Of a DNA stretch of 64,000 nt, positions 1 to 64,000 are shown in pieces. Positions within the stretch are counted from its first letter, which is position 1; each line of letters starts with the position of its first letter. Both the position numbers and the translations under genes were made by a program. Origin of the DNA: an uncultured virus (IMG/VR IMGVR_UViG_3300046387_001330) (Duplodnaviria > Heunggongvirae > Uroviricota > Caudoviricetes); IMG/VR virus record IMGVR_UViG_3300046387_001330. One strand, 5' to 3'. The notes beneath the pieces are model-generated. The model saw nothing but the letters and a program-made list of their open reading frames with translations, ran no database searches and was not told where the DNA came from.

Positions 1-99
1 ATAAAAGAGTTTTATTATATAAAAGCATCTACGAGTGCAGATGAAAATCCAACACGAATAAAATTTGGTGACGGAACACCAAAAGGATCACATTGTTAA
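1..99 (+). CDS. 3' end of an upstream gene (partial, unknown product)
   Basis: Frame 1 is open from the window edge (IKEFYYIKASTSADENPTRIKFGDGTPKGSHC) to TAA at 97-99; followed by a 26-nt gap containing AAGGA before the next ATG. Confidence 0.6.
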   Translation: MKEFYYIKASTSADENPTRIKFGDGTPKGSHC

Positions 100-125
100 A
101 CTAAATAAAATAAGGAATATGTAAA

Positions 126-1151
126 ATGAATTTTTGTTGCCACGATGATTACACAGGATCAGAAAGTTTTACTTTTGATGATATTTCAATATATATCGGT
201 TTTCAAAATTGGGTAAATAATGATGCAAGTGATCCAACAAAAGGAATCTATAATACAGATTTAAGTGATCTTGAAAACTTTAAAATATGGTATGCAAGTG
301 AAGTCTCAAAGAAAAATTTAAATGCGATTGAACAAGAAATTAAGTTTTTACCAAAACTAGATTGTGGTGACTTCACCGAGTCTACCAGTTTTACATTTGA
401 TGATATTTCAATTTATATAGGACACCAAAACTGGATAAACAATGATGCAAGTGATCCAACAAAAGGGGTATACGACACAGATAAAAACGAAACAGAAAAT
501 TTTAGAGACTGGTATGTAGACCAGGTATCTCAAAAAAACTTAAATGTTATAGAGCAAGATGTTATGCACTTACCATCGTTGCAAGCAGACACCGTTGTGC
601 ATACTATAAACGGAGATGTTCCACGTGGTGGTGATGCGGATGCTATTATTGTTGATGTGGATGCGGAAGGTGACACAGCCGGAGATTTGTTGGTATCATT
701 TGATGCAACGGCTGCGGTTCATACAAACGAAAATTATGCCGGAGAGAACAGAATAAAAGCAGTGGAATTAGTGTTTGATAATGTAGAATTTGTTTCAACC
801 TCCGAAGCAGAGACGGGTTTATCATTAAACACATCAGAAAAGCAAACTTTAATTGACGAACAATATCAAGATACACTTGGAAATAAAACTTTAAACTATT
901 ATTATGATTACGCAATGCGTACTGATGGAACTGAACCAAGAAACAATAAATCTGTAATTGGTTTCATAGATACTACTGCAAATGGTGACGGAGAACTTAA
1001 AACTACACTAGGAACTTTAGTATTTCGTGTCAAAAAAGATAATTGGAGAAAAAACACAGAAATATCAAATGATATAAAAATCGCAGATGTTAGAATTTGG
1101 GACGAAACTTGCGAAGTAGAACGATACGAATTACAAGGAGGATGTGGATAA
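126..1151 (+). CDS. Putative structural/adaptor protein: two tandem 74-aa EF-hand/dockerin-like repeats plus a C-terminal cohesin-like beta-sandwich
   Basis: 341-aa ORF with upstream TAAGGA; repeats DDYTGSESFTFDDISIYIG / GDFTESTSFTFDDISIYIG; C-terminal IKAVELVFDNVEFVS...SVIGFIDT...LGTLVFRVK resembles the cohesin strand pattern. Confidence 0.55.
   Translation: MNFCCHDDYTGSESFTFDDISIYIGFQNWVNNDASDPTKGIYNTDLSDLENFKIWYASEVSKKNLNAIEQEIKFLPKLDCGDFTESTSFTFDDISIYIGHQNWINNDASDPTKGVYDTDKNETENFRDWYVDQVSQKNLNVIEQDVMHLPSLQADTVVHTINGDVPRGGDADAIIVDVDAEGDTAGDLLVSFDATAAVHTNENYAGENRIKAVELVFDNVEFVSTSEAETGLSLNTSEKQTLIDEQYQDTLGNKTLNYYYDYAMRTDGTEPRNNKSVIGFIDTTANGDGELKTTLGTLVFRVKKDNWRKNTEISNDIKIADVRIWDETCEVERYELQGGCG
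138..581 (+). repeat. Intragenic tandem duplication, period 222 nt (74 aa), 2 copies
   Basis: agttttacttttgatgatatttcaat at 165 vs agttttacatttgatgatatttcaat at 387; aatgatgcaagtgatccaacaaaagg is present in both copies. Confidence 0.95.
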
Positions 1152-1153
1152 AA

Positions 1154-4100
1154 ATGGACTACAAAATTGGAGATTTTACAGGAGTGCAGGAATCAAAACC
1201 TGACGGCAACATTACAAAAGAAGATGTGCAGTTGTTTTTAAACGGAATGAAAACTGGATTGTTTTTAGATAAACACCAACCAGAGTTCCACATTTCAAAC
1301 ACATTTCAAAAAAGTCCATACATGGGACCAAGTTTCCGTGAAATTTTAAAATTAGATTGTAAAGTAGAAGAAGGTGGTGGAACATTTGGAGATGATGAAT
1401 CCGAAGAACTTGATGACTTGGTTGGACCAAGCAACACCGACGATGTAGAAATTGAAATAAGTGAAATTGTAGATGATACACTTGTGCATTTTGGTGAAAA
1501 GGGTTCTGCAATTGACACTTATTTAGAAACAATTGTAGCATCTGTTCCAAATGCTAAGATTAAAAACTTTTTTCATAAGTCTGGAGATGCAACTACTCCA
1601 GTGGAAAAGAATATAGGATACGTAAAAATTTATTCGTTTGCAGACAAATTAGATTATAGTGAATATGATATAGTGCTTCCTCCTGTGTTTACAAACAGAG
1701 ACGAAGAATCTGTGCCACATGATTTGGAATTCGGAAAAGAGTCAGTTGCGATATACGGAGATTACCTTGCGGTATCAGCATTTTATAGTAGACCAAAAGC
1801 AGATGAGTTGGTTGAGCAAAATCCATCTGCTAAAATATTCATTTACAAAAAATACGAAGGAGACGAAACAAATGATCCGGGATACAAGTTTTATACTGTA
1901 ATTGAAGATTTTGAATTTGGTGTAGAACCTGTTTTGGAAATACACGAAGATTTACTTTTTGCTAGTGATTATCGTTTTAATTTTATTAAAGTGTATAGTT
2001 TAGAAAAATTATCTACATTAACAAATTATGAAACTGCAATTCCTTTAAGTAAAATTGTTCCAGTTGATTTAATAAAACCAATAAGTGGAGAAGATTTTAA
2101 TTCTGAATGGGGACGAAGTTTAGTTTGTCGTGATGGTCTTAATTTATTTGTCGGCGCACCCAATGCTATTGTTTCTTACGGAGCACCTATTTCAACTGGT
2201 GTAGTTCAGCATTATGCATTGAATCAATCAGATTCTTTAACTGATCCAGACGGAACACAACCAAATCCTTGGAAATTTATTCAAACAATTTCATTGCCAC
2301 AAAGCACAATTCCTTATTGGGCAAGTGATGAAAAACAATGGTATGATTTCCACAACGCATACAAAGATGGAGATTCCGACTATAAAGATGAGTCACCCAA
2401 AACTGCTGGATGTGGATGGGGTATCAATGATGATCTAGGAACATATTTCGAGGAGGAAGAACTTCCTCCGTTTACTTGTGCTTATTATTTAGTTGCGGAC
2501 ACCCGTATGGGAGAAACAATTGATTTCAGAAATCAAAAAGATTCACAGAATCAAATTGATAAAGGAAGAACTTATTTAACAATTGGTTGTCCCAACTATT
2601 TTGATGAAACTGATCCAAACGCAGAACCTACTGCAAAAGATGGATGTACCGTAATTTTTGATGTATCATTAACATATACTGACATAACATCAATTCAAGG
2701 AGGTCAACATCAATTAATAAACAGAATTATGCCAAATACTGCTCCTGCGGTTAAAGCAATGGAAGTGGGAAGTTCACCGGGTGTACATTTTGATTGTGAT
2801 GATGTTTCAGTTCATATTCAATCTGAACTTCCATCTCAAGAAGATTTAATAAATCGTGGTTCTCCTTTGTTTTGGGATGATCACAATAACTCACTTACAT
2901 ATTCAGAAGTAACTCATGGTGATAATGATGGATTGTTATTACATTCTGCTCCGTATGCAAAAAGTTATATTAAAGTTGGCCAAGGTGGTGGTACAGATAA
3001 TGCAACATTGGGAGATATTTCACTACAAGAACAACCTTCTTATTTACTCAACGATGATGATTTAACAATAGAATTTTGGTATCGTTCTCAAAACTCAAAT
3101 GGTGACACAGAGCAATTTATAGTAGGAACAAACGATGGTTCTGAATCACCTGATAGCAGTGCAAATGCCTGGAAACTGACATTTAACACAACATCAAACA
3201 AATTTACTTTTTTATACAAAAATTCTTCATATGAATTCAACAAACAATCAAACGATGAATTTGATAATACTGCATGGAATCATATTGCAATAGTACATGA
3301 AAACAATCCAAAAAGTTCGTCAGAAGGAATTACAGAAAATACAAGAACTTTAAATTTATATGTAAATGGGGTTCAGCAATTATCAGATAATACAATTGAG
3401 TATGCTCAGAGAATAATAAACTCAGACGCAGGAACTTATTTATCGTTTGTTGGATTGAAAAATTCATCAAATACTTTTGTTGCCGGACAAAGTTGTTACA
3501 TAGATGACATAAGAATAACACACGGAATACGATATACAGAAGCATTTGATAGACCTGTTTCTTGTTTTGCAATTTGTTATTTTCCAAAGGGATTCGGAGC
3601 ATCTGTTTCAATGGATGCAAACTATGATGTATATGCTTTAGATAATCACACAGGTGGTTTTATTTCTAAATATGAAAGATTAGTATCAGAAAATTCATCG
3701 GTATCATGGAGTTTCCGGGAGAAAGTATCATTATCAAAAGATGAACCTGTTGTAGGTGGTATGACAAGCATATACTCACTTGATTTAGTATATGGAAATA
3801 AAAATGATTTAAGAATTTACCCAAGAACTTCTACAATCGGAATACATGAAGGTGAAAACGAGAATTTGGCCAAAGATATAGATTTATCATACACCATAAG
3901 TGATATAACTGCACCGTATGATTACAGTGTCATGCTCAAAGGAAAAGGAATTATAGATTGGGGAGATGGTACGCAAGAATCATTTGATTTTCGTGATGGA
4001 TTTAAAAAACTTGCACATAGATACGAAAATTCTGCGGACAATTATGTTATTAAGATTTATGGAGTCACCGGGTGGGGAGAATCCGAAGGAGCAGATTCTG

Positions 4101-7100
4101 GACAATCTAAAGTTACCCAAGTGAACAAAATTAGTGAAAATGTAACAGAACTAGATGGTGCATTTAAAGGAGCAACTAATTTTAACCAAGATATATCTGG
4201 ATGGAATACAACTCACATTACATCAATGAAAAATCTTTTTAGTGGTGCAACTTCTTTTAATCAAGATTTATCAAATTGGAATGTAGAAAATGTCACCGAT
4301 ATGTCTGGAATGTTCAATGGTGCGTCTGTATTTAATTCTGATTTAAGTGAATGGTGTGTTTCATCATTGAATGAACAATCTAACTTTTCAACTGATTCTT
4401 CTTTAACATCAGAAAAAATACCAAGTTGGGGAACTTGTAATAACTATATAGATTTTTACTTTGATACATCTTCACTTACTGCTCCGTTAGTAATTCCATT
4501 TACTACTTCATTTACAGAATCTGATTCAACGGGATACGATTTAACAGTAACATGGGGTGAAGATGATCCGGAAGTATTTACCGTTGAAAATATAGAGCAA
4601 TCGTTAAACAATTTTGCAAATAATACTACTACTGAAACCATTTCAGCATTATATCCAACCAAAACTGATAATATTCCGTCTAATTCCAACTATAAAGTTC
4701 GTTTGGCAATACCAGATGCACCTTGTAAACTAGAAAATATAGAAGATGTAGTTGGTGAAACGGGACCGGAATTTCCAAGTACATTATTTACTTCACCAAA
4801 TAGGATTAAAGTAAAACGAGGAGATTCATTAATACACTTTAATTGTGGAAACTACAAGTCTTTGCAAGAAATAGATTTATCAAACGCAATATTGTCCAAT
4901 ATAGAATACTTAAATTTTTCACAATGTACTAATCTGAGTTCTATTGTATGGCCATCTGAACTTGATTGTACAAACATAGATTCATTTAGAACCTTATTTT
5001 ATGGATGTGATGCATTAACAGATATTTCACTGGAAAATTTCAAAAATACAGAAAATGTGTATGATGCAACTGCAATGTTTGAAAATTGTACAAATCTCAC
5101 TTCAGTAGATTTAGCAGATTTTACAGGTGAAAATTTATTGTATTCAACTTCAATGTTCCGTGGAACAAAACTCAGTAACATAAACGGACAAAAATTTAAC
5201 ACCCGAAAAATTACAAATGCAGATAGTATGTTTGCGGAAATGCCAAACTTTAGAGTGTTTATATTTGGAGATGATTGGAACTTCGATAATCTTGAAAGTG
5301 CAAATTATATGTTTGGTTTTCAAAATAGACCAAGTTCTCTACCAACTCGTTTTATTGGATCTATGGTCAATGCAATGGGACCATTACCTAAAATAAAAAG
5401 TTTAAATGGGTTCTTTAAAAATCAAATTGATATTCAGTATCTTGGTTGGAAAGACAACGAACCACCCACATTTGAAAACGTAACAGATATGACAGAAATG
5501 TATTATGGTGTGAATGCTGTAGAACGTGATATATTAAGTCATACATTTTCAAAAGCAAATACTATAAATCTTACAAAGATAAATGGAATGCTAGGTTGTG
5601 ATGATGTACCTGGAGCTCATTGGTACGCAATAAATGGTGGTGATAATGATACGAAAGTCATTACCGATGTTTTAGAGATTGTTGGAAATGCACTAAATAC
5701 AGATAAAGTAACACACGCAGTTGGATTTTTACAAAATCAAAAATGGTTGGGAACTTTTGATGTTCCTATGAATTTGACAAGTGTGCTTGATATGTCACAC
5801 TTTTTTGAAAATACACAAGTCACGAACCCAAAATTTTCACACGACTGGAATGCAAGTGAATTAACAACTACAAACTATATGTTCAAGGGTATCCAAGGTT
5901 TACGCCACATTTTTAATTGGAATACATCTAAACTCATAAGTGCAAATGGAATGTTTGAAGGAACTACTTTTAGTTATGATCCGAATGAGTTTAGTGGAAT
6001 TGATACTTTTGATGTAAAGAATTTAAAATATGCAGATTATATGTTTAAAGATTCTAATTTTGATGAAAATCTATATATGTGGTGTGCTAATGCGATTGAA
6101 TCGAGAATAGGTTTTAATGAAAATAGTGATTTGGTAGACGACAAATTACCTATTTGGGATAGTTCTGAATGTCCTGATGATATAATCTTTCTTGAGCACA
6201 CGATTTTAGCAAATACAAACGACGAGGATAACACATTGCGTCTTCCAGTTTCAATTGGAGATGGTGGAATTCAAATTGATTGGGGACTTGGCAATGGATG
6301 GGAAACATATAACAAAACATCAGACAGTGAGTTGTTAGTAAAAAATATCAAGTCAAATTCAGGAATAATAAAAATAAAAGGTGACTTAAAACAAATTTCA
6401 TTTAGTACAACTGATGTGTATAAATTGTTACCTTTAGAAAATTATGACTTTTTGGAAGATGGATACGGTATAGCAAAATATGGTGATTATGATGCCGATA
6501 ACATCAATTACGTAGATTACACTTGGTATGAAGATTATATCAGTTCTACTAATACAAAATATAATCTTGTTAGTAATATTTTCGGATATAGATATAAAAA
6601 TAGTAGTCTTAACTCAGACCTAAAAAGAATTGTAATTCGTGGAATGAGTTCAATTACAAGTGCAAATAATATGTTTGCAAAATTAGCAAGTACACATATA
6701 GACATAAATAACTGGGATGCTTCAAATGTAAAATCAAGTAGCAAGATGTTTTTAAACTCACAACGTATTGTAAATTACTCTTTATTTCAAATTCCTGCAA
6801 TTAAAGAAGTAATAAAAAATACAATAGATGCAAAGATGATGTTTGCTCATGCAAATACAGACGTGTGGGGTTCAGGTTTAAACGAAGAAATTCCTTCACA
6901 AATCGAATTAAACTTCGAAAATGCAAAAACAATTATTCATCTTTTTGCACGTCTTAAAATAATTGGGGTAACAAATTCGAGTAACGAAGATCTACCTAAC
7001 TTAAAATTAATTATTCCAGAGTGCAGAACTGCATACCAATCTCTTGCTACTGGATATACTCGTTTTGATCATATTGAAATTGAAAATTCATATAAGTTAT

Positions 7101-10100
7101 TTGATATAAATGATATGTTCCTCGGTGCAACAATTAAAACAATAAAATTCAAGGAAACAGATTCAATTTTAACTGCCATCCGAGCTTTTTACTATATAAA
7201 AGACTATTATTCTGAGGTTAAATCAATAAATGCAGAAACAATTATAAATGGAACATTTAATGGTCTACGAAATGCCAAAGGAATGTTTGAAGGATCATAC
7301 TTGTATAAATTATCTGCTCCCAATTTTACTGCGAGAAGTTTGTTATGTACCCACTCAATGTTTGCACAGTGCAGATCAACTGAAATTAATTTTCCTGAAA
7401 TGGAATCAAAACTTGAGAATGCAGATAATATGTTTCGATCCAATTCACATCCTGGTGACATATGTAAAGCAATAATATTTCCTAAAATTAGTATAATCGG
7501 ATACCCGATTAGAGCAATAAATACCGTATATGGTTTATTTTCAGGCAGAACCAACTTAGAAAAAATAAAATTAAAAAATAACTTTTTAGAACCAAGAACT
7601 GAATTGTCATTTTTCGATGTGTTCAATCTGTTTGCTGATTGTAAGAAATTTAACGATTCGTCAATTAAAAATTGGGATGTATCTAGAGTTAGAAGTTTTT
7701 CTTATTGGTTTCAAAATGCAGAAAGTTTTAATCAAAAATTGAATAGATGGGATGTATCAAATGGAGTAAACTTTAATTATATGTTTTACGGTGCTAAATC
7801 TTTTGTAGGATACGGACTTGACCAATGGAAATTATTTGGTGGAGATGATTTTTCAATACGCAAAAGAGTTGATTTTAATCATCGGATGATTAATTTTAGT
7901 TATATGTTTGCAAATGCAACATCATTTAATGCAAATATTAATAATTGGGGCAACCGAATTTTCAACGGACTTCAAAATCATGTTGGCATATCCAGTTACC
8001 ATTCCACCGGACATCAACTTATCAGTACAGTTCAAATAAATCAATTAAATATGGTTAATATGTTTGAGAATGCAAAATCATTTAATAGAACATTGGCATC
8101 TTGGTCACTTCCTATTAAATTTGTACAACGAGATATTGGAGGAACTGTAAGTGGTATACATAAAATGTTTAAAGGTTGTTCTAATTTAAATCAAGACTTT
8201 TCTTCGTGGGAAATGTCACAATATGGAAATATTTCAAAAGAATATATCGATGAAATCTTTGAGGATTCTGGTGTACCGGAACATAAAAAGATTAAACCAA
8301 AAAGTGAAATTGAATTTTATTCAGAATTAGATATTACAATTTCCGGGGTAAGTAAGATAAATTTTGGAGTAAGGTGTGCGGAAGATTCATTCACAATAGA
8401 TTGGGATGACGGTGAAGGTGAGCAAACTATATCTACCGTACCTGATACTGGAAATTTATCTGATTCAAGTATAAAGTTTGTAGCAGTTGACTATGAATCG
8501 GTTATCTCAGAACCAAAAGTGGTAAAAATAAAAGGTCCTATTACCTGTGTAGAAGGTATAATAAATAAAAACTCCATAGTAAATAAAAATTACGCATGGT
8601 TATCTGATACAACTTATGAAAATTACGATGATAATGAAGATTTTAAAAATGTTGTCACAAAAATTGTAAATCGTGGTGATGCTTTAACTTTAACTGGATT
8701 CTTTTATTCAAATAACAATTATACACATATACAAGATAGTATAGCAGAAATTGATTATACAACTGCCGATTTTACAAATTTTTCATTTAATTATTATGGA
8801 AATCAAGAACATCGATTTGCAAATAAAACTACGTTTAAAAAACCTATTACAGCGTCTGGTTTAAATAATTCACCATTTTATAGTATTAATGCTGGTGGTG
8901 ATAATCGTGGTGAAGTTTTGGTAAAAGTTCCAGATAATTTTGATTTAGATGAATTACTAAAAAATGAAATTAAGTCAGGTAGTTTGTTCGCGAATTCATG
9001 TATTGCAAATATCGATGAATTAATTGGTACATCCACTTTTAAAAATGTATCAATTAAGGATCATATGTTTGGTGGTACGAGGAAATTACCAAGTGCGGAA
9101 CTATTTAAGCAATTAGATTTCAGTTGTACAATATCAGCAGAATATTGTTTTAGTTCTATAGATTCCGATGGGGTCTCAAGTGGTGGAAACGAAACGATTG
9201 ATCTGAGTGAATATGATGTATCAAATGTAGTCACATTTGACAATATGTTTAATGGTGTAGCAAATAACAACATCACTGGATTGGAAAACTGGAATGTTTC
9301 AAACGGAATAGATTTTATGCGTATGTTTGCCTATTCCCGTGATTTTAACAAAAATATATCTTCATGGAATATGGCAAATGCGACGAACATTGCTGGTATG
9401 TTTGAAAGAGCTGAATCTTTCAATCAAAATTTAAGTAATTGGAATTTGTCGAGATGTGTTATGGCAAATGGTGTATTTGATGGTACGCAGATTTCAAATT
9501 TTAAACTTGGTGAAAATAAAATCCAAACCATTGACCTTGAAACACAATCAGTTGAAAACGAATCAGATTTTTCATCCGCAACTTATATTGAGTGTAATCA
9601 AAATAATTTAGATTTAAATACTTGTAATATATCTTCTTCCGTGGCTCATATAAAATTAGATACTGGAGGTGAATATCCATTTGATTTATCTACTTTGCAA
9701 GTTGGGAATCTAGGTTCATTTACACTAGGTAGTAATACAACAATTTCTGAAGAGAAAAAACCGAAACTTGTGCAATTGAATACTCGTGGAATTATAAGTT
9801 TATCTTCAAAAGCACCAGTTGCAACTATTTTACTTGAATTCGTGGATAATAAAAAGGAATTTGAATTTGAGGTTACTCACGATGCGAATTTAAAAATATA
9901 TTGGAATCCAAACGAAGAACCAGAAATTATTGATTCAGCAAATACAAATATTGTATACAGTAAATCACAAGAGTCAAATTTTTCAAATGTTGTAATACAA
10001 GGTAATATAACTCATATATCATTTAGACCCAAAGATAATACTTTAAATGGAATAAAGTATGCATTGGTACATGATGTTACTAATAATATTAAATCATTTG

Positions 10101-12001
10101 ATAGAATGTTTTATCATTGCGAACAATTAGTAACTGCTGATATGTCAGGATGTGCGACATATTCTGCTCTTTCGTCGGGACTGACTAACAAACACTCATT
10201 ACAATTTCATTCGGACACTCAAAGAACCGCAGAAGAGATGTTTGTAGAATGTGGTAGTCTAAGAAATGTTTATTTTTATGAACCTCAGAACTTGATACCT
10301 CCCGGTAACGGTCATCCCTTAAATAATACTGGATTAAATCACACATTCGGTTGGTTAATGGAAGCATCACATATATTCTGGAATTGTTCCGTTTTAGAGA
10401 AGGTATCATTCAAAGGATGTAGACTTGAAACTTGTAAATCTTTATACAATACATTTAGTGGGTGTGTTAGTTTGACTGAAATTAAGTTTCCAGATAAAAC
10501 TACAATTAATATTAATCCGGAAAATAAGTTTGCACCGAATGCATACGTAGAATTTAGAAAAATTCCAAACTCAGTTCATCTTGCCGATACGTTTAAGAAT
10601 TGTAAAAAATTAAGTTCAGTTGATCTTTCATTTTTAAGAGTATTTTTTGCAAAATCAATGTCCGGTGTGTTTCAAGATTGTGAGGCATTAACCGAAATAG
10701 ATATAAGTAATGTTGTATTCCTTAACACAGAACATTCTTGGTCAAGATATCTGTATTCTGTGTTTTCAGGGTGTATTAATTTAGAAAAAATAATTGGTTT
10801 AAATTATTTAAATACATCCCACTTTCAATGGTTAAGTTTTTTATTCTCAAACTGTCAGAAACTTACTGATTTATCAGATATAAACGGATGGAATACCAAA
10901 TCTGTGGTGAGGATGGATGGAACTTTTAGAAATACATCGTCTCTTCAAAAAATAAATTTAAGAAATTGGTGCGTTGAAAAAATCACAGAACCCGATCAAT
11001 TCTTTGCCACCGGTTCTGGAATAGAAACAAGCATTTCAAGACATCCAAGGTGGGGATCATGTCCAACTGAAAATTTAGATTTAGATTCTACTGTATATCT
11101 TCAAATTTTACCACCCACCCCAACACCAACTGTGTCGGCATCATATTCACACTCTGTATCACCTTCTGAACCTTTCCCATCACCAACTCCTTCAGTATCA
11201 GCATCTTATTCTCAATCTGCATCTGCATCGATTGTAATCCAAGAAACATCATGGCCTGATGCCGATGCTGAAGGTATAAGTGAAGAAGATTTTATTGTAC
11301 CTGCTTCAACTTCGGGTAGTGGTAGAATGGAGGCGACACTTGGATGGATAGTTGCTGATGATAATATTGGATGGTTAAATGAAGTATTTCCAGATGGAAA
11401 TGTGCATGAAAATTTCAGAAAAGTTACAAATGAAGCAACATATAGTACTAAATCAGATTATGATGCGTTTGTACTTTTTGGACCCGGAACTGCAAATGCT
11501 CTTGGGACTGAATATCATTATTTAGCAGAAGATGCAGGTGGTGGTATTATAAAAGGATGGTATCGTGGTGGAATAAATTTGCCAAGTGTTTCCCATCTAG
11601 ATGTAGGTCAAAATTACAAAAACGATGGAAAAGATGAATCATTATACTCAGATATACAAAATATGGGTGGGTATTTTTTATCTGGGGGAATAGTGCGTGA
11701 TCATTTTATTGGTGGTAAATCTTTGCTTGGTGATGACGCAACCGCAACTTTTATTGCTGATTGGTCTTCAGAGGACGGTATTGTACCTTTTAAATGGACA
11801 GAATTTAATGCTGGAAATTTTTCCCATTCACGATTTTGTACATCACAAGGACCTATATTTACACAATCTCGTTTTACAATATATCGTGGAAAGCATTCAG
11901 CAGAAGAATTTGCAGGTGGTCCAATAGACCTTCGTGAGATTAATTTTAAAAGTAATACAAATTTATACTTAACAAAAGCATTTGCAGATCCATGTAATTG
12001 A
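1154..12001 (+). CDS. Giant (~3615 aa) modular adhesin/tail-fibre-like protein: dockerin-like N-terminus, FG-GAP-like propeller with an inserted LamG domain, five DUF285/BspA-type repeat cassettes, Pro/Thr/Ser linker, unknown C-terminal domain
   Basis: Start moved from TTG 1097 to ATG 1154 (AGGAGG at 1136-1141, just after the previous stop). Motifs: FGKESVAIYGDYLAVSA, WGRSL..LFVGAP, LTIEFWYR..WNHIAIVH..LYVNG..YIDDIRI, FNQDISGWNTTHITSMKNLF, PPTPTPTVSAS. Confidence 0.8.
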   Translation: MDYKIGDFTGVQESKPDGNITKEDVQLFLNGMKTGLFLDKHQPEFHISNTFQKSPYMGPSFREILKLDCKVEEGGGTFGDDESEELDDLVGPSNTDDVEIEISEIVDDTLVHFGEKGSAIDTYLETIVASVPNAKIKNFFHKSGDATTPVEKNIGYVKIYSFADKLDYSEYDIVLPPVFTNRDEESVPHDLEFGKESVAIYGDYLAVSAFYSRPKADELVEQNPSAKIFIYKKYEGDETNDPGYKFYTVIEDFEFGVEPVLEIHEDLLFASDYRFNFIKVYSLEKLSTLTNYETAIPLSKIVPVDLIKPISGEDFNSEWGRSLVCRDGLNLFVGAPNAIVSYGAPISTGVVQHYALNQSDSLTDPDGTQPNPWKFIQTISLPQSTIPYWASDEKQWYDFHNAYKDGDSDYKDESPKTAGCGWGINDDLGTYFEEEELPPFTCAYYLVADTRMGETIDFRNQKDSQNQIDKGRTYLTIGCPNYFDETDPNAEPTAKDGCTVIFDVSLTYTDITSIQGGQHQLINRIMPNTAPAVKAMEVGSSPGVHFDCDDVSVHIQSELPSQEDLINRGSPLFWDDHNNSLTYSEVTHGDNDGLLLHSAPYAKSYIKVGQGGGTDNATLGDISLQEQPSYLLNDDDLTIEFWYRSQNSNGDTEQFIVGTNDGSESPDSSANAWKLTFNTTSNKFTFLYKNSSYEFNKQSNDEFDNTAWNHIAIVHENNPKSSSEGITENTRTLNLYVNGVQQLSDNTIEYAQRIINSDAGTYLSFVGLKNSSNTFVAGQSCYIDDIRITHGIRYTEAFDRPVSCFAICYFPKGFGASVSMDANYDVYALDNHTGGFISKYERLVSENSSVSWSFREKVSLSKDEPVVGGMTSIYSLDLVYGNKNDLRIYPRTSTIGIHEGENENLAKDIDLSYTISDITAPYDYSVMLKGKGIIDWGDGTQESFDFRDGFKKLAHRYENSADNYVIKIYGVTGWGESEGADSGQSKVTQVNKISENVTELDGAFKGATNFNQDISGWNTTHITSMKNLFSGATSFNQDLSNWNVENVTDMSGMFNGASVFNSDLSEWCVSSLNEQSNFSTDSSLTSEKIPSWGTCNNYIDFYFDTSSLTAPLVIPFTTSFTESDSTGYDLTVTWGEDDPEVFTVENIEQSLNNFANNTTTETISALYPTKTDNIPSNSNYKVRLAIPDAPCKLENIEDVVGETGPEFPSTLFTSPNRIKVKRGDSLIHFNCGNYKSLQEIDLSNAILSNIEYLNFSQCTNLSSIVWPSELDCTNIDSFRTLFYGCDALTDISLENFKNTENVYDATAMFENCTNLTSVDLADFTGENLLYSTSMFRGTKLSNINGQKFNTRKITNADSMFAEMPNFRVFIFGDDWNFDNLESANYMFGFQNRPSSLPTRFIGSMVNAMGPLPKIKSLNGFFKNQIDIQYLGWKDNEPPTFENVTDMTEMYYGVNAVERDILSHTFSKANTINLTKINGMLGCDDVPGAHWYAINGGDNDTKVITDVLEIVGNALNTDKVTHAVGFLQNQKWLGTFDVPMNLTSVLDMSHFFENTQVTNPKFSHDWNASELTTTNYMFKGIQGLRHIFNWNTSKLISANGMFEGTTFSYDPNEFSGIDTFDVKNLKYADYMFKDSNFDENLYMWCANAIESRIGFNENSDLVDDKLPIWDSSECPDDIIFLEHTILANTNDEDNTLRLPVSIGDGGIQIDWGLGNGWETYNKTSDSELLVKNIKSNSGIIKIKGDLKQISFSTTDVYKLLPLENYDFLEDGYGIAKYGDYDADNINYVDYTWYEDYISSTNTKYNLVSNIFGYRYKNSSLNSDLKRIVIRGMSSITSANNMFAKLASTHIDINNWDASNVKSSSKMFLNSQRIVNYSLFQIPAIKEVIKNTIDAKMMFAHANTDVWGSGLNEEIPSQIELNFENAKTIIHLFARLKIIGVTNSSNEDLPNLKLIIPECRTAYQSLATGYTRFDHIEIENSYKLFDINDMFLGATIKTIKFKETDSILTAIRAFYYIKDYYSEVKSINAETIINGTFNGLRNAKGMFEGSYLYKLSAPNFTARSLLCTHSMFAQCRSTEINFPEMESKLENADNMFRSNSHPGDICKAIIFPKISIIGYPIRAINTVYGLFSGRTNLEKIKLKNNFLEPRTELSFFDVFNLFADCKKFNDSSIKNWDVSRVRSFSYWFQNAESFNQKLNRWDVSNGVNFNYMFYGAKSFVGYGLDQWKLFGGDDFSIRKRVDFNHRMINFSYMFANATSFNANINNWGNRIFNGLQNHVGISSYHSTGHQLISTVQINQLNMVNMFENAKSFNRTLASWSLPIKFVQRDIGGTVSGIHKMFKGCSNLNQDFSSWEMSQYGNISKEYIDEIFEDSGVPEHKKIKPKSEIEFYSELDITISGVSKINFGVRCAEDSFTIDWDDGEGEQTISTVPDTGNLSDSSIKFVAVDYESVISEPKVVKIKGPITCVEGIINKNSIVNKNYAWLSDTTYENYDDNEDFKNVVTKIVNRGDALTLTGFFYSNNNYTHIQDSIAEIDYTTADFTNFSFNYYGNQEHRFANKTTFKKPITASGLNNSPFYSINAGGDNRGEVLVKVPDNFDLDELLKNEIKSGSLFANSCIANIDELIGTSTFKNVSIKDHMFGGTRKLPSAELFKQLDFSCTISAEYCFSSIDSDGVSSGGNETIDLSEYDVSNVVTFDNMFNGVANNNITGLENWNVSNGIDFMRMFAYSRDFNKNISSWNMANATNIAGMFERAESFNQNLSNWNLSRCVMANGVFDGTQISNFKLGENKIQTIDLETQSVENESDFSSATYIECNQNNLDLNTCNISSSVAHIKLDTGGEYPFDLSTLQVGNLGSFTLGSNTTISEEKKPKLVQLNTRGIISLSSKAPVATILLEFVDNKKEFEFEVTHDANLKIYWNPNEEPEIIDSANTNIVYSKSQESNFSNVVIQGNITHISFRPKDNTLNGIKYALVHDVTNNIKSFDRMFYHCEQLVTADMSGCATYSALSSGLTNKHSLQFHSDTQRTAEEMFVECGSLRNVYFYEPQNLIPPGNGHPLNNTGLNHTFGWLMEASHIFWNCSVLEKVSFKGCRLETCKSLYNTFSGCVSLTEIKFPDKTTININPENKFAPNAYVEFRKIPNSVHLADTFKNCKKLSSVDLSFLRVFFAKSMSGVFQDCEALTEIDISNVVFLNTEHSWSRYLYSVFSGCINLEKIIGLNYLNTSHFQWLSFLFSNCQKLTDLSDINGWNTKSVVRMDGTFRNTSSLQKINLRNWCVEKITEPDQFFATGSGIETSISRHPRWGSCPTENLDLDSTVYLQILPPTPTPTVSASYSHSVSPSEPFPSPTPSVSASYSQSASASIVIQETSWPDADAEGISEEDFIVPASTSGSGRMEATLGWIVADDNIGWLNEVFPDGNVHENFRKVTNEATYSTKSDYDAFVLFGPGTANALGTEYHYLAEDAGGGIIKGWYRGGINLPSVSHLDVGQNYKNDGKDESLYSDIQNMGGYFLSGGIVRDHFIGGKSLLGDDATATFIADWSSEDGIVPFKWTEFNAGNFSHSRFCTSQGPIFTQSRFTIYRGKHSAEEFAGGPIDLREINFKSNTNLYLTKAFADPCN
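3890..11065 (+). repeat. Five tandem cassettes of DUF285/BspA-type ~25-aa repeats, each with an Ig/PKD-like N-cap
   Basis: N-caps IDWGDG (~3953), VTWGED (~4547), IDWGLG (~6275), IDWDDG (~8396), IYWNPN (~9896); repeats of type MF.xA.xFNqdls.WdvS; C-caps PSWGTC, PIWDSSEC, PRWGSC. Confidence 0.8.
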
Positions 12002-12003
12002 TA

Positions 12004-15000
12004 ATGAAAGAAATAAAATTAAATTCTAATAATAAAACAGAATCAAGATTTTTTTCATTTGGTTCAGTCAATGCATCTGCGTGTTCTGATTTTGCCAATT
12101 CAATTTCAACTTATGGAGATGGAAAAACACGAAAAGCAGTAAATGGATTAAGTGTTCAGTTTTTTGAAGTAGGTGGACGTCTTTGTTTTCACGACTTGGA
12201 TTTGGATGGAATTGCTAGAAGTTATGGTATTAATTTTACTTTAAATGGTATAACTGTTTATGGAAAAGTAACAACGACTGGTAAAATAGTAGACAATGAA
12301 ATAATATATGTTTCACCAACGAACGATATATTCCACGGAAAATTAGAATCCGAAAACGCATTTGAAAACCAATTAACATTGTTTACTTCACATACTGAAG
12401 AAACTGAGAATGAAGAAGAATTAAACGAGTTTCCAGATGTAGAAGAATCTTCCGAGACACCAACTCCAACTCCCACTAAAACTCCAATTAAAGTTGAAGA
12501 AGAGGAACCTGAGTATTCAGACGATGAATATCTTACTCAGATAACAATTGATAATATTGATTTCGATGAATCTGGTATTTACAATCAACGTACAAAATTG
12601 GTGGGAATTGAAAAAGAAAAAATGGAGTATGCGGTAAATCCAGAAAAGAACGATTACATTAAAAAAAATCCATACACAGGAGAATACAATTTTGTTTACT
12701 CAAACGAAGTAGATATTGCAAACTTTCCCAACTTTTATATTCCAGGTGGTAGTGGTGGTTTTTCATATCAGTTCATAATTGCTTTTAAAAAACCAATTAG
12801 CATTAAAAAAGATTCTTTATTAAATATTCATTTTGTGCCAATTGGTGTAGGTTTTGGAACTGCTGGTGGTGCAAGAAACACAGAAACAAATAAACCTACT
12901 TTATATGCAAGTGATAAACAAAATTTATCAGAGCATCGTGCGATCAGTCATTCCTGGCCGGGTTGTGTATGTTGTCCATTTTACTCGTATGGTGCTGATC
13001 ATAGTGTTGGTATTGTAAAAGCATCTAATGATTTTGAAAATATAAAGTATTTAATGTTCGGTGGAATGTTAGGTGGGTGTAACGGTAAACCAAATTATCG
13101 CATGGTTTTACAATCATTTTCAATTTCATCATTAGTCACATACACCCCAACTCCCACATTTACAACCGATCCTAATTGTGTTACAACTGAAAATTGTAAT
13201 GATGTGGGGTTGTTAATAAAAAGTAAAGATAAGCAACCATATAATTTAATAACAGATGATTCACCATTTGATATGGAAATAAATCAAATGGAAGGTCTTA
13301 GATATACAAAAACATCAGACGGATTTAAAGATAGTAATGTATCAATTAAATTTGATGGAAATTGTGAGTATCTTTATTCAGACGATACAGATAATTTTGA
13401 CGGAATACATTTAAAAAATAATGATTTTACAATAGAAGCATGGATAAAACTAATTGCACCTCCCACTCCCACACCCACCAAGTCTATTTCTTATTCAAAA
13501 AGTCCTTCATTTTCAAAAACTCCTAGTAAAACTAAAACTCCAACTCCTACACCAACTCCTACACCGACACCATCAAAGTCTAAAACAAAAAGTCCCACAC
13601 CTACATCATATGCTTGTTTGGTTTTCACCGCAACTGGTGGCACACAGACATACACAGTACCTCCTGCGGTTGGTAAGATATTTGTTCAAATGTGGGGTGC
13701 AGGTGGATCATCTGGTAGATATCAAGCAAATAAAGATGCAGGAGGTGCGGGAGGTTATGCAGAGGGATATATTTCAGTCACGGCCGGAGAAAAATTATTA
13801 ATTGGTGTAGGTGAAACAACGAGTGGTACTGATATAAATACTTGGCATATACCTGGTTATAGTATCGGTGGAACTGCCGGACATGGTGGTGTAGGACAAC
13901 ACAGAGGAGCAGGTGCTGGTGGTGGTATGAGTGGAGTATTTTTAAATTCAATATCTACCGATAATGCTTTGATAATCACAGGAGGAGGAGGTGGTGCGGC
14001 CGGAAGTGGAACAGCACCAAATGCCGGTGGTGGTGGAGGTGGAGGAGAAATGGGCATTTCTGGAAGTCGTTTCGAGAATGATTTAGGAGGTGGTACGGGT
14101 GGCACTCAAACTGCATCTGGAACTGGATGTGGAACAGGTTCTCAATTTAACGGAGGAAGTGGAGATACACTTGGCCAATCAAGTGGTGGGGGTGGTGGAG
14201 CCGGTTGGTTTGGTGGTGGAGGTGGATGTGCATTGGGTGGACAAGACTCAAGTGGAGGAGGTGGTTCTGGTTATTTATCGGACAGAGTATCTGAAGGAAA
14301 AATGGTCGCAGGTGATTCGGGTAAGCAGGGTAAATTAAATACCAAAGCATATAAACCATCTGAATATGTATGTGATATAAATGAAGAGTTGTTATTGAAA
14401 GCCGGAAATCCAGATAATCACGGCCTTATAATTTTTAGTATTCCTCAAACAGGTTGTTATGAAACAAAGTTACCTACTATAAATCAAGATGGATATTCTG
14501 GAAATGGTACTATAAATCGTCCTAATAATGGAAATTTGGCTACTGATGCTGATTTTAACACGGTTACTGGTTTATATAGTTGTACTTGGAACGAGTCTTG
14601 GCAGAGAGTAGAATATAAATTTTCAGATGCAACTGAAACAGGAATTTTGCGTGTAAAACTTGATTTGGCGTGTACTTTGCCATATAAATCTGTATTTGGG
14701 GGTAAATTTGATTATTATGTAAGATATCGTGAAACTCAAACAAGTGATTGGATTTATTTGCTAAATAAACAACTTAGTACCATAAATGAAACTAATTCAA
14801 CAAATTATTATCATCTTGATCAATCAGTTGAGTTGAGTAGTGTTGATAAAGTTCAAATCTATATAAAAGATCGTGGTCAGGGTTCACCTAGATTTAGAGT
14901 ATACGGAGTAAATTATAAGTGTAATTTGTGTATTACACCAACACCAACTCCTACACCGGACTTATACAATCGGAGAACAACCTGTGGTCAACCGTGTGAT

Positions 15001-17796
15001 TCAATGATCAAGTCTAATAAAGATCTTTCAAATGTAGCAGAGATATGGACAAATTATGATCCACTTATTGCGGGTTCTGTTTATAATCATAATGTATCTA
15101 GTCAAATTGTCGGTTGGCCATTTGCTGTGTATGAAACCAGTTCTCAACAAAGTATCCCTTCATTTATTTCTGATTCAGAAACTCATGCTCTGTGGACAGA
15201 AACAAGAAGTGGAAGTGGGTATAATGCTGGATTTTTCATGTTAGAACACGAACCCGAAACAATAACTCCTCATTCGTGTGCAAAAATATCTTTTAAGTAT
15301 CATTTTTTTAGCAAAACCGGTGGTGGTGGTGATGGAATGGCATATGGTTTGGTCGCAAAACAAGAAGATAATTATTTTTGTAATTGGTTTGGTATCACTC
15401 TTCTTAGTTCGACACCAATATCAAGAGAAAAAGAATTGGTAGATGGAAGTTGGTTACGAATAGGTGGAGACGGAACAACAAGTCAACCTGAGTGGAATAA
15501 ACCAACAACTTTTGGTGTATTTTTTGCAAATTCAAGTAGTGGTATCGTAAAAGCATGGAGCACAGATTTTCAAATTTGCCTTCTTCATAAAGAAGTTGCA
15601 ACACCAACACCAAGTAAATCTGCAACAAAAACTTTAACACCTACACCAGTTTTTTCTTGGTACGGAAATGGTAATGGTAGTTATGGTGCAGTTGGTCTAA
15701 TAAAAAGCAAAATGATAAAAGAAGGAATTACGATTTCTCATTTACTTGACGGAGACATCGTTCAATATGTTGGACATTACGAAGGAACACTTGTATTAAC
15801 AAACAAACAAAGTGTTTATTATTTTGGTCGTGTATTCTATTCCACATACAATCTTCAGTCATTTTACAACCCACCCAAGAAAATTGAATTTCCACCTGGC
15901 ATAGCAATCAAGAAAATATTCGGATGTGGTGGTGAATCATATACTTGGAGATTTTATTATATTGATAACAATAATAATTTATACGAAAATTTAGTAACAA
16001 CTGATATTACCGAAGCAAATATTATAGATACCAATGTTGTTCAAGTATCTTTTAATAATAAAGGTGGTTCGGGTGCAGCTTCATTTACGACAGATGCAAC
16101 CACGGTGTATTTGAAAGAAGACGGAACTGTGTGGGGGTATGGTAAAGGATCATGGGGAGAACTTGCAAGAGGAAGTTTAAGTAATGTACCAAAAGAGAAT
16201 CCAGTGCAAATTGCTGGTCCTGGAAAATCATACATAACAGAAAATGAAACAGATTTACTCGGTGATGTCAAAATTAAAAAAGTAGAAATTTGTGGTTACC
16301 ATACTGTTTTTCTAGATGAAAATAATGATTTGTATCAAACTGGATATCAACCGCAGATAGGATGGCCTCCTGCAAGTAAACCTAAAAAGATACTAAGTGA
16401 TGTAAAAGATGTAAACGGGTCAAGTGGTTCTTTGGGTGTAATTACCAATGATGGTTCGGTTTATACACGTGGAAATACTAGGTTTCCATCGGTGTCATAT
16501 ATAGGTCGTAGTGGAAGTTTGGGTGTATTGGCAATAGCATATGATGCAACGATTGATGGTAATTCAAAAGCAAAAGAAATTTATTGCGATTCATTTGGAG
16601 GAAATTTTCTAACAGAAGATAATAAGTTGTATGGATATGGATCATATGGAAATGTAGTTGGAACTAACGGAAAATATTCAGGATTTGCTCCAGAGATAAT
16701 AGATGAAAATGTAAAATCATTTACGGTTGGAATTTACCATATGATTTACAGAAAAGACGAAAATTCACAAATATCTTCACCATCTAAAACACCCACTCCA
16801 ACTAAGACAAAGACACCCACACTAACTCCGACAAAAACAAATACTCCATCAGTAACACCAACTGCAACTCCAAGTGCATCTGCTTCTCAACAAAAATCGT
16901 TTGATAACTTATCAAATGCAGGATGTTCAGACGATTTAATCATAATAAAAGAATACGGTGAAAATAAAGATATGCTTGGAATTTCAGGAATATATAAAAA
17001 TTCCGATTTTCAAGATTTTTCATCTATGGGTGGTGCATATAATCGTTTTAGTGATTTCCACGGAAACTTTAGAAGACAAATTTGGGGATGTGGTATGCTT
17101 GCCGATCAAACTGCAAGTAAAGTTTGGACACCGTCAGTATGTGCATGGGGATATTCAGATTATGCATACGACAACTTTTCAACGAATGCAAATGAATTTC
17201 AGTTTTTTGACGAAAATGATCAAGCAACATCATGTATAGGTGAAGCAAAATCTGTTAATTTTTATCTTAAACCTGAAATAAAAATTCCCATTTCTGTGCA
17301 AAAAATGGAAATTGTAGATTCGTTGTGTGTAAGTGTAAAAGATTTTCCAGAATTCAATGGATTGTATGTAGCAAATAATACAGGTTCACGATACGACTTA
17401 ATTGGAAATGATGGTGAATCTCTTGCATCCTTTTCAACCGATGGTACAAAATGGCAATGGCAAACGAGAACTAATATTTTTGACTACCTATGGAATCACA
17501 CAGAAATTGACAACATTAATCCAAATGTAAATCAAGATACACCATCAATAACTGATGCGTTTGTATCAGTCACGGGTGCTTCAAATACAGATGATGGTGT
17601 ATTTAGTGCAATGTTTGTTTGGGATGCATTTTGTTCTGAGGAACTAAATAAGCAAAATACAATGCAAATGTCTAATTTACACGATGATGGCAAAACACCA
17701 TCTGTTTTTGAAATAAAATATCGTCCGGACGATTGCGAATGTGCATTGCAAGAAATTGATTATGAATATTATGTTGTAGTTGATACGCAGGAATAA
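12004..17796 (+). CDS. Large (~1930 aa) modular tail-fibre/appendage-like protein: shared N-terminal domain, N-terminal half of LamG, glycine-rich domain, RCC1-like repeats, several Pro/Thr linkers
   Basis: ATG 12004 lies 2 nt after the previous stop. SIKFDGNCEYL..DFTIEAWIK; FTATGGTQTYTVP..VQMWGAGG..GGGGGAGWFGGGGG; LKEDGTVWGYGKGSWGELARG, CGYHTVFLDENNDLY; TPTPTPT tracts. Confidence 0.8.
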   Translation: MKEIKLNSNNKTESRFFSFGSVNASACSDFANSISTYGDGKTRKAVNGLSVQFFEVGGRLCFHDLDLDGIARSYGINFTLNGITVYGKVTTTGKIVDNEIIYVSPTNDIFHGKLESENAFENQLTLFTSHTEETENEEELNEFPDVEESSETPTPTPTKTPIKVEEEEPEYSDDEYLTQITIDNIDFDESGIYNQRTKLVGIEKEKMEYAVNPEKNDYIKKNPYTGEYNFVYSNEVDIANFPNFYIPGGSGGFSYQFIIAFKKPISIKKDSLLNIHFVPIGVGFGTAGGARNTETNKPTLYASDKQNLSEHRAISHSWPGCVCCPFYSYGADHSVGIVKASNDFENIKYLMFGGMLGGCNGKPNYRMVLQSFSISSLVTYTPTPTFTTDPNCVTTENCNDVGLLIKSKDKQPYNLITDDSPFDMEINQMEGLRYTKTSDGFKDSNVSIKFDGNCEYLYSDDTDNFDGIHLKNNDFTIEAWIKLIAPPTPTPTKSISYSKSPSFSKTPSKTKTPTPTPTPTPTPSKSKTKSPTPTSYACLVFTATGGTQTYTVPPAVGKIFVQMWGAGGSSGRYQANKDAGGAGGYAEGYISVTAGEKLLIGVGETTSGTDINTWHIPGYSIGGTAGHGGVGQHRGAGAGGGMSGVFLNSISTDNALIITGGGGGAAGSGTAPNAGGGGGGGEMGISGSRFENDLGGGTGGTQTASGTGCGTGSQFNGGSGDTLGQSSGGGGGAGWFGGGGGCALGGQDSSGGGGSGYLSDRVSEGKMVAGDSGKQGKLNTKAYKPSEYVCDINEELLLKAGNPDNHGLIIFSIPQTGCYETKLPTINQDGYSGNGTINRPNNGNLATDADFNTVTGLYSCTWNESWQRVEYKFSDATETGILRVKLDLACTLPYKSVFGGKFDYYVRYRETQTSDWIYLLNKQLSTINETNSTNYYHLDQSVELSSVDKVQIYIKDRGQGSPRFRVYGVNYKCNLCITPTPTPTPDLYNRRTTCGQPCDSMIKSNKDLSNVAEIWTNYDPLIAGSVYNHNVSSQIVGWPFAVYETSSQQSIPSFISDSETHALWTETRSGSGYNAGFFMLEHEPETITPHSCAKISFKYHFFSKTGGGGDGMAYGLVAKQEDNYFCNWFGITLLSSTPISREKELVDGSWLRIGGDGTTSQPEWNKPTTFGVFFANSSSGIVKAWSTDFQICLLHKEVATPTPSKSATKTLTPTPVFSWYGNGNGSYGAVGLIKSKMIKEGITISHLLDGDIVQYVGHYEGTLVLTNKQSVYYFGRVFYSTYNLQSFYNPPKKIEFPPGIAIKKIFGCGGESYTWRFYYIDNNNNLYENLVTTDITEANIIDTNVVQVSFNNKGGSGAASFTTDATTVYLKEDGTVWGYGKGSWGELARGSLSNVPKENPVQIAGPGKSYITENETDLLGDVKIKKVEICGYHTVFLDENNDLYQTGYQPQIGWPPASKPKKILSDVKDVNGSSGSLGVITNDGSVYTRGNTRFPSVSYIGRSGSLGVLAIAYDATIDGNSKAKEIYCDSFGGNFLTEDNKLYGYGSYGNVVGTNGKYSGFAPEIIDENVKSFTVGIYHMIYRKDENSQISSPSKTPTPTKTKTPTLTPTKTNTPSVTPTATPSASASQQKSFDNLSNAGCSDDLIIIKEYGENKDMLGISGIYKNSDFQDFSSMGGAYNRFSDFHGNFRRQIWGCGMLADQTASKVWTPSVCAWGYSDYAYDNFSTNANEFQFFDENDQATSCIGEAKSVNFYLKPEIKIPISVQKMEIVDSLCVSVKDFPEFNGLYVANNTGSRYDLIGNDGESLASFSTDGTKWQWQTRTNIFDYLWNHTEIDNINPNVNQDTPSITDAFVSVTGASNTDDGVFSAMFVWDAFCSEELNKQNTMQMSNLHDDGKTPSVFEIKYRPDDCECALQEIDYEYYVVVDTQE
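13456..13610 (+). repeat. Pro/Thr/Ser/Lys low-complexity linker (further copies at ~11110-11230, 12455-12487, 14935-14958, 15600-15648, 16775-16888, 20918-20995)
   Basis: PPTPTPTKSISYSKSPSFSKTPSKTKTPTPTPTPTPTPSKSKTKSPTPT in the translation. Confidence 0.9.
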
Positions 17797-17799
17797 TTT

Positions 17800-20058
17800 A
17801 TGGAAAAAGATTTTTTAAATTCTGAAAATTGGAAAAAGTGCGGTGATAATAAACCAAAAGCATTTCGTTTAAAAGTGCATAAATCTGACTGCGTTGTTCG
17901 TAGATCAATAAGAAAATTTCAGTCCGCAGAAGAACTTGGTTTTTATGGTTTAGCAGAACTTGAAAATTCATCAGATAAAAATTACAACTATGGACACAAA
18001 TGGTCCATAAAAGAAAAACCTGATGCATTTACATATTTTAGACCAGATGTAAATCCGATTGATTCATCGATGTATGAGAATCATTGCGAAATTGGTGATA
18101 ATGTAGATATTAGCAAAAAATTAGTTTTAAATGTTGATAATACATCAAGTGATAGATTTAAAATAATCTCAGATTTTCCTGATCCAGATGCAACAAAATT
18201 ACCTAGTTCTAATTTCGATTATGCATATAAATTAAAGTATAACGAAACAACACAACAATATAATGTAACTCATAATTATCGTATTGATTTTCACGGTACA
18301 TTTACTCAATATCGTGCAGTTGATATTCAACTTAATTCTAAATTTATGATAGTAAAATTAGAAGATGCCACATCACTTGAAAATTATATGGTGTATGTTC
18401 GTGGTTTAGACAAAGATAGTTTTGTTTATGCAAAGTCTTTAAAAGATGTTATAGAAGATTATGAAGAAATTGTAAACTTTATGCCAGCAGAAGATACACT
18501 AAATAACAATGAAGTATATGAACCTTTTGAATATGATTTACAAGTAAATTCATACGGAACTAAAATTTTGTTAAAAGTTTATCGTGCGAAGATTACAAAC
18601 GGCCAAGCAAATTCAAGAGTCGAGTTTTCACGTCATTATTTGATGGATTGGAATGATTGCAAAAATAAATTTGAAGTTTTAGATTTTCTTGATACAAGCA
18701 AAGCAAACAGAATACAAAAAGATGTTCCAAACTACGATTCTACAAATTATGTAGAAATGGTTGATTCGTATAACGCAAATGCTAAACGCAAGCATTCAGA
18801 ATCTCATATAATAAATTTTGAATATATTTTAACTCCTACTGATGATATTTTAATATATTCAAAATATTCAACGAGTTATAGTACATTTATAGAAACATTT
18901 AATTTAAGTTGTGATGGAACTTGGGGTATTGGTCACAAACTGAGTGATAACAATTTTCATAAATATTCATTTAATGAAGAAACAAATAAATTAGAAAAAA
19001 TATCAGAAAGAACCGATTTATTGCCATTTCCGGATATGAATGAAACAGGAAATATGGCAGGAACAACAACAAGTGCCTGGAATGCATGGCCACAAACATA
19101 CTGGAATTCAGATTATTCATATTTTGGTCATAGTAATCCATTTTACTATTTCGGTGAAGTAAAATCTGGAATACAATTTGCTAATATAATACACTTTGAT
19201 AAAGATCACCTAATTTTAGATTTAGAAATTATAAAACCTTGGAAACGAATCCACCACGCATATTCAAAAAAAGCAGGCGAATCGTGCTCCACACCACCGT
19301 CTACTTCAACACACGACGGAGAACTTATAGATAGGTATATAATAAAATATAAAGTTAATGAGTTGGGAAAATACGAAATTGTATCAAAAAGTAATGTAAA
19401 TGATTATCATACTCAAACCAGTAATATTCATTTAAAATTTTCAGAGATTGTGCAAGGTAGATACATGAATGAAAATAAATTATTAGTGAAAAATCACAGA
19501 CGAACTTCGTCAAATTGGTGGGAGTATAGAAATTCGGACACTCTAAATAAGAGGTTGAACAGTCATTCAATAATTGAATCGTGGTATGATCAGCAGATAT
19601 ATAACATATCTTATGGTATGGATGTTGATCCACTGCCATCTGGTACAGAAAATATCTATTCTTGGCGAGTGGTGGATACATCATCCGATACTATGGAATT
19701 TCAAGACTTAACCGGGTTGACTGAAAATTTGATTGAACTTGTTGGTGAAAATGAACATCTCATGAATTACACTTGCAATGGAAATGATATATTATTTTTG
19801 ATTGCAAAATTTGAAATAAATGATGGCAATGTATTAGTTACCAATACACGTCTTGAGATTTATACTACAACTGATTATGTATCATTTACTAAAAAGCAAA
19901 CTATAAATTATTCTGATTTATATCCAACTGATAGAAATAACAGTCAAGATTTGTTAGGAAATAAAATTCCACTCGATTACGGAAATATATTAAACGTAAT
20001 AGATAACATGATGATTAAAAATTACATGAATGTCAATCAAGATATAATCTTAACATAA
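17800..20058 (+). CDS. Hypothetical 752-aa protein, probably beta-rich and structural
   Basis: Long ORF with GCAGGA upstream, in the same frame as the preceding gene; no recognisable catalytic motif. Confidence 0.7.
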   Translation: MEKDFLNSENWKKCGDNKPKAFRLKVHKSDCVVRRSIRKFQSAEELGFYGLAELENSSDKNYNYGHKWSIKEKPDAFTYFRPDVNPIDSSMYENHCEIGDNVDISKKLVLNVDNTSSDRFKIISDFPDPDATKLPSSNFDYAYKLKYNETTQQYNVTHNYRIDFHGTFTQYRAVDIQLNSKFMIVKLEDATSLENYMVYVRGLDKDSFVYAKSLKDVIEDYEEIVNFMPAEDTLNNNEVYEPFEYDLQVNSYGTKILLKVYRAKITNGQANSRVEFSRHYLMDWNDCKNKFEVLDFLDTSKANRIQKDVPNYDSTNYVEMVDSYNANAKRKHSESHIINFEYILTPTDDILIYSKYSTSYSTFIETFNLSCDGTWGIGHKLSDNNFHKYSFNEETNKLEKISERTDLLPFPDMNETGNMAGTTTSAWNAWPQTYWNSDYSYFGHSNPFYYFGEVKSGIQFANIIHFDKDHLILDLEIIKPWKRIHHAYSKKAGESCSTPPSTSTHDGELIDRYIIKYKVNELGKYEIVSKSNVNDYHTQTSNIHLKFSEIVQGRYMNENKLLVKNHRRTSSNWWEYRNSDTLNKRLNSHSIIESWYDQQIYNISYGMDVDPLPSGTENIYSWRVVDTSSDTMEFQDLTGLTENLIELVGENEHLMNYTCNGNDILFLIAKFEINDGNVLVTNTRLEIYTTTDYVSFTKKQTINYSDLYPTDRNNSQDLLGNKIPLDYGNILNVIDNMMIKNYMNVNQDIILT

Positions 20059-20068
20059 TTAATCTTAT

Positions 20069-20089
20069 ATACTCAGTTTTGAGTATTTT
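20069..20089 (+). terminator. Candidate weak hairpin/terminator
   Basis: ATACTCA-GTTT-TGAGTAT forms a 7-bp stem followed by TTT, in the intergenic gap; the stem is AT-rich, so weak. Confidence 0.35.
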
Positions 20090-20101
20090 AATATATATTG
20101 A

Positions 20102-20110
20102 ATATTTATA
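20102..20110 (+). promoter_or_regulatory. ATATTTATA motif, candidate viral late promoter
   Basis: 4 nt before ATG 20115; recurs upstream of several other genes. Confidence 0.55.
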
Positions 20111-20114
20111 GATA

Positions 20115-23100
20115 ATGAGTGAAACTGATACAAATAATGCTCCCGATATTCAACTTAAATGTTGCGATAATTTTGATAACACAATTCAAACTCATGGAGA
20201 CGGAATAGAAAGAAAAGCAGTTGCAGGTGTAAGTGTTCAGTTTTTTGAGGATGGAGGTACATTCTGTTTTGATAACCTCAAACTAGATGGCTTAAGTAAT
20301 TCGTTTGGTGTTACCATAAATTTAGGAACTCGTACAGTTTACGGAAAAATAAAAGCAACAGGACAATTTGTTAATAACGAAGTATTTTATGTATCACCAA
20401 GTGGAACTATGTTTGGAGGTAAACTTGAGTCAAATAATGCCTTTGATAATATTTTAAAAGATGAAGGAGTGTGTTCTGGATATGTAGAACCAATTGATGA
20501 AGGTGAACCAGATGATATAAAACTCGGAGTATTTCCAATTGCGAGTTTTAAAAATGCATTTAGTATTATTTATGATTCAAATGTTAATGAACTTTCGTTC
20601 GTTGAAGAATTTACTCTTCAAACTATATACAAAACAAAAGCAATTATACCAAGAGAAAGATGGACTCATATTGCTATTGTAAGAAAAGAAGGAAAATTAC
20701 TTTTTTACTTAAACGGAAAACAAAAAGGTGAAGAACTTCCAAACGATATTAATTACTCTAAACCAACAGAGGTAACTATTGGTAGGCATTACGACAAAGA
20801 AAATGAAAAATATTCTTATTTTTTGGGAGAAATTGATTCACTTAAAGTAATAAATAACTTCGTAAAATATCATTGTAACTTTAGAGCATCAGAAATTGAT
20901 GAGTGTGTTCTTGAAGAAACTCCCACACCCACACCTACACCAACTGCAACACCAACACCAACTGCAACGCCGACTAAAACAGAAACTCCTCGTCCTGAAA
21001 AAGAACTCAGAGTTTACAATAATATAAAAGACATATCAAGTTTAGTAAAAATAAATGGGGTTGAGAAATATGTAGATGAATTTTCAATTTTTGAACTTAT
21101 TCCTGGAACTGAAATAAGTTTTCATGATCTTCCGAACGAAGGGTACAAGTTCTTAAGATTACATGGGCAAATAAATTGGTTAGATGATCATTCTGGTAAA
21201 ATGCCAGACGAAGATGTAGATGTTTATTTTGAATATGCACCAATTGAAATAGATGAATTTAGAAGAAGTTGTGACGAAAAGTGTCCATGTGATGATGACA
21301 CAACATTACTTGTATTACCAAAGCATGATCCAAGAATAGATTTAGATTTCTTTGAACACACAACAGAGTTTGATGAATTTAGAAGGGTGGTTGAATTTGA
21401 GGATAATCTTCCTGAAACACCTGGTATTAAATGCGAGTATGAAGTGTATCTTTTTGAAAATGATTTGTTTATCAAGAATAAAGAAACTAAATCAAACTTT
21501 GCATGGAGAGATTTAGTTTTACTTCGTGGAAATCACTATAATTTTAAATTTGAAACGACGTCTTCAATTTTTAAAGTGTACGACGAATTTGATAACGAAT
21601 TAGATGAAACTCATGGAGTATATCAAACAGAAAATTGGGTGTATCCTTTAATAATTTTGCCGAATGATAAAACTCCAACTTTCATAAAATATAAACTTTT
21701 CTTTTCTAAAAATATGTATGAAGGAAGAATTCTGGTAAGAACTGCAAATCATGTGTCGGGTGTAAATACGGTGTATTCGCATCAACATGGAGCAAAAGTA
21801 AAGTTTGAAATTTCAGACGATAAAAGTGACGAAACAACATCTTATCGCAATGGAACTTATCATTTTGGATTGAGTGAGTATGTTGATTTGAATGAAACAA
21901 AAATATCAGCAAAAGAAGGACTTGAACTGGAACTAGAATCTTCTATTGAATGTGATTTTACTAATGTACCTGGATATCTTGATACAAATGTTCTTACTAC
22001 ATTATATGATTTCGTTTTAAATAAAACTAAAAATTATATAGAAACTCGTCAACGAATAAATAAGTATTTTAAATTTAAACATGACTTTGATTTTCTTAGT
22101 TTAGACTTTTTAACAAAGTTCATGTGGTCAGACGAAATTTCATATGAGCAATTTTGTAAGATTTTATATTTTACATTTTTGTTTGAGTATGCGTGTACAA
22201 AAGAAAAACGAAATGAATTTCTTGAGGTAGTTTCTAGTCAAATATTAGATTCAAATGTACCTTTTAAATTTAACAATGATTATTATGTAAGTGATATATT
22301 AGACAAGTCGGAAATTGACCCACGGGTTGCTTCGGTATTTTGTTTGTGTTTTGTTAAAACTTTAAATAAAAAATACAGAACTCATCAACAAAAAGTTGAT
22401 GATTTGTATGCACATATAAAACTTTTAAGAAATAATCTGATTGAAAGTGAATCGTTTTCTGTATTTGTATTTAACTCAGAATATAAACAAAATATAATTG
22501 ATACAAAAGATTCAATCAAAGAACCAATAAAATTACCTGAAAAGGTGCTGATGAAATCAGAAGATTGTACAGGAACACAACTTGGGTATCATGTTGTTAG
22601 AAAGTACGACGATATATTGACAAAATCTGTAATTGATAATAACGATGTAACACTTGAAAATCTTCGTAAGTTTAATAATCTTACTCTACGATTATCAGCA
22701 AACAACAAGTCATATTGTTACACGATTTCAAGTTATTCATATAATTTGTTTGGAATACACGATGAAGTTGACGTATATAGAATATTCGGTGACTTTACTG
22801 ATCCAAACGAATGTTGTGATATTGTAAAAAGAAATGAAGGGTTCTTTGAAAATCAACAAGAGATTTTACAAGAATCAAATATTATGTCTTTTAAACTTGT
22901 AGAAGCAGGAAGTTCTCGTTCCATGTTAGCAAAAAATGTAAGCAACATGAATTATCCTGTTGAAAAAATAGGCAATAATCAATTCAGAACTTATATTGAT
23001 GAAACGGTATCATCTGGTAATGTAATGTATTCAAGTCCTGGATATTTTATAGTACCCCGTGAAACTGCTAATAATTTAATGTATAGAAGTGTTGATGTTG

Positions 23101-23771
23101 GATACAATTCCAATGAACCCGTTCGTGAGGTAAGAAGTTTTAAACCAGATGAAATGCAAGTAAATATTTTAACTACATGGATGACAGATGATGGAACATT
23201 AAATGTTGTAACTGACATTGATCCAAGTTTACATATTGGTGATTTTATTACAATTAAAAATGGAACAACTAATTCTGCAATCAATGGAACATTCCGAGTA
23301 AAATCTGTAAGTGAAAACAATTTTGCATTAGAGTTTAGAGTTCCTATGAATATGGAAATAAAAGATATGCAAAATATGACCGGTAATTTTAATACCTCAT
23401 TTGCTACAAGAATTTATACAAATGTAACTGGACTTAAACCGGGTGATGACTTAGTTTTTGATTATGCAAGTGGTCATGGAAAACGATACGAAGTTATAGA
23501 ATTATCACAAGATGAATTTGGAGTTTTTGTAATTGTTAAGGGTATATTAGATAGAAAACCAAGTTCAGTCGTGAAAAGTCATTTTAATGTTAACTCAGAA
23601 GACTTTATTAGGTTTACATATGAAACTAAGGTATCATACTACAATGTAAGTAAAACCAATCCACAGACGCACTCTTTGTGGATGACGCACTTACCTGACG
23701 TAACATCAGATGGTCGTTTCAATGATAAGGTTTCTTTTATACAAACATACAATGAATCATTGAATAGTTGA
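20115..23771 (+). CDS. 1218-aa modular structural protein: shared N-terminal domain, C-terminal half of LamG, Pro/Thr linker, InlB-B/Flg_new-like repeat, phage tail/baseplate-like beta domains
   Basis: N-terminal ~100 aa are paralogous to the 12004 gene; WTHIAIVRKEGKLLFYLNG..TIGR..FLGEIDSLKV; PNEGYKF..MPDEDVDVYFEY; LVLLRGNHYNFKF; HIGDFITIKNG..INGTFRV. Confidence 0.75.
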   Translation: MSETDTNNAPDIQLKCCDNFDNTIQTHGDGIERKAVAGVSVQFFEDGGTFCFDNLKLDGLSNSFGVTINLGTRTVYGKIKATGQFVNNEVFYVSPSGTMFGGKLESNNAFDNILKDEGVCSGYVEPIDEGEPDDIKLGVFPIASFKNAFSIIYDSNVNELSFVEEFTLQTIYKTKAIIPRERWTHIAIVRKEGKLLFYLNGKQKGEELPNDINYSKPTEVTIGRHYDKENEKYSYFLGEIDSLKVINNFVKYHCNFRASEIDECVLEETPTPTPTPTATPTPTATPTKTETPRPEKELRVYNNIKDISSLVKINGVEKYVDEFSIFELIPGTEISFHDLPNEGYKFLRLHGQINWLDDHSGKMPDEDVDVYFEYAPIEIDEFRRSCDEKCPCDDDTTLLVLPKHDPRIDLDFFEHTTEFDEFRRVVEFEDNLPETPGIKCEYEVYLFENDLFIKNKETKSNFAWRDLVLLRGNHYNFKFETTSSIFKVYDEFDNELDETHGVYQTENWVYPLIILPNDKTPTFIKYKLFFSKNMYEGRILVRTANHVSGVNTVYSHQHGAKVKFEISDDKSDETTSYRNGTYHFGLSEYVDLNETKISAKEGLELELESSIECDFTNVPGYLDTNVLTTLYDFVLNKTKNYIETRQRINKYFKFKHDFDFLSLDFLTKFMWSDEISYEQFCKILYFTFLFEYACTKEKRNEFLEVVSSQILDSNVPFKFNNDYYVSDILDKSEIDPRVASVFCLCFVKTLNKKYRTHQQKVDDLYAHIKLLRNNLIESESFSVFVFNSEYKQNIIDTKDSIKEPIKLPEKVLMKSEDCTGTQLGYHVVRKYDDILTKSVIDNNDVTLENLRKFNNLTLRLSANNKSYCYTISSYSYNLFGIHDEVDVYRIFGDFTDPNECCDIVKRNEGFFENQQEILQESNIMSFKLVEAGSSRSMLAKNVSNMNYPVEKIGNNQFRTYIDETVSSGNVMYSSPGYFIVPRETANNLMYRSVDVGYNSNEPVREVRSFKPDEMQVNILTTWMTDDGTLNVVTDIDPSLHIGDFITIKNGTTNSAINGTFRVKSVSENNFALEFRVPMNMEIKDMQNMTGNFNTSFATRIYTNVTGLKPGDDLVFDYASGHGKRYEVIELSQDEFGVFVIVKGILDRKPSSVVKSHFNVNSEDFIRFTYETKVSYYNVSKTNPQTHSLWMTHLPDVTSDGRFNDKVSFIQTYNESLNS

Positions 23772-23778
23772 GGTATAA

Positions 23779-25160
23779 ATGAGTCTGTTGACACAAGATT
23801 ATTTGCAACTTAAACAGGTCAAAATATTTTTAGATAAAAATATTTCTATATCGGAAAGTGAAATAAACAAACAAAGTGTTGGTCAACTTTTACTTAATAA
23901 TTCTTTTTTTAAAGACTTTGACGGAGATGGTATTATTTCATATAATGATTACAAAATTGCTTGGAATTGGTTAATGCAAGGCAAACCAACTGAATTAAAA
24001 GATTTACAAGATAATCAAAGTGATAGCATAAAGGTTACAGAAATGCCTTATGAAAAACTTCAACAAGGTGAAGTTAATATTTTACCTGATCACTCTAAAT
24101 CTAAGCAGATAAAGTTGGTCAATGAAACTAAAAATAAACCCAAATTTAAATTTTCTTCATATAGTTCAGCAAAACAAAAAGTAAAAAGTGAACCACAACC
24201 AAATTTGGTTGTGATGGGTGAATTGCCAAAAATAAATAAAAGTAATACAACAAGAACTATTAATGCTTTTGAAGTCAATAAGGAAGAAGTTAAAGAAGAA
24301 ATTACTGAAGCAAATTTAGAAGTAAATTCATTTGATTATTCAGAACTTATGAAAGTCAAAAATTATTTGAATTCCAACCATGAAATTTATCCAGAAGATG
24401 TTGCAAAAGATAAAGTTGGCCAACAACTATTAAACAACAAGTATTTTGAAGACTTTGATAATGATGGAAAAATTACCATAAATGATTTCAATATTGGTTG
24501 GAATTGGGTAATGCAGGGTAAACCAACGAGTATTGATGAGTTTATTAAAAATAGTCCAACCGATGCAGAGGATTTTGACATACCGTACCAAAAAATACAA
24601 AACACAGAGCAAAGTATTTTACCAAGTCAAAACATAAATGAGTTTAAAAATAAAGTAAATTTAATAATAGGAGCAAGTGTAGAAAAAAGTAAACGAATTG
24701 TTTTTAAAGAAAATGTACCTGTTGAAACGCAACAACCACAACTAAATTCTTCTGACGAAAAATTTACTTACAATTATTTTAAGGCAGACGATTCTCGTCA
24801 GATAAATTCGTTTGAGGTTACTCCTATAAAAACAATAAAAAAGAATTTAGAGTTATTATCAGAAGACTATAAGCAACTTGAGGAAGTAAAAGCATTTGTT
24901 CTTAAGCATAAAAACATATCAATTGATGATCTTAGTAAAATGGAGTTGAATCAGTCGTTGTTAAATAATAAATTTTTTAATGATTTTAATATGGACGGAA
25001 TTATATCTTTTGATGATTACAATATTGCATGGAATTGGGTTATGCAAGGTAAACCAACTGATTTAATAACATTTGCAAAAAATAAAAGTGCGACTCCAGA
25101 TACACATAAAATTCCATATCAAAGTGTTCAAAATACGGAATTTAGTATATTGCAGGATAA
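23779..25160 (+). repeat. Three ~100-aa intragenic repeats (approx. 23779-24090, 24330-24630, 24850-25160)
   Basis: tggaattgggt.atgca.ggtaaaccaac-type DNA similarity and a shared LLNN.FF.DF..DG.I...D....WNW.MQGKPT pattern. Confidence 0.9.
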
Positions 25161-25911
25161 TCGTGTTGTGGTTTACGATAGAAACACTGATGATCAAGAC
25201 TTAGGTGCAATTATTTCTGGTACAGGAATGACAGAAAAAACTGGTGTAGAAATTATCACAACTGGAACAGAAGAAGAATCGAGTGATTTTAATGAAGATG
25301 GTGAAATAGACGAAATTGATTTACAAATATTAGAATGTTTTATACTGATGCGTCCCGATGATTTGTGTGAGTATAATCGTGATCGTGGTGATTGTCCCGA
25401 GGCAACCAAGTTACCAAGTATGCTAACTGCAAAATTTGCGTGTGATACTTCTTATTATTATGGTGATGTTCACTTGCCTGGTGATGATTTGATTGGTGAT
25501 AAAGATATTGAATATTATATGGCATGGTTGCTTGGCCAGGTTGAGGTTCCTGATGTAAATACTCTTAAATTCATATTAAGTAATAACTGGGTGGAATCTC
25601 CGTATAAAGGACCTAGTTTTCGTGAGGTATTGCGAGATTGTTGCATAAGAGATAATAAAAGTGAAATGACTTTGCATAGTACAAGTATTTATCGTGTAGA
25701 TTATCGTGATTATTTAATAATGAAAGAGTGGTTGAGATTAGACAAACCAAACATGAAAGGAAAACTATCAGATTATGATGCTCTTGCTTGGTTTAATGAA
25801 AACAGTGCAGAAGGTACTCCTCTTGCGTGTAAACTACCATTTGAACCTTATATGGACATAGGATCAAGTTGTTATACATTTGATTCACATTCGTTTGAAG
25901 AATATCTATAA
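23779..25911 (+). CDS. 710-aa protein with 5-6 EF-hand/dockerin-like repeats
   Basis: GAGGT upstream; DFDGDGIISYND, DFDNDGKITIND, DFNMDGIISFDD, DFNEDGEIDEID, GDVHLPGDDLIGDKD; the first three are each followed by WNW(L/V)MQGKPT. Confidence 0.75.
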   Translation: MSLLTQDYLQLKQVKIFLDKNISISESEINKQSVGQLLLNNSFFKDFDGDGIISYNDYKIAWNWLMQGKPTELKDLQDNQSDSIKVTEMPYEKLQQGEVNILPDHSKSKQIKLVNETKNKPKFKFSSYSSAKQKVKSEPQPNLVVMGELPKINKSNTTRTINAFEVNKEEVKEEITEANLEVNSFDYSELMKVKNYLNSNHEIYPEDVAKDKVGQQLLNNKYFEDFDNDGKITINDFNIGWNWVMQGKPTSIDEFIKNSPTDAEDFDIPYQKIQNTEQSILPSQNINEFKNKVNLIIGASVEKSKRIVFKENVPVETQQPQLNSSDEKFTYNYFKADDSRQINSFEVTPIKTIKKNLELLSEDYKQLEEVKAFVLKHKNISIDDLSKMELNQSLLNNKFFNDFNMDGIISFDDYNIAWNWVMQGKPTDLITFAKNKSATPDTHKIPYQSVQNTEFSILQDNRVVVYDRNTDDQDLGAIISGTGMTEKTGVEIITTGTEEESSDFNEDGEIDEIDLQILECFILMRPDDLCEYNRDRGDCPEATKLPSMLTAKFACDTSYYYGDVHLPGDDLIGDKDIEYYMAWLLGQVEVPDVNTLKFILSNNWVESPYKGPSFREVLRDCCIRDNKSEMTLHSTSIYRVDYRDYLIMKEWLRLDKPNMKGKLSDYDALAWFNENSAEGTPLACKLPFEPYMDIGSSCYTFDSHSFEEYL

Positions 25912-25964
25912 AAATTATAAAAACTCAATAATAATAATACTTATAATTGTATTTATTAAAGTTG

Positions 25965-26795
25965 ATGGGAGACGATATAATAATAGAAAATGTGCTACCT
26001 GAAAAGGTAGAGTCGGTATTCTACCACTCGTTTATGAGTGGAATTGCTAATAGAATGCGGGCATGGGTAACAACGTCGGCATTTGCTGAGTATTTAGGTG
26101 TCCAGTATATTATGAAATGGAGGCCTGATGATGCGTGTGGTAAAAAGAATTTTGAAGATTTATTCGAAATACCCACAAATATGCAATATGAAACTGGAAG
26201 AAGATACCAACCAAGTGCCACAACTTTTTGGGTAAAAAAGAATTATCCAAATAACAACTTTCATGGACGATACATAGAAGGTAACTATGATTTAGATGTC
26301 AAAGAATTTCAGAAGTTGGTGGACAATCAAAGAAAGTATATTCAACCAAATGAACCAATTCAGAAAAAAATCACAGATTATACAGAAAAGTTTGATTTAG
26401 AAAATACAATTGGTTTACATATACGACGAACAGATTTAAAAGAGCAAGATAAAAGTCCAGATTCCTGGTTTGATCAAAACATTCAAAATGAATTAAAAAA
26501 AGATTCATCTGCAAGATTTTTACTTGCAACGGATAACAAATGGACAGAAGAAAAATTTATGCGTAAATATGAAGATATTATGGTTACATCCGATTGTGAA
26601 TTTGATGACTCTCTTGAAGGAGGAGAAATTTATCCTGGAGGTCATAGACACCGTCATTCACCTGTGGAGCAAGGATTGTGTGACATGATGTTGTTATCAA
26701 AAACTAAAAAGGTTTACGGGTGCCACGGAAGTAGTTTTGGTAGATTCGGAGCATGGTTCGGTGGAAAAAAGTTTATTATTTCAGATTTAGATTAA
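25965..26795 (+). CDS. Fucosyltransferase-like glycosyltransferase (GT11/GT23/O-FucT clan)
   Basis: GIANRMRA, IGLHIRRTD, LLATDN, DMMLLSKT..GSSFG; start uncertain (TTG 25947 or ATG 25965). Confidence 0.75.
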   Translation: MGDDIIIENVLPEKVESVFYHSFMSGIANRMRAWVTTSAFAEYLGVQYIMKWRPDDACGKKNFEDLFEIPTNMQYETGRRYQPSATTFWVKKNYPNNNFHGRYIEGNYDLDVKEFQKLVDNQRKYIQPNEPIQKKITDYTEKFDLENTIGLHIRRTDLKEQDKSPDSWFDQNIQNELKKDSSARFLLATDNKWTEEKFMRKYEDIMVTSDCEFDDSLEGGEIYPGGHRHRHSPVEQGLCDMMLLSKTKKVYGCHGSSFGRFGAWFGGKKFIISDLD

Positions 26796-26810
26796 AAAAG
26801 GAAAATTATT

Positions 26811-27491
26811 GTGAAAAAATTCAAATATAGTATGTTATCATTACCACGATGTGGATCAAACTGGGTTCGTTATTGGTTTGAGTATTTTTCTAACGAAAAC
26901 ACAAGTGAAAAAAATATTCTTGTGGAAAAAAATCATTGGGGAGAAGAAAGAACAACAAATACAACTGCAACTTTATACAAACGACATAAATTATCTCAAG
27001 AGGATATAGATGGTCGTGATATACAAAAGTTGGTGCTTATTGTAAGAGACTATCGTGAGTGCTTTGTTCGTCATTGCGTTGGTAAAAAGTTTGCAAGAAG
27101 GGTTGGTCGCATGAAAGATTTTACAGACAATCTTTATACATACGATTCATTTAAAGGAGAAAAAATGATTATGTATTACGAAGACTTTGTTGCCGATCCG
27201 AAAACTTATATGAAGCAATTTCTTGATTTTGTAGATGCAAAAAGTGAATGGGATGATATAGATGTTGCTGAACATCGTGATTTATCTGTAAAGTTATACG
27301 AAACAGGTGGCAGTGAAAAAATTGGAACACAAACAAAAGGAGCACCGTCTTTAACAAAGGGTAAAGCAGATTTTAAATTTCATCAGCAAGAACTTGACGA
27401 TGAAACAAAGCAACTATTAGAAGAATGGTTTGTTGCTGAACACGGTGAAATACATGGCAAGTACTTATCAAGATATAAATACAAGTTGTGA
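26811..27491 (+). CDS. Sulfotransferase (P-loop type, Sulfotransfer_1-like)
   Basis: SLPRCGSNWVR (5'-PSB), LIVRDYRE (3'-PB), YYEDFVADP; GTG start with AAGGA upstream. Confidence 0.75.
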   Translation: MKKFKYSMLSLPRCGSNWVRYWFEYFSNENTSEKNILVEKNHWGEERTTNTTATLYKRHKLSQEDIDGRDIQKLVLIVRDYRECFVRHCVGKKFARRVGRMKDFTDNLYTYDSFKGEKMIMYYEDFVADPKTYMKQFLDFVDAKSEWDDIDVAEHRDLSVKLYETGGSEKIGTQTKGAPSLTKGKADFKFHQQELDDETKQLLEEWFVAEHGEIHGKYLSRYKYKL

Positions 27492-28191
27492 TTATTATGC
27501 TATTGTTTTTGAAAGTGATTCGTCTAGAAATCAAAATTACGAAAAATTAAAAGCAAAAATACCACAACTTAAAAAATTTAGTGCAATAAACACAATTGAT
27601 TACTTTAGTAAGTATTCTAAATTAGCAATTGATGAAAACTTGTGTTCTAAAGAATTTGTTTTAAGTGGTGAAGTCAACCGATTTAAAGGAAAACTTGGAT
27701 GTAATTTGTCGCACATTTTATGTCACTTAGAATTTCTAAAATCCGATTCAGAGTGGTTAATTGTTTTGGAAGATGATGCGGGTGCAAGCAATTTCTCAGA
27801 AGATAAAATTAAAAATATATTAAATATTGCTACTAATAATAACTCAGATTTTATACAACTATACACTAATCCTGACTTTAAAAAGGATCAACAAAAGCAA
27901 AAAACAATTGGGTGTATGTATGAAATGATAGAGCAATGGCATACAATTGCATATGCAATAAGCAGAAATGGTATCAATAAAATTCGTGAAGAATTTCCTA
28001 TGGATTGTAACATAGATTTATTTTATAGTAATAAAATAAAATTGTTAAATTCTTTATGCTGGATAAACAATATTTTTTTAAATCTTGGTGAAGTGCCAAA
28101 ACGATTTCCAACGATAAAAAATGGAAAAACTATTTGGGGAAGACATAACTCCGGATCATTTAATAGTTTAATTTGGAAAAATGAAAAATGA
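27454..28191 (+). CDS. Glycosyltransferase family 25-like
   Basis: KFSAIN, GKLGCNLSH, LIVLEDDA, TIAYAISRNG; start uncertain. Confidence 0.8.
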   Translation: MASTYQDINTSCDYYAIVFESDSSRNQNYEKLKAKIPQLKKFSAINTIDYFSKYSKLAIDENLCSKEFVLSGEVNRFKGKLGCNLSHILCHLEFLKSDSEWLIVLEDDAGASNFSEDKIKNILNIATNNNSDFIQLYTNPDFKKDQQKQKTIGCMYEMIEQWHTIAYAISRNGINKIREEFPMDCNIDLFYSNKIKLLNSLCWINNIFLNLGEVPKRFPTIKNGKTIWGRHNSGSFNSLIWKNEK

Positions 28192-28952
28192 AAACTGAAT
28201 TTAAATTAGATTTTGCAATTATAGGTACACAAAAAGGTGGAACTACAAGTGCTATGAATTTACTCGGTAGATTTCATCCAAATGTAAAAATACCAAGACA
28301 TGAAATGTCTTTTTTTAACAAAGATGATGAGTATGAAAAAGGAATTGACCATTATACAAAATTATATTTAGAAAATATAAATTTACCAGACAAAACAACA
28401 GATTTAGTGTTTGGAGAAAAAAATCCAGAGTATAGTTGTGATATGAAAGCATTAAAAAGATTAAAAAAGCATTATCCAAAATGTAAACTTGTGTTTTTTT
28501 TAAGAAATCCTATTACACGTGCATTTTCTAATTACAACATGAATAAAAATAAGTTAGGTGGGAGCATAAATTCGTTTTCAGAAGTAATAAGATACGATTA
28601 CAAAGCAAATCCACTTGGCATTGTATCACGTGGCATTTACATAAACCAAATAAAGAATATACTCGAAATATATGATCGTACTGACTTGATTATACTAATT
28701 TCAGAAAAGTGTAAGCAAAGTATAGTCCAAGAATACAATAAAATATTTAGATTTATCGGTTTACGAGAGTTGAAAGAAACTGAATTTAAATATGATAGAC
28801 TAAAAAATAAAAAATGGAAAAATACTGGAAACTATACTTCAGAAATAAGTGAAGATGATTATATGTTTTTAAAAAAACTATATAGTCCATTTAATGAAGA
28901 TTTATATAATTTTTTAGGTTATGAGATTCAGGATTGGGAGACTTGTATGTGA
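28188..28952 (+). CDS. Sulfotransferase resembling the heparan sulfate N-/3-O-sulfotransferase domain
   Basis: IIGTQKGGTTS, EMSFF, FGEKNPEY, FLRNPITRAFSNY, RGIY, YSPFNEDL. Confidence 0.85.
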   Translation: MKTEFKLDFAIIGTQKGGTTSAMNLLGRFHPNVKIPRHEMSFFNKDDEYEKGIDHYTKLYLENINLPDKTTDLVFGEKNPEYSCDMKALKRLKKHYPKCKLVFFLRNPITRAFSNYNMNKNKLGGSINSFSEVIRYDYKANPLGIVSRGIYINQIKNILEIYDRTDLIILISEKCKQSIVQEYNKIFRFIGLRELKETEFKYDRLKNKKWKNTGNYTSEISEDDYMFLKKLYSPFNEDLYNFLGYEIQDWETCM

Positions 28953-29551
28953 AATACTACTTAACGATTTCATCGCAAAATAAGTATGTTTGGTTTCAAA
29001 ATACAAAATGTGCATCTACAACTATTCGTGAATACCTATCCAAATATACACAAATTGACGATGATTACCAACAAGATTGGACTAGGTCGGAGTATTGTTC
29101 TTTACAATATACTAACTTTTACAAATTTGCGTTTGTAAGGAATCCGTTTGATCGTTTAGTTTCTACATACAAAGATAAAGTTGTTCAAACAAGATTGGGT
29201 GGAGACCAAGGACCTGAAATTCAATATATGAGATTAAAAAAATGTACATTTGAACAATATATTGAATTAATAACAGGTCCATTTTGGAACAAAAATAATC
29301 ACTGGGCAGAGCAATATCACAATTTACCTAAAAACTTTAAACAAGAACTTGATTACATTGGAAAAATTGAAAATTTTGATAGAGATATTAGAAAAATATT
29401 CAATAATATTAAAATTAAAAATTACAATGAAATTGAACCAAAAAATACAACCAAACACATGATTTATAAGAAATATTATACTCCTTACTTAAGAAGTTTA
29501 GTGGAAAAAAAGTTTAAAAAAGATCTTGATATGTTTGAATATAAATTCTAA
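28949..29551 (+). CDS. Sulfotransferase family 2 (CHST/HNK-1-like)
   Basis: NTKCASTTI, FVRNPFDRLVS, HWAEQ, IGKIENF; GTG start overlaps the previous TGA. Confidence 0.85.
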   Translation: MKYYLTISSQNKYVWFQNTKCASTTIREYLSKYTQIDDDYQQDWTRSEYCSLQYTNFYKFAFVRNPFDRLVSTYKDKVVQTRLGGDQGPEIQYMRLKKCTFEQYIELITGPFWNKNNHWAEQYHNLPKNFKQELDYIGKIENFDRDIRKIFNNIKIKNYNEIEPKNTTKHMIYKKYYTPYLRSLVEKKFKKDLDMFEYKF

Positions 29552-31203
29552 TGGAAAAGAAAATTATACTTTTATTATCTATGGCTAGATGTGGTACGAA
29601 CTACTTAACATCCCTTATGCACAGATTCAAGAACATAAATGCTAATGCAGAAATATTTCACAGACATAATATACATTGCAATGCAGAAATATTAACAAAA
29701 TTAAAGCAGACTTTAAATGACGAGGAATTAAGAGATTTAATAGATAATGATCCTATAGACTATATAAGAAAAATAAAAAATGTTGTAGATGAAGAGTATA
29801 TCTTCTTTAAAATGTTTGATTCGCATTTTTGTAGAGTGATAAATGACGATAATATAAAAAATTTTTTAAAAGAAATCTCACTTGTTTTAATTGTTGATCG
29901 CAATCCACTTGACATCTTTATATCAAAGAAAAAAGCAGATAAAATAAAAAAATGGTCACAGGTGGACACAAGTAATGTTAAAATTGACTTTGATATAAAT
30001 GAATATAGATCATTTTTAAATAGAAAGCATACTTGGTTTGACAAAATTGACAAAATGATACATGAATTAGATATTCCAAGTATTAAATTAAACTACGAAA
30101 CAATATCAGAAAAATCAGATTCGGATAATATAAAATATTTTGCAAATGAATTTAGTAAGAATAAAATGCATTTGAGTTCATATTCTTTACCGGTTCACAA
30201 TGTAAAGCATTTTAAACAAGATAAATCTAAAAATTTATGTGAAAAAATAGAAAACTACGATTTAATTAAAAAATATTTTTATGGAAATGAATTTGAAGAC
30301 GGTGGTGAATTTGTATCTAAAATAAAATTTAATGAAACAAATTTGTGGAAGCATCATTATTTTGGATGGTCTGGTGCGGTGAATAATTTAAGCAAACTAA
30401 ATAGTGTATTAAATCCGATACTATTTGAACCTGCGATTGAATCTACATTCATAAACAATAAAACACGATGTCAAGATACAATAAATAAATATAAGCAAAA
30501 TAAGTGGATAGGAACTTTTCACAATCCACATGATGATCCAAGGAATTACTTTAATATAAATGATGTTTTAAGAAAATTAGAGAGAAAAAATGACTTGATG
30601 AAATGTTGGAAAAATCTATGTGGTGTCGTGGTATTTTCAAATGAGGTGAAGGAAAATTACAAAAAATATTCAGAGTTTAACGACAAACCAATTTATGTGG
30701 CAAAGCATCCGACCTGTGAACCAACAGTAAAATTTAATTATGATAACTTCTGTAATAGTAATACAAAAAAAATAATTTATACTGGTGGTCATCTTAGAGA
30801 TAATAAATTAAATTCTTTTATTTCAGAAAACATAAAAAATGATCTGAATTTGGTAAATCTTAATCAAAAACCGGTTAGTAATGATCACTATGATTTGTTG
30901 TTGTCAGATTCTTTAGTTTTTGTAAAGTATGAAAAAATAGTAGCAAGTAATTTATTGGTAGAGTGTATTGTTAGAAATACACCGATTTTTGTAAATAAAC
31001 TTAATGCGGTTGTTGAATATCTTGGGGAGAATTATCCTTTATATTACGATACCAAAGAAGAACTTATTTCTAAGATAAATAATTTATCTGCAATCAAAAT
31101 GGCACACGAATACCTTAAAAGAATAAGTAACGAAGATTTTACTATGATCGGTTTTAAAAATAAATTATTCAATTCAAAATTTTATGGAGATTTAAAATGT
31201 TAA
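29551..31203 (+). CDS. Fusion of an Stf0-like sulfotransferase and an unknown (possibly GT-B-like) domain
   Basis: SMARCGTNYL, EIFH, DRNPLDIFIS, LNYE; the C-terminal half (HHYFGW..ASNLLVECIVRNTPIFVN..EYLGENYPLYY) is paralogous to the next gene. Confidence 0.7.
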   Translation: MEKKIILLLSMARCGTNYLTSLMHRFKNINANAEIFHRHNIHCNAEILTKLKQTLNDEELRDLIDNDPIDYIRKIKNVVDEEYIFFKMFDSHFCRVINDDNIKNFLKEISLVLIVDRNPLDIFISKKKADKIKKWSQVDTSNVKIDFDINEYRSFLNRKHTWFDKIDKMIHELDIPSIKLNYETISEKSDSDNIKYFANEFSKNKMHLSSYSLPVHNVKHFKQDKSKNLCEKIENYDLIKKYFYGNEFEDGGEFVSKIKFNETNLWKHHYFGWSGAVNNLSKLNSVLNPILFEPAIESTFINNKTRCQDTINKYKQNKWIGTFHNPHDDPRNYFNINDVLRKLERKNDLMKCWKNLCGVVVFSNEVKENYKKYSEFNDKPIYVAKHPTCEPTVKFNYDNFCNSNTKKIIYTGGHLRDNKLNSFISENIKNDLNLVNLNQKPVSNDHYDLLLSDSLVFVKYEKIVASNLLVECIVRNTPIFVNKLNAVVEYLGENYPLYYDTKEELISKINNLSAIKMAHEYLKRISNEDFTMIGFKNKLFNSKFYGDLKC

Positions 31204-32150
31204 GTGAATTTAAAATAAAAGTAAATTATTTCAATAATTGGAATCACCACCAATACGGTTGGAAGGGTGCAATATCTGATCTGAAAAAACAAATTAATTC
31301 TGTCCACAAAGATAGTGTGTTACTTGAACCTTGTATAGAAGATACATTTATTACAAACTATTATAATAACATAAATAGAATTGAATTATATAGAAATAAC
31401 GACTGGATTGGGTTTTCGCATCACTCACTCACCGATGAAAATATTCATCTGAGATTAAATAAGATCATTCAAATGAAAATATTTTCGGAAGCATTTCAAA
31501 ACTTAAAAGGTCTATTTGTTCTTACAAACTACCAAAAGAAAATGTTGAGTTCGTTTCCATTTTTTAAAAACATTCCAATATCAGTGATACGACATCCAAT
31601 TTCGTTTGACTTTAAAAAGTATAATTTAGATAGTTTGAACTTTTCTGGTAAACTCTTACCTATACCATATGGAAATTTAGTTTCAGTTGATGGCCATCAA
31701 CGTGATTATGAAGTATTTTCTAAAATTAAAAGTAAATATAAAAAAATATTATTAAGTTCATCTATTAACAAAATGTCTGAAAGTGATTCTAAATTTTTAA
31801 GTAGAAATCGTGTGTGGAAAATTACAAAAAGATATACTCAACATGAGTATGAAGATATTATTACAAATAATGTTCATTTCGTTGAACTGAAATCACCGAC
31901 CGCAAGTAATTATTTATTAGAATGTATATCATCAAATAGTCCGATTTTTGTTAACCGTGAACCATGCATTGAAGAGTATCTGGGTAAAGATTATCCTTTG
32001 TTTTATTATGATGAAACTGATGTTAATTTTTCAAAAGAAAATATTCTAAAGGGTGTTGAATATTTAAAAACTAGAAATTTTAAAAGTTTAGATGTTAAAA
32101 CATTTGGAAAACGAATTTTACGAAGTAAAGTGTATCAAAGCATTAAATGA
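31197..32150 (+). CDS. Unknown protein, possibly a GT-B-like glycosyltransferase; paralog of the C-terminal half of the previous gene
   Basis: HHQYGW, LLEPCIEDTF, WIGFSHH, IRHP, ASNYLLECISSNSPIFVN..EYLGKDYPLFY. Confidence 0.6.
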   Translation: MLSEFKIKVNYFNNWNHHQYGWKGAISDLKKQINSVHKDSVLLEPCIEDTFITNYYNNINRIELYRNNDWIGFSHHSLTDENIHLRLNKIIQMKIFSEAFQNLKGLFVLTNYQKKMLSSFPFFKNIPISVIRHPISFDFKKYNLDSLNFSGKLLPIPYGNLVSVDGHQRDYEVFSKIKSKYKKILLSSSINKMSESDSKFLSRNRVWKITKRYTQHEYEDIITNNVHFVELKSPTASNYLLECISSNSPIFVNREPCIEEYLGKDYPLFYYDETDVNFSKENILKGVEYLKTRNFKSLDVKTFGKRILRSKVYQSIK

Positions 32151-32875
32151 TAAATAAATTTACAATACTCGGTGAACGTTGTAGTGGAACAAATTATTTG
32201 CATAATTTGATAGTAGAAAATTTTGATATTCAATATACAAAAGAATATGGAGACAAGCACTTTTGTATTTTTAATAGAACAAATTATGTTAATTCAGATA
32301 ATGTCTTATTTTTTGGTATTATACGAAATGCTCATTCGTGGATAAACTCTTTATATGAAAAACCTTGGCACATTGCACCGGAATGTCTTGCATCAAAATT
32401 TGATTTTCTTAACAGTAAATTTTATTCAATAAATCCTGTAATAATAGATGGCCAACGATACGATTTTACAATTGATTTAAAAACAAGAAAACCATTGAAG
32501 AATATAGGAAGTGTGAATATAAATGATTTTAATATATTTACTAATAAAAAATTTAAAAATATATTTGAATGTAGAAATGTAAAAGCACGATACTTACTTG
32601 ATTTAATAAATGGTAAAGTAAAGAATTATATTCTGATAACATATGATCAAATTAAATACAATCCAAAAGAAACATTGGCAAATATAAAAGAAATATTTAA
32701 TTTAAAATTTAAATATTCGGAGATTAAAACATACGAGTATTATAAGAATACAGATAAAAAATATAAGCAAAAAGAATACAATCACTTTGATGAAGATGAA
32801 ATCTATTTAAATTCAGAATTTAAACAAGAACTAGAACAAAGATTGAGATTTTATAATTATAAAAACTCATTTTAA
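32147..32875 (+). CDS. Sulfotransferase-like protein
   Basis: ILGERCSGTNYL, DKH, IIRNAHSWINS, ITYDQIKYNP. Confidence 0.65.
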   Translation: MINKFTILGERCSGTNYLHNLIVENFDIQYTKEYGDKHFCIFNRTNYVNSDNVLFFGIIRNAHSWINSLYEKPWHIAPECLASKFDFLNSKFYSINPVIIDGQRYDFTIDLKTRKPLKNIGSVNINDFNIFTNKKFKNIFECRNVKARYLLDLINGKVKNYILITYDQIKYNPKETLANIKEIFNLKFKYSEIKTYEYYKNTDKKYKQKEYNHFDEDEIYLNSEFKQELEQRLRFYNYKNSF

Positions 32876-32876
32876 A

Positions 32877-32885
32877 ATATTTATA
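32877..32885 (+). promoter_or_regulatory. ATATTTATA motif, candidate late promoter
   Basis: Occupies most of the 13-nt gap, 3 nt before ATG 32889. Confidence 0.55.
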
Positions 32886-32888
32886 GGT

Positions 32889-33668
32889 ATGGTGGATAAT
32901 AATTCAATAATATATAGTAACGACTGGAACATTGTCGTAAACCTTGGTATTAAATGCAATACTCTTGGTATTTCAAGAAACGCAAATGTTAGATACTTTT
33001 CAAGTCCTTTTGATAATATGGATACAGTAGAGGGCATCCGTGAGTGTGCAGACTTAATGGCAAGTGGATTTAACAAATATTTCGATGATAAGTCTTCGTG
33101 GGAAGTTATCAACGAGTATGCACCGAGAAGCACAGAAATTCGTAATAAAATTGTTTGGCATAAAGATACACCAAAAGTATATTATCCTCACTTTGCTGAT
33201 GTTTGGTTCAAGGACACACTTACTAAAGATGAAATGCATGAATGGAAACTTGGAGAAGAACTTACAATTGATCCTATCTATAAAGACTTCGTAAGAGTAT
33301 TTGGAAATCGTCAGCAAAGACTTGCATCACAACTTAGAAGTAAAAATAAAATATTGTTTTTTAGAGCAGACGAAAAACGACAATTAAAAAGAGCACATGG
33401 TAGTAATCAAGATGAAGATTTGAAATATTTTATTGAAACATTACAAAAAGCATATCCTCAAACCGAAATAGGTTTACTATATTTTTATTGTAATAATCAA
33501 AAGTTTACCAGACAACTTAGTTCGTGCAAGCACATTCACACAGAACTTATTCCCGAAGATATTAAAGAAGATGAATATTGTACTGAACGATTAAAAGAAT
33601 TAAAAGTATTACCACGGGAAGATATGGAAAAAATTGATTTTGTAAATGAGTGTAGTGATACTGAATAA
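32889..33668 (+). CDS. DUF1796-like (putative papain-like) protein
   Basis: VNLGIKCNT..RYFSSPFD, YYPHF, RQQRL..KILFFR matches the recalled family pattern SLG..C..SPFD. Confidence 0.55.
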   Translation: MVDNNSIIYSNDWNIVVNLGIKCNTLGISRNANVRYFSSPFDNMDTVEGIRECADLMASGFNKYFDDKSSWEVINEYAPRSTEIRNKIVWHKDTPKVYYPHFADVWFKDTLTKDEMHEWKLGEELTIDPIYKDFVRVFGNRQQRLASQLRSKNKILFFRADEKRQLKRAHGSNQDEDLKYFIETLQKAYPQTEIGLLYFYCNNQKFTRQLSSCKHIHTELIPEDIKEDEYCTERLKELKVLPREDMEKIDFVNECSDTE

Positions 33669-34306
33669 TGATAAGTGATAGACATAGGTTTATTTATGTG
33701 CATACTCCTAAATCAGGAGGTTCGTCTATTGAGGAGGTATTGTTAAAAAATGAAATTGAAATTGATGATGTCAATTTTCAAAAAAAATTTTGGGCTGACA
33801 ATCTAAGTATAAAACTAAAAAAAAAGTTTTTTATTGGAAAAACCGATCAAAAATTTGCACCACATCATTATACCACCGAGATGCTTAAAACTGAGTATCC
33901 AAATAAATTTAAAAATTATTTTAAATTCACATTTGTCAGAAATCCGTGGGATAAAGTAGTAAGTGAGTGGTTGTATTTCAAGAAAATTGATCCTGAATAT
34001 AATTTTGCATTTAAAGAAAGCATAAATAATAAGAGTTATTGGAATAAACCATATCCATTTGAAGAGCATACTTGGTCACAAGTAGAATTTGCATCAGAGT
34101 GTGATTATGTAGGGAGGTTTGAGAGTCTACAAAAAGATTTTGACACGGTATGTGAAATGGTTGGTATTACAAAACAAAAACTTCCACATAGAAATAAATC
34201 TAAATGCAAAAACTATATTGATTACTATGATGATGAATCAAAAGAAATGGTTGCAAAAAAATACGCAAAAGACATCGAGTATTTTGGATACAAATTTGGT
34301 TATTAA
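33668..34306 (+). CDS. Sulfotransferase family 2
   Basis: FIYVHTPKSGGSSIE, FVRNPWDKVVS, VGRFESLQKDF, DIEYFGYKFG. Confidence 0.9.
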   Translation: MISDRHRFIYVHTPKSGGSSIEEVLLKNEIEIDDVNFQKKFWADNLSIKLKKKFFIGKTDQKFAPHHYTTEMLKTEYPNKFKNYFKFTFVRNPWDKVVSEWLYFKKIDPEYNFAFKESINNKSYWNKPYPFEEHTWSQVEFASECDYVGRFESLQKDFDTVCEMVGITKQKLPHRNKSKCKNYIDYYDDESKEMVAKKYAKDIEYFGYKFGY

Positions 34307-34331
34307 TACGATTGATTGAAGGATATTCGGT

Positions 34332-35867
34332 ATGGACACAGAGCAAAAATATTTAGCAGTATTGACACGTTGTAAAGATGAATTTTTTATAAAAGAGTGG
34401 GTGGATTATTATTTATCCCAGGACGTTGATTTAATTTATATTATAGACGATAATTCTAAAGATAGAACAATATACAATTTTTTAAATGAAGGTTCTAAGT
34501 ATAGCAAAGTAAATGTCGATTATCAAGATGATATGTACAAGAATATAAACACAGAAAAAAATGGAGATCTTGATAAAAACAGTTATCCTAACCAAGTTTA
34601 TAATAATAAAATTAAAAACAAATATAAATGGTTGCTTTATTGTGATGTAGATGAATTTATAGTTACCAAAAAAAATAATAAACTGACAATCGTTCAACAA
34701 TTACAAAACATTAGTAATAATGATATAAATTTAATTGCCGTTCCTTGGGTTTTAATGTCAGGGGGTAATTTAAAAGAAAATCCAAAGAGTATTTTAAAAC
34801 AGATAAAATATAGACATAATCATGACAAGAAACATCCACATTCCGTTCGTAAATTTAGATGTAGATATGATGAGATAGAATGTAAAAGTATATTCAAAAC
34901 ACAACACTTTGAATATATAAAAGATCATCATCCAATTGGATATGATAAAATACACAACGGAATTAACTTGAAAAATGAAAGAATGAATGAAAAAGATTTC
35001 TTTCTAAAAAACTTTAGAAATAAAGATATTAAAAATGGTGTATTCTTATGTTATCACTATCGTTATATATCAGAAGAAAACACAATAAACAAATTAAAAA
35101 CTAATAACTGGTATATTAACGATGAATACACTAAACAAGATTTAATTTCATCTACTTATCCTGAAATTCATGATGAAACATTAGAAAAAAAAGTAAATAA
35201 TTATTCAGCAAATGATCAAAATGAGTACGAGACTATTGTTTGTATATATTCTTCGTGTAAGCATATTAAATTGGCAAGAAAACTCAAAAAAAATCTAAAG
35301 ATGCCAAACACAAAAATTCTTATTTTTGTATCAAATGGATGTAGAATAAAACATTATTCACCTGATATAATCCAACTTGGAATTGATGAGGGATATAATT
35401 TATTATCATGGAAGACTTACAATATGCTCAAGTACTTAAATCAAAACTATAAATTTAAAAAAATGTATAAGATAGATGCAACGGTTGAAACAGGTGAAAC
35501 TTGTCAGCAACATGAAGAATCGAAACAAGAAATTAAGAAAAAATTTTTTAAAAATAGAAAAGATTTTAATACTATTCAGTACTTTGGGGCATCTGAAAGA
35601 AAAACTCCAAAAGAATATATTCCGATTTGGGCAGAAAAAAAAGGAATAAATGTAAATATAGACGAATGGGATAATATAATTCCATATAATGAAGTAGAAT
35701 ATTACAGTGGAAAATTCTATGGTATTGGAAGTGATTTTTTTTATTATATAATGAATCATTCGAATATCGAGGAACTTGCATTTAAATTAAAAACACATCT
35801 CGGTGGTAGTGAAGACCTAATGATTGGTCTTTTGTACAAACTTTATTTAATATACAAAAAACAATAA
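34332..35867 (+). CDS. Two-domain glycosyltransferase (GT92/GT2_4-like plus GT31-like)
   Basis: RCKDEFFIKEWVDYY, IIDDNSKD, WLLYCDVDEF, KSIF; second domain GYNLLSWKT, YKIDA, YYSGKFY, EDLMIG. Confidence 0.75.
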   Translation: MDTEQKYLAVLTRCKDEFFIKEWVDYYLSQDVDLIYIIDDNSKDRTIYNFLNEGSKYSKVNVDYQDDMYKNINTEKNGDLDKNSYPNQVYNNKIKNKYKWLLYCDVDEFIVTKKNNKLTIVQQLQNISNNDINLIAVPWVLMSGGNLKENPKSILKQIKYRHNHDKKHPHSVRKFRCRYDEIECKSIFKTQHFEYIKDHHPIGYDKIHNGINLKNERMNEKDFFLKNFRNKDIKNGVFLCYHYRYISEENTINKLKTNNWYINDEYTKQDLISSTYPEIHDETLEKKVNNYSANDQNEYETIVCIYSSCKHIKLARKLKKNLKMPNTKILIFVSNGCRIKHYSPDIIQLGIDEGYNLLSWKTYNMLKYLNQNYKFKKMYKIDATVETGETCQQHEESKQEIKKKFFKNRKDFNTIQYFGASERKTPKEYIPIWAEKKGINVNIDEWDNIIPYNEVEYYSGKFYGIGSDFFYYIMNHSNIEELAFKLKTHLGGSEDLMIGLLYKLYLIYKKQ

Positions 35868-35884
35868 ACAATTATCATTCAATA

Positions 35885-35893
35885 ATATTTATA
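35885..35893 (+). promoter_or_regulatory. ATATTTATA motif, candidate late promoter
   Basis: 4 nt before ATG 35898; no SD sequence. Confidence 0.55.
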
Positions 35894-35897
35894 ACAC

Positions 35898-37961
35898 ATG
35901 GGAGATTTGAATAATAAAAAACGTATTGCGATATTTTCTATTTTCACAGGAAATTACAAAATTTTTTACAAGCAGTTTGTAAAAAGCATACAACAAAATT
36001 TTTTACCAGATTGTGAAAAGCATTTTTTTATTTGTTCTGATCAGAAATTAGAAGAATACAAATGTATACGCAAAAAACTTACATCTTACAAAATAGATGA
36101 TCTAGAGTTTCCGTATATAACATTGCTTAGATACAAAATATTTAATGAAACAATAAGTAAAGATTTATCAAGTTATGATTATGTATTTTTTCTAAATAGT
36201 AATGCGAGGTGCTTGACAAAAATTACAATGGAAGACATTAATTTAGATAAAGATTATACTTTTACATTGCACGATAACCACGTAGATGGTGGTATAGATA
36301 ACAAACCGTTTGAGCAAAATAAACTTTCAACTGCGTGTTTCTCTGAAAAATGGGAATCACCCGAATATATTGGTGGTAGATTTTTTGGTGCAAAAACCGA
36401 GAAGTTTAAAACTATGTCAGTGCAACTTGCAGATAATACCGAAAAAGATTTAGAGCATGACATTATTGCGGAATGGCACGATGAATCTCATTTAAATTGG
36501 TTCTTTAATACATTTAAAAAAGATATATCATACAATCTTATGTCGGTTAATTATCATGTGCAAGAACAACACTCTGACCGTGAAATCTTTAGTGAACAAA
36601 AAATTATTTATATTGATAAAAATAAAAAAGCATATAAGAATATTATATTCAGAAGAAAACTTAGTAACAAACCAGATGCGTTGAATCTAGCAATTTTAGT
36701 ATGGAAGTTCCCCACTCAAGCAAATACGTACATTGTTGCTGAAATGATGGAATTAATTAAGTATGAAAAGAACTTTATAATTTATTCAATAGACGAACCT
36801 TCAGATACTACTAAGAATATGTTTGAACATGAATTGAAGATACTCAAAGATAAAATAGTTTATATATCAAAAGAAAATTTGCTTTCATTTCCACGTGGAT
36901 TTTCTAAAAAAGTTGCAATTGGTGACAATCGAAAACGAAGATCATTTTCAAAGTATTCAAAGAACTCTACTTTAATTAGTGCAGAGGAAGAATCTATAAA
37001 GCAATCTCCACTAATTATTAGCAAACTTGCAGAACACATGAAATTAAATAATGTAAAGCATATTTACAGTCCTTTTGGTAATGGTTCGTGTGAATATGCT
37101 TTATTTATAAACGCATTTAATAAAATACCTTATAGTTTTGCTGTCCATGCCTATGATTTGTTCGTTAATTATTATTATAAGAATGCTAAAAGTGAAACTG
37201 TTTCAAATGTATTTTCTATAACTGAATATAATAAAAAATATCTTGAAGAAAAATGTTATATGCCGTCTGAAAAAATTAAAATCAAAAGAATTAATTTTTT
37301 AGAACATGATTACGATTCAGTCGAAGGTTTTTGCTCCGAACATCCTTACATATTCTCTGCCGGACGATTAGAAGAAATGAAAGGATTTGAGTATTCAATT
37401 CGTGGATTTCACCATTGTTTACTAAAATATCCTGATTTAAAATATTATATAGCAGGACGAGCAATACAAGGTGAATATGATACGAAGGTAGAAAATTTAA
37501 TCAAAGAATTGAATTTAGAAAATAAAGTAATTTTACTAGGTGCGGTTGAGAATACGGTAGTGTTTTCGTATGCAAAAAATGCTATATTTAGTGTGCTTAC
37601 GAGTGTACATGAATCAAACGGTGACACCGAGGGTATGCCCACCTTTTTTGCTGAAAGTATGCAAATGGGAACTCCGTGCGTAGGTTCTGATATAAGTGGC
37701 ATTCCAGAATTGATTACAAGTGGTGTCACGGGTGAGTTGGTTATAGAGAAAGATCAAAATAGTATAAATGAAAAGATGTGTAAAATGATAGACTTATTTT
37801 ACAACGACAAAGATTCATATGAATCAATGAGAACGCAGTGTAAGATAAGTGTTAGTGAAATTTACAACAACGAAACAAACATTAAAATTTTAATTGAAAA
37901 TATTAAAAAATCAAATGAGATTATTGAATTAGAAACAAATATCTTAGAAGAAAAATCTTAA
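35898..37961 (+). CDS. Fusion of a GT6 (ABO-like) glycosyltransferase and a GT4 (WcaL-like) glycosyltransferase
   Basis: IFTGNY, TLLRY, FFLNSN, YIGGRFFG, WHDESHLN; FPTQANTYI, SFAVHAYDLF, AGRLEEMKG, DTEGMPTFFAESMQMGTP..SGIPELI. Confidence 0.85.
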   Translation: MGDLNNKKRIAIFSIFTGNYKIFYKQFVKSIQQNFLPDCEKHFFICSDQKLEEYKCIRKKLTSYKIDDLEFPYITLLRYKIFNETISKDLSSYDYVFFLNSNARCLTKITMEDINLDKDYTFTLHDNHVDGGIDNKPFEQNKLSTACFSEKWESPEYIGGRFFGAKTEKFKTMSVQLADNTEKDLEHDIIAEWHDESHLNWFFNTFKKDISYNLMSVNYHVQEQHSDREIFSEQKIIYIDKNKKAYKNIIFRRKLSNKPDALNLAILVWKFPTQANTYIVAEMMELIKYEKNFIIYSIDEPSDTTKNMFEHELKILKDKIVYISKENLLSFPRGFSKKVAIGDNRKRRSFSKYSKNSTLISAEEESIKQSPLIISKLAEHMKLNNVKHIYSPFGNGSCEYALFINAFNKIPYSFAVHAYDLFVNYYYKNAKSETVSNVFSITEYNKKYLEEKCYMPSEKIKIKRINFLEHDYDSVEGFCSEHPYIFSAGRLEEMKGFEYSIRGFHHCLLKYPDLKYYIAGRAIQGEYDTKVENLIKELNLENKVILLGAVENTVVFSYAKNAIFSVLTSVHESNGDTEGMPTFFAESMQMGTPCVGSDISGIPELITSGVTGELVIEKDQNSINEKMCKMIDLFYNDKDSYESMRTQCKISVSEIYNNETNIKILIENIKKSNEIIELETNILEEKS

Positions 37962-37962
37962 C

Positions 37963-38814
37963 ATGAGAAAATTTTTTATAGTATCATCACAAAGAAGTGG
38001 AACAACTTGGTTTGCCGAGAAACTAGCAGGAATGTTTGGACGTTGGGGGGTATCTGAAGAAACTGATGTAGATTGGTGGGAAGAAATTTCAAATAAATCA
38101 TTTATTGAAAGAAAAAAACTGCAACATTATTATGTAGAAAAACCAATAATAAATGCAGAGGAGTCTACTGATTATTTAAGTAGATTAGAAGCATTCGAGG
38201 TATTTGAAACAAATAAAATTATAAGAAAAACTGAAAAATTCTATGATGATGTGTACACTTCACTGAACGACACTGAATTTGTAAATATAATGTACGATCA
38301 ATGTAGTATAAATTCTATTCTAAATTATCCAGTGATTCACTTTATCCGCAAAGATTCAGTTGCACAAGCAATAAGCAATGAAATAACAAAGCAAACTGCA
38401 ATTTTTCATAATAACGAATATTATGAAAATAAAATCAATGCGTTGTCTGATTCAGAAAAAAATATAAATTTAAAATATGACAAAGTGGCATGGGAAGCAG
38501 AAAGAATTAATTTATATAAAAAAGTTTATTTTGAAACCTTGAATAAATATCATAAAAATTGTTTGACTATTTTTTACGAAGATTGTTTAGATGAAGATTA
38601 TTGGAAAAATACTTTAAACAAAAAACTTGAAAAGTTTATGCAGGACTCAATCCAAAACTTAGAATATCAGACTGAAAATAAAAAGACAGGAAAACTTTTT
38701 AAAATTAATTTGGATAATGCCGAAGGTAGTCCGTTTGCAATTGAGATTTGTAAAAAAAATAAACTACCAATGAATAAAGACAGTTTATCAAAAATATTGA
38801 AATTCAAAGGATAA
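37963..38814 (+). CDS. Stf0-like sulfotransferase
   Basis: SSQRSGTTWF, IMYDQ, IHFIRKDSVAQAIS, IFYED. Confidence 0.75.
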   Translation: MRKFFIVSSQRSGTTWFAEKLAGMFGRWGVSEETDVDWWEEISNKSFIERKKLQHYYVEKPIINAEESTDYLSRLEAFEVFETNKIIRKTEKFYDDVYTSLNDTEFVNIMYDQCSINSILNYPVIHFIRKDSVAQAISNEITKQTAIFHNNEYYENKINALSDSEKNINLKYDKVAWEAERINLYKKVYFETLNKYHKNCLTIFYEDCLDEDYWKNTLNKKLEKFMQDSIQNLEYQTENKKTGKLFKINLDNAEGSPFAIEICKKNKLPMNKDSLSKILKFKG

Positions 38815-38820
38815 CTTTAA

Positions 38821-39423
38821 ATGATAACATCACCGAAATATAAATTCGTATTTATTGCACCAGAGAAAACGGGTACAACTTCAATCCACGATGTACTTGA
38901 AAATATTGAAGATGACAAAAAAATAGTTGGAGAGATTGTTCCCAAGGATCATAATAATTATTTATATTCAAAGCACACTTCCTGTTCAGAATTTCAAGAT
39001 AACCATTTTGAATTTATTGATTATTTCAAATTTGCTTTTGTAAGAAATCCTTGGGATCGTGTCGTTTCTTGGTATAATTTTTCAATGTATTTATCTAATT
39101 TAGAAAATGTAGAAAAAGAAAGAAATATATCAGGAAAAGACTTTTTATCTTATATAAAAGAATTTCAAAATATTTGGGGAAACGAACAGCAAAATCAATA
39201 TGAATTTACAAAATGTTGTGACTTTATAGGAAGATATGAAAATCTACAAAATGACTTTAATATGATCTGTGACAAAATTGGAATTCCACAACAAAAACTT
39301 CCACATAAAAACAAAACAAAACACAAATGTTACACCGAATACTATGACGATGAAACCCGTGAAGTTGTTGCAAAAAAATTCGCAAAAGACATTGAGTATT
39401 TTGGGTATGAATTTGGAGAATGA
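38821..39423 (+). CDS. Sulfotransferase family 2
   Basis: FIAPEKTGTTSI, FVRNPWDRVVSWY, IGRYENLQNDF, FGYEFGE. Confidence 0.9.
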   Translation: MITSPKYKFVFIAPEKTGTTSIHDVLENIEDDKKIVGEIVPKDHNNYLYSKHTSCSEFQDNHFEFIDYFKFAFVRNPWDRVVSWYNFSMYLSNLENVEKERNISGKDFLSYIKEFQNIWGNEQQNQYEFTKCCDFIGRYENLQNDFNMICDKIGIPQQKLPHKNKTKHKCYTEYYDDETREVVAKKFAKDIEYFGYEFGE

Positions 39424-39427
39424 GAAA

Positions 39428-40033
39428 ATGATAATATCACCGAAATATAAATTTATTTTCCTTTCAACTATGAAGACAGGTAGTACAAGTGTAAATGAAA
39501 TATTATCAAAAATTGAGGACTCCGAAAAGGAGGTATATGATTTAGATGAAAACGACCCTATGCTACCAAAAAACTATGATAGAAAATTTTACAAACATTC
39601 TTCTTGTTTTGATTTACAAGGGGATAAATACAAAAATTATTTAAAATTTGCATTTGTCAGAAACCCGTGGGATCGTGTGTTGTCTTGGTTCTTTTTTTAC
39701 AGTAGGTTTAATGTAATGAAGAATCTAAGTACAAAAGACGAAACATTTAATGATTTCATTTTAAATAAAAGCAAGATTTATAGGTGGGGTGGTGATAACC
39801 AATCGCAACATAATTTCACAAAATGTTGTGATTTTATAGGAAGATATGAAAATCTACAAAAAGATTTAAATACTATATGCGACAAAATTGGAATACCGCA
39901 TAAAAAACTATCTCATGTAAACAAGACAAAACATAAACATTATACAAAATACTACAATGACGAAACAAAGCAAATTGTTGCGGAAAGATTAGTAGAAGAT
40001 ATTGAGCAGTTTGGATATAAATTTGGAGAATAA
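39428..40033 (+). CDS. Sulfotransferase family 2
   Basis: Start moved from 39269 to ATG 39428 (MIISPKYKF, parallel to paralogs); MKTGSTSV, FVRNPWDRVLS, FGYKFGE. Confidence 0.9.
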   Translation: MIISPKYKFIFLSTMKTGSTSVNEILSKIEDSEKEVYDLDENDPMLPKNYDRKFYKHSSCFDLQGDKYKNYLKFAFVRNPWDRVLSWFFFYSRFNVMKNLSTKDETFNDFILNKSKIYRWGGDNQSQHNFTKCCDFIGRYENLQKDLNTICDKIGIPHKKLSHVNKTKHKHYTKYYNDETKQIVAERLVEDIEQFGYKFGE

Positions 40034-40035
40034 CA

Positions 40036-40680
40036 ATGATAATATCACATGAACATAAGTTTTTATTTTTAGCACCTGTAAAAGTGGGTACAACTTCAAT
40101 TCGTTCGTGTTTAAAACAATACAGTTCAATAGATCTTTCCAAATTTTACGATGATCCGAGTAGTTTTTATTATCAGCAGTGGCACATAAATACAAAAAAT
40201 ACAAAAAAACACTTTGATGAACAAAATTGGAATTGGACTGATTATTTTAAATTTTCATTTGTAAGAAATCCGTGGGACCGTGTGGTATCTTGGTACAAAT
40301 ATCAGATTAAATGGGTAAAGAAATATGAGATGGGTTTGGGAGGGAATACTGTATATTATAACCGATATAAAAAAGTTAGTAAATTAAGTTTTAGAGAATG
40401 GCTTGAAAATATTGAAAATATGATATTAGAAGATTTTTACGATTTCTTCATTTGTAATTCAAATAATATCTGTTTAGATTATATTGGTCGTTTCGAGAAC
40501 CTCCAAGAAGACTTTGATAAAATCTGCGATAAAATTAAAATTCCACGGCAACAACTTCCACACAAAAACAAAACAAAACACAAACACTACACTGAATACT
40601 ACGATGAAGAAACAAAGCAGATTGTTGCGGAAGTTTTCGCAAAAGATATTGAGCATTTTAATTACAAATTTGGAGAATAA
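40036..40680 (+). CDS. Sulfotransferase family 2
   Basis: PVKVGTTSI, FVRNPWDRVVSWY, IGRFENLQEDF. Confidence 0.9.
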   Translation: MIISHEHKFLFLAPVKVGTTSIRSCLKQYSSIDLSKFYDDPSSFYYQQWHINTKNTKKHFDEQNWNWTDYFKFSFVRNPWDRVVSWYKYQIKWVKKYEMGLGGNTVYYNRYKKVSKLSFREWLENIENMILEDFYDFFICNSNNICLDYIGRFENLQEDFDKICDKIKIPRQQLPHKNKTKHKHYTEYYDEETKQIVAEVFAKDIEHFNYKFGE

Positions 40681-40683
40681 ACT

Positions 40684-41490
40684 ATGAAAGCAAATATTAA
40701 ATATGAAGAAAATGATGAAGGTGTATTTAATTATAATTTATCTAATCACAAAATAGGAAAAATCTCAGGATTTAGAAATTTTGATGGAACACAAAAAGAT
40801 ATAGTTTTTTTAGGTGCGGCCCAAACAATGGGAAGATACTCCCACAATCCATTTCCTATGCTTGTTGAAGATAACACACAATATACTGTTGCTAATTTTG
40901 GTTGGGGTGGTGTGGGTGATTACCAATACAATACACCTGAATTTTTAGATTATATAAATTCATCAAAATTATGCGTTTATCAAATTAATTCAGGTAGAAG
41001 CACAAAAAACTTTAATCAAACATTTGATTTAGGAGATACACCTATTAATGAAAGACCTCCAAAAATTATTAATTTATATAAAAATAATTTTTCTGATTTT
41101 AAATCAAGGTTATTTGAAAATAAAAAAGAATACTTAGAAAGTGTAAATTGTTTACTGACAAAAATAAAGATACCAGTGCTTTTTGTTTATGTTTCAAAGC
41201 ATGATTTAAAACAGGTGGATGAAACTAAAATAATCAATGATCAACCAATGGAATTATTATGGAATTTCCCTCAGTTCGTTACTAAGCAGATGGTAGAGGA
41301 AGTTACCAGGGGATGCGATTTAGGGTGCTTTAAGCAACCAAAGATTGCACGATTACCTAAATCAATTATTGACAACGAATCTCCACAAAACAATAATGTC
41401 TTTCAATTAGACGATTATTATCCTGATCAGAAAACTCATTTTGATATCGCAGAGTGGTTAATACCTCATATTAAAAACTTACTAAAATAA
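40684..41490 (+). CDS. SGNH-like / DUF6473-like protein
   Basis: IVFLGAAQTMGR..PFP, VANFGWGG, YQINSGRS, DDYYPDQKTH; canonical catalytic Ser and His appear substituted. Confidence 0.5.
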   Translation: MKANIKYEENDEGVFNYNLSNHKIGKISGFRNFDGTQKDIVFLGAAQTMGRYSHNPFPMLVEDNTQYTVANFGWGGVGDYQYNTPEFLDYINSSKLCVYQINSGRSTKNFNQTFDLGDTPINERPPKIINLYKNNFSDFKSRLFENKKEYLESVNCLLTKIKIPVLFVYVSKHDLKQVDETKIINDQPMELLWNFPQFVTKQMVEEVTRGCDLGCFKQPKIARLPKSIIDNESPQNNNVFQLDDYYPDQKTHFDIAEWLIPHIKNLLK

Positions 41491-41495
41491 AATAG

Positions 41496-42182
41496 ATGAT
41501 TAGTCACAAACACAAATTTATATTTATTCACATCCCTAAGTGTGGGGGGACGAGTGTAGAACTTGCACTTTTGAAAAATGAGGGAATTGGTACTCAAAAT
41601 TTTACTAAAGATGATTTAAATTTTTTGTCTAAAGAACAAAAACAAAAATATAGAATTGGATATGACTATAATGGAATTACAACTCAACATCGTAAAATTG
41701 ATCAATATAAAAATTTTAGAGAAAAAAATTATTTTACATTCACATTTATTAGAAATCCGTGGGAAAGATTTTTAAGTGAGTATTTTTATCTTATTAAAAA
41801 AGAAAATATATTTCATGACTCACATCCAAACAGAAAACCAACTTGGACAAAAGAATTCCAACAAGCATTTTCTTGCTTTAAAGATTTTGTAAGGGGTGAT
41901 CATAATAAGTGGATACTCAATGGACACGAACAACCGCAAATTGATTTTGTATTAAATGAAAACAAATGTAAAATGATAAATTTTGTAGGAAGATGTGAAG
42001 ATATGCAAACTGACTTTGATTATGTATGCAAAAAACTTAATATTCCTAAAATGCAATTACCATACAGAAATCCAACAAAACACAAACACTATACCGAATA
42101 CTACGATGAAGAAACAAAACAAATCGTTGCAAAAAAATTTGCAAAAGACATTGCTTATTTTGGATATAAATTTGGTGAGTAA
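41496..42182 (+). CDS. Sulfotransferase family 2
   Basis: FIHIPKCGGTSVE, FIRNPWERFLS, HEQPQ, FGYKFGE. Confidence 0.9.
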   Translation: MISHKHKFIFIHIPKCGGTSVELALLKNEGIGTQNFTKDDLNFLSKEQKQKYRIGYDYNGITTQHRKIDQYKNFREKNYFTFTFIRNPWERFLSEYFYLIKKENIFHDSHPNRKPTWTKEFQQAFSCFKDFVRGDHNKWILNGHEQPQIDFVLNENKCKMINFVGRCEDMQTDFDYVCKKLNIPKMQLPYRNPTKHKHYTEYYDEETKQIVAKKFAKDIAYFGYKFGE

Positions 42183-42220
42183 ATCAAATTAAAAACTTTA
42201 AATAACAACTAATTATATAC

Positions 42221-43246
42221 ATGGCAAATAAAAGAAATATACTTGTATGTGGTGGTGGTGGATTCATTGCTGGACATTTAGCAAAAGACCTTCAAGAACA
42301 AGGTCATAACGTGCGTGTGGTTGATAAAAAACCACTTGAGCAATGGTATCAACCAGTTGAAGGAACAGAGCAACTTGTTTTTGACCTTGAGTTGCGTGAA
42401 AACTGCATGAAAGCAGCCGAAGGAATGGACATGGTATACAATCTTGCTTGCAACATGGGTGGAATGGGATTTATTGAAAACAACCACGCATTGTGTATGC
42501 TCAGTGTTCTTATTAATGTTCATATGCTTGTAGCAGCCAAAGAGCATGGTATCAAAGACTTTCTATATAGTAGTAGTGCTTGTGCATATCCTACTTACAA
42601 ACAAACCGAAATTAAAAGTGCTGATGATCAAGCATTGGCAGAACCTGATGCGTATCCTGCTGATCCAGAAAGTGGATACGGATGGGAAAAACTTTTTAAC
42701 GAAATTCTTACCAACTTTTACGAAGCAGATTATGACATGAATGTTCGCATTCCTCGTTATCACAATGTTTATGGTCCTTATGGCACTTGGCAAGGTGGTC
42801 GTGAAAAAGCACCGGCTGCATTGTGTCGTAAAATCATTGAAGCAAAATTAAGTGGAAATCACGAAATTGAAGTATGGGGTGACGGAGAACAAACTCGTTC
42901 ATTCATGTACATTGATGACTGCATCACCGGAATGGATAAAATGTGGGCAAGTGATTATACGAAACCATTGAATCTTGGAAGTAGTGAAATGGTCAGCATC
43001 AATCAACTTATTGACATGATTGAAAAAATTGCTGAAATTAAAGTTGAAAGAAAATACGATTTAACAAAACCTCAAGGTGTGCGTGGAAGAAATTCAGATA
43101 ATACGTTAATCAAAGAAGTTACAGGTTGGGAGCCAAGTGTCGGATTGCAAGAAGGTTTAGAAAAAACATATGCTTGGATTTATCAACAAATCAAAGAAGG
43201 AAAACAAGACGCAAGTTTAAATTATTCTAAAGAAGCAGGAGTGTAA
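42221..43246 (+). CDS. NAD-dependent epimerase, GDP-mannose 3',5'-epimerase-like
   Basis: GGGGFIA, NLACNMGGMGFI, YSSSACAYP, AYPADPESGYGWEKL, GREKAPAALCRK, WGDGEQTRSF, GVRGRNSDN. Confidence 0.9.
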   Translation: MANKRNILVCGGGGFIAGHLAKDLQEQGHNVRVVDKKPLEQWYQPVEGTEQLVFDLELRENCMKAAEGMDMVYNLACNMGGMGFIENNHALCMLSVLINVHMLVAAKEHGIKDFLYSSSACAYPTYKQTEIKSADDQALAEPDAYPADPESGYGWEKLFNEILTNFYEADYDMNVRIPRYHNVYGPYGTWQGGREKAPAALCRKIIEAKLSGNHEIEVWGDGEQTRSFMYIDDCITGMDKMWASDYTKPLNLGSSEMVSINQLIDMIEKIAEIKVERKYDLTKPQGVRGRNSDNTLIKEVTGWEPSVGLQEGLEKTYAWIYQQIKEGKQDASLNYSKEAGV

Positions 43247-43260
43247 ATTTATTTCATTTA

Positions 43261-43269
43261 ATATTTATT
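43261..43269 (+). promoter_or_regulatory. ATATTTATT motif, candidate late promoter
   Basis: 4 nt before GTG 43274. Confidence 0.5.
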
Positions 43270-43273
43270 AAAT

Positions 43274-45193
43274 GTGAATGTAATTATACCACTAGGTGGT
43301 TTAGGTAAACGATTTCTTGATGCAGGATACGATTTACCAAAACCTTTAATAAGTTTATTTTTAAAACCAATTATATTTTGGTTACTTGATAATTTAACAT
43401 TGCAACCAAATGATAAGGTTTTTATTATTTGTAATAAATCTTTGGAAAAATATCGTTTTGATGCATTGATTAAAAAAAAATATCCTAATTTTAATATAAT
43501 TTATTTAAAAAATGATACCCGTGGTGCGGCCGAAACTATATACCTTGGTACAAAAAACATAAGAAATAACAAAGAAACGATATTGTTAGACGGAGATACT
43601 TTTTATAATATAAATCTATTGGATTTGTATAGAAAGCAAAAAAACAAAAATTTAATCGTTTCATTTAAACAATCAGACACGAATCCTGTTTACTCGTATA
43701 TTGAATTAGACAAAAATAAATCTGTTCTAAGAATTGCTGAAAAAGAAAGAATTTCTAATTTAGCAAATACGGGTGCATACGCATTTTCAAAATTAAATGA
43801 ACTTAAAAGATATTGTAAATTAATTATAGATAATAATTTAAAATTTGGTGATGAGTTTTACATGAGTCGTGTAATATCTGAAATGATAAACGATGGTAGT
43901 AACTTTGGTTCTATTGTAATATCAGAATCAGATTTTGATGTAGTTGGAACTCCGTTTCAATATAAATTATTTCAAAATAAATTTTTAAGTTCACACAAAA
44001 CTTCAGACCATTTTGAAAAATACAGAATATGCTTTGATTTTGATAATACGTTGGTTTCATATCCAACAATTACGGCAGATTACACTTCGGTTGAACCGAT
44101 TCAACAAAATATTGACTTTTTAAAATTTTTAAAAGAATTGGGTTGTACGATAATTATTTATACTGCCAGACGAATGAAAACTCACAATGGTAATGTTGGA
44201 AAAATAACTGCCGATGTAGGTAAAATTACAATAGAGACTCTTGAAAACTTTGAAATACCGTATGATGAGTTATACTTCGGTAAACCATATGCCCATGCTT
44301 ACATCGATGATCTTGCAGTAAATGCTTTTGATGATCTTGAAAAAGTAATGGGTGTGAGTTCATTTAAGATAGAGGAACGAGATTTTAATTCGGTAAAATC
44401 AAATACACTCGAAGTAATAACAAAAAAATCATCGCAGACAAATAAACTTAAAGGTGAGATAATGTGGTATCAAAATTTACCTATGAAATTTTCAGATTAT
44501 GTACCACGGGTAATTTCACACAGTGGAAATTTTTCAGAATATACAATGGAAAAAATAGAAGGAATAACTTTTCAAGAACTATTTTTATCAAACAATTTAA
44601 AAGATGATGTATTTTTAATGCTATTGAATATTTTAAAAAATCTACATTCACATAATGATTGTAATACAGAAACAGGTAATTTAATATATGCAAACTATGC
44701 TGAAAAATTAATAGATAGAAATAAAAAATATGACTATTCAAAATTTGATAATCATAAAAAAGTTTTTCATAGTATTACAAAAAATCTTAAAGATTACGAA
44801 ACTAACGGAAATGGAGTCTGTGGATTAATTCACGGAGATGTGGTTTTTACAAACATTATTGTTGATAAATTTGGAAAATTGAAGCTAATTGATCCACGTG
44901 GGTTACTAGGCAACACGGTTACTAATAATGGTGACATAATGTATGATTACGCAAAAATTCTTCAGTCATTGATTGGGTATGATGAAGTGATGCAAATGAA
45001 AGTAGTAAATGATGATTATAGAAAAAGTCTTATAAATTTATTGTTTGATTTTATTTCTACTAATTATGATTTAAAATATATTAATTATATAAAGACAATT
45101 ACTAAAAGTCTTTTATATAGTTTAATTCCATTGCATGATAACGATAAATGTTTTGGTTATTATCAATTAATATCTAAACTCGATGAAATTTAA
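43274..45193 (+). CDS. Trifunctional fusion: sugar nucleotidyltransferase, HAD-type phosphatase and APH/choline-kinase-like phosphotransferase
   Basis: IPLGGLGKRF..PKPLI, TRGAAET, LLDGD, EKERISN; CFDFDNTL, IYTARRM, FGKPYAHAYIDD; IHGDVVFTNI, LIDPRG, GDIMYDYAK. Confidence 0.85.
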   Translation: MNVIIPLGGLGKRFLDAGYDLPKPLISLFLKPIIFWLLDNLTLQPNDKVFIICNKSLEKYRFDALIKKKYPNFNIIYLKNDTRGAAETIYLGTKNIRNNKETILLDGDTFYNINLLDLYRKQKNKNLIVSFKQSDTNPVYSYIELDKNKSVLRIAEKERISNLANTGAYAFSKLNELKRYCKLIIDNNLKFGDEFYMSRVISEMINDGSNFGSIVISESDFDVVGTPFQYKLFQNKFLSSHKTSDHFEKYRICFDFDNTLVSYPTITADYTSVEPIQQNIDFLKFLKELGCTIIIYTARRMKTHNGNVGKITADVGKITIETLENFEIPYDELYFGKPYAHAYIDDLAVNAFDDLEKVMGVSSFKIEERDFNSVKSNTLEVITKKSSQTNKLKGEIMWYQNLPMKFSDYVPRVISHSGNFSEYTMEKIEGITFQELFLSNNLKDDVFLMLLNILKNLHSHNDCNTETGNLIYANYAEKLIDRNKKYDYSKFDNHKKVFHSITKNLKDYETNGNGVCGLIHGDVVFTNIIVDKFGKLKLIDPRGLLGNTVTNNGDIMYDYAKILQSLIGYDEVMQMKVVNDDYRKSLINLLFDFISTNYDLKYINYIKTITKSLLYSLIPLHDNDKCFGYYQLISKLDEI

Positions 45194-46248
45194 TGAGAAA
45201 AGTTGTTATATTAAAACCAATTGATCGTACCGACAAAGGACGTGTGTATACAAATAGACATCTTTATATGTTCCAACCTTTTGTAGATACTATATATAAC
45301 GGCATAATTGAAAATTATGGTACTGAAATTCAAGTTGATTTGCATGAAATAGAGACAGGATGGAGATGGGATAAACGAGGAAGGTGGAGTGAAAAAGATT
45401 CCAGAAAAACTAGAGATAAGATATTTGAGAGTCTTAATTCGGGTGATATACTCATTATAATAGGATTGTGGAGTTGTCCTTGGTATAATTTTGCAGAATA
45501 TAAAAAAAGAGGAATCAAAACAATTGTGTATGAAACTGAACCTTTGGGGAGACTATGGAAAAAAGTATATTATTTCCAAGGTTTAGATGAAAAGGATTGT
45601 CCAGATGAAGTTTGGACTTATTGTCATTACAATGTTTGGAATTATACTTGTCGTAAAATAACTAATAAGTTAAAACTAAGAGTTGTGTATCCTGGATACA
45701 TTAATAATTCCCCAACTATAAAACAAACTTCGTCTACTCAGTTTTTAATGATGAGTTCAATGTATGATCCAAACTATGCAACAAGACGAGCAATCGTTGG
45801 GCATCATAATAATAAAAGTGAATTTTTTCGTGACAATCAATTTAAAATAGAGTGGTGGGATGATAAGTCATTTATAGACACATACAATGACAATTTAGAT
45901 AAAGTTTCTGGTATAACTGCAAATATTTTAAAAAGTTCCAATTTAAGAAAAGGAAACCGCAGAAGGTTTCATCAACCATTTAATTCTGCTAGTATAATTA
46001 GATATGTTGGTTTTGGAGTTTTAGTTGTATCTGATCAAATAAATCAAAGAAGTTCATGTTGCCAAGAAGATGTTGAGATTTTTAAAGACTTAGTTGATTT
46101 TTGCCATATACACAATCTGTCTTCAAAACTAGAGAATATAACAAACATACCTGTGGATGAAAGACAAAAAATTGCCGATACTCGTTTGAGTATATTAAAA
46201 GAAAGATTTTCAGCAAAAGAATGTTTAAAAGATGTAGATTTAATATAA
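45193..46248 (+). CDS. Hypothetical protein, possibly a divergent GT-B glycosyltransferase
   Basis: 351-aa ORF coupled by TAATG; IVYETEP, DEVWTY, GVLVVSD; function suggested mainly by context. Confidence 0.5.
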   Translation: MRKVVILKPIDRTDKGRVYTNRHLYMFQPFVDTIYNGIIENYGTEIQVDLHEIETGWRWDKRGRWSEKDSRKTRDKIFESLNSGDILIIIGLWSCPWYNFAEYKKRGIKTIVYETEPLGRLWKKVYYFQGLDEKDCPDEVWTYCHYNVWNYTCRKITNKLKLRVVYPGYINNSPTIKQTSSTQFLMMSSMYDPNYATRRAIVGHHNNKSEFFRDNQFKIEWWDDKSFIDTYNDNLDKVSGITANILKSSNLRKGNRRRFHQPFNSASIIRYVGFGVLVVSDQINQRSSCCQEDVEIFKDLVDFCHIHNLSSKLENITNIPVDERQKIADTRLSILKERFSAKECLKDVDLI

Positions 46249-46262
46249 AAAATACTTAGTTT

Positions 46263-46271
46263 ATATTTATT
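46263..46271 (+). promoter_or_regulatory. ATATTTATT motif, followed by an AAGGAG ribosome-binding site
   Basis: Intergenic, 12 nt before ATG 46284. Confidence 0.5.
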
Positions 46272-46283
46272 ATAAAAAAGGAG

Positions 46284-47336
46284 ATGCTGATGAATAAAAC
46301 TAAATTGCTATCGTATGTAAACGAAGGATACCTTGACTTTGCGGTCAATTGGTTGAAATATATAAGAAAGTTAGATATGCAACATTTATCTATTGTTTAT
46401 TGCTTGGATGATGCTTCATATGAAAGAATGTCGCAAGAAAAAGACATTGAAGCAAAAAGATGGAATAGTGAGTTGTTTCATATAGAGTCAACATCTGAGT
46501 TTCATAGTAAAGGATGGGATGCCTTGATGTGGAATAAAATGGAAGCAACACATCAATTGTTATCTCAAGGGTACAATGTTCTTTATGCTGATACGGACAT
46601 TTGTTTTTTGAAAAATCCTTTAGAAGACCTTGAAAAATTATGTGAAGAGGGTGGATATGACACCGCAATTCAAGTTGCCGGTGGTGATAGTATTTGTCCT
46701 GGTTTCTTTTATGCCAAAAGCAACCCAAAAACAATTCATTTGTTTAACATTGATAGAGAAGATTTCAAACGAGGATACATTGAAACAAATGAAGATGGAG
46801 AAATCAAACAACGCAAATTCAAAGAAGATATGATGCTTCTTAATCTTCGTTTGCATCGTGCGATAGAACCCGACGATGTTAGTTATGTGCAATTAAGTGC
46901 AGATGGTTATCCACAAGGAGTTCACTGGGAACGAAACATTAAAAATCGTGGCCGTGAAAGAGCAGAAAATGATGCTTTTATTGTACACTTTAATTGTACG
47001 GTTGGTTGGAGTAACATTGACGAAATGCACGCTAATGGTCTTGAGAACTTTGATTATCATCAACGCAAAGTATGGAATATGCTTCGTCACGATATGTGGT
47101 TAGGGGATATACCAGAAGGAATGAGCAAACCTGACGAAATTGTTGAAATGGGCCCTGGACCACTTACTGAAGCATATCGTGCTGAAAAACGAGCAAATCG
47201 TGGACGTAGAAAACCAAGAGGTGAAGGACGTCGTGAAAGAAAAGAAAGAGAAGGTCGCAAACCAAGGGGTGAAGGTAGACAAGCACGAAAAGATCGTGAA
47301 GCAAAAGAAAAATTACAATCAGAAAAAGAATCATAA
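46284..47336 (+). CDS. Nucleotide-diphospho-sugar transferase (GT77-like) with an Arg/Lys/Glu-rich tail
   Basis: YVNEGYLDFAVNW, VYCLDD, GYNVLYADTDICFLKNP, CPGFFY, VHFN; tail RKPRGEGRRERKEREGRKPRGEGR; start may be ATG 46290. Confidence 0.8.
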   Translation: MLMNKTKLLSYVNEGYLDFAVNWLKYIRKLDMQHLSIVYCLDDASYERMSQEKDIEAKRWNSELFHIESTSEFHSKGWDALMWNKMEATHQLLSQGYNVLYADTDICFLKNPLEDLEKLCEEGGYDTAIQVAGGDSICPGFFYAKSNPKTIHLFNIDREDFKRGYIETNEDGEIKQRKFKEDMMLLNLRLHRAIEPDDVSYVQLSADGYPQGVHWERNIKNRGRERAENDAFIVHFNCTVGWSNIDEMHANGLENFDYHQRKVWNMLRHDMWLGDIPEGMSKPDEIVEMGPGPLTEAYRAEKRANRGRRKPRGEGRRERKEREGRKPRGEGRQARKDREAKEKLQSEKES

Positions 47337-47337
47337 T

Positions 47338-49110
47338 ATGGAAGAAATACAAATAAAAACAGGTGCAAGAATAAGTAATATTCTTCAGTCAACTGTAACA
47401 TATGCTCAGGCATTTACGGAGTTGGTAAAGAATTCTATGCAAAGTGGAGCAACATTTGTTGAAATTACACTTAATGAAGATAGTGCAATTATCAAAGACA
47501 ATGGAATTGGATTTGATCATAACAAAGATGAAAATGGAATGACTGGATTTGAAAAATATTTTGTTTTCGGAAATTCGTATGATATGAGCAATGGTGTGGG
47601 TCCAACTCTAGGTCAAATGGGTATAGGTGGGAAAATTGCAAATGACAAATTATCAGATAACGAAAATACGCATTGGACCCTTGAAACAAAAAATTCTTAC
47701 GATAAATCTTTTTTGGTAACATATAAACCCGGTAAAACAGAATTTCTTGATGAGTATTCACCTTCTATTGAAGAATTGACTGAAACAAATATTACTACTG
47801 AAACGGGTACAATTGTTACAATTCATAATTTAGATTTACCCATCGTAAAAGAGGGGTGGGATATTAGTAAGATAGCAAAAGAATTAAAGGACTTTTTCGG
47901 ATTTTTAGTCAGAAGTGGTAACAATGAATTTAATGTTATTTTAAACGGAAAATCATTACAATTTGATTATACATTACCTGGATATGTTTTTCCTTCAATT
48001 GATAAAACTATTGAGGTAAATGTTGGAGATGAAATTAAAAATGCTAATATAAATTTCAATTTAAGTTTGATGCAAAATAGTGCGGATATTGCATCATGTC
48101 CATTAGATGGAGTTATTGTGGTATCTGGTGTGAAAGTATGTGATTTAAAATACGATAAGGAAGAAATAATTAAGAAGGTGTATGCTAAAATATCAGATGA
48201 AGTTGGAAGTGAAATTGCACCACAGACATCGGTAAGAAACTTATTCACTAAACTAAGAGGTTTTGTAGTTTGTGAGGAACTTAGTTCATTACTTGATCAC
48301 ACAGGAATGCCGGCAAAAGATTTGTCACACCATGCGTTGCGTGAAGATCATCCACTTACAATACCGTTTTATACAAAGGTATATGAAGTTTTGACAGATT
48401 TACTGAGAGGATTTTTGTTGCTCAACTCAAAACAAAATACAAATAAGTTAGAAATTCTTGCAAATAATGTCGTACGTATGATTACTAACGACATGAAGAT
48501 AGACGAAAAATATTTAATTAACTTGGGCATCAAAACACCAACATTTGAGTCAGCAGAAACAAGAATGATTAAAGTGAAAGTTGCTGATGACATCATTGGT
48601 AATTTAATTAAAGCAGAAATACATAATAAATTAAAAAAAGCAAAACGAAAACGAAGAAAAAGAAATGAGTTGGAAAACAAATTGCTTGCAAAAAACGAAA
48701 AGAAACAAAATAAGAAAAACAATATAAAAATTGAGATTCCTGCGGAATTACAACAAGCAGACAATGGTAAATTTATTGAAGATGAAACTGGAGAGGAAAG
48801 GAAATTCCATGATCCACGTGGAATACCATATCAAATAAAACCATTTGGAAGTGGATATGAAAAAATAATGTCTGACTTTGAACACGAAACTAACTTTTGT
48901 GTTTATATAAACTCAGAAAATCACAAATTTGTATCATTTAATAATTCCGGTGATAATCTCGGATTAGCATTACACATTGCAGAGTCAATCATCCGTGAAC
49001 TGACAAGATTCACTAATCCGTCTGCAACTAAAAACGAACTTGATGAGAAATTGTCTGATTTTTATTTGCATAGTTATGCAAAACTAAGAAAAAATAATTT
49101 ATTTCAATAA
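47338..49110 (+). CDS. GHKL-family ATPase (HATPase_c / MORC-like)
   Basis: Start moved to ATG 47338; AFTELVKNS, IKDNGIGF, GQMGIGGK, GTIVTI; later LRGFVVCE and VYINSENH. Confidence 0.8.
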   Translation: MEEIQIKTGARISNILQSTVTYAQAFTELVKNSMQSGATFVEITLNEDSAIIKDNGIGFDHNKDENGMTGFEKYFVFGNSYDMSNGVGPTLGQMGIGGKIANDKLSDNENTHWTLETKNSYDKSFLVTYKPGKTEFLDEYSPSIEELTETNITTETGTIVTIHNLDLPIVKEGWDISKIAKELKDFFGFLVRSGNNEFNVILNGKSLQFDYTLPGYVFPSIDKTIEVNVGDEIKNANINFNLSLMQNSADIASCPLDGVIVVSGVKVCDLKYDKEEIIKKVYAKISDEVGSEIAPQTSVRNLFTKLRGFVVCEELSSLLDHTGMPAKDLSHHALREDHPLTIPFYTKVYEVLTDLLRGFLLLNSKQNTNKLEILANNVVRMITNDMKIDEKYLINLGIKTPTFESAETRMIKVKVADDIIGNLIKAEIHNKLKKAKRKRRKRNELENKLLAKNEKKQNKKNNIKIEIPAELQQADNGKFIEDETGEERKFHDPRGIPYQIKPFGSGYEKIMSDFEHETNFCVYINSENHKFVSFNNSGDNLGLALHIAESIIRELTRFTNPSATKNELDEKLSDFYLHSYAKLRKNNLFQ

Positions 49111-49124
49111 AAAAGGAAAATACT

Positions 49125-49799
49125 ATGATAGACCACGATTTAAAATGCATATTCATTCACATTCCACGCACAGCGGGTAGCAGTTTAGCAACTGCAATAA
49201 CTCAGAGAAAAAAAGACGGAGAAAGATTTGATCACTCTGCTCGGGATGCAAAAGAATCAAAGAAAATACACTTTACAGTTGAACAAGCACAAAAAACATT
49301 TGGCATGGACGTTTGGAACGAGTACCTTACATTTTCCTTTGTAAGAAATCCGTGGGATCGTCTAGTTTCTCAGTACCAATGGAGAAGGGCAAAAGGTGAA
49401 CGTGATGTAGCAAAACGTGATTTTAAAGAATGGACAAAATGGAGATGGGAAGGTTGGTTAAATTGGTTGGAAAATCCTCGTAAAGTTATCCGTGGGGTTC
49501 CTGTTCTTGGGCATCGTGATAAAGCAGTGGTTTTAACTCATGCTTTCAATGAAATTTATGATGAAAAAGAAAAAAAGATTCAAGTGAAATGGATCGGAAG
49601 ATACGAAAATTTACGTGAAGATTTAGAGGTATTATGTGAAAAACTTGGAATTGATAAAGATATAGTTCTACCTCACAAACACAATGCTAAAAATCGTCCA
49701 CATTACACAGATTTTTATGACGATGAGTGTATTGAAATAGTTCGTAAGTTCTATAAGAATGACATAGAAGTTTTAGGTTACAAGTATGGAGAGAATTAA
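49125..49799 (+). CDS. Sulfotransferase family 2
   Basis: FIHIPRTAGSSL, FVRNPWDRLVSQY, IGRYENLREDL, DIEVLGYKYGE. Confidence 0.9.
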   Translation: MIDHDLKCIFIHIPRTAGSSLATAITQRKKDGERFDHSARDAKESKKIHFTVEQAQKTFGMDVWNEYLTFSFVRNPWDRLVSQYQWRRAKGERDVAKRDFKEWTKWRWEGWLNWLENPRKVIRGVPVLGHRDKAVVLTHAFNEIYDEKEKKIQVKWIGRYENLREDLEVLCEKLGIDKDIVLPHKHNAKNRPHYTDFYDDECIEIVRKFYKNDIEVLGYKYGEN

Positions 49800-50335
49800 T
49801 GCTGTATTGTTCGTTAGGTTCACAACCAGTAGTTTCTTCTGTACTGAAAAATTGTTCTTTAAATTTGACACCTTGTATATTTGATAATGTTGGTGATTTA
49901 TATTTTGAAACATTATTAAATTGCATAGACACTCAATTTAAAGATTTCTTTCCACCTAAAAATAAACTACAAATTCTTCCTAATATAAGCAGTATAAGCA
50001 ATAATGTTGCATACTCTGTTGTAAAAGACAAACGAAATAATACATTATTTTACGACATTCTTCCACTTGGTAAAAGTATTGATGGTATATACAAAGGTGC
50101 GAAAACAAAATACGAAAGACTTGGGTGTGAATTTATACAAGCAATTCAGAATACAAAATCTGCAATATTTGTGAGACAGATGATAGACGATAATAGAACG
50201 GATACTATGGAATTACAAAAAACACTTAAATGGAACTTTCCATCTTGTAAATTTTATTTAAAACACGGATACGCAGGTATAAATCCTAAAAAGTGTTTTA
50301 ATTTTTGGAAACAGGAGTTAAGGTGTGATTCCTAA
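49799..50335 (+). CDS. Hypothetical protein, degenerate DUF1796-like
   Basis: YCSLGSQP..TPCIFD..KYERL..AIFVR loosely parallels the 32889 gene. Confidence 0.4.
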   Translation: MLYCSLGSQPVVSSVLKNCSLNLTPCIFDNVGDLYFETLLNCIDTQFKDFFPPKNKLQILPNISSISNNVAYSVVKDKRNNTLFYDILPLGKSIDGIYKGAKTKYERLGCEFIQAIQNTKSAIFVRQMIDDNRTDTMELQKTLKWNFPSCKFYLKHGYAGINPKKCFNFWKQELRCDS

Positions 50336-51032
50336 GATAATACATCAAATATGGTTCGGTGAACGAGATTATAGAAAATTATATAATCCAGAATGGATTG
50401 ATTCTTGGAAAGAATTAAATCCACACTATGAATATATTGTTCATACTGAAACTGATGCTATAAAAGTTCTGCAAAAGTATCCTAAGTATTACGAAGTATT
50501 CAAGAAATTGGATGCAAAACGAAATTTAAAATATGCACTAAGGTCAGACTTTTTAAGGTATCTTTTAATGTATGAATATGGTGGAATATACGTGGACATG
50601 GACTTTGAGTGCTATAAACCAATTGATCCATTAATTGAAGAATACAAAAATGAAGTGATATTAGGTAGACTTGGTAATAATAAAAAGTGGATACATTCAG
50701 TACCGAATTCAATACTTTTTTCAAAACCAAAGTCCGAGTTTTGGATATATGTGTTAAATACAATATGTGAAAAAAATTTAAAAGGTAAAATAGGAAGACT
50801 GATGGTTGAGAAATACACAGGACCAATTATGCTTAAACAATGCACAGATTCATATGATGACAAGTCAATGATTTCACTTGTACCTTCAGAATATTTATAC
50901 CCAATGAGTTGGAAGAAGAGGAGGGGTGTGGTTTACAAGTATATTTCTATACAGAAAAAGTCATTGGAGGAACGTCGTAGTGAGTTCTCTGATGCGTATG
51001 CGGCGACTTATTGGGGTGCTAAGTGGAATTAA
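50325..51032 (+). CDS. GT32 (OCH1/Gly_transf_sug DXD) glycosyltransferase
   Basis: IPKIIHQIWFG, SWKELNP, RSDFLRY..YEYGGIYVDMD, TGP. Confidence 0.9.
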   Translation: MIPKIIHQIWFGERDYRKLYNPEWIDSWKELNPHYEYIVHTETDAIKVLQKYPKYYEVFKKLDAKRNLKYALRSDFLRYLLMYEYGGIYVDMDFECYKPIDPLIEEYKNEVILGRLGNNKKWIHSVPNSILFSKPKSEFWIYVLNTICEKNLKGKIGRLMVEKYTGPIMLKQCTDSYDDKSMISLVPSEYLYPMSWKKRRGVVYKYISIQKKSLEERRSEFSDAYAATYWGAKWN

Positions 51033-51035
51033 CAA

Positions 51036-51770
51036 ATGAAAAAATTTAAAATATCATTTTGTACTTCTTGTACTAAGAGACTTCATCATATTAAAGAAAC
51101 TTTCATAAATAATTTAGAGAAAAATATTGATTACGGTGATGTCGAGTTTGTGTTATTAAATTGGAACTCACGTGATGGGATGGACGACTGGGTTAGTTGT
51201 AATTTACAAAAATATATTGAGTCGGGTATAGTAAAGTATTTACATTCAAAAAAAGCAAAAGAATTCGAAATGGCACGAACAAAAAATGTAACGGCAAGAA
51301 ATGCTTCGGGTGATATAATATGCTGGGTTGATGGTGATAATTTTTTATCAAAAGATTATGCTTTTTATTTAAATGATGTTTTTAATAAAAACCAAGACAT
51401 CATACTAAACAATATCGTGAGGGTAACTAAAAAAAGAGAAGCAAAATCTAATTGGGGGCGAATTGCTATATTAAAAAAATATTTCACTGAGGTTAATGGG
51501 TATGATGAAACATTCAAAGGTTGGGGGTGGGAAGAACGAGATTTTAAGCAAAGAATTATTGGTAAATTCAAATTAAATGATGTTAAATTTGAAAAACAAG
51601 ATTGCAACTACATAGAACATAAAAATACATTCCAACGTCCACGTAGGACAAATATTGACAATAGAAATCGTGCTTATCAAAATATGAAAAACAAAAAATT
51701 TGTTGTAAATGAAGATAATGAATTTGGAAGTATTTCTGACTTAAAAATAATAGGTGGACAATCTTGGTAA
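51036..51770 (+). CDS. GT2 / GT7_C-type glycosyltransferase
   Basis: LNWNSRDG, KNVTARNASGD, WVDGDN, NGYDETFKGWGWEERDF. Confidence 0.85.
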   Translation: MKKFKISFCTSCTKRLHHIKETFINNLEKNIDYGDVEFVLLNWNSRDGMDDWVSCNLQKYIESGIVKYLHSKKAKEFEMARTKNVTARNASGDIICWVDGDNFLSKDYAFYLNDVFNKNQDIILNNIVRVTKKREAKSNWGRIAILKKYFTEVNGYDETFKGWGWEERDFKQRIIGKFKLNDVKFEKQDCNYIEHKNTFQRPRRTNIDNRNRAYQNMKNKKFVVNEDNEFGSISDLKIIGGQSW

Positions 51771-51776
51771 TTTAAA

Positions 51777-52394
51777 ATGGAAAATAAAAATAATAAAATT
51801 CTTTTTTTAGGTGATTCAATAACACGTCATTATTTTAAAAATGTAAACGAGTTACTTTCTGAGTATGAAATTGATTCTAAAATTCCCCACAAAAATGTAT
51901 CACAACAACAGAAACAAATTAAATTTATTAAAAGAAATCTGTTTAAATTTGGTGGAAAAAAGTCAAGAATGGATGTAAATTGTGTTCATTTTAATTTTGG
52001 TCTTCATAGTATAAAATTACCAAATAAAGGACACGATCCGAATTTTAAACGAGCATTACCAGTTTGGTTTGAACGATACGAGAACGAATTAATTGAGCAA
52101 ATAAAGTTATTAAAAAGATACAATAAAAAAATATTCTTTTCAAATACTACACTCAATCCAAAAAATGCAGGTATGAGAAACAACGATGATGTCAAAAAAT
52201 TAAATGACATAGCAAAAAATGTTACGGAGAAATACAATGTGCCTTACAACGATTTATATTCACACATAGTTTCTAAACCAAATTATCATTTATTATACAG
52301 ACACCCTAGACGTGAAAATAATTGTCACTTTAATCAATCAGGATGTAAATTTTTGGCAAACATTATTACGAAGTTTATTGTGGATAACCTTTAA
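51777..52394 (+). CDS. SGNH/GDSL hydrolase (possible O-acetyl esterase or transferase)
   Basis: FLGDSIT, FNFGLH, NDLY, NCHFNQSG. Confidence 0.8.
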   Translation: MENKNNKILFLGDSITRHYFKNVNELLSEYEIDSKIPHKNVSQQQKQIKFIKRNLFKFGGKKSRMDVNCVHFNFGLHSIKLPNKGHDPNFKRALPVWFERYENELIEQIKLLKRYNKKIFFSNTTLNPKNAGMRNNDDVKKLNDIAKNVTEKYNVPYNDLYSHIVSKPNYHLLYRHPRRENNCHFNQSGCKFLANIITKFIVDNL

Positions 52395-52421
52395 TAAAAC
52401 GATTAAGTATTAAATTATATT

Positions 52422-52430
52422 ATATTTATA
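52422..52430 (+). promoter_or_regulatory. ATATTTATA motif, followed by an AGGAGG ribosome-binding site
   Basis: Intergenic, 13 nt before ATG 52444. Confidence 0.55.
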
Positions 52431-52443
52431 TTAGGAGGGGTGT

Positions 52444-53130
52444 ATGGCAATTAAAGATAGAATAAAAAATCCATTTGGAAAATATAAAGATGTTCACAGA
52501 GATGAGTCTGTAATATTATATGGAAGTGGTCCATCTATTCAAAAATTTAATACAAAAAAGAATGTATTAAAAATTGGAATGAATGAACAAATTTACTTAA
52601 ACTTGGACCTTGATTATTGGTTCATGGGAGATACAAGATACAAACAACCTGAAAAATTTGTAAATTGTAAAAAAGATTATTACGAATATCAACCAAACAT
52701 AACAAAGTTTGTTCGTTGGCAAATTTGGACAAAATGGGGAAGGATGCCATATAATATGCCACATTCAACTTACTATGTTGCTAAATTATTTCGGGACAAG
52801 ACACGGTGTGGTTTTACCAAAAATATAGATAAAGAAATAATGCCAACATTTAAATCAATCACAGATGAAGCATTACAATTTGCTTTATTTACCGGAGTAA
52901 AAAGAATTTATTTAGTAGGACACGATTGCGATTATTCATCGGGTACATTCAGAACCGGAAGACACGCAGAAAGTGCGAATGAGGAGGAGGAATTACTATT
53001 GTTATATTGGGGGTATATTAAAGAATGGGTCAAAGAAAACTATCCTGATGTGGAAATATATTCTATAAATCCAGTTGCATTGAGAATTTTTGAAGAAGTG
53101 AGTGAAAAGGATATTATAGAAAATGAATAA
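52444..53130 (+). CDS. Maf/DUF115-like protein, putative nonulosonate (sialyl-type) transferase
   Basis: ILYGSGPSI, IGMN, ALQFALFTGVKRIYLVGHDC; adjacent to a CMP-sugar synthetase. Confidence 0.65.
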   Translation: MAIKDRIKNPFGKYKDVHRDESVILYGSGPSIQKFNTKKNVLKIGMNEQIYLNLDLDYWFMGDTRYKQPEKFVNCKKDYYEYQPNITKFVRWQIWTKWGRMPYNMPHSTYYVAKLFRDKTRCGFTKNIDKEIMPTFKSITDEALQFALFTGVKRIYLVGHDCDYSSGTFRTGRHAESANEEEELLLLYWGYIKEWVKENYPDVEIYSINPVALRIFEEVSEKDIIENE

Positions 53131-53785
53131 TTCAGTTTGTTTTATACCAATTAAAAAAAGAAGTACCCGTGTTCCTAGTAAAAATCTTAGACGATTAAAT
53201 GGAAAACCTTTATTTAAGTATATAGTAGATGTTGCTAAACAATCAGAAGGATTTGATGACATTTACATCGATACAGATAGTGAAGAAATCAAAGAGTATT
53301 GTGTCAAAAATAATTTAAATATAATTGATCGTGATCCTGCGTTAGCAGAAGATTCTGCGAATGGAAATGACCTATTAAACCATTGGTATGAAATGTATCC
53401 TGACTATGATTATTATTTTCAATTATTTGCAACATCTCCATTTACAAAATCAAAAACAATTAAAGATTGTATAAGAATTTTACATACAGATGATTCCATA
53501 GATTCTATTTTTACTGCCAATGAAAATTGTGGGTGGTATTGGTTTAATGGAAAACCTATAAATTATAATCCAAAAATACTACCACGAAGTCAGGATGCTA
53601 AAAAAGTTTTTAACGAAACAACTGCTTTATATGGAATAAAGAAGTCAGTTCTTAAAAAACATAAATGTAGAATTGGAGATAATCCATATTTTTATATGGT
53701 TGGTGATATTGAGGCAACAGACATTGATTCAGAATTCGATTTTATGGTTGCGGATATGATAGCAAAGGAGGGTTGGTCCGAGTGA
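53123..53785 (+). CDS. neuA: Acylneuraminate (nonulosonate) cytidylyltransferase
   Basis: IPIKKRSTRVPSKNLRRLNGKPL, IDTDSEEI, FATSPF, LPRSQD, TDIDSEFDF. Confidence 0.85.
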   Translation: MNNSVCFIPIKKRSTRVPSKNLRRLNGKPLFKYIVDVAKQSEGFDDIYIDTDSEEIKEYCVKNNLNIIDRDPALAEDSANGNDLLNHWYEMYPDYDYYFQLFATSPFTKSKTIKDCIRILHTDDSIDSIFTANENCGWYWFNGKPINYNPKILPRSQDAKKVFNETTALYGIKKSVLKKHKCRIGDNPYFYMVGDIEATDIDSEFDFMVADMIAKEGWSE

Positions 53786-54552
53786 GAGTTTCATTGTATA
53801 CTCAAATCTTTCCACGACTTGAAGTATTCTTTCTTGAAGAATGGATTGAGCATAATTCTAATATTGGCATTGATTCCATTTACATCTACAATAATGGTTA
53901 TACATCAGTTGATGATGGTTCGTATATTGAAATTCTAAAAAGAAAATTAACGAAAAACGAGCAAAATGTAAAATGGATAAAAAAACCAGACTCTGATTAT
54001 TTCTTAGAATATACAGATGATGAGATTGATAAAAAATTAAATGATATAGCCGGGAAATATGAAAATGTTTATATAAAAAATTGGAGAACATCAATTGAGT
54101 GTCCCAACTCACAACGAAGAGAGTGTCAAATAGAGGGATATAAAGATTGTGTAAATTCAAATAAATCTGATTGGTGGATTCATCTTGATCCTGATGAATT
54201 TTTATGTTTGCATTTGCATGATAATATCAAAGATTTTATAGGAAGTCATGATAAAGTTGGTTCATTTAATTTTACACAAAGAGTATTTGAAAATAGAAAA
54301 CGAAATCAAAAAATAACTGATATAATAAAATATGGTTATGATTTGAAACGATATAAATCACTTGTTAAATTCCCAATAAATGAATTTAGAGTGCATTCAT
54401 CAAAATCATCATTTGGTAAAGTTTTAAATGTTGACGGTGATGTAGCAAGATTCCATCACTACAGAGGTACACCAAGTGAGTCTGCGGGAAAAACACATAT
54501 TAAATATGGGAATAATAATTTTAATAAAATGGATAGGAGTTTGCAAAAATGA
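53782..54552 (+). CDS. GT92/GT2_4-like glycosyltransferase
   Basis: FLEEWIEHN..GIDSIYIYNN, WIHLDPDEF, KSLV, FHHY; GTG start overlaps the previous TGA. Confidence 0.75.
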   Translation: MRVSLYTQIFPRLEVFFLEEWIEHNSNIGIDSIYIYNNGYTSVDDGSYIEILKRKLTKNEQNVKWIKKPDSDYFLEYTDDEIDKKLNDIAGKYENVYIKNWRTSIECPNSQRRECQIEGYKDCVNSNKSDWWIHLDPDEFLCLHLHDNIKDFIGSHDKVGSFNFTQRVFENRKRNQKITDIIKYGYDLKRYKSLVKFPINEFRVHSSKSSFGKVLNVDGDVARFHHYRGTPSESAGKTHIKYGNNNFNKMDRSLQK

Positions 54553-55232
54553 AACCTTTTGATTTTTTTGATGCAATATTTTGCATAAATTTAGATAAAA
54601 GACCAAATCGTTGGGAGTCTGCTCAGAAAGAGTTCGAGAAGATAGGTATTCTTGATAAGGTTAAACGATTCAGTGCAGTTGAGGATACGAAGCATCCAGA
54701 ACGTGGTTGCTTTGAAAGTCATTTGGGGTGTATATTTAAGGCACGGGAGAAAAAATTAAATAACGTCTGCATTTTTGAAGATGATGTAGTTTTTTTACCT
54801 TGCTATTCAGACGAAAAAATGAATAATGCAGTTGAAAAACTAAAGGAGGATGAACATTGGCAATTTTTTTATCTAGGTGGACTTGAAAGACGAATTAAAC
54901 CAAGAAAGAGATATGATTTTTTAAAAAGTAAATACGATGGAGAGTTTGATCATAAATGTGATTATTTAATGCAATGTAGATCAGTTGGCTGGGCTCAATC
55001 ATATGTAGTAAATTCAAATATATTTGATAAAATATGGGATGACTATAATAACAACTTATGGGATATTGTTAATAAAAAATATAATGGAAAGACCGGTGGA
55101 AGTGATAAATATTATCAAGACATACTTAAACCAAAATCGTATGTATGTGTGCCTTCTTTTACAAGTCAATATGATATGGTTAGTGACCTAACACAATCGA
55201 GGATGAATAAGAACTTACGAGTTAAAAAGTAA
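54549..55232 (+). CDS. Glycosyltransferase family 25-like
   Basis: CINLDKRPNRW, RFSAV, GCFESH, IFEDDV, YLGG. Confidence 0.85.
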   Translation: MKPFDFFDAIFCINLDKRPNRWESAQKEFEKIGILDKVKRFSAVEDTKHPERGCFESHLGCIFKAREKKLNNVCIFEDDVVFLPCYSDEKMNNAVEKLKEDEHWQFFYLGGLERRIKPRKRYDFLKSKYDGEFDHKCDYLMQCRSVGWAQSYVVNSNIFDKIWDDYNNNLWDIVNKKYNGKTGGSDKYYQDILKPKSYVCVPSFTSQYDMVSDLTQSRMNKNLRVKK

Positions 55233-55233
55233 A

Positions 55234-55902
55234 ATGAAAAATCCATTTGATGTATTTGATAAAATAATTTGTATTTGTGGCAAGCACGAAGAGGACAGAT
55301 GGGTAAAGGTGCAAACACAATTTGATTCAGTTGGAATTTTAGACCGAATTGAAAGATTTGATGAAGTAATTGATACAAACTGGTTGACTGAAACATATGG
55401 AAAAACATCAGAGTGGAGTAAAACTGATTATTGTCATTGGAAAATTATTTCAGATGCCCATATTGATAATTTAAAAAACGTATTCATATTTGAAAGTGAT
55501 ATAGAATTTATATCAACGGATATGATTGCTATGCAAAAGTCCGTTGATTCTTTAAAATTAGTAGATTGGAAACTATTTTTTATGGGAGGAATACCTCATA
55601 GTGTTTTTAGAATTGTAAATGAACATTTAATCAACACTTCAATGTGTCAGGCTCATGCTTATGCAATCAATGGAAACTATTGCGAAGAGGTTGCGGAAAA
55701 ATTAATGGAAAGTAAAATAGCAATTGACCAAGTTTACAAACGTGGTAAAAGATTTGATCTAGCAAGAAAATCATTTACATCGTATCCAAGATTTGTTCAT
55801 CAAAATGATCCTAAAGTTCCCAAACGACAGAAAATTTCAAGAAAAAGATGGAATTCAGTAATTGAACCAAGAATGAAGGATTACAAAAGTGATAAATCAT
55901 AA
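55234..55902 (+). CDS. Divergent GT25-like glycosyltransferase
   Basis: Paralog of the previous gene: EDRW, IFESDI, WKLFFMGG, AHAYAING, IDQ. Confidence 0.75.
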   Translation: MKNPFDVFDKIICICGKHEEDRWVKVQTQFDSVGILDRIERFDEVIDTNWLTETYGKTSEWSKTDYCHWKIISDAHIDNLKNVFIFESDIEFISTDMIAMQKSVDSLKLVDWKLFFMGGIPHSVFRIVNEHLINTSMCQAHAYAINGNYCEEVAEKLMESKIAIDQVYKRGKRFDLARKSFTSYPRFVHQNDPKVPKRQKISRKRWNSVIEPRMKDYKSDKS

Positions 55903-56518
55903 ATACAAGTTTATATTTATGCACATCCCGAAAACTGCGGGTGCGAGTATTGAAAAGTCATTATCGGAACTTGATGAGACTGAAGATGTATCATTAATGA
56001 TGCAATTAAAAAGAGAACGATATATCGCAAAAACATTGTGTGATAATATAGATTATTTATATTTTATGTTTGTTAGAAATCCATACGATAGATTAGTGTC
56101 TGTTTATCGTCATAGTATGAGAAAACGAAGAAGATTTCCTCGTCTTAATTTTACGGATTGGTTAATTGCAATTGAAGACTTTTTTATAAATAAGGTCGAT
56201 GATGGTAGGTTATCTACATTTGACAAAAGACACGCAAGATCACAATCTCTATACATACCACAAGAAAATAATATGTATTTTGGAACACCCATTAAAAATA
56301 AACCAGAAAATATGATAGTGGGTAAATTTGAAAATTTAAATGAAGAATATTCTAATATCACAAAAAAAATTGGAAAGACTTTAGAATTACCACATGAAGA
56401 TTGGGGAAGTAAAAATAAAGTTGATATAAGTGAATATTACACAGAACGTGCAAGAGAAATTGTCTTAAATTTATACTCAGAAGATTTTGATACACTGGGA
56501 TATAATCGTAAATTATAG
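55889..56518 (+). CDS. Sulfotransferase family 2
   Basis: FMHIPKTAGASIE, FVRNPYDRLVS, HARSQ, VGKFENL, EDFDTLGY. Confidence 0.9.
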   Translation: MINHKYKFIFMHIPKTAGASIEKSLSELDETEDVSLMMQLKRERYIAKTLCDNIDYLYFMFVRNPYDRLVSVYRHSMRKRRRFPRLNFTDWLIAIEDFFINKVDDGRLSTFDKRHARSQSLYIPQENNMYFGTPIKNKPENMIVGKFENLNEEYSNITKKIGKTLELPHEDWGSKNKVDISEYYTERAREIVLNLYSEDFDTLGYNRKL

Positions 56519-56532
56519 GAGTAAAATGTCAG

Positions 56533-57267
56533 GTGAATTTGGTAGACAAAATAATACCCTATGTTGATAATAATCTTATAGTATTGGGATTTGCAGACAA
56601 AAGATACAAAGAAATTGCAATCAATTGGGTAAAATATATTGATAAACTTGGTATTAAAAACTATGTGATTGTTGCACTTGATACAGAGGTATTTGGATAC
56701 CTATCTGAACGTGAAATTAATGTGATTATGTGCGAGGGAAATATATCTAAAAAATCCGGTACTGGATGGAGATGGAGAATGGATAAAATTCGTGAGTTAG
56801 TTGATAACTCTATTGATGTATTACACTCAGACTTAGATGCTGTGTGGTTAAGGAATCCACTTAGTGTACTTGATAATTTTGACATCGTTGCATCTTCTGT
56901 CGAGAGTGGATTTCCAACTGATACTAGGAATCGTTGGGGGTTTACAATTTGCATGGGTTGGATATTTTATCGTGCAACGAAAAATGTTAGTTCATTGCTT
57001 TGTAAAATATTTGATGGAACTAAGGATTATGATGATCAAACTGAATTTAACAATTATTTATCATCAAATATATCATTGGATGAAATGAATAAATTGCAAT
57101 GTGGTAGTCGTGAATTTAAAATTCAAGATATTGATATTAAAATTTTGAATTCCGAAATTATAAAACGTGGTCATTACAATGAAACTGCATTGGTGTGTCA
57201 CCCAATGATGAAGAAAAAAGCAGATTGTAAAACTCAATTGAAACGAAGGGGATTGTGGTGCATATGA
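56533..57267 (+). CDS. Nucleotide-diphospho-sugar transferase (GT77-like)
   Basis: AINW, IVALD, VLHSDLDAVWLRNP, ICMGW, DDQTEFN; AGGAG upstream. Confidence 0.8.
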   Translation: MNLVDKIIPYVDNNLIVLGFADKRYKEIAINWVKYIDKLGIKNYVIVALDTEVFGYLSEREINVIMCEGNISKKSGTGWRWRMDKIRELVDNSIDVLHSDLDAVWLRNPLSVLDNFDIVASSVESGFPTDTRNRWGFTICMGWIFYRATKNVSSLLCKIFDGTKDYDDQTEFNNYLSSNISLDEMNKLQCGSREFKIQDIDIKILNSEIIKRGHYNETALVCHPMMKKKADCKTQLKRRGLWCI

Positions 57268-57938
57268 TTTACACGCACATAGCATATGCACCAACTGAGT
57301 GTGAAAAAAATTTAGGATGTGCTTACAACAAATTTATGGAAACATTACCAAGTGAAAATGATTGGGCTTGTTTTTTAGACCATGATGCAATGTTTACAAC
57401 ATCAAATTGGTATCTACAACTAAATGACATTATAAAGAAAAATCCAAGTATTGAAATATTTGGTGCGAGAACAAATAGAATAGGACGATCATTTCATTTA
57501 GTAGGTAATATTGATGTAAATAACCATGATATTAAATACCATCGTCAAATTGGAGACTACATACAGAAAAAATGGTATTCTAATTGTTTTGTATTAGAAA
57601 ATGGTAAAACTGAACAAGGTGGGTTTAGTGGAGTTGTTATTTTAATTAAAAAGTCTGCATGGAGAAAAATGGGAGGGTTTTTAGACACTGGTTTTCTCGG
57701 TGTTGATGATAATGTTAGAGCATCGGCAAACAAAAATAATATTAAAATTGCAATTATGAATGGAGTATATGTTTACCATTGGTATCGTGCCGATGATCCA
57801 TATAAAACTTCTAGACCGATATTAAATAAAATACAAAGAAAGTGGTTTTCTAAAAATCAAAAAATATTTGATATAAATAAAATATTTTTGTTTGGTGGTT
57901 ATTTTAAACATTATCTTTTATCAGATGACCGAATATAA
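57264..57938 (+). CDS. GT2-like glycosyltransferase
   Basis: NLGCAYN, ACFLDHDAMF, FSGVVILIKKSAW..MGGF..GVDD, YVYHWY; ATGA overlap. Confidence 0.75.
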   Translation: MIYTHIAYAPTECEKNLGCAYNKFMETLPSENDWACFLDHDAMFTTSNWYLQLNDIIKKNPSIEIFGARTNRIGRSFHLVGNIDVNNHDIKYHRQIGDYIQKKWYSNCFVLENGKTEQGGFSGVVILIKKSAWRKMGGFLDTGFLGVDDNVRASANKNNIKIAIMNGVYVYHWYRADDPYKTSRPILNKIQRKWFSKNQKIFDINKIFLFGGYFKHYLLSDDRI

Positions 57939-57950
57939 TATAAAAAAATT

Positions 57951-57959
57951 ATATTTATA
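57951..57959 (+). promoter_or_regulatory. ATATTTATA motif, candidate late promoter
   Basis: 4 nt before ATG 57964; no SD sequence. Confidence 0.55.
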
Positions 57960-57963
57960 ATAT

Positions 57964-59337
57964 ATGAAAAATATTGCCATACTTACCAGAACATATAATC
58001 GTCCAAATTACTTTAAAAGATGTCGTGAATCGGTAGAAAAATGTGGATTATCGGAAAACCACTATGTAATTTATCAAGAACCGAAAGATGATTACTATTT
58101 AATTGAAAATGATGTCCAACATAAAATATTTATTGATATAAATAAATTAAAAGTAGATGAAAAACCAAATAAAACTGTTGCAAAATATAATTTATTGTTT
58201 AATGAAGCATATTCAAAAATAAAAGAAGAATGGATATTTCACCTTGATGATGATAATTTTTTGCACTCACATGGTTTCGCACCAATAGAAAATTTATTAA
58301 ATTCAGACCATGACTTAATATTTTTTAGATACCGAAATCAAAAATTAAAAAGAACAATTCCAAGTTCAAAGTTTATTAAAAATAAAATAATTAAAAAAAA
58401 TCACATTGATACTTTGTGTTTTATTGTCAAAAAATCTCTTGCTGAAAAGGTAAAATGGGATGGATATAAAGGTGGTGATTACAAGTTTGCAGAAGAAGCA
58501 AATAAATTAGCAAAATCTGTGAAGTGGGTAGATTGTGTAATTGGAAAACGTGATCACCTTGGGTTAGGAAGATCTGATGATAATATCATACAACAAAAAA
58601 AAATAAAAATAAAGATAAAGGAACCAGAGATTAAAAGACTTACTTCAATAAAAAGGCAAAATAGACCGAGTGTGGGTACACTTGTTATGGTAAATTCATG
58701 TGAAAAAGATTCTACACATTTAAAATTATTCAAGGAAAGCAAATTATACAGAGATTTAAAACTTGATGATAATTTTCAGGTTATTGAGTATTATCGTGGT
58801 TCAACCGAAGAAAAAACTGAAAAGAATAAATTGTATTTAGTGGGAACTGAAGATTATTCATTACTACATTACAAGACATACGGTATGATAAAATGGTGTT
58901 ACAAAAATTATCAATTTGATAAAATAGTAAAATTAGATTGTAACTGGATGACATATGATCATGTTGGAGAAAGAACACGTGCTAGATTATGTTCATCTGA
59001 AAAGGTCACTGATCTGTTGTATAATAGACACAATAAAAATTATTTTGGAACAAACGGCAGATATTTTGAAAAAAAAGATTATGTAACCTGGATGGAAAAT
59101 AAAAGAATGCCAAACCAACTAGATTTACCGGATTATATGAATACGAAAACTTGGTATTATTGTGGTAAAGCATATTCAGTAAGTTATGATTTTGCGAAAT
59201 TTATTTCTACTACTGTCGCATCACAAAAAATAGTTGAAGAGCATTCACTTAAAAATGATGACAATTATCATGAATTTGCAGTTGAAGATTTTATGGTTGG
59301 TAGAATGTTTGAAAAATTCTTAAAATCAAAAAAATAG
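57964..59337 (+). CDS. Two-domain glycosyltransferase (GT2 plus GT31-like)
   Basis: ILTRTYNRP, FHLDDDN, IDT, WDG..GGDY; EDYSLLHYKT, VKLD, YYCGKAYSVS, VEDFMVG. Confidence 0.75.
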   Translation: MKNIAILTRTYNRPNYFKRCRESVEKCGLSENHYVIYQEPKDDYYLIENDVQHKIFIDINKLKVDEKPNKTVAKYNLLFNEAYSKIKEEWIFHLDDDNFLHSHGFAPIENLLNSDHDLIFFRYRNQKLKRTIPSSKFIKNKIIKKNHIDTLCFIVKKSLAEKVKWDGYKGGDYKFAEEANKLAKSVKWVDCVIGKRDHLGLGRSDDNIIQQKKIKIKIKEPEIKRLTSIKRQNRPSVGTLVMVNSCEKDSTHLKLFKESKLYRDLKLDDNFQVIEYYRGSTEEKTEKNKLYLVGTEDYSLLHYKTYGMIKWCYKNYQFDKIVKLDCNWMTYDHVGERTRARLCSSEKVTDLLYNRHNKNYFGTNGRYFEKKDYVTWMENKRMPNQLDLPDYMNTKTWYYCGKAYSVSYDFAKFISTTVASQKIVEEHSLKNDDNYHEFAVEDFMVGRMFEKFLKSKK

Positions 59338-59351
59338 GATCTACTACTAAA

Positions 59352-60356
59352 TTGCAATACATAATAACAGAACGTGATGTTGGACTTGCAAGTTTGTTCT
59401 TTCAAGTTATTAATGCATTAAATAGATGTGAGAAAGAAGAACTTGGAACTCCTATTGTTTACTTCAAAAATCAATGTGTCTACTATAATCCCGAGGGTCA
59501 TCAAAACAAAGACAATGTTTGGGAATATTATTTTCGTCCAGTAGATGAAACTGCCGATACATTAATGATTTCTGATAAAAACAAATCGGAAATTGAAAAC
59601 GCATACGAAAACACAGAACCCAAGAAATTAAATAATAGTCGTTTCGTCAAAATAAGTGACGGAAACAAAATGTGTTGTCATTATGGGGATAGAAAAATGG
59701 GACACACAATGATTGTTCCACCACATTTAATTCCCGAAGTTTACGAAGATGGCCATCGTGAAAAAGCAAATGCAATCATCAACAAATACTTTAAACTCAG
59801 AATGTATCTAAATGATAAAATCCATAACTTTTTTGCAGAAAATTTAGCAGACGCAAACAAAGTTCTTGGTGTTCATATTCGTGGAACAGATGCACTTGTA
59901 AATAAAGCAGAGAGGTGGAGAAAGAAATTTGACATTCAAAATTACATAGATTGTATAAAATTATTTACAGAAAAATATAAAGACGAGGGTAAGGTATTTG
60001 TAGCAAGTGATGATGCGAAGTTGTTTAATATTGTTAAAAACGAATTCGATGATCTAATTGTTGATTATGATACATTTCGCCAAGAAGAAGACGATGTAGG
60101 TAAAAGTGGTAATACTACAAAAGGAGATGCAATGATGCCTACCTATTTATGTGATGATGGAGCAAAAGCATCCCAAAATGGAGAAGATGCAATTGCTGAA
60201 ATGTATTTACTAAGCAAGTGTGATTATTTGCTTCACAACGCAAGTGGATTTGCTCATGTTGCTTTGTTATTGAATTCCAAAATGAATCACGTGGATAGTC
60301 AACGTCCGGGTGGTCAAATTTTGTTAAATAATTTTAAGGAGATGATAAATGGATAA
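59352..60356 (+). CDS. NodZ/GT23-like fucosyltransferase
   Basis: GLASLFFQV, NVWEYYFRP, LGVHIRGTD, VFVASDD, GEDAIAEMYLLSKCDYL; TTG start. Confidence 0.8.
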   Translation: MQYIITERDVGLASLFFQVINALNRCEKEELGTPIVYFKNQCVYYNPEGHQNKDNVWEYYFRPVDETADTLMISDKNKSEIENAYENTEPKKLNNSRFVKISDGNKMCCHYGDRKMGHTMIVPPHLIPEVYEDGHREKANAIINKYFKLRMYLNDKIHNFFAENLADANKVLGVHIRGTDALVNKAERWRKKFDIQNYIDCIKLFTEKYKDEGKVFVASDDAKLFNIVKNEFDDLIVDYDTFRQEEDDVGKSGNTTKGDAMMPTYLCDDGAKASQNGEDAIAEMYLLSKCDYLLHNASGFAHVALLLNSKMNHVDSQRPGGQILLNNFKEMING

Positions 60357-61149
60357 TTTTAATATTGAGTCTTTTTTGAGTGAATATAAAAATAAAAAAA
60401 TAATATTAGTATGCAATTCAGGAAATGCAGGTGATGCTTTAATTGCTAAAGGAACTTTTGACCTGTTTGAAAAAATAGGAATTGAATATGAATTTGGTTC
60501 TTGGACAACTAAATACAATAATTCAGAACTATTTTACAGTGGTGGAGGAAATCTGTCGGGTATGTATCCACATTGTAGAAAATTTATTAAAAATAATTTT
60601 AGAAATAACAATATAGTTGTATTACCTCACACGGTACGTGGAGTGTGGAAAATACTTAGAAAGTTTACAAAAAGAGTCAAGATTATTTGTAGGGAAGAAG
60701 TTTCGTATAATCATGTATATAATACAATAAAAAATAAAAATAATGCAATGATTTCGGATGATATGGCATTTCACTGTAATATACCAACTAAATATAAGAA
60801 TATAATCGGTGAAGGTCATGTAAATTGTTTTAGAAAAGCAGGCGAATGTGAATCCCCAAAAAATATTAATTTACCAAATGATAATATTGATTTATCTTTA
60901 ACTTGTGGTGGTGGAGATATGGACTCACACTCGTTTGTAAATGAAATTTTTGAAAATGTAATGCAAGAATTATCAAAGTATAAAACTATCAGCACCAATC
61001 GTTTACATATGGCAATTGGAGGTGCATTGCTTGGAAAACAAGTCAATTTTTATTCAAACAATTATTATAAGTGTAAAGCAGTGTATGAATATTCTTTAAA
61101 AAAGTATTCAAATGTAAAGTGGTGTGGGGATTGCGATTATGAAAATTGA
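60349..61149 (+). CDS. Polysaccharide pyruvyl transferase
   Basis: GNAGDALI, GGGNL, LPHT, CREEVSY, DDMAF, TNRLHMAI. Confidence 0.85.
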   Translation: MDNFNIESFLSEYKNKKIILVCNSGNAGDALIAKGTFDLFEKIGIEYEFGSWTTKYNNSELFYSGGGNLSGMYPHCRKFIKNNFRNNNIVVLPHTVRGVWKILRKFTKRVKIICREEVSYNHVYNTIKNKNNAMISDDMAFHCNIPTKYKNIIGEGHVNCFRKAGECESPKNINLPNDNIDLSLTCGGGDMDSHSFVNEIFENVMQELSKYKTISTNRLHMAIGGALLGKQVNFYSNNYYKCKAVYEYSLKKYSNVKWCGDCDYEN

Positions 61150-61897
61150 TGTAATCATAGGACATTCAAATACACACGATTCCCGTGATCGGAATTTAAA
61201 ATTTATTGTTGCACGATATAGAAAATTGCTTCCGAGTGCAAAAATAACAATCGTTGAGCAAAACACCGAAACAGACCTATCTGAATTAAGTGTTAATCAT
61301 ATACTCAGAAAAACACCTCATCCATTTGATTACAGTCGTGGATATGGATTCAACGAAGGAGCAAAGGTAACTGATGGTGATTATATGATATTCGCAGATA
61401 ATGACATTTTATTACACGAAGACTTGTTGAACAACTTTGAAGAACTTGTGAGTGGATATGATTTTTTTGTTCCTTCGCAAAAATTTCTTAACATTTCACG
61501 TGATGGAACAAAGAAAGTAATTGCAGGTGAAAACTTTGATAAATCGTGGTTGGGTAGAGATAGACCGAGAGTGGCTGCAAATGGTGCGGGAGGAGTCTGT
61601 ATTATGTCTAGGAAAGGTTTTTATGAAGTATATGGATGGGAACCGTCAATTGGGTCTTGGTGTCCTGAAGACGAATTAATGCGAAGTAAAGTGGATACAT
61701 TTGGTTTGAAAATTGGAAGATCACCTTACGATATGTACCATCTTGATCACGATACGAAAGCACATCGTAAACTTGCAAGACTAAACGACAAAAAGCAATG
61801 GAAGGAAATGGTAGAGAGAATATCAGTGTTCAAGCAAATGAACAAACCACAACTTTTAGATCATTATGAAAAAATAGGAGAAGATCATTTTAGATAA
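61139..61897 (+). CDS. GT2 / GT7_C-type glycosyltransferase
   Basis: IVEQ, SRGYGFNEG, IFADND, GGV, GWEP..SWCPED, MYHLDH. Confidence 0.8.
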   Translation: MKIDVIIGHSNTHDSRDRNLKFIVARYRKLLPSAKITIVEQNTETDLSELSVNHILRKTPHPFDYSRGYGFNEGAKVTDGDYMIFADNDILLHEDLLNNFEELVSGYDFFVPSQKFLNISRDGTKKVIAGENFDKSWLGRDRPRVAANGAGGVCIMSRKGFYEVYGWEPSIGSWCPEDELMRSKVDTFGLKIGRSPYDMYHLDHDTKAHRKLARLNDKKQWKEMVERISVFKQMNKPQLLDHYEKIGEDHFR

Positions 61898-62655
61898 TGA
61901 AAGTAAGAAATAAAATAACAAATACATATCCAATTGTATTTCATTTATCTGGTCTTTTTAAGTGGAATCGTCTAGGTCACAGTATACACAATGAGAGTAA
62001 AAAATTAAATCACAAATTTATAAAAATCAGAGAAGATTTAGATTTATGTTTTTTTAGTCATGGATATAATAATAGAAGTATGGTTGAAGAATCATTAAAT
62101 CAGTTTGGATTGTCAATTGTAAATTTAAATGATTATATAAAGTTACCCGAATCAAATACTTTTAATGAGATAAAAGGTGCAAAATTGACTGCACTCAGGA
62201 AATATTTAGATACATCAACAAAAAAATATATAATAGGTCAAGACGCAGGTGATGTATTTTTTATTAAACATCCAAATTTAGTTATAGAATTATTTGAAGA
62301 AAAATTTGATTGCGAGATGCTTTTAAACGGAGAAACTATCGTATTTCCACGTGTTGCAACTAACATTTACAAAAGATTAGATACTCAATTAATATATAAG
62401 GATAACGGTAAAAAGTTTAAATTTTTAAACTCGGGATTATTTGTTGCTAAAGTAAATTTTCTTAAAAAGATAATAGACGAGTTAATTGCTACACCATATA
62501 TTGGTGATGCAAAGGATCAGGGTCAGTTTCAGCAAATATACGAAAAATATTATCCAAAAATACAGGTTGATGTAGATTGTGAGATATTTCAAACCACCGT
62601 ATTTAGGAAAGAAGATCGTGGAAACGATCATAAATTTTTAAAAATAGAGAAATGA
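61897..62655 (+). CDS. PLOD (lysyl hydroxylase)-type glycosyltransferase domain, apparently circularly permuted
   Basis: KLTALR, QDAGDVFF, NGE..FP, FLNSGLFVA, DQ, VDVDCEIFQT; the N-terminus reads VRNKITNTYPIVFHLSG. Confidence 0.7.
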   Translation: MKVRNKITNTYPIVFHLSGLFKWNRLGHSIHNESKKLNHKFIKIREDLDLCFFSHGYNNRSMVEESLNQFGLSIVNLNDYIKLPESNTFNEIKGAKLTALRKYLDTSTKKYIIGQDAGDVFFIKHPNLVIELFEEKFDCEMLLNGETIVFPRVATNIYKRLDTQLIYKDNGKKFKFLNSGLFVAKVNFLKKIIDELIATPYIGDAKDQGQFQQIYEKYYPKIQVDVDCEIFQTTVFRKEDRGNDHKFLKIEK

Positions 62656-63497
62656 ACTACATAAACATACATTTGAAAGGACTCCTCGCAAACCAAATGT
62701 TTTGCGTTTCTGCTTTGTTTGCATATGCTTGGAAACACAACCTCACACCAATTATTAAAAGCAATCAAATATCTCGCAATCACGACAAGGGTAAAGATTC
62801 ATTGTTGAAGGTGTTTCCAAACATACCGTTCAACGATGAATTAGATTTTGAGATAGAGGAATTTTTGGAAGAACCAAAGTCGTTGGGATTCCGTTATCAG
62901 GAAATACCATTCTACCCAAACAAAAATGTTCAAATGCGTGGATTTCGTCAAAGTGAAAAATATTTTGTGGAATACAAAAAAGAAATTCAAAAAATGTTTG
63001 AACCACAGCATGAAGAAAAAGAGTATCTTGAAAACAAATATGCTGATATATTAAAAAATAGTGTGTCACTTCATATTCGCAAGGGTCGTGATAATGCAGA
63101 TACTTATAGTTCTGCTTATTATTGTTTATTTGAGGATTTGAACACATATTATCCGAATGCACTTCGCAAAATTTTACAAATGGATAAGACAATTGATAAC
63201 ATCGTGATATTCTCGGATGCAGTTGATTGGGTAGAAGAAAATCTTGATTTGTCCGAGTTTGATGCCAATGTAACTTTTGTTCGTGGGGAGAAGGATTACA
63301 TGGATATTCATTTAATGAGTATGTGTGAGTATAACATCATTGCAAACTCCACATTCAGTTGGTGGGGTGCTTGGTTGAATTCAAACGACAATAAGGTGGT
63401 AATTGCTCCAACGGAATGGCACCCGTTGCATAAGAAACGAAAGTTTAGTGATGAAGATATAATTTGTGAAGATTGGATTCGTGTGGAGGTAAAATAA
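62652..63497 (+). CDS. GT11 alpha-1,2-fucosyltransferase-like
   Basis: GLLANQMF, GFRQSEKYF, SLHIRKG, IFSD, DIHLMSMC..IIANSTFSWWGAWL. Confidence 0.9.
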   Translation: MNYINIHLKGLLANQMFCVSALFAYAWKHNLTPIIKSNQISRNHDKGKDSLLKVFPNIPFNDELDFEIEEFLEEPKSLGFRYQEIPFYPNKNVQMRGFRQSEKYFVEYKKEIQKMFEPQHEEKEYLENKYADILKNSVSLHIRKGRDNADTYSSAYYCLFEDLNTYYPNALRKILQMDKTIDNIVIFSDAVDWVEENLDLSEFDANVTFVRGEKDYMDIHLMSMCEYNIIANSTFSWWGAWLNSNDNKVVIAPTEWHPLHKKRKFSDEDIICEDWIRVEVK

Positions 63498-64000
63498 TGG
63501 ATAATATATTAAAATTTTCAGATTTATTTGATGCTATAATTTGTATTTGTATGGAATCAGAAGAGCACAAGTGGGTCAATCAATGCGTTCCTCAGTTTAA
63601 AAAATTGGGAATAAATGTCGATGATGTAATACGGCATCCAGGTGGTGACAAGTCTGAGTTTAAAGGATCGCATGGTTGTTGTGTCGCACATTACAATGTT
63701 CTTAAATTTTGTAAAGAAAAAAAATTTAAAAGACCTTTGATATTAGAAAGTGATTTTTGGGTTACAAAAAAATATAATTTAAATAATATTGTAAATGCGT
63801 TTAATTTTTTGGATAATTTAGAATGGAATGTTATGTCGTTGGGTGGTAAACTTAAATCAAAAAATCCAAAACTTATTTCAAATTCTCTTTTAAAAGCACC
63901 GTCTGAATATACTCATGCCATTGTCTACAATGGAAATCATATTAATCATTTGCTAAAAACTGTAGAAAAAATGCTTAGAATAAAACCAAATCTTAATATA
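63497..64000 (+). CDS. GT25-like glycosyltransferase (partial, runs off the window)
   Basis: Absent from the ORF track; manual translation MDNILKFSDLFDAIICICME..GCCVAHY..LILESDF..WNVMSLGG..THAIVYNG, with TAATG coupling. Confidence 0.75.
   Translation, partial: MDNILKFSDLFDAIICICMESEEHKWVNQCVPQFKKLGINVDDVIRHPGGDKSEFKGSHGCCVAHYNVLKFCKEKKFKRPLILESDFWVTKKYNLNNIVNAFNFLDNLEWNVMSLGGKLKSKNPKLISNSLLKAPSEYTHAIVYNGNHINHLLKTVEKMLRIKPNLNI

Follow-up and report, generated by a model that had tools for sequence, protein, structure and literature searches.

In the chaperone-usher pili, donor-strand complementation lets a strand of one chain complete the beta-sandwich of another chain. Here we describe a window of 64,000 nucleotides, the whole stretch of DNA that was analysed, in which two genes, called A and C, each carry a part of one Laminin_G_3/concanavalin A-like domain (LamG, PF13385) that shares motifs, profile and fold with this domain of phage virion proteins. 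Compared with the pili, an internal half of 91 residues would be donated instead of a single terminal strand, and no chaperone or usher was seen. As neither protein combines both kinds of half, a 1:1 joint is expected and not a polymer. PF13385 domains elsewhere have the rest of the domain within 40-82 residues (70 of 79 domains outside the family), but here it lies 7046 bases away in another gene.

The jellyroll beta-sandwich of the legume lectins LcA (lentil) and PsA (pea) consists of two non-covalently held chains (PMC8305077). There a single precursor is folded and then cut, whereas the present halves come from two genes, lie within large multidomain proteins and must meet. In the split cox2 gene, as described in PMC9895450, complementary genes are thought to rebuild the undivided protein, a case of gene fission with heteromeric rescue. 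The present cut differs in passing through one small beta domain, with non-terminal halves and non-adjacent genes, and one-chain and two-gene forms coexist. Literature searches, which reached few subscription journals, found no split LamG in viruses, and the moraphage paper (PMC12619734) gave no link to the split-LamG family.

Results

The initial annotation held that gene A carries only the first part of a LamG domain and gene C only the remainder, and both statements stood. In A we find CNDVGLL (13195), SIKFDG (13342), DFTIEAW (13423) and IKLIAP (13444), followed by a Pro/Thr linker, and in C FPIAS (20532), NAFSII (20553), WTHIAIVR (20661), LFYLNG (20700) and GEIDSLKV (20826). The intact copy pointed out in the giant gene G was also found, from CDDVSV (2795) to CFAICYF (3563). 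The distance of about 7 kb and the different reading frames were correctly described as well, but the frame difference carries no meaning, since the halves sit in separate genes. This LamG domain is in the window not contained within one polypeptide. An unrelated gene, B, missed by the annotation, lies between A and C (Table 1); it has no LamG piece by profile search and no family match in Pfam, and the ESM Atlas gave leads under 0.9 only.

Table 1. Positions of genes, domains and linkers in the window
Feature	Position	Strand	Remarks
Giant gene G	1157..12001	+	about 3600 aa; start uncertain: TTG 1097, ATG 1142 or 1157
Intact LamG domain of G (internal control)	2795..3580	+	profile 71-220 matched at 3020-3562
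Gene A (gene 12004)	12004..17796	+	1930 aa; ATG start, frame 1
N-domain of A	12067..12375	+	aa 22-124
LamG N-half of A	13192..13464	+	aa 397-487; end FTIEAW-IKLIAPP
8-mer ATAAAACT, end of N-half	13444..13451	+	in phase with the copy at 20517; judged to be chance
Pro/Thr/Ser/Lys linker of A, directly past the cut	13462..13620	+	
Gene B	17800..20058	+	752 aa; between the half-bearing genes A and C
Gene C (gene 20115)	20115..23771	+	1218 aa; ATG start, frame 3
N-domain of C	20148..20456	+	aa 12-114; predicted separate, well-folded beta domain
LamG C-half of C	20511..20909	+	aa 133-265; start DDIKLGVFPIA
8-mer ATAAAACT, start of C-half	20517..20524	+	not conserved in C homologues
Pro/Thr linker after C-half	20919..20990	+	
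Gene D	23779..25911	+	710 aa; dockerin-like repeats

Alignment of PF13385 to both proteins had been proposed as a check, but gene A is unmatched even at E<=1, and the check therefore answers only half of the question. C is covered at residues 169-247 (profile 67-142, E 3.9e-8, 34 bits against a cut-off of 27.6) and the giant protein at residues 634-807 (profile 5-140). With a custom LamG profile of 236 positions, built on 208 intact domains taken from other proteins, the expected non-overlapping coverage appeared: A matches positions 11-98 (iE 5e-11) and C positions 119-217 (iE 4e-15), with 113-219 covered in relatives. In a six-frame scan of the 64 kb the LamG pieces were three only, the intact copy, one N-half and one C-half. 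If the halves are abutted, the tryptophans of FTIEAW and WTH are 49-58 residues apart, as judged from motif positions; the same spacing in the 70 intact domains is the 40-82 given above, with a median of 60.5, and by inspection ordinary domain sequence continues past the site in the remaining 9 of 79. Neither profile, six-frame scan nor modelling found the missing strands elsewhere in A or C. A LamG-like start at residue 392 of C (CDDDTTLLVL) was discarded, as it has no profile match and is not conserved.

Gene G contains DUF285/BspA repeats and a single intact LamG domain. In A the order is N-domain, A2 domain, LamG N-half, Pro/Thr linkers, glycine-rich domain (PF12810) and RCC1-like region, and the modules downstream of the N-half differ among relatives. 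Gene C has an N-domain, the C-half, a Pro/Thr linker and a conserved region of ~920 aa matching no known family, an architecture that is identical in all four full-length homologues. The N-domains of A and C, a point likewise absent from the annotation, are paralogous (53% identity over 103 aa); the N-domain could be placed in no family and had no usable match in the ESM Atlas. Gene D follows the C-type gene also in L002, L005, L008 and L009. Promoter and terminator counts were at chance level.

The split is conserved in relatives, with the cut in the same loop down to 39-43% identity in the N-half and 60-65% in the C-half. The N-half ends with W[IF][KR]LxPxP in 6/6 compared lineages, and also in P0146 and P0041, and the C-half begins with D[DR]xxxG in 6/6. 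The C-half is under purifying selection: synonymous and non-synonymous changes number 10:2 against L001, 9:2 against L002 and 10:1 between L005 and L006, and its identity to four homologues (59-80%) matches or exceeds that of most other parts of C. Counts for the N-half are tiny (3:2 and 3:1), and it is kept at 39-63% identity. C-halves retain 12-14 of 22 family-consensus residues against a mean of 18.2 in intact domains, and N-halves 14-18 of 23 against 18.7.

Both halves occur together in the window, L001 and L002, divided between two genes, and in L007 and L008/L009, joined in one chain. L007 has them in the right order around a DUF285 insert of 175 aa, and in L008/L009 they surround an insert of 936 aa; the trees place neither the one-chain nor the two-gene form first. 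Members of A-type and C-type clusters match in the length of their longest contig (37369, 28360 and 16034 bases), and by this indirect pairing the two halves presumably share a contig in three further lineages. The P0004 cluster has no longest contig matching that of any A-type protein, and no N-half was found within the 1.0, 1.9 and 5.3 kb examined upstream of the C-type genes of L003, L005 and L006. P0116 has an intact LamG domain in addition to its N-half. The identity matrices of the two halves are correlated over 6 pairs (rho 0.73, with 2/720 permutations as high), for which shared ancestry alone is sufficient.

Modelled together, the halves rebuild one beta-sandwich, as had been predicted, with scores of 0.88, 0.90 and 0.88 against 0.00 for the best of three controls. 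There are 242-244 contacts, with an agreement between runs of 94% or more, and partner pLDDT is at least 89. The mark used was reached by 116/157 solved complexes and by 2/215 mismatched pairs. With unrelated partners pLDDT falls to 49-53 for the C-half and 63 for the N-half. Such a pass is, however, to be expected when two halves come from a fold that has been solved, and it points to likeness to LamG rather than to binding. When the C-half alone was modelled by AlphaFold2 with an alignment of intact domains, pLDDT was 77-91, and model confidence is therefore no proof that a partner is needed. The modelled C-half aligns with residues 42-171 out of the 204 in pentraxin 1gyk_A (Z 10.2, rmsd 3.3, 118 residues aligned), as well as with the N-domain of thrombospondin-1 (1za4_A 79-215, Z 9.0), and pentraxin, CBM40 and LG domains match at Z 9-10. 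When solved structures were searched by sequence, no match fell below E 0.06. The predicted co-fold is an interleaved sandwich, in which the strand lacking in the C-half is a central one. That the N-domain of C completes the C-half in cis was modelled as well and found no support (pTM 0.49, with structural matches only at residues 134-269).

Read support across 13.4-20.5 kb had been proposed as a check. Contigs from all three DNA runs bridge both break points, and one 10-kb contig extends from 12462 to 19882. L001 and L002 cover the interval from end to end in an unchanged gene order, and their half-bearing genes are 95-99% identical in protein. For parts of the region there are also contigs from the RNA run X17, a contig library that cannot show transcription.

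Discussion

We think that the two halves probably re-form a LamG domain in trans, as a branched joint that would hold a variable cargo protein to its conserved partner. This was one of two readings in the initial annotation, and it is the best supported because of the conserved cut site, the selection on the C-half, the inferred co-occurrence, the in-chain relatives and the modelled co-fold. Missing strands elsewhere in either protein, a failure to co-fold and an assembly artefact had been named as findings that would speak against it; each was tested and none of the three was found. The other reading, a relic of duplication or insertion, holds in so far as loop insertion is seen in L007 and L008/L009, but the halves are most unlikely to be decaying relics. 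The relatives with an inserted loop make insertion plus fission the likely origin of the split, and the two readings are compatible with each other.

Each half could instead be an independent module that folds alone, forms homo-oligomers or has some other partner, so that neither needs the other. The C-half has been copied as a unit, with near-identical DNA in L003 and L007 across the half only (96% in protein), C-type genes lack an adjacent A-type gene in L003, L005 and L006, there are family-specific changes at consensus sites, and the C-half was modelled well alone. We nevertheless regard this as unlikely, as both ends stop at one loop without overlap or large gap, the C-half lacks a central strand in the model, both halves are present, once each, wherever the DNA suffices or pairing is inferred, and L007 has them in the right order. 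It is quite improbable that they persist without function, as relics of an insertion or of a duplication followed by reciprocal loss: the in-chain relatives show that insertion at the loop has occurred, and fewer consensus residues are retained in the halves, but purifying selection largely refutes the idea for the C-half, and both halves persist across the diverged lineages with no stops and with uneroded ends.

The halves might exchange strands not with each other but with an intact LamG domain, either that of G or the second LamG of P0116-type proteins. An intact paralogue is indeed encoded in the same gene run, and P0116 combines an N-half with an intact domain. This is highly improbable, however, as the intact copy is too diverged for detection by the family half-profiles, none was present in the 20 kb examined for L008/L009, and in an intact domain every slot is taken. 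The halves could also be rejoined in DNA or RNA, by excision or splicing between the in-phase ATAAAACT words, which would yield a whole domain and a circle of 7073 bases. The same 8-mer, read as I-K-L, is in phase at both break points, likewise in L001 and L002. On the other hand the + strand of the window contains 14 copies of it, IKL is missing from the C homologues (DITDG, DLFSG, DIFEG, NLDEG), and the joint 13444-20517 is absent from all four runs, one of them an RNA library, in contigs from which rare variants are dropped. With the word not conserved and no joined molecules in the four runs, we reject this mechanism as barely credible. An artefact of assembly has a negligible probability, being already refuted by the gene order of L001 and L002 and the bridging contigs of the DNA runs.

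Complementation in trans may have arisen as follows. An ancestral LamG-like jellyroll would have gained an insertion in the Pro/Thr/Ser-rich loop past the FTIEAW strand, perhaps by way of Pro/Thr-coding microhomology. In most of the family the insert would now contain a stop and a new start, and the halves would therefore belong to two genes. Once both proteins are translated, the N-half of A would fold with the C-half of C into a single beta-sandwich. In the model of this sandwich the FTIEAWIK strand of A is flanked by WTHIAIVR on one side and GEIDSLKV on the other, both strands of C, and the result would be a tight 1:1 non-covalent joint. As both halves are internal, this would be a four-armed branch point and not an end-to-end link, by which the conserved C would carry the modules that vary in A: glycine-rich, RCC1-like, BspA and, in some relatives, a further LamG.

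We hypothesize, with some reserve, that the split LamG could be a natural and genetically portable connector. Its halves would move as cassettes bounded by Pro/Thr linkers, and any module gene that gains an N-half would dock on C, giving branched virion appendages in which the cargo is recombined without touching the anchor and one-chain and two-gene forms interconvert. If the halves do re-form the domain, a lectin-type jellyroll would be naturally assembled from two separately encoded internal halves, and appendage-module swapping in large marine viruses would be accounted for. The intermediates (whole domain, domain with insert, two genes) would show a protein-protein joint arising from a loop insertion, and the pair is small (91 + 133 residues) and a possible new split tag. 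For annotation there is a warning, in that Pfam misses the N-half entirely and labels the C-half as a whole domain.

The joint between A and C probably belongs to an appendage on the virion of some large tailed phage. PHROG matches are of unknown function, the contigs of relatives are 150-374 kb and gene packing is tight and prokaryotic; among the 6 + 43 window proteins scanned, Pfam gave no match to capsid or terminase. The viral contig collection contained no close relatives, only distant intact domains, the genome contigs yielded none that was usable, and annotated phages gave weak matches only, to virion structural proteins of cyanophages. The window itself is a marine virus-like genome, and a clpC-like gene lies beside L007.

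A LamG domain divided between two genes

The initial annotation held that one LamG domain is present as complementary halves in two genes, the N-half in gene A and the C-half in gene C, and every LamG motif that it named in A, C and the giant gene G lies where it was placed. Its proposed PF13385 comparison bore out the intact domain of G and, for gene C, the C-terminal part; gene A gave no match. Because Pfam finds nothing there, we built our own LamG profile from 208 intact domains, all from proteins outside the A/C family, and coverage was then non-overlapping: A matches profile positions 11-98, whereas C matches 119-217 and its homologues 113-219. The copy in G matches 71-220. When the window was scanned in all six frames, no LamG piece appeared beyond the two halves and the intact copy in G. 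If the halves abutted, the landmark tryptophans would be 49-58 residues apart; in 70 of 79 intact domains the spacing is 40-82 (median 60.5), the other nine being either undetected by the profile or truncated at the end of a contig. Given the non-overlapping coverage and the fitting spacing, the halves are complementary, with the cut in the loop that follows the FTIEAW strand, and the original observation is confirmed.

Coordinates of the features discussed, in the window unless a relative's locus is named
Feature	Position	Strand	Length	Remark
Duplication in the first gene	146-575			208-base internal duplication
Gene G	1157-12001	+		Giant gene
Intact LamG of G	2795-3580			
Gene A	12004-17796	+	1930 aa	LamG N-half
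N-domain of A	12067-12375		103 aa	
Difference in run X7 contig	12441-12462		605 other letters	At Pro/Thr linker inside A; suggests module insertion in close relative
Second domain of A	12532-13128			A aa 177-375
8-mer, N-half end	13444			
Gene B	17800-20058	+		
Gene C	20115-23771	+	1218 aa	LamG C-half
N-domain of C	20148-20456		103 aa	
8-mer, C-half start	20517			
Gene D	23779-25911	+		127-base repeats at 23896, 24433, 24964
Glycan-modifying run	25947-64000			
One-chain gene, L008	4544-13567		3008 aa	Unites G N-terminus, A-like part, whole C
Mosaic one-chain gene, L007	1496-6391			

Genomic setting

The window has a G+C content of about 30%, with all long genes on the plus strand; six large modular genes fill its first 26 kb and the remainder encodes mostly glycosyl- and sulfotransferases. 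Gene packing is of the prokaryotic type, at most 7 bases separating genes in 21 of the 35 gaps listed. Relatives are carried by contigs of 150-374 kb, and at least half of the region's words are present in 16 of the 24 sequencing runs listed (15 labelled seawater or marine metagenome). The sequence probably comes from a large tailed phage of marine origin, although a search of the window proteins for a capsid or terminase gene found none. The dense glycan-modifying run, directly 3' of the Pro/Thr-rich modular genes, includes Sulfotransfer_2 matches in eight proteins, many glycosyltransferase families, an epimerase and nucleotidyltransferases, and may act in glycosylation or sulfation of virion proteins.

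Conservation and linkage of the halves

Relatives conserve the split. All four full-length C homologues (54-71% overall identity) have the N-domain and the C-half with no N-half, and the full-length A-type proteins P0051, P0050/P0113 and P0116 have the N-half with no family C-half, P0116 carrying a separate intact LamG in addition. The N-half ends in W[IF][KR]LxPxP in all of these A-types and also in the more distant P0041. In trees that each took in eight intact domains, the family halves cluster together and separately from the intact ones (support 100/100 for the C-half and, without P0041, 99/99 for the N-half). The split is old and maintained.

Both halves are seen directly in the window and in the relatives' loci L001 and L002. 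Ten clusters looked up gave three A-type/C-type pairs with the same source and the same longest contig, P0051 with P0118 (37369), P0113 with P0124 (28360) and P0116 with P0133 (16034), and we infer that each pair lies on one contig. With these three pairs included, identities among N-halves correlate with those among C-halves (rho 0.73, a value reached in 2 of 720 permutations), which shared descent would explain no less well than co-evolution. Against joint travel of the halves stand L003, L005 and L006, each with a C-type gene but no N-half in the 1.0-5.3 kb available upstream, and the P0004 cluster, which had no A-type match by contig among the ten; an unlinked A-type N-half (P0146, P0032) could be its partner.

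One-chain relatives

In L008/L009 both halves belong to a single 3008-aa frame, with the N-half spanning 904-993 and the C-half 1930-2060, the 936 residues between them consisting of linkers, a repeat region that is propeller-like by inspection, and second copies of A2 and N-domains; the parts united in the L008 protein are three genes in the window. In L007 both halves lie in one frame around a 175-residue DUF285 module, and this gene is a mosaic (N-half 80% identical to P0050, insert 94% to a P0116 module, C-half 96% to that of L003), the DNA likeness to L003 beginning and stopping at the edges of the C-half. It follows clpC-like and 5'-3' deoxyribonucleotidase-like genes, away from the usual cluster. 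The loop thus tolerates large inserts and the halves behave as cassettes, retaining the right order in these one-chain forms. The trees do not place the one-chain and two-gene states in an order of origin. The strand of intact domains is most often followed by Y-P-T-S-T, resembling the Pro/Thr linkers of the family, and insertion would plausibly arise by recombination between such sequences.

Probable joining of A and C, and other explanations

We consider it probable that the halves rebuild the sandwich in trans. The N-half of A and the C-half of C would fold together, fixing A to C 1:1 at a branch point. C would be the anchor and A its exchangeable cargo, which fits the single architecture of C across homologues (gene D being next where the sequence extends that far) and the modules of A, which vary even among close relatives. 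A, B and C stand in one co-directional run, B being separated from A by 3 bases and from C by 56, and co-expression of A and C is thus likely. Co-folds of the two halves, with a small alignment for each, scored 0.88, 0.90 and 0.88 (best control 0.00) against a mark that 116 of 157 solved complexes attained, as did 2 of 215 mismatched pairs; contact agreement between runs was at least 94% and partner pLDDT at least 89, and in the model two strands of C flank the FTIEAWIK strand of A. The fold complementation first proposed is upheld insofar as the pieces fit in the model, but such a pass does not establish that A and C bind, because halves of known folds tend to reach the mark through their resemblance to structures already solved.

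That the halves are instead independent modules seems unlikely, even though AlphaFold2 with an alignment of intact domains models the C-half alone at 77-91; for that reason the lower confidence of the halves with unrelated partners (49-53 and 63) does not prove need of a partner. Structural matches to the C-half start part-way into pentraxin and thrombospondin domains. We give little credence to a relic: synonymous to non-synonymous changes in the C-half are 10:2 against L001 and 10:1 between L005 and L006 (for the N-half, 3:2 and 3:1 are counts too low to carry weight by themselves), and core residues are kept in both halves, but fewer family-consensus sites than in intact domains. Strand swapping of a half with an intact LamG domain, such as that of G, has in our judgement slightly less in its favour. 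Rejoining at the nucleic-acid level is highly improbable; the 8-mer is in phase at both breaks and would permit clean excision, but the window has 14 copies of it and the C homologues none, for which reasons we judge it a chance likeness and not an excision signal. No joint from 13444 to 20517 was found in the contigs of four runs, where rare forms can be missed. An assembly artefact is practically out of the question, as the order A, B, C spans the interval in two other assemblies (L001 and L002) and, on the read support that the annotation wished checked, contigs of three DNA runs bridge both break points.

Donor-strand complementation is one comparison. Legume lectins, once cleaved, are a known case of a jellyroll made of two chains (PMC8305077), and cox2 is one of split-gene rescue (PMC9895450). 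The A/C split differs from the known kinds in that its halves are internal, its genes are not adjacent and one-chain intermediates occur naturally, and the literature listings searched contained no report of a LamG split between viral genes.

Other domains and genes

The N-domain shared by A and C is a Cys-Cys-initiated beta domain with no assigned family, modelled confidently (pLDDT 92-95) and without a match in the ESM Atlas; in C it is a separate domain in the AlphaFold2 model (pTM 0.49). Two copies are present in L008, P0050/P0113 and P0116, and it also lies at the C-terminus of the unrelated long proteins P0039 and P0040. The second domain of A, likewise without assigned family, is duplicated in L008 and has a 46% identity match in P0019, whose architecture is quite different. 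Gene B belongs to no known family and varies locally: its identity is 96% in L001 but only 79% in L002, where the flanking genes are 90-99% identical. Gene D combines its three repeats with a dockerin-like match, and its C-terminus resembles the N-terminus of G.
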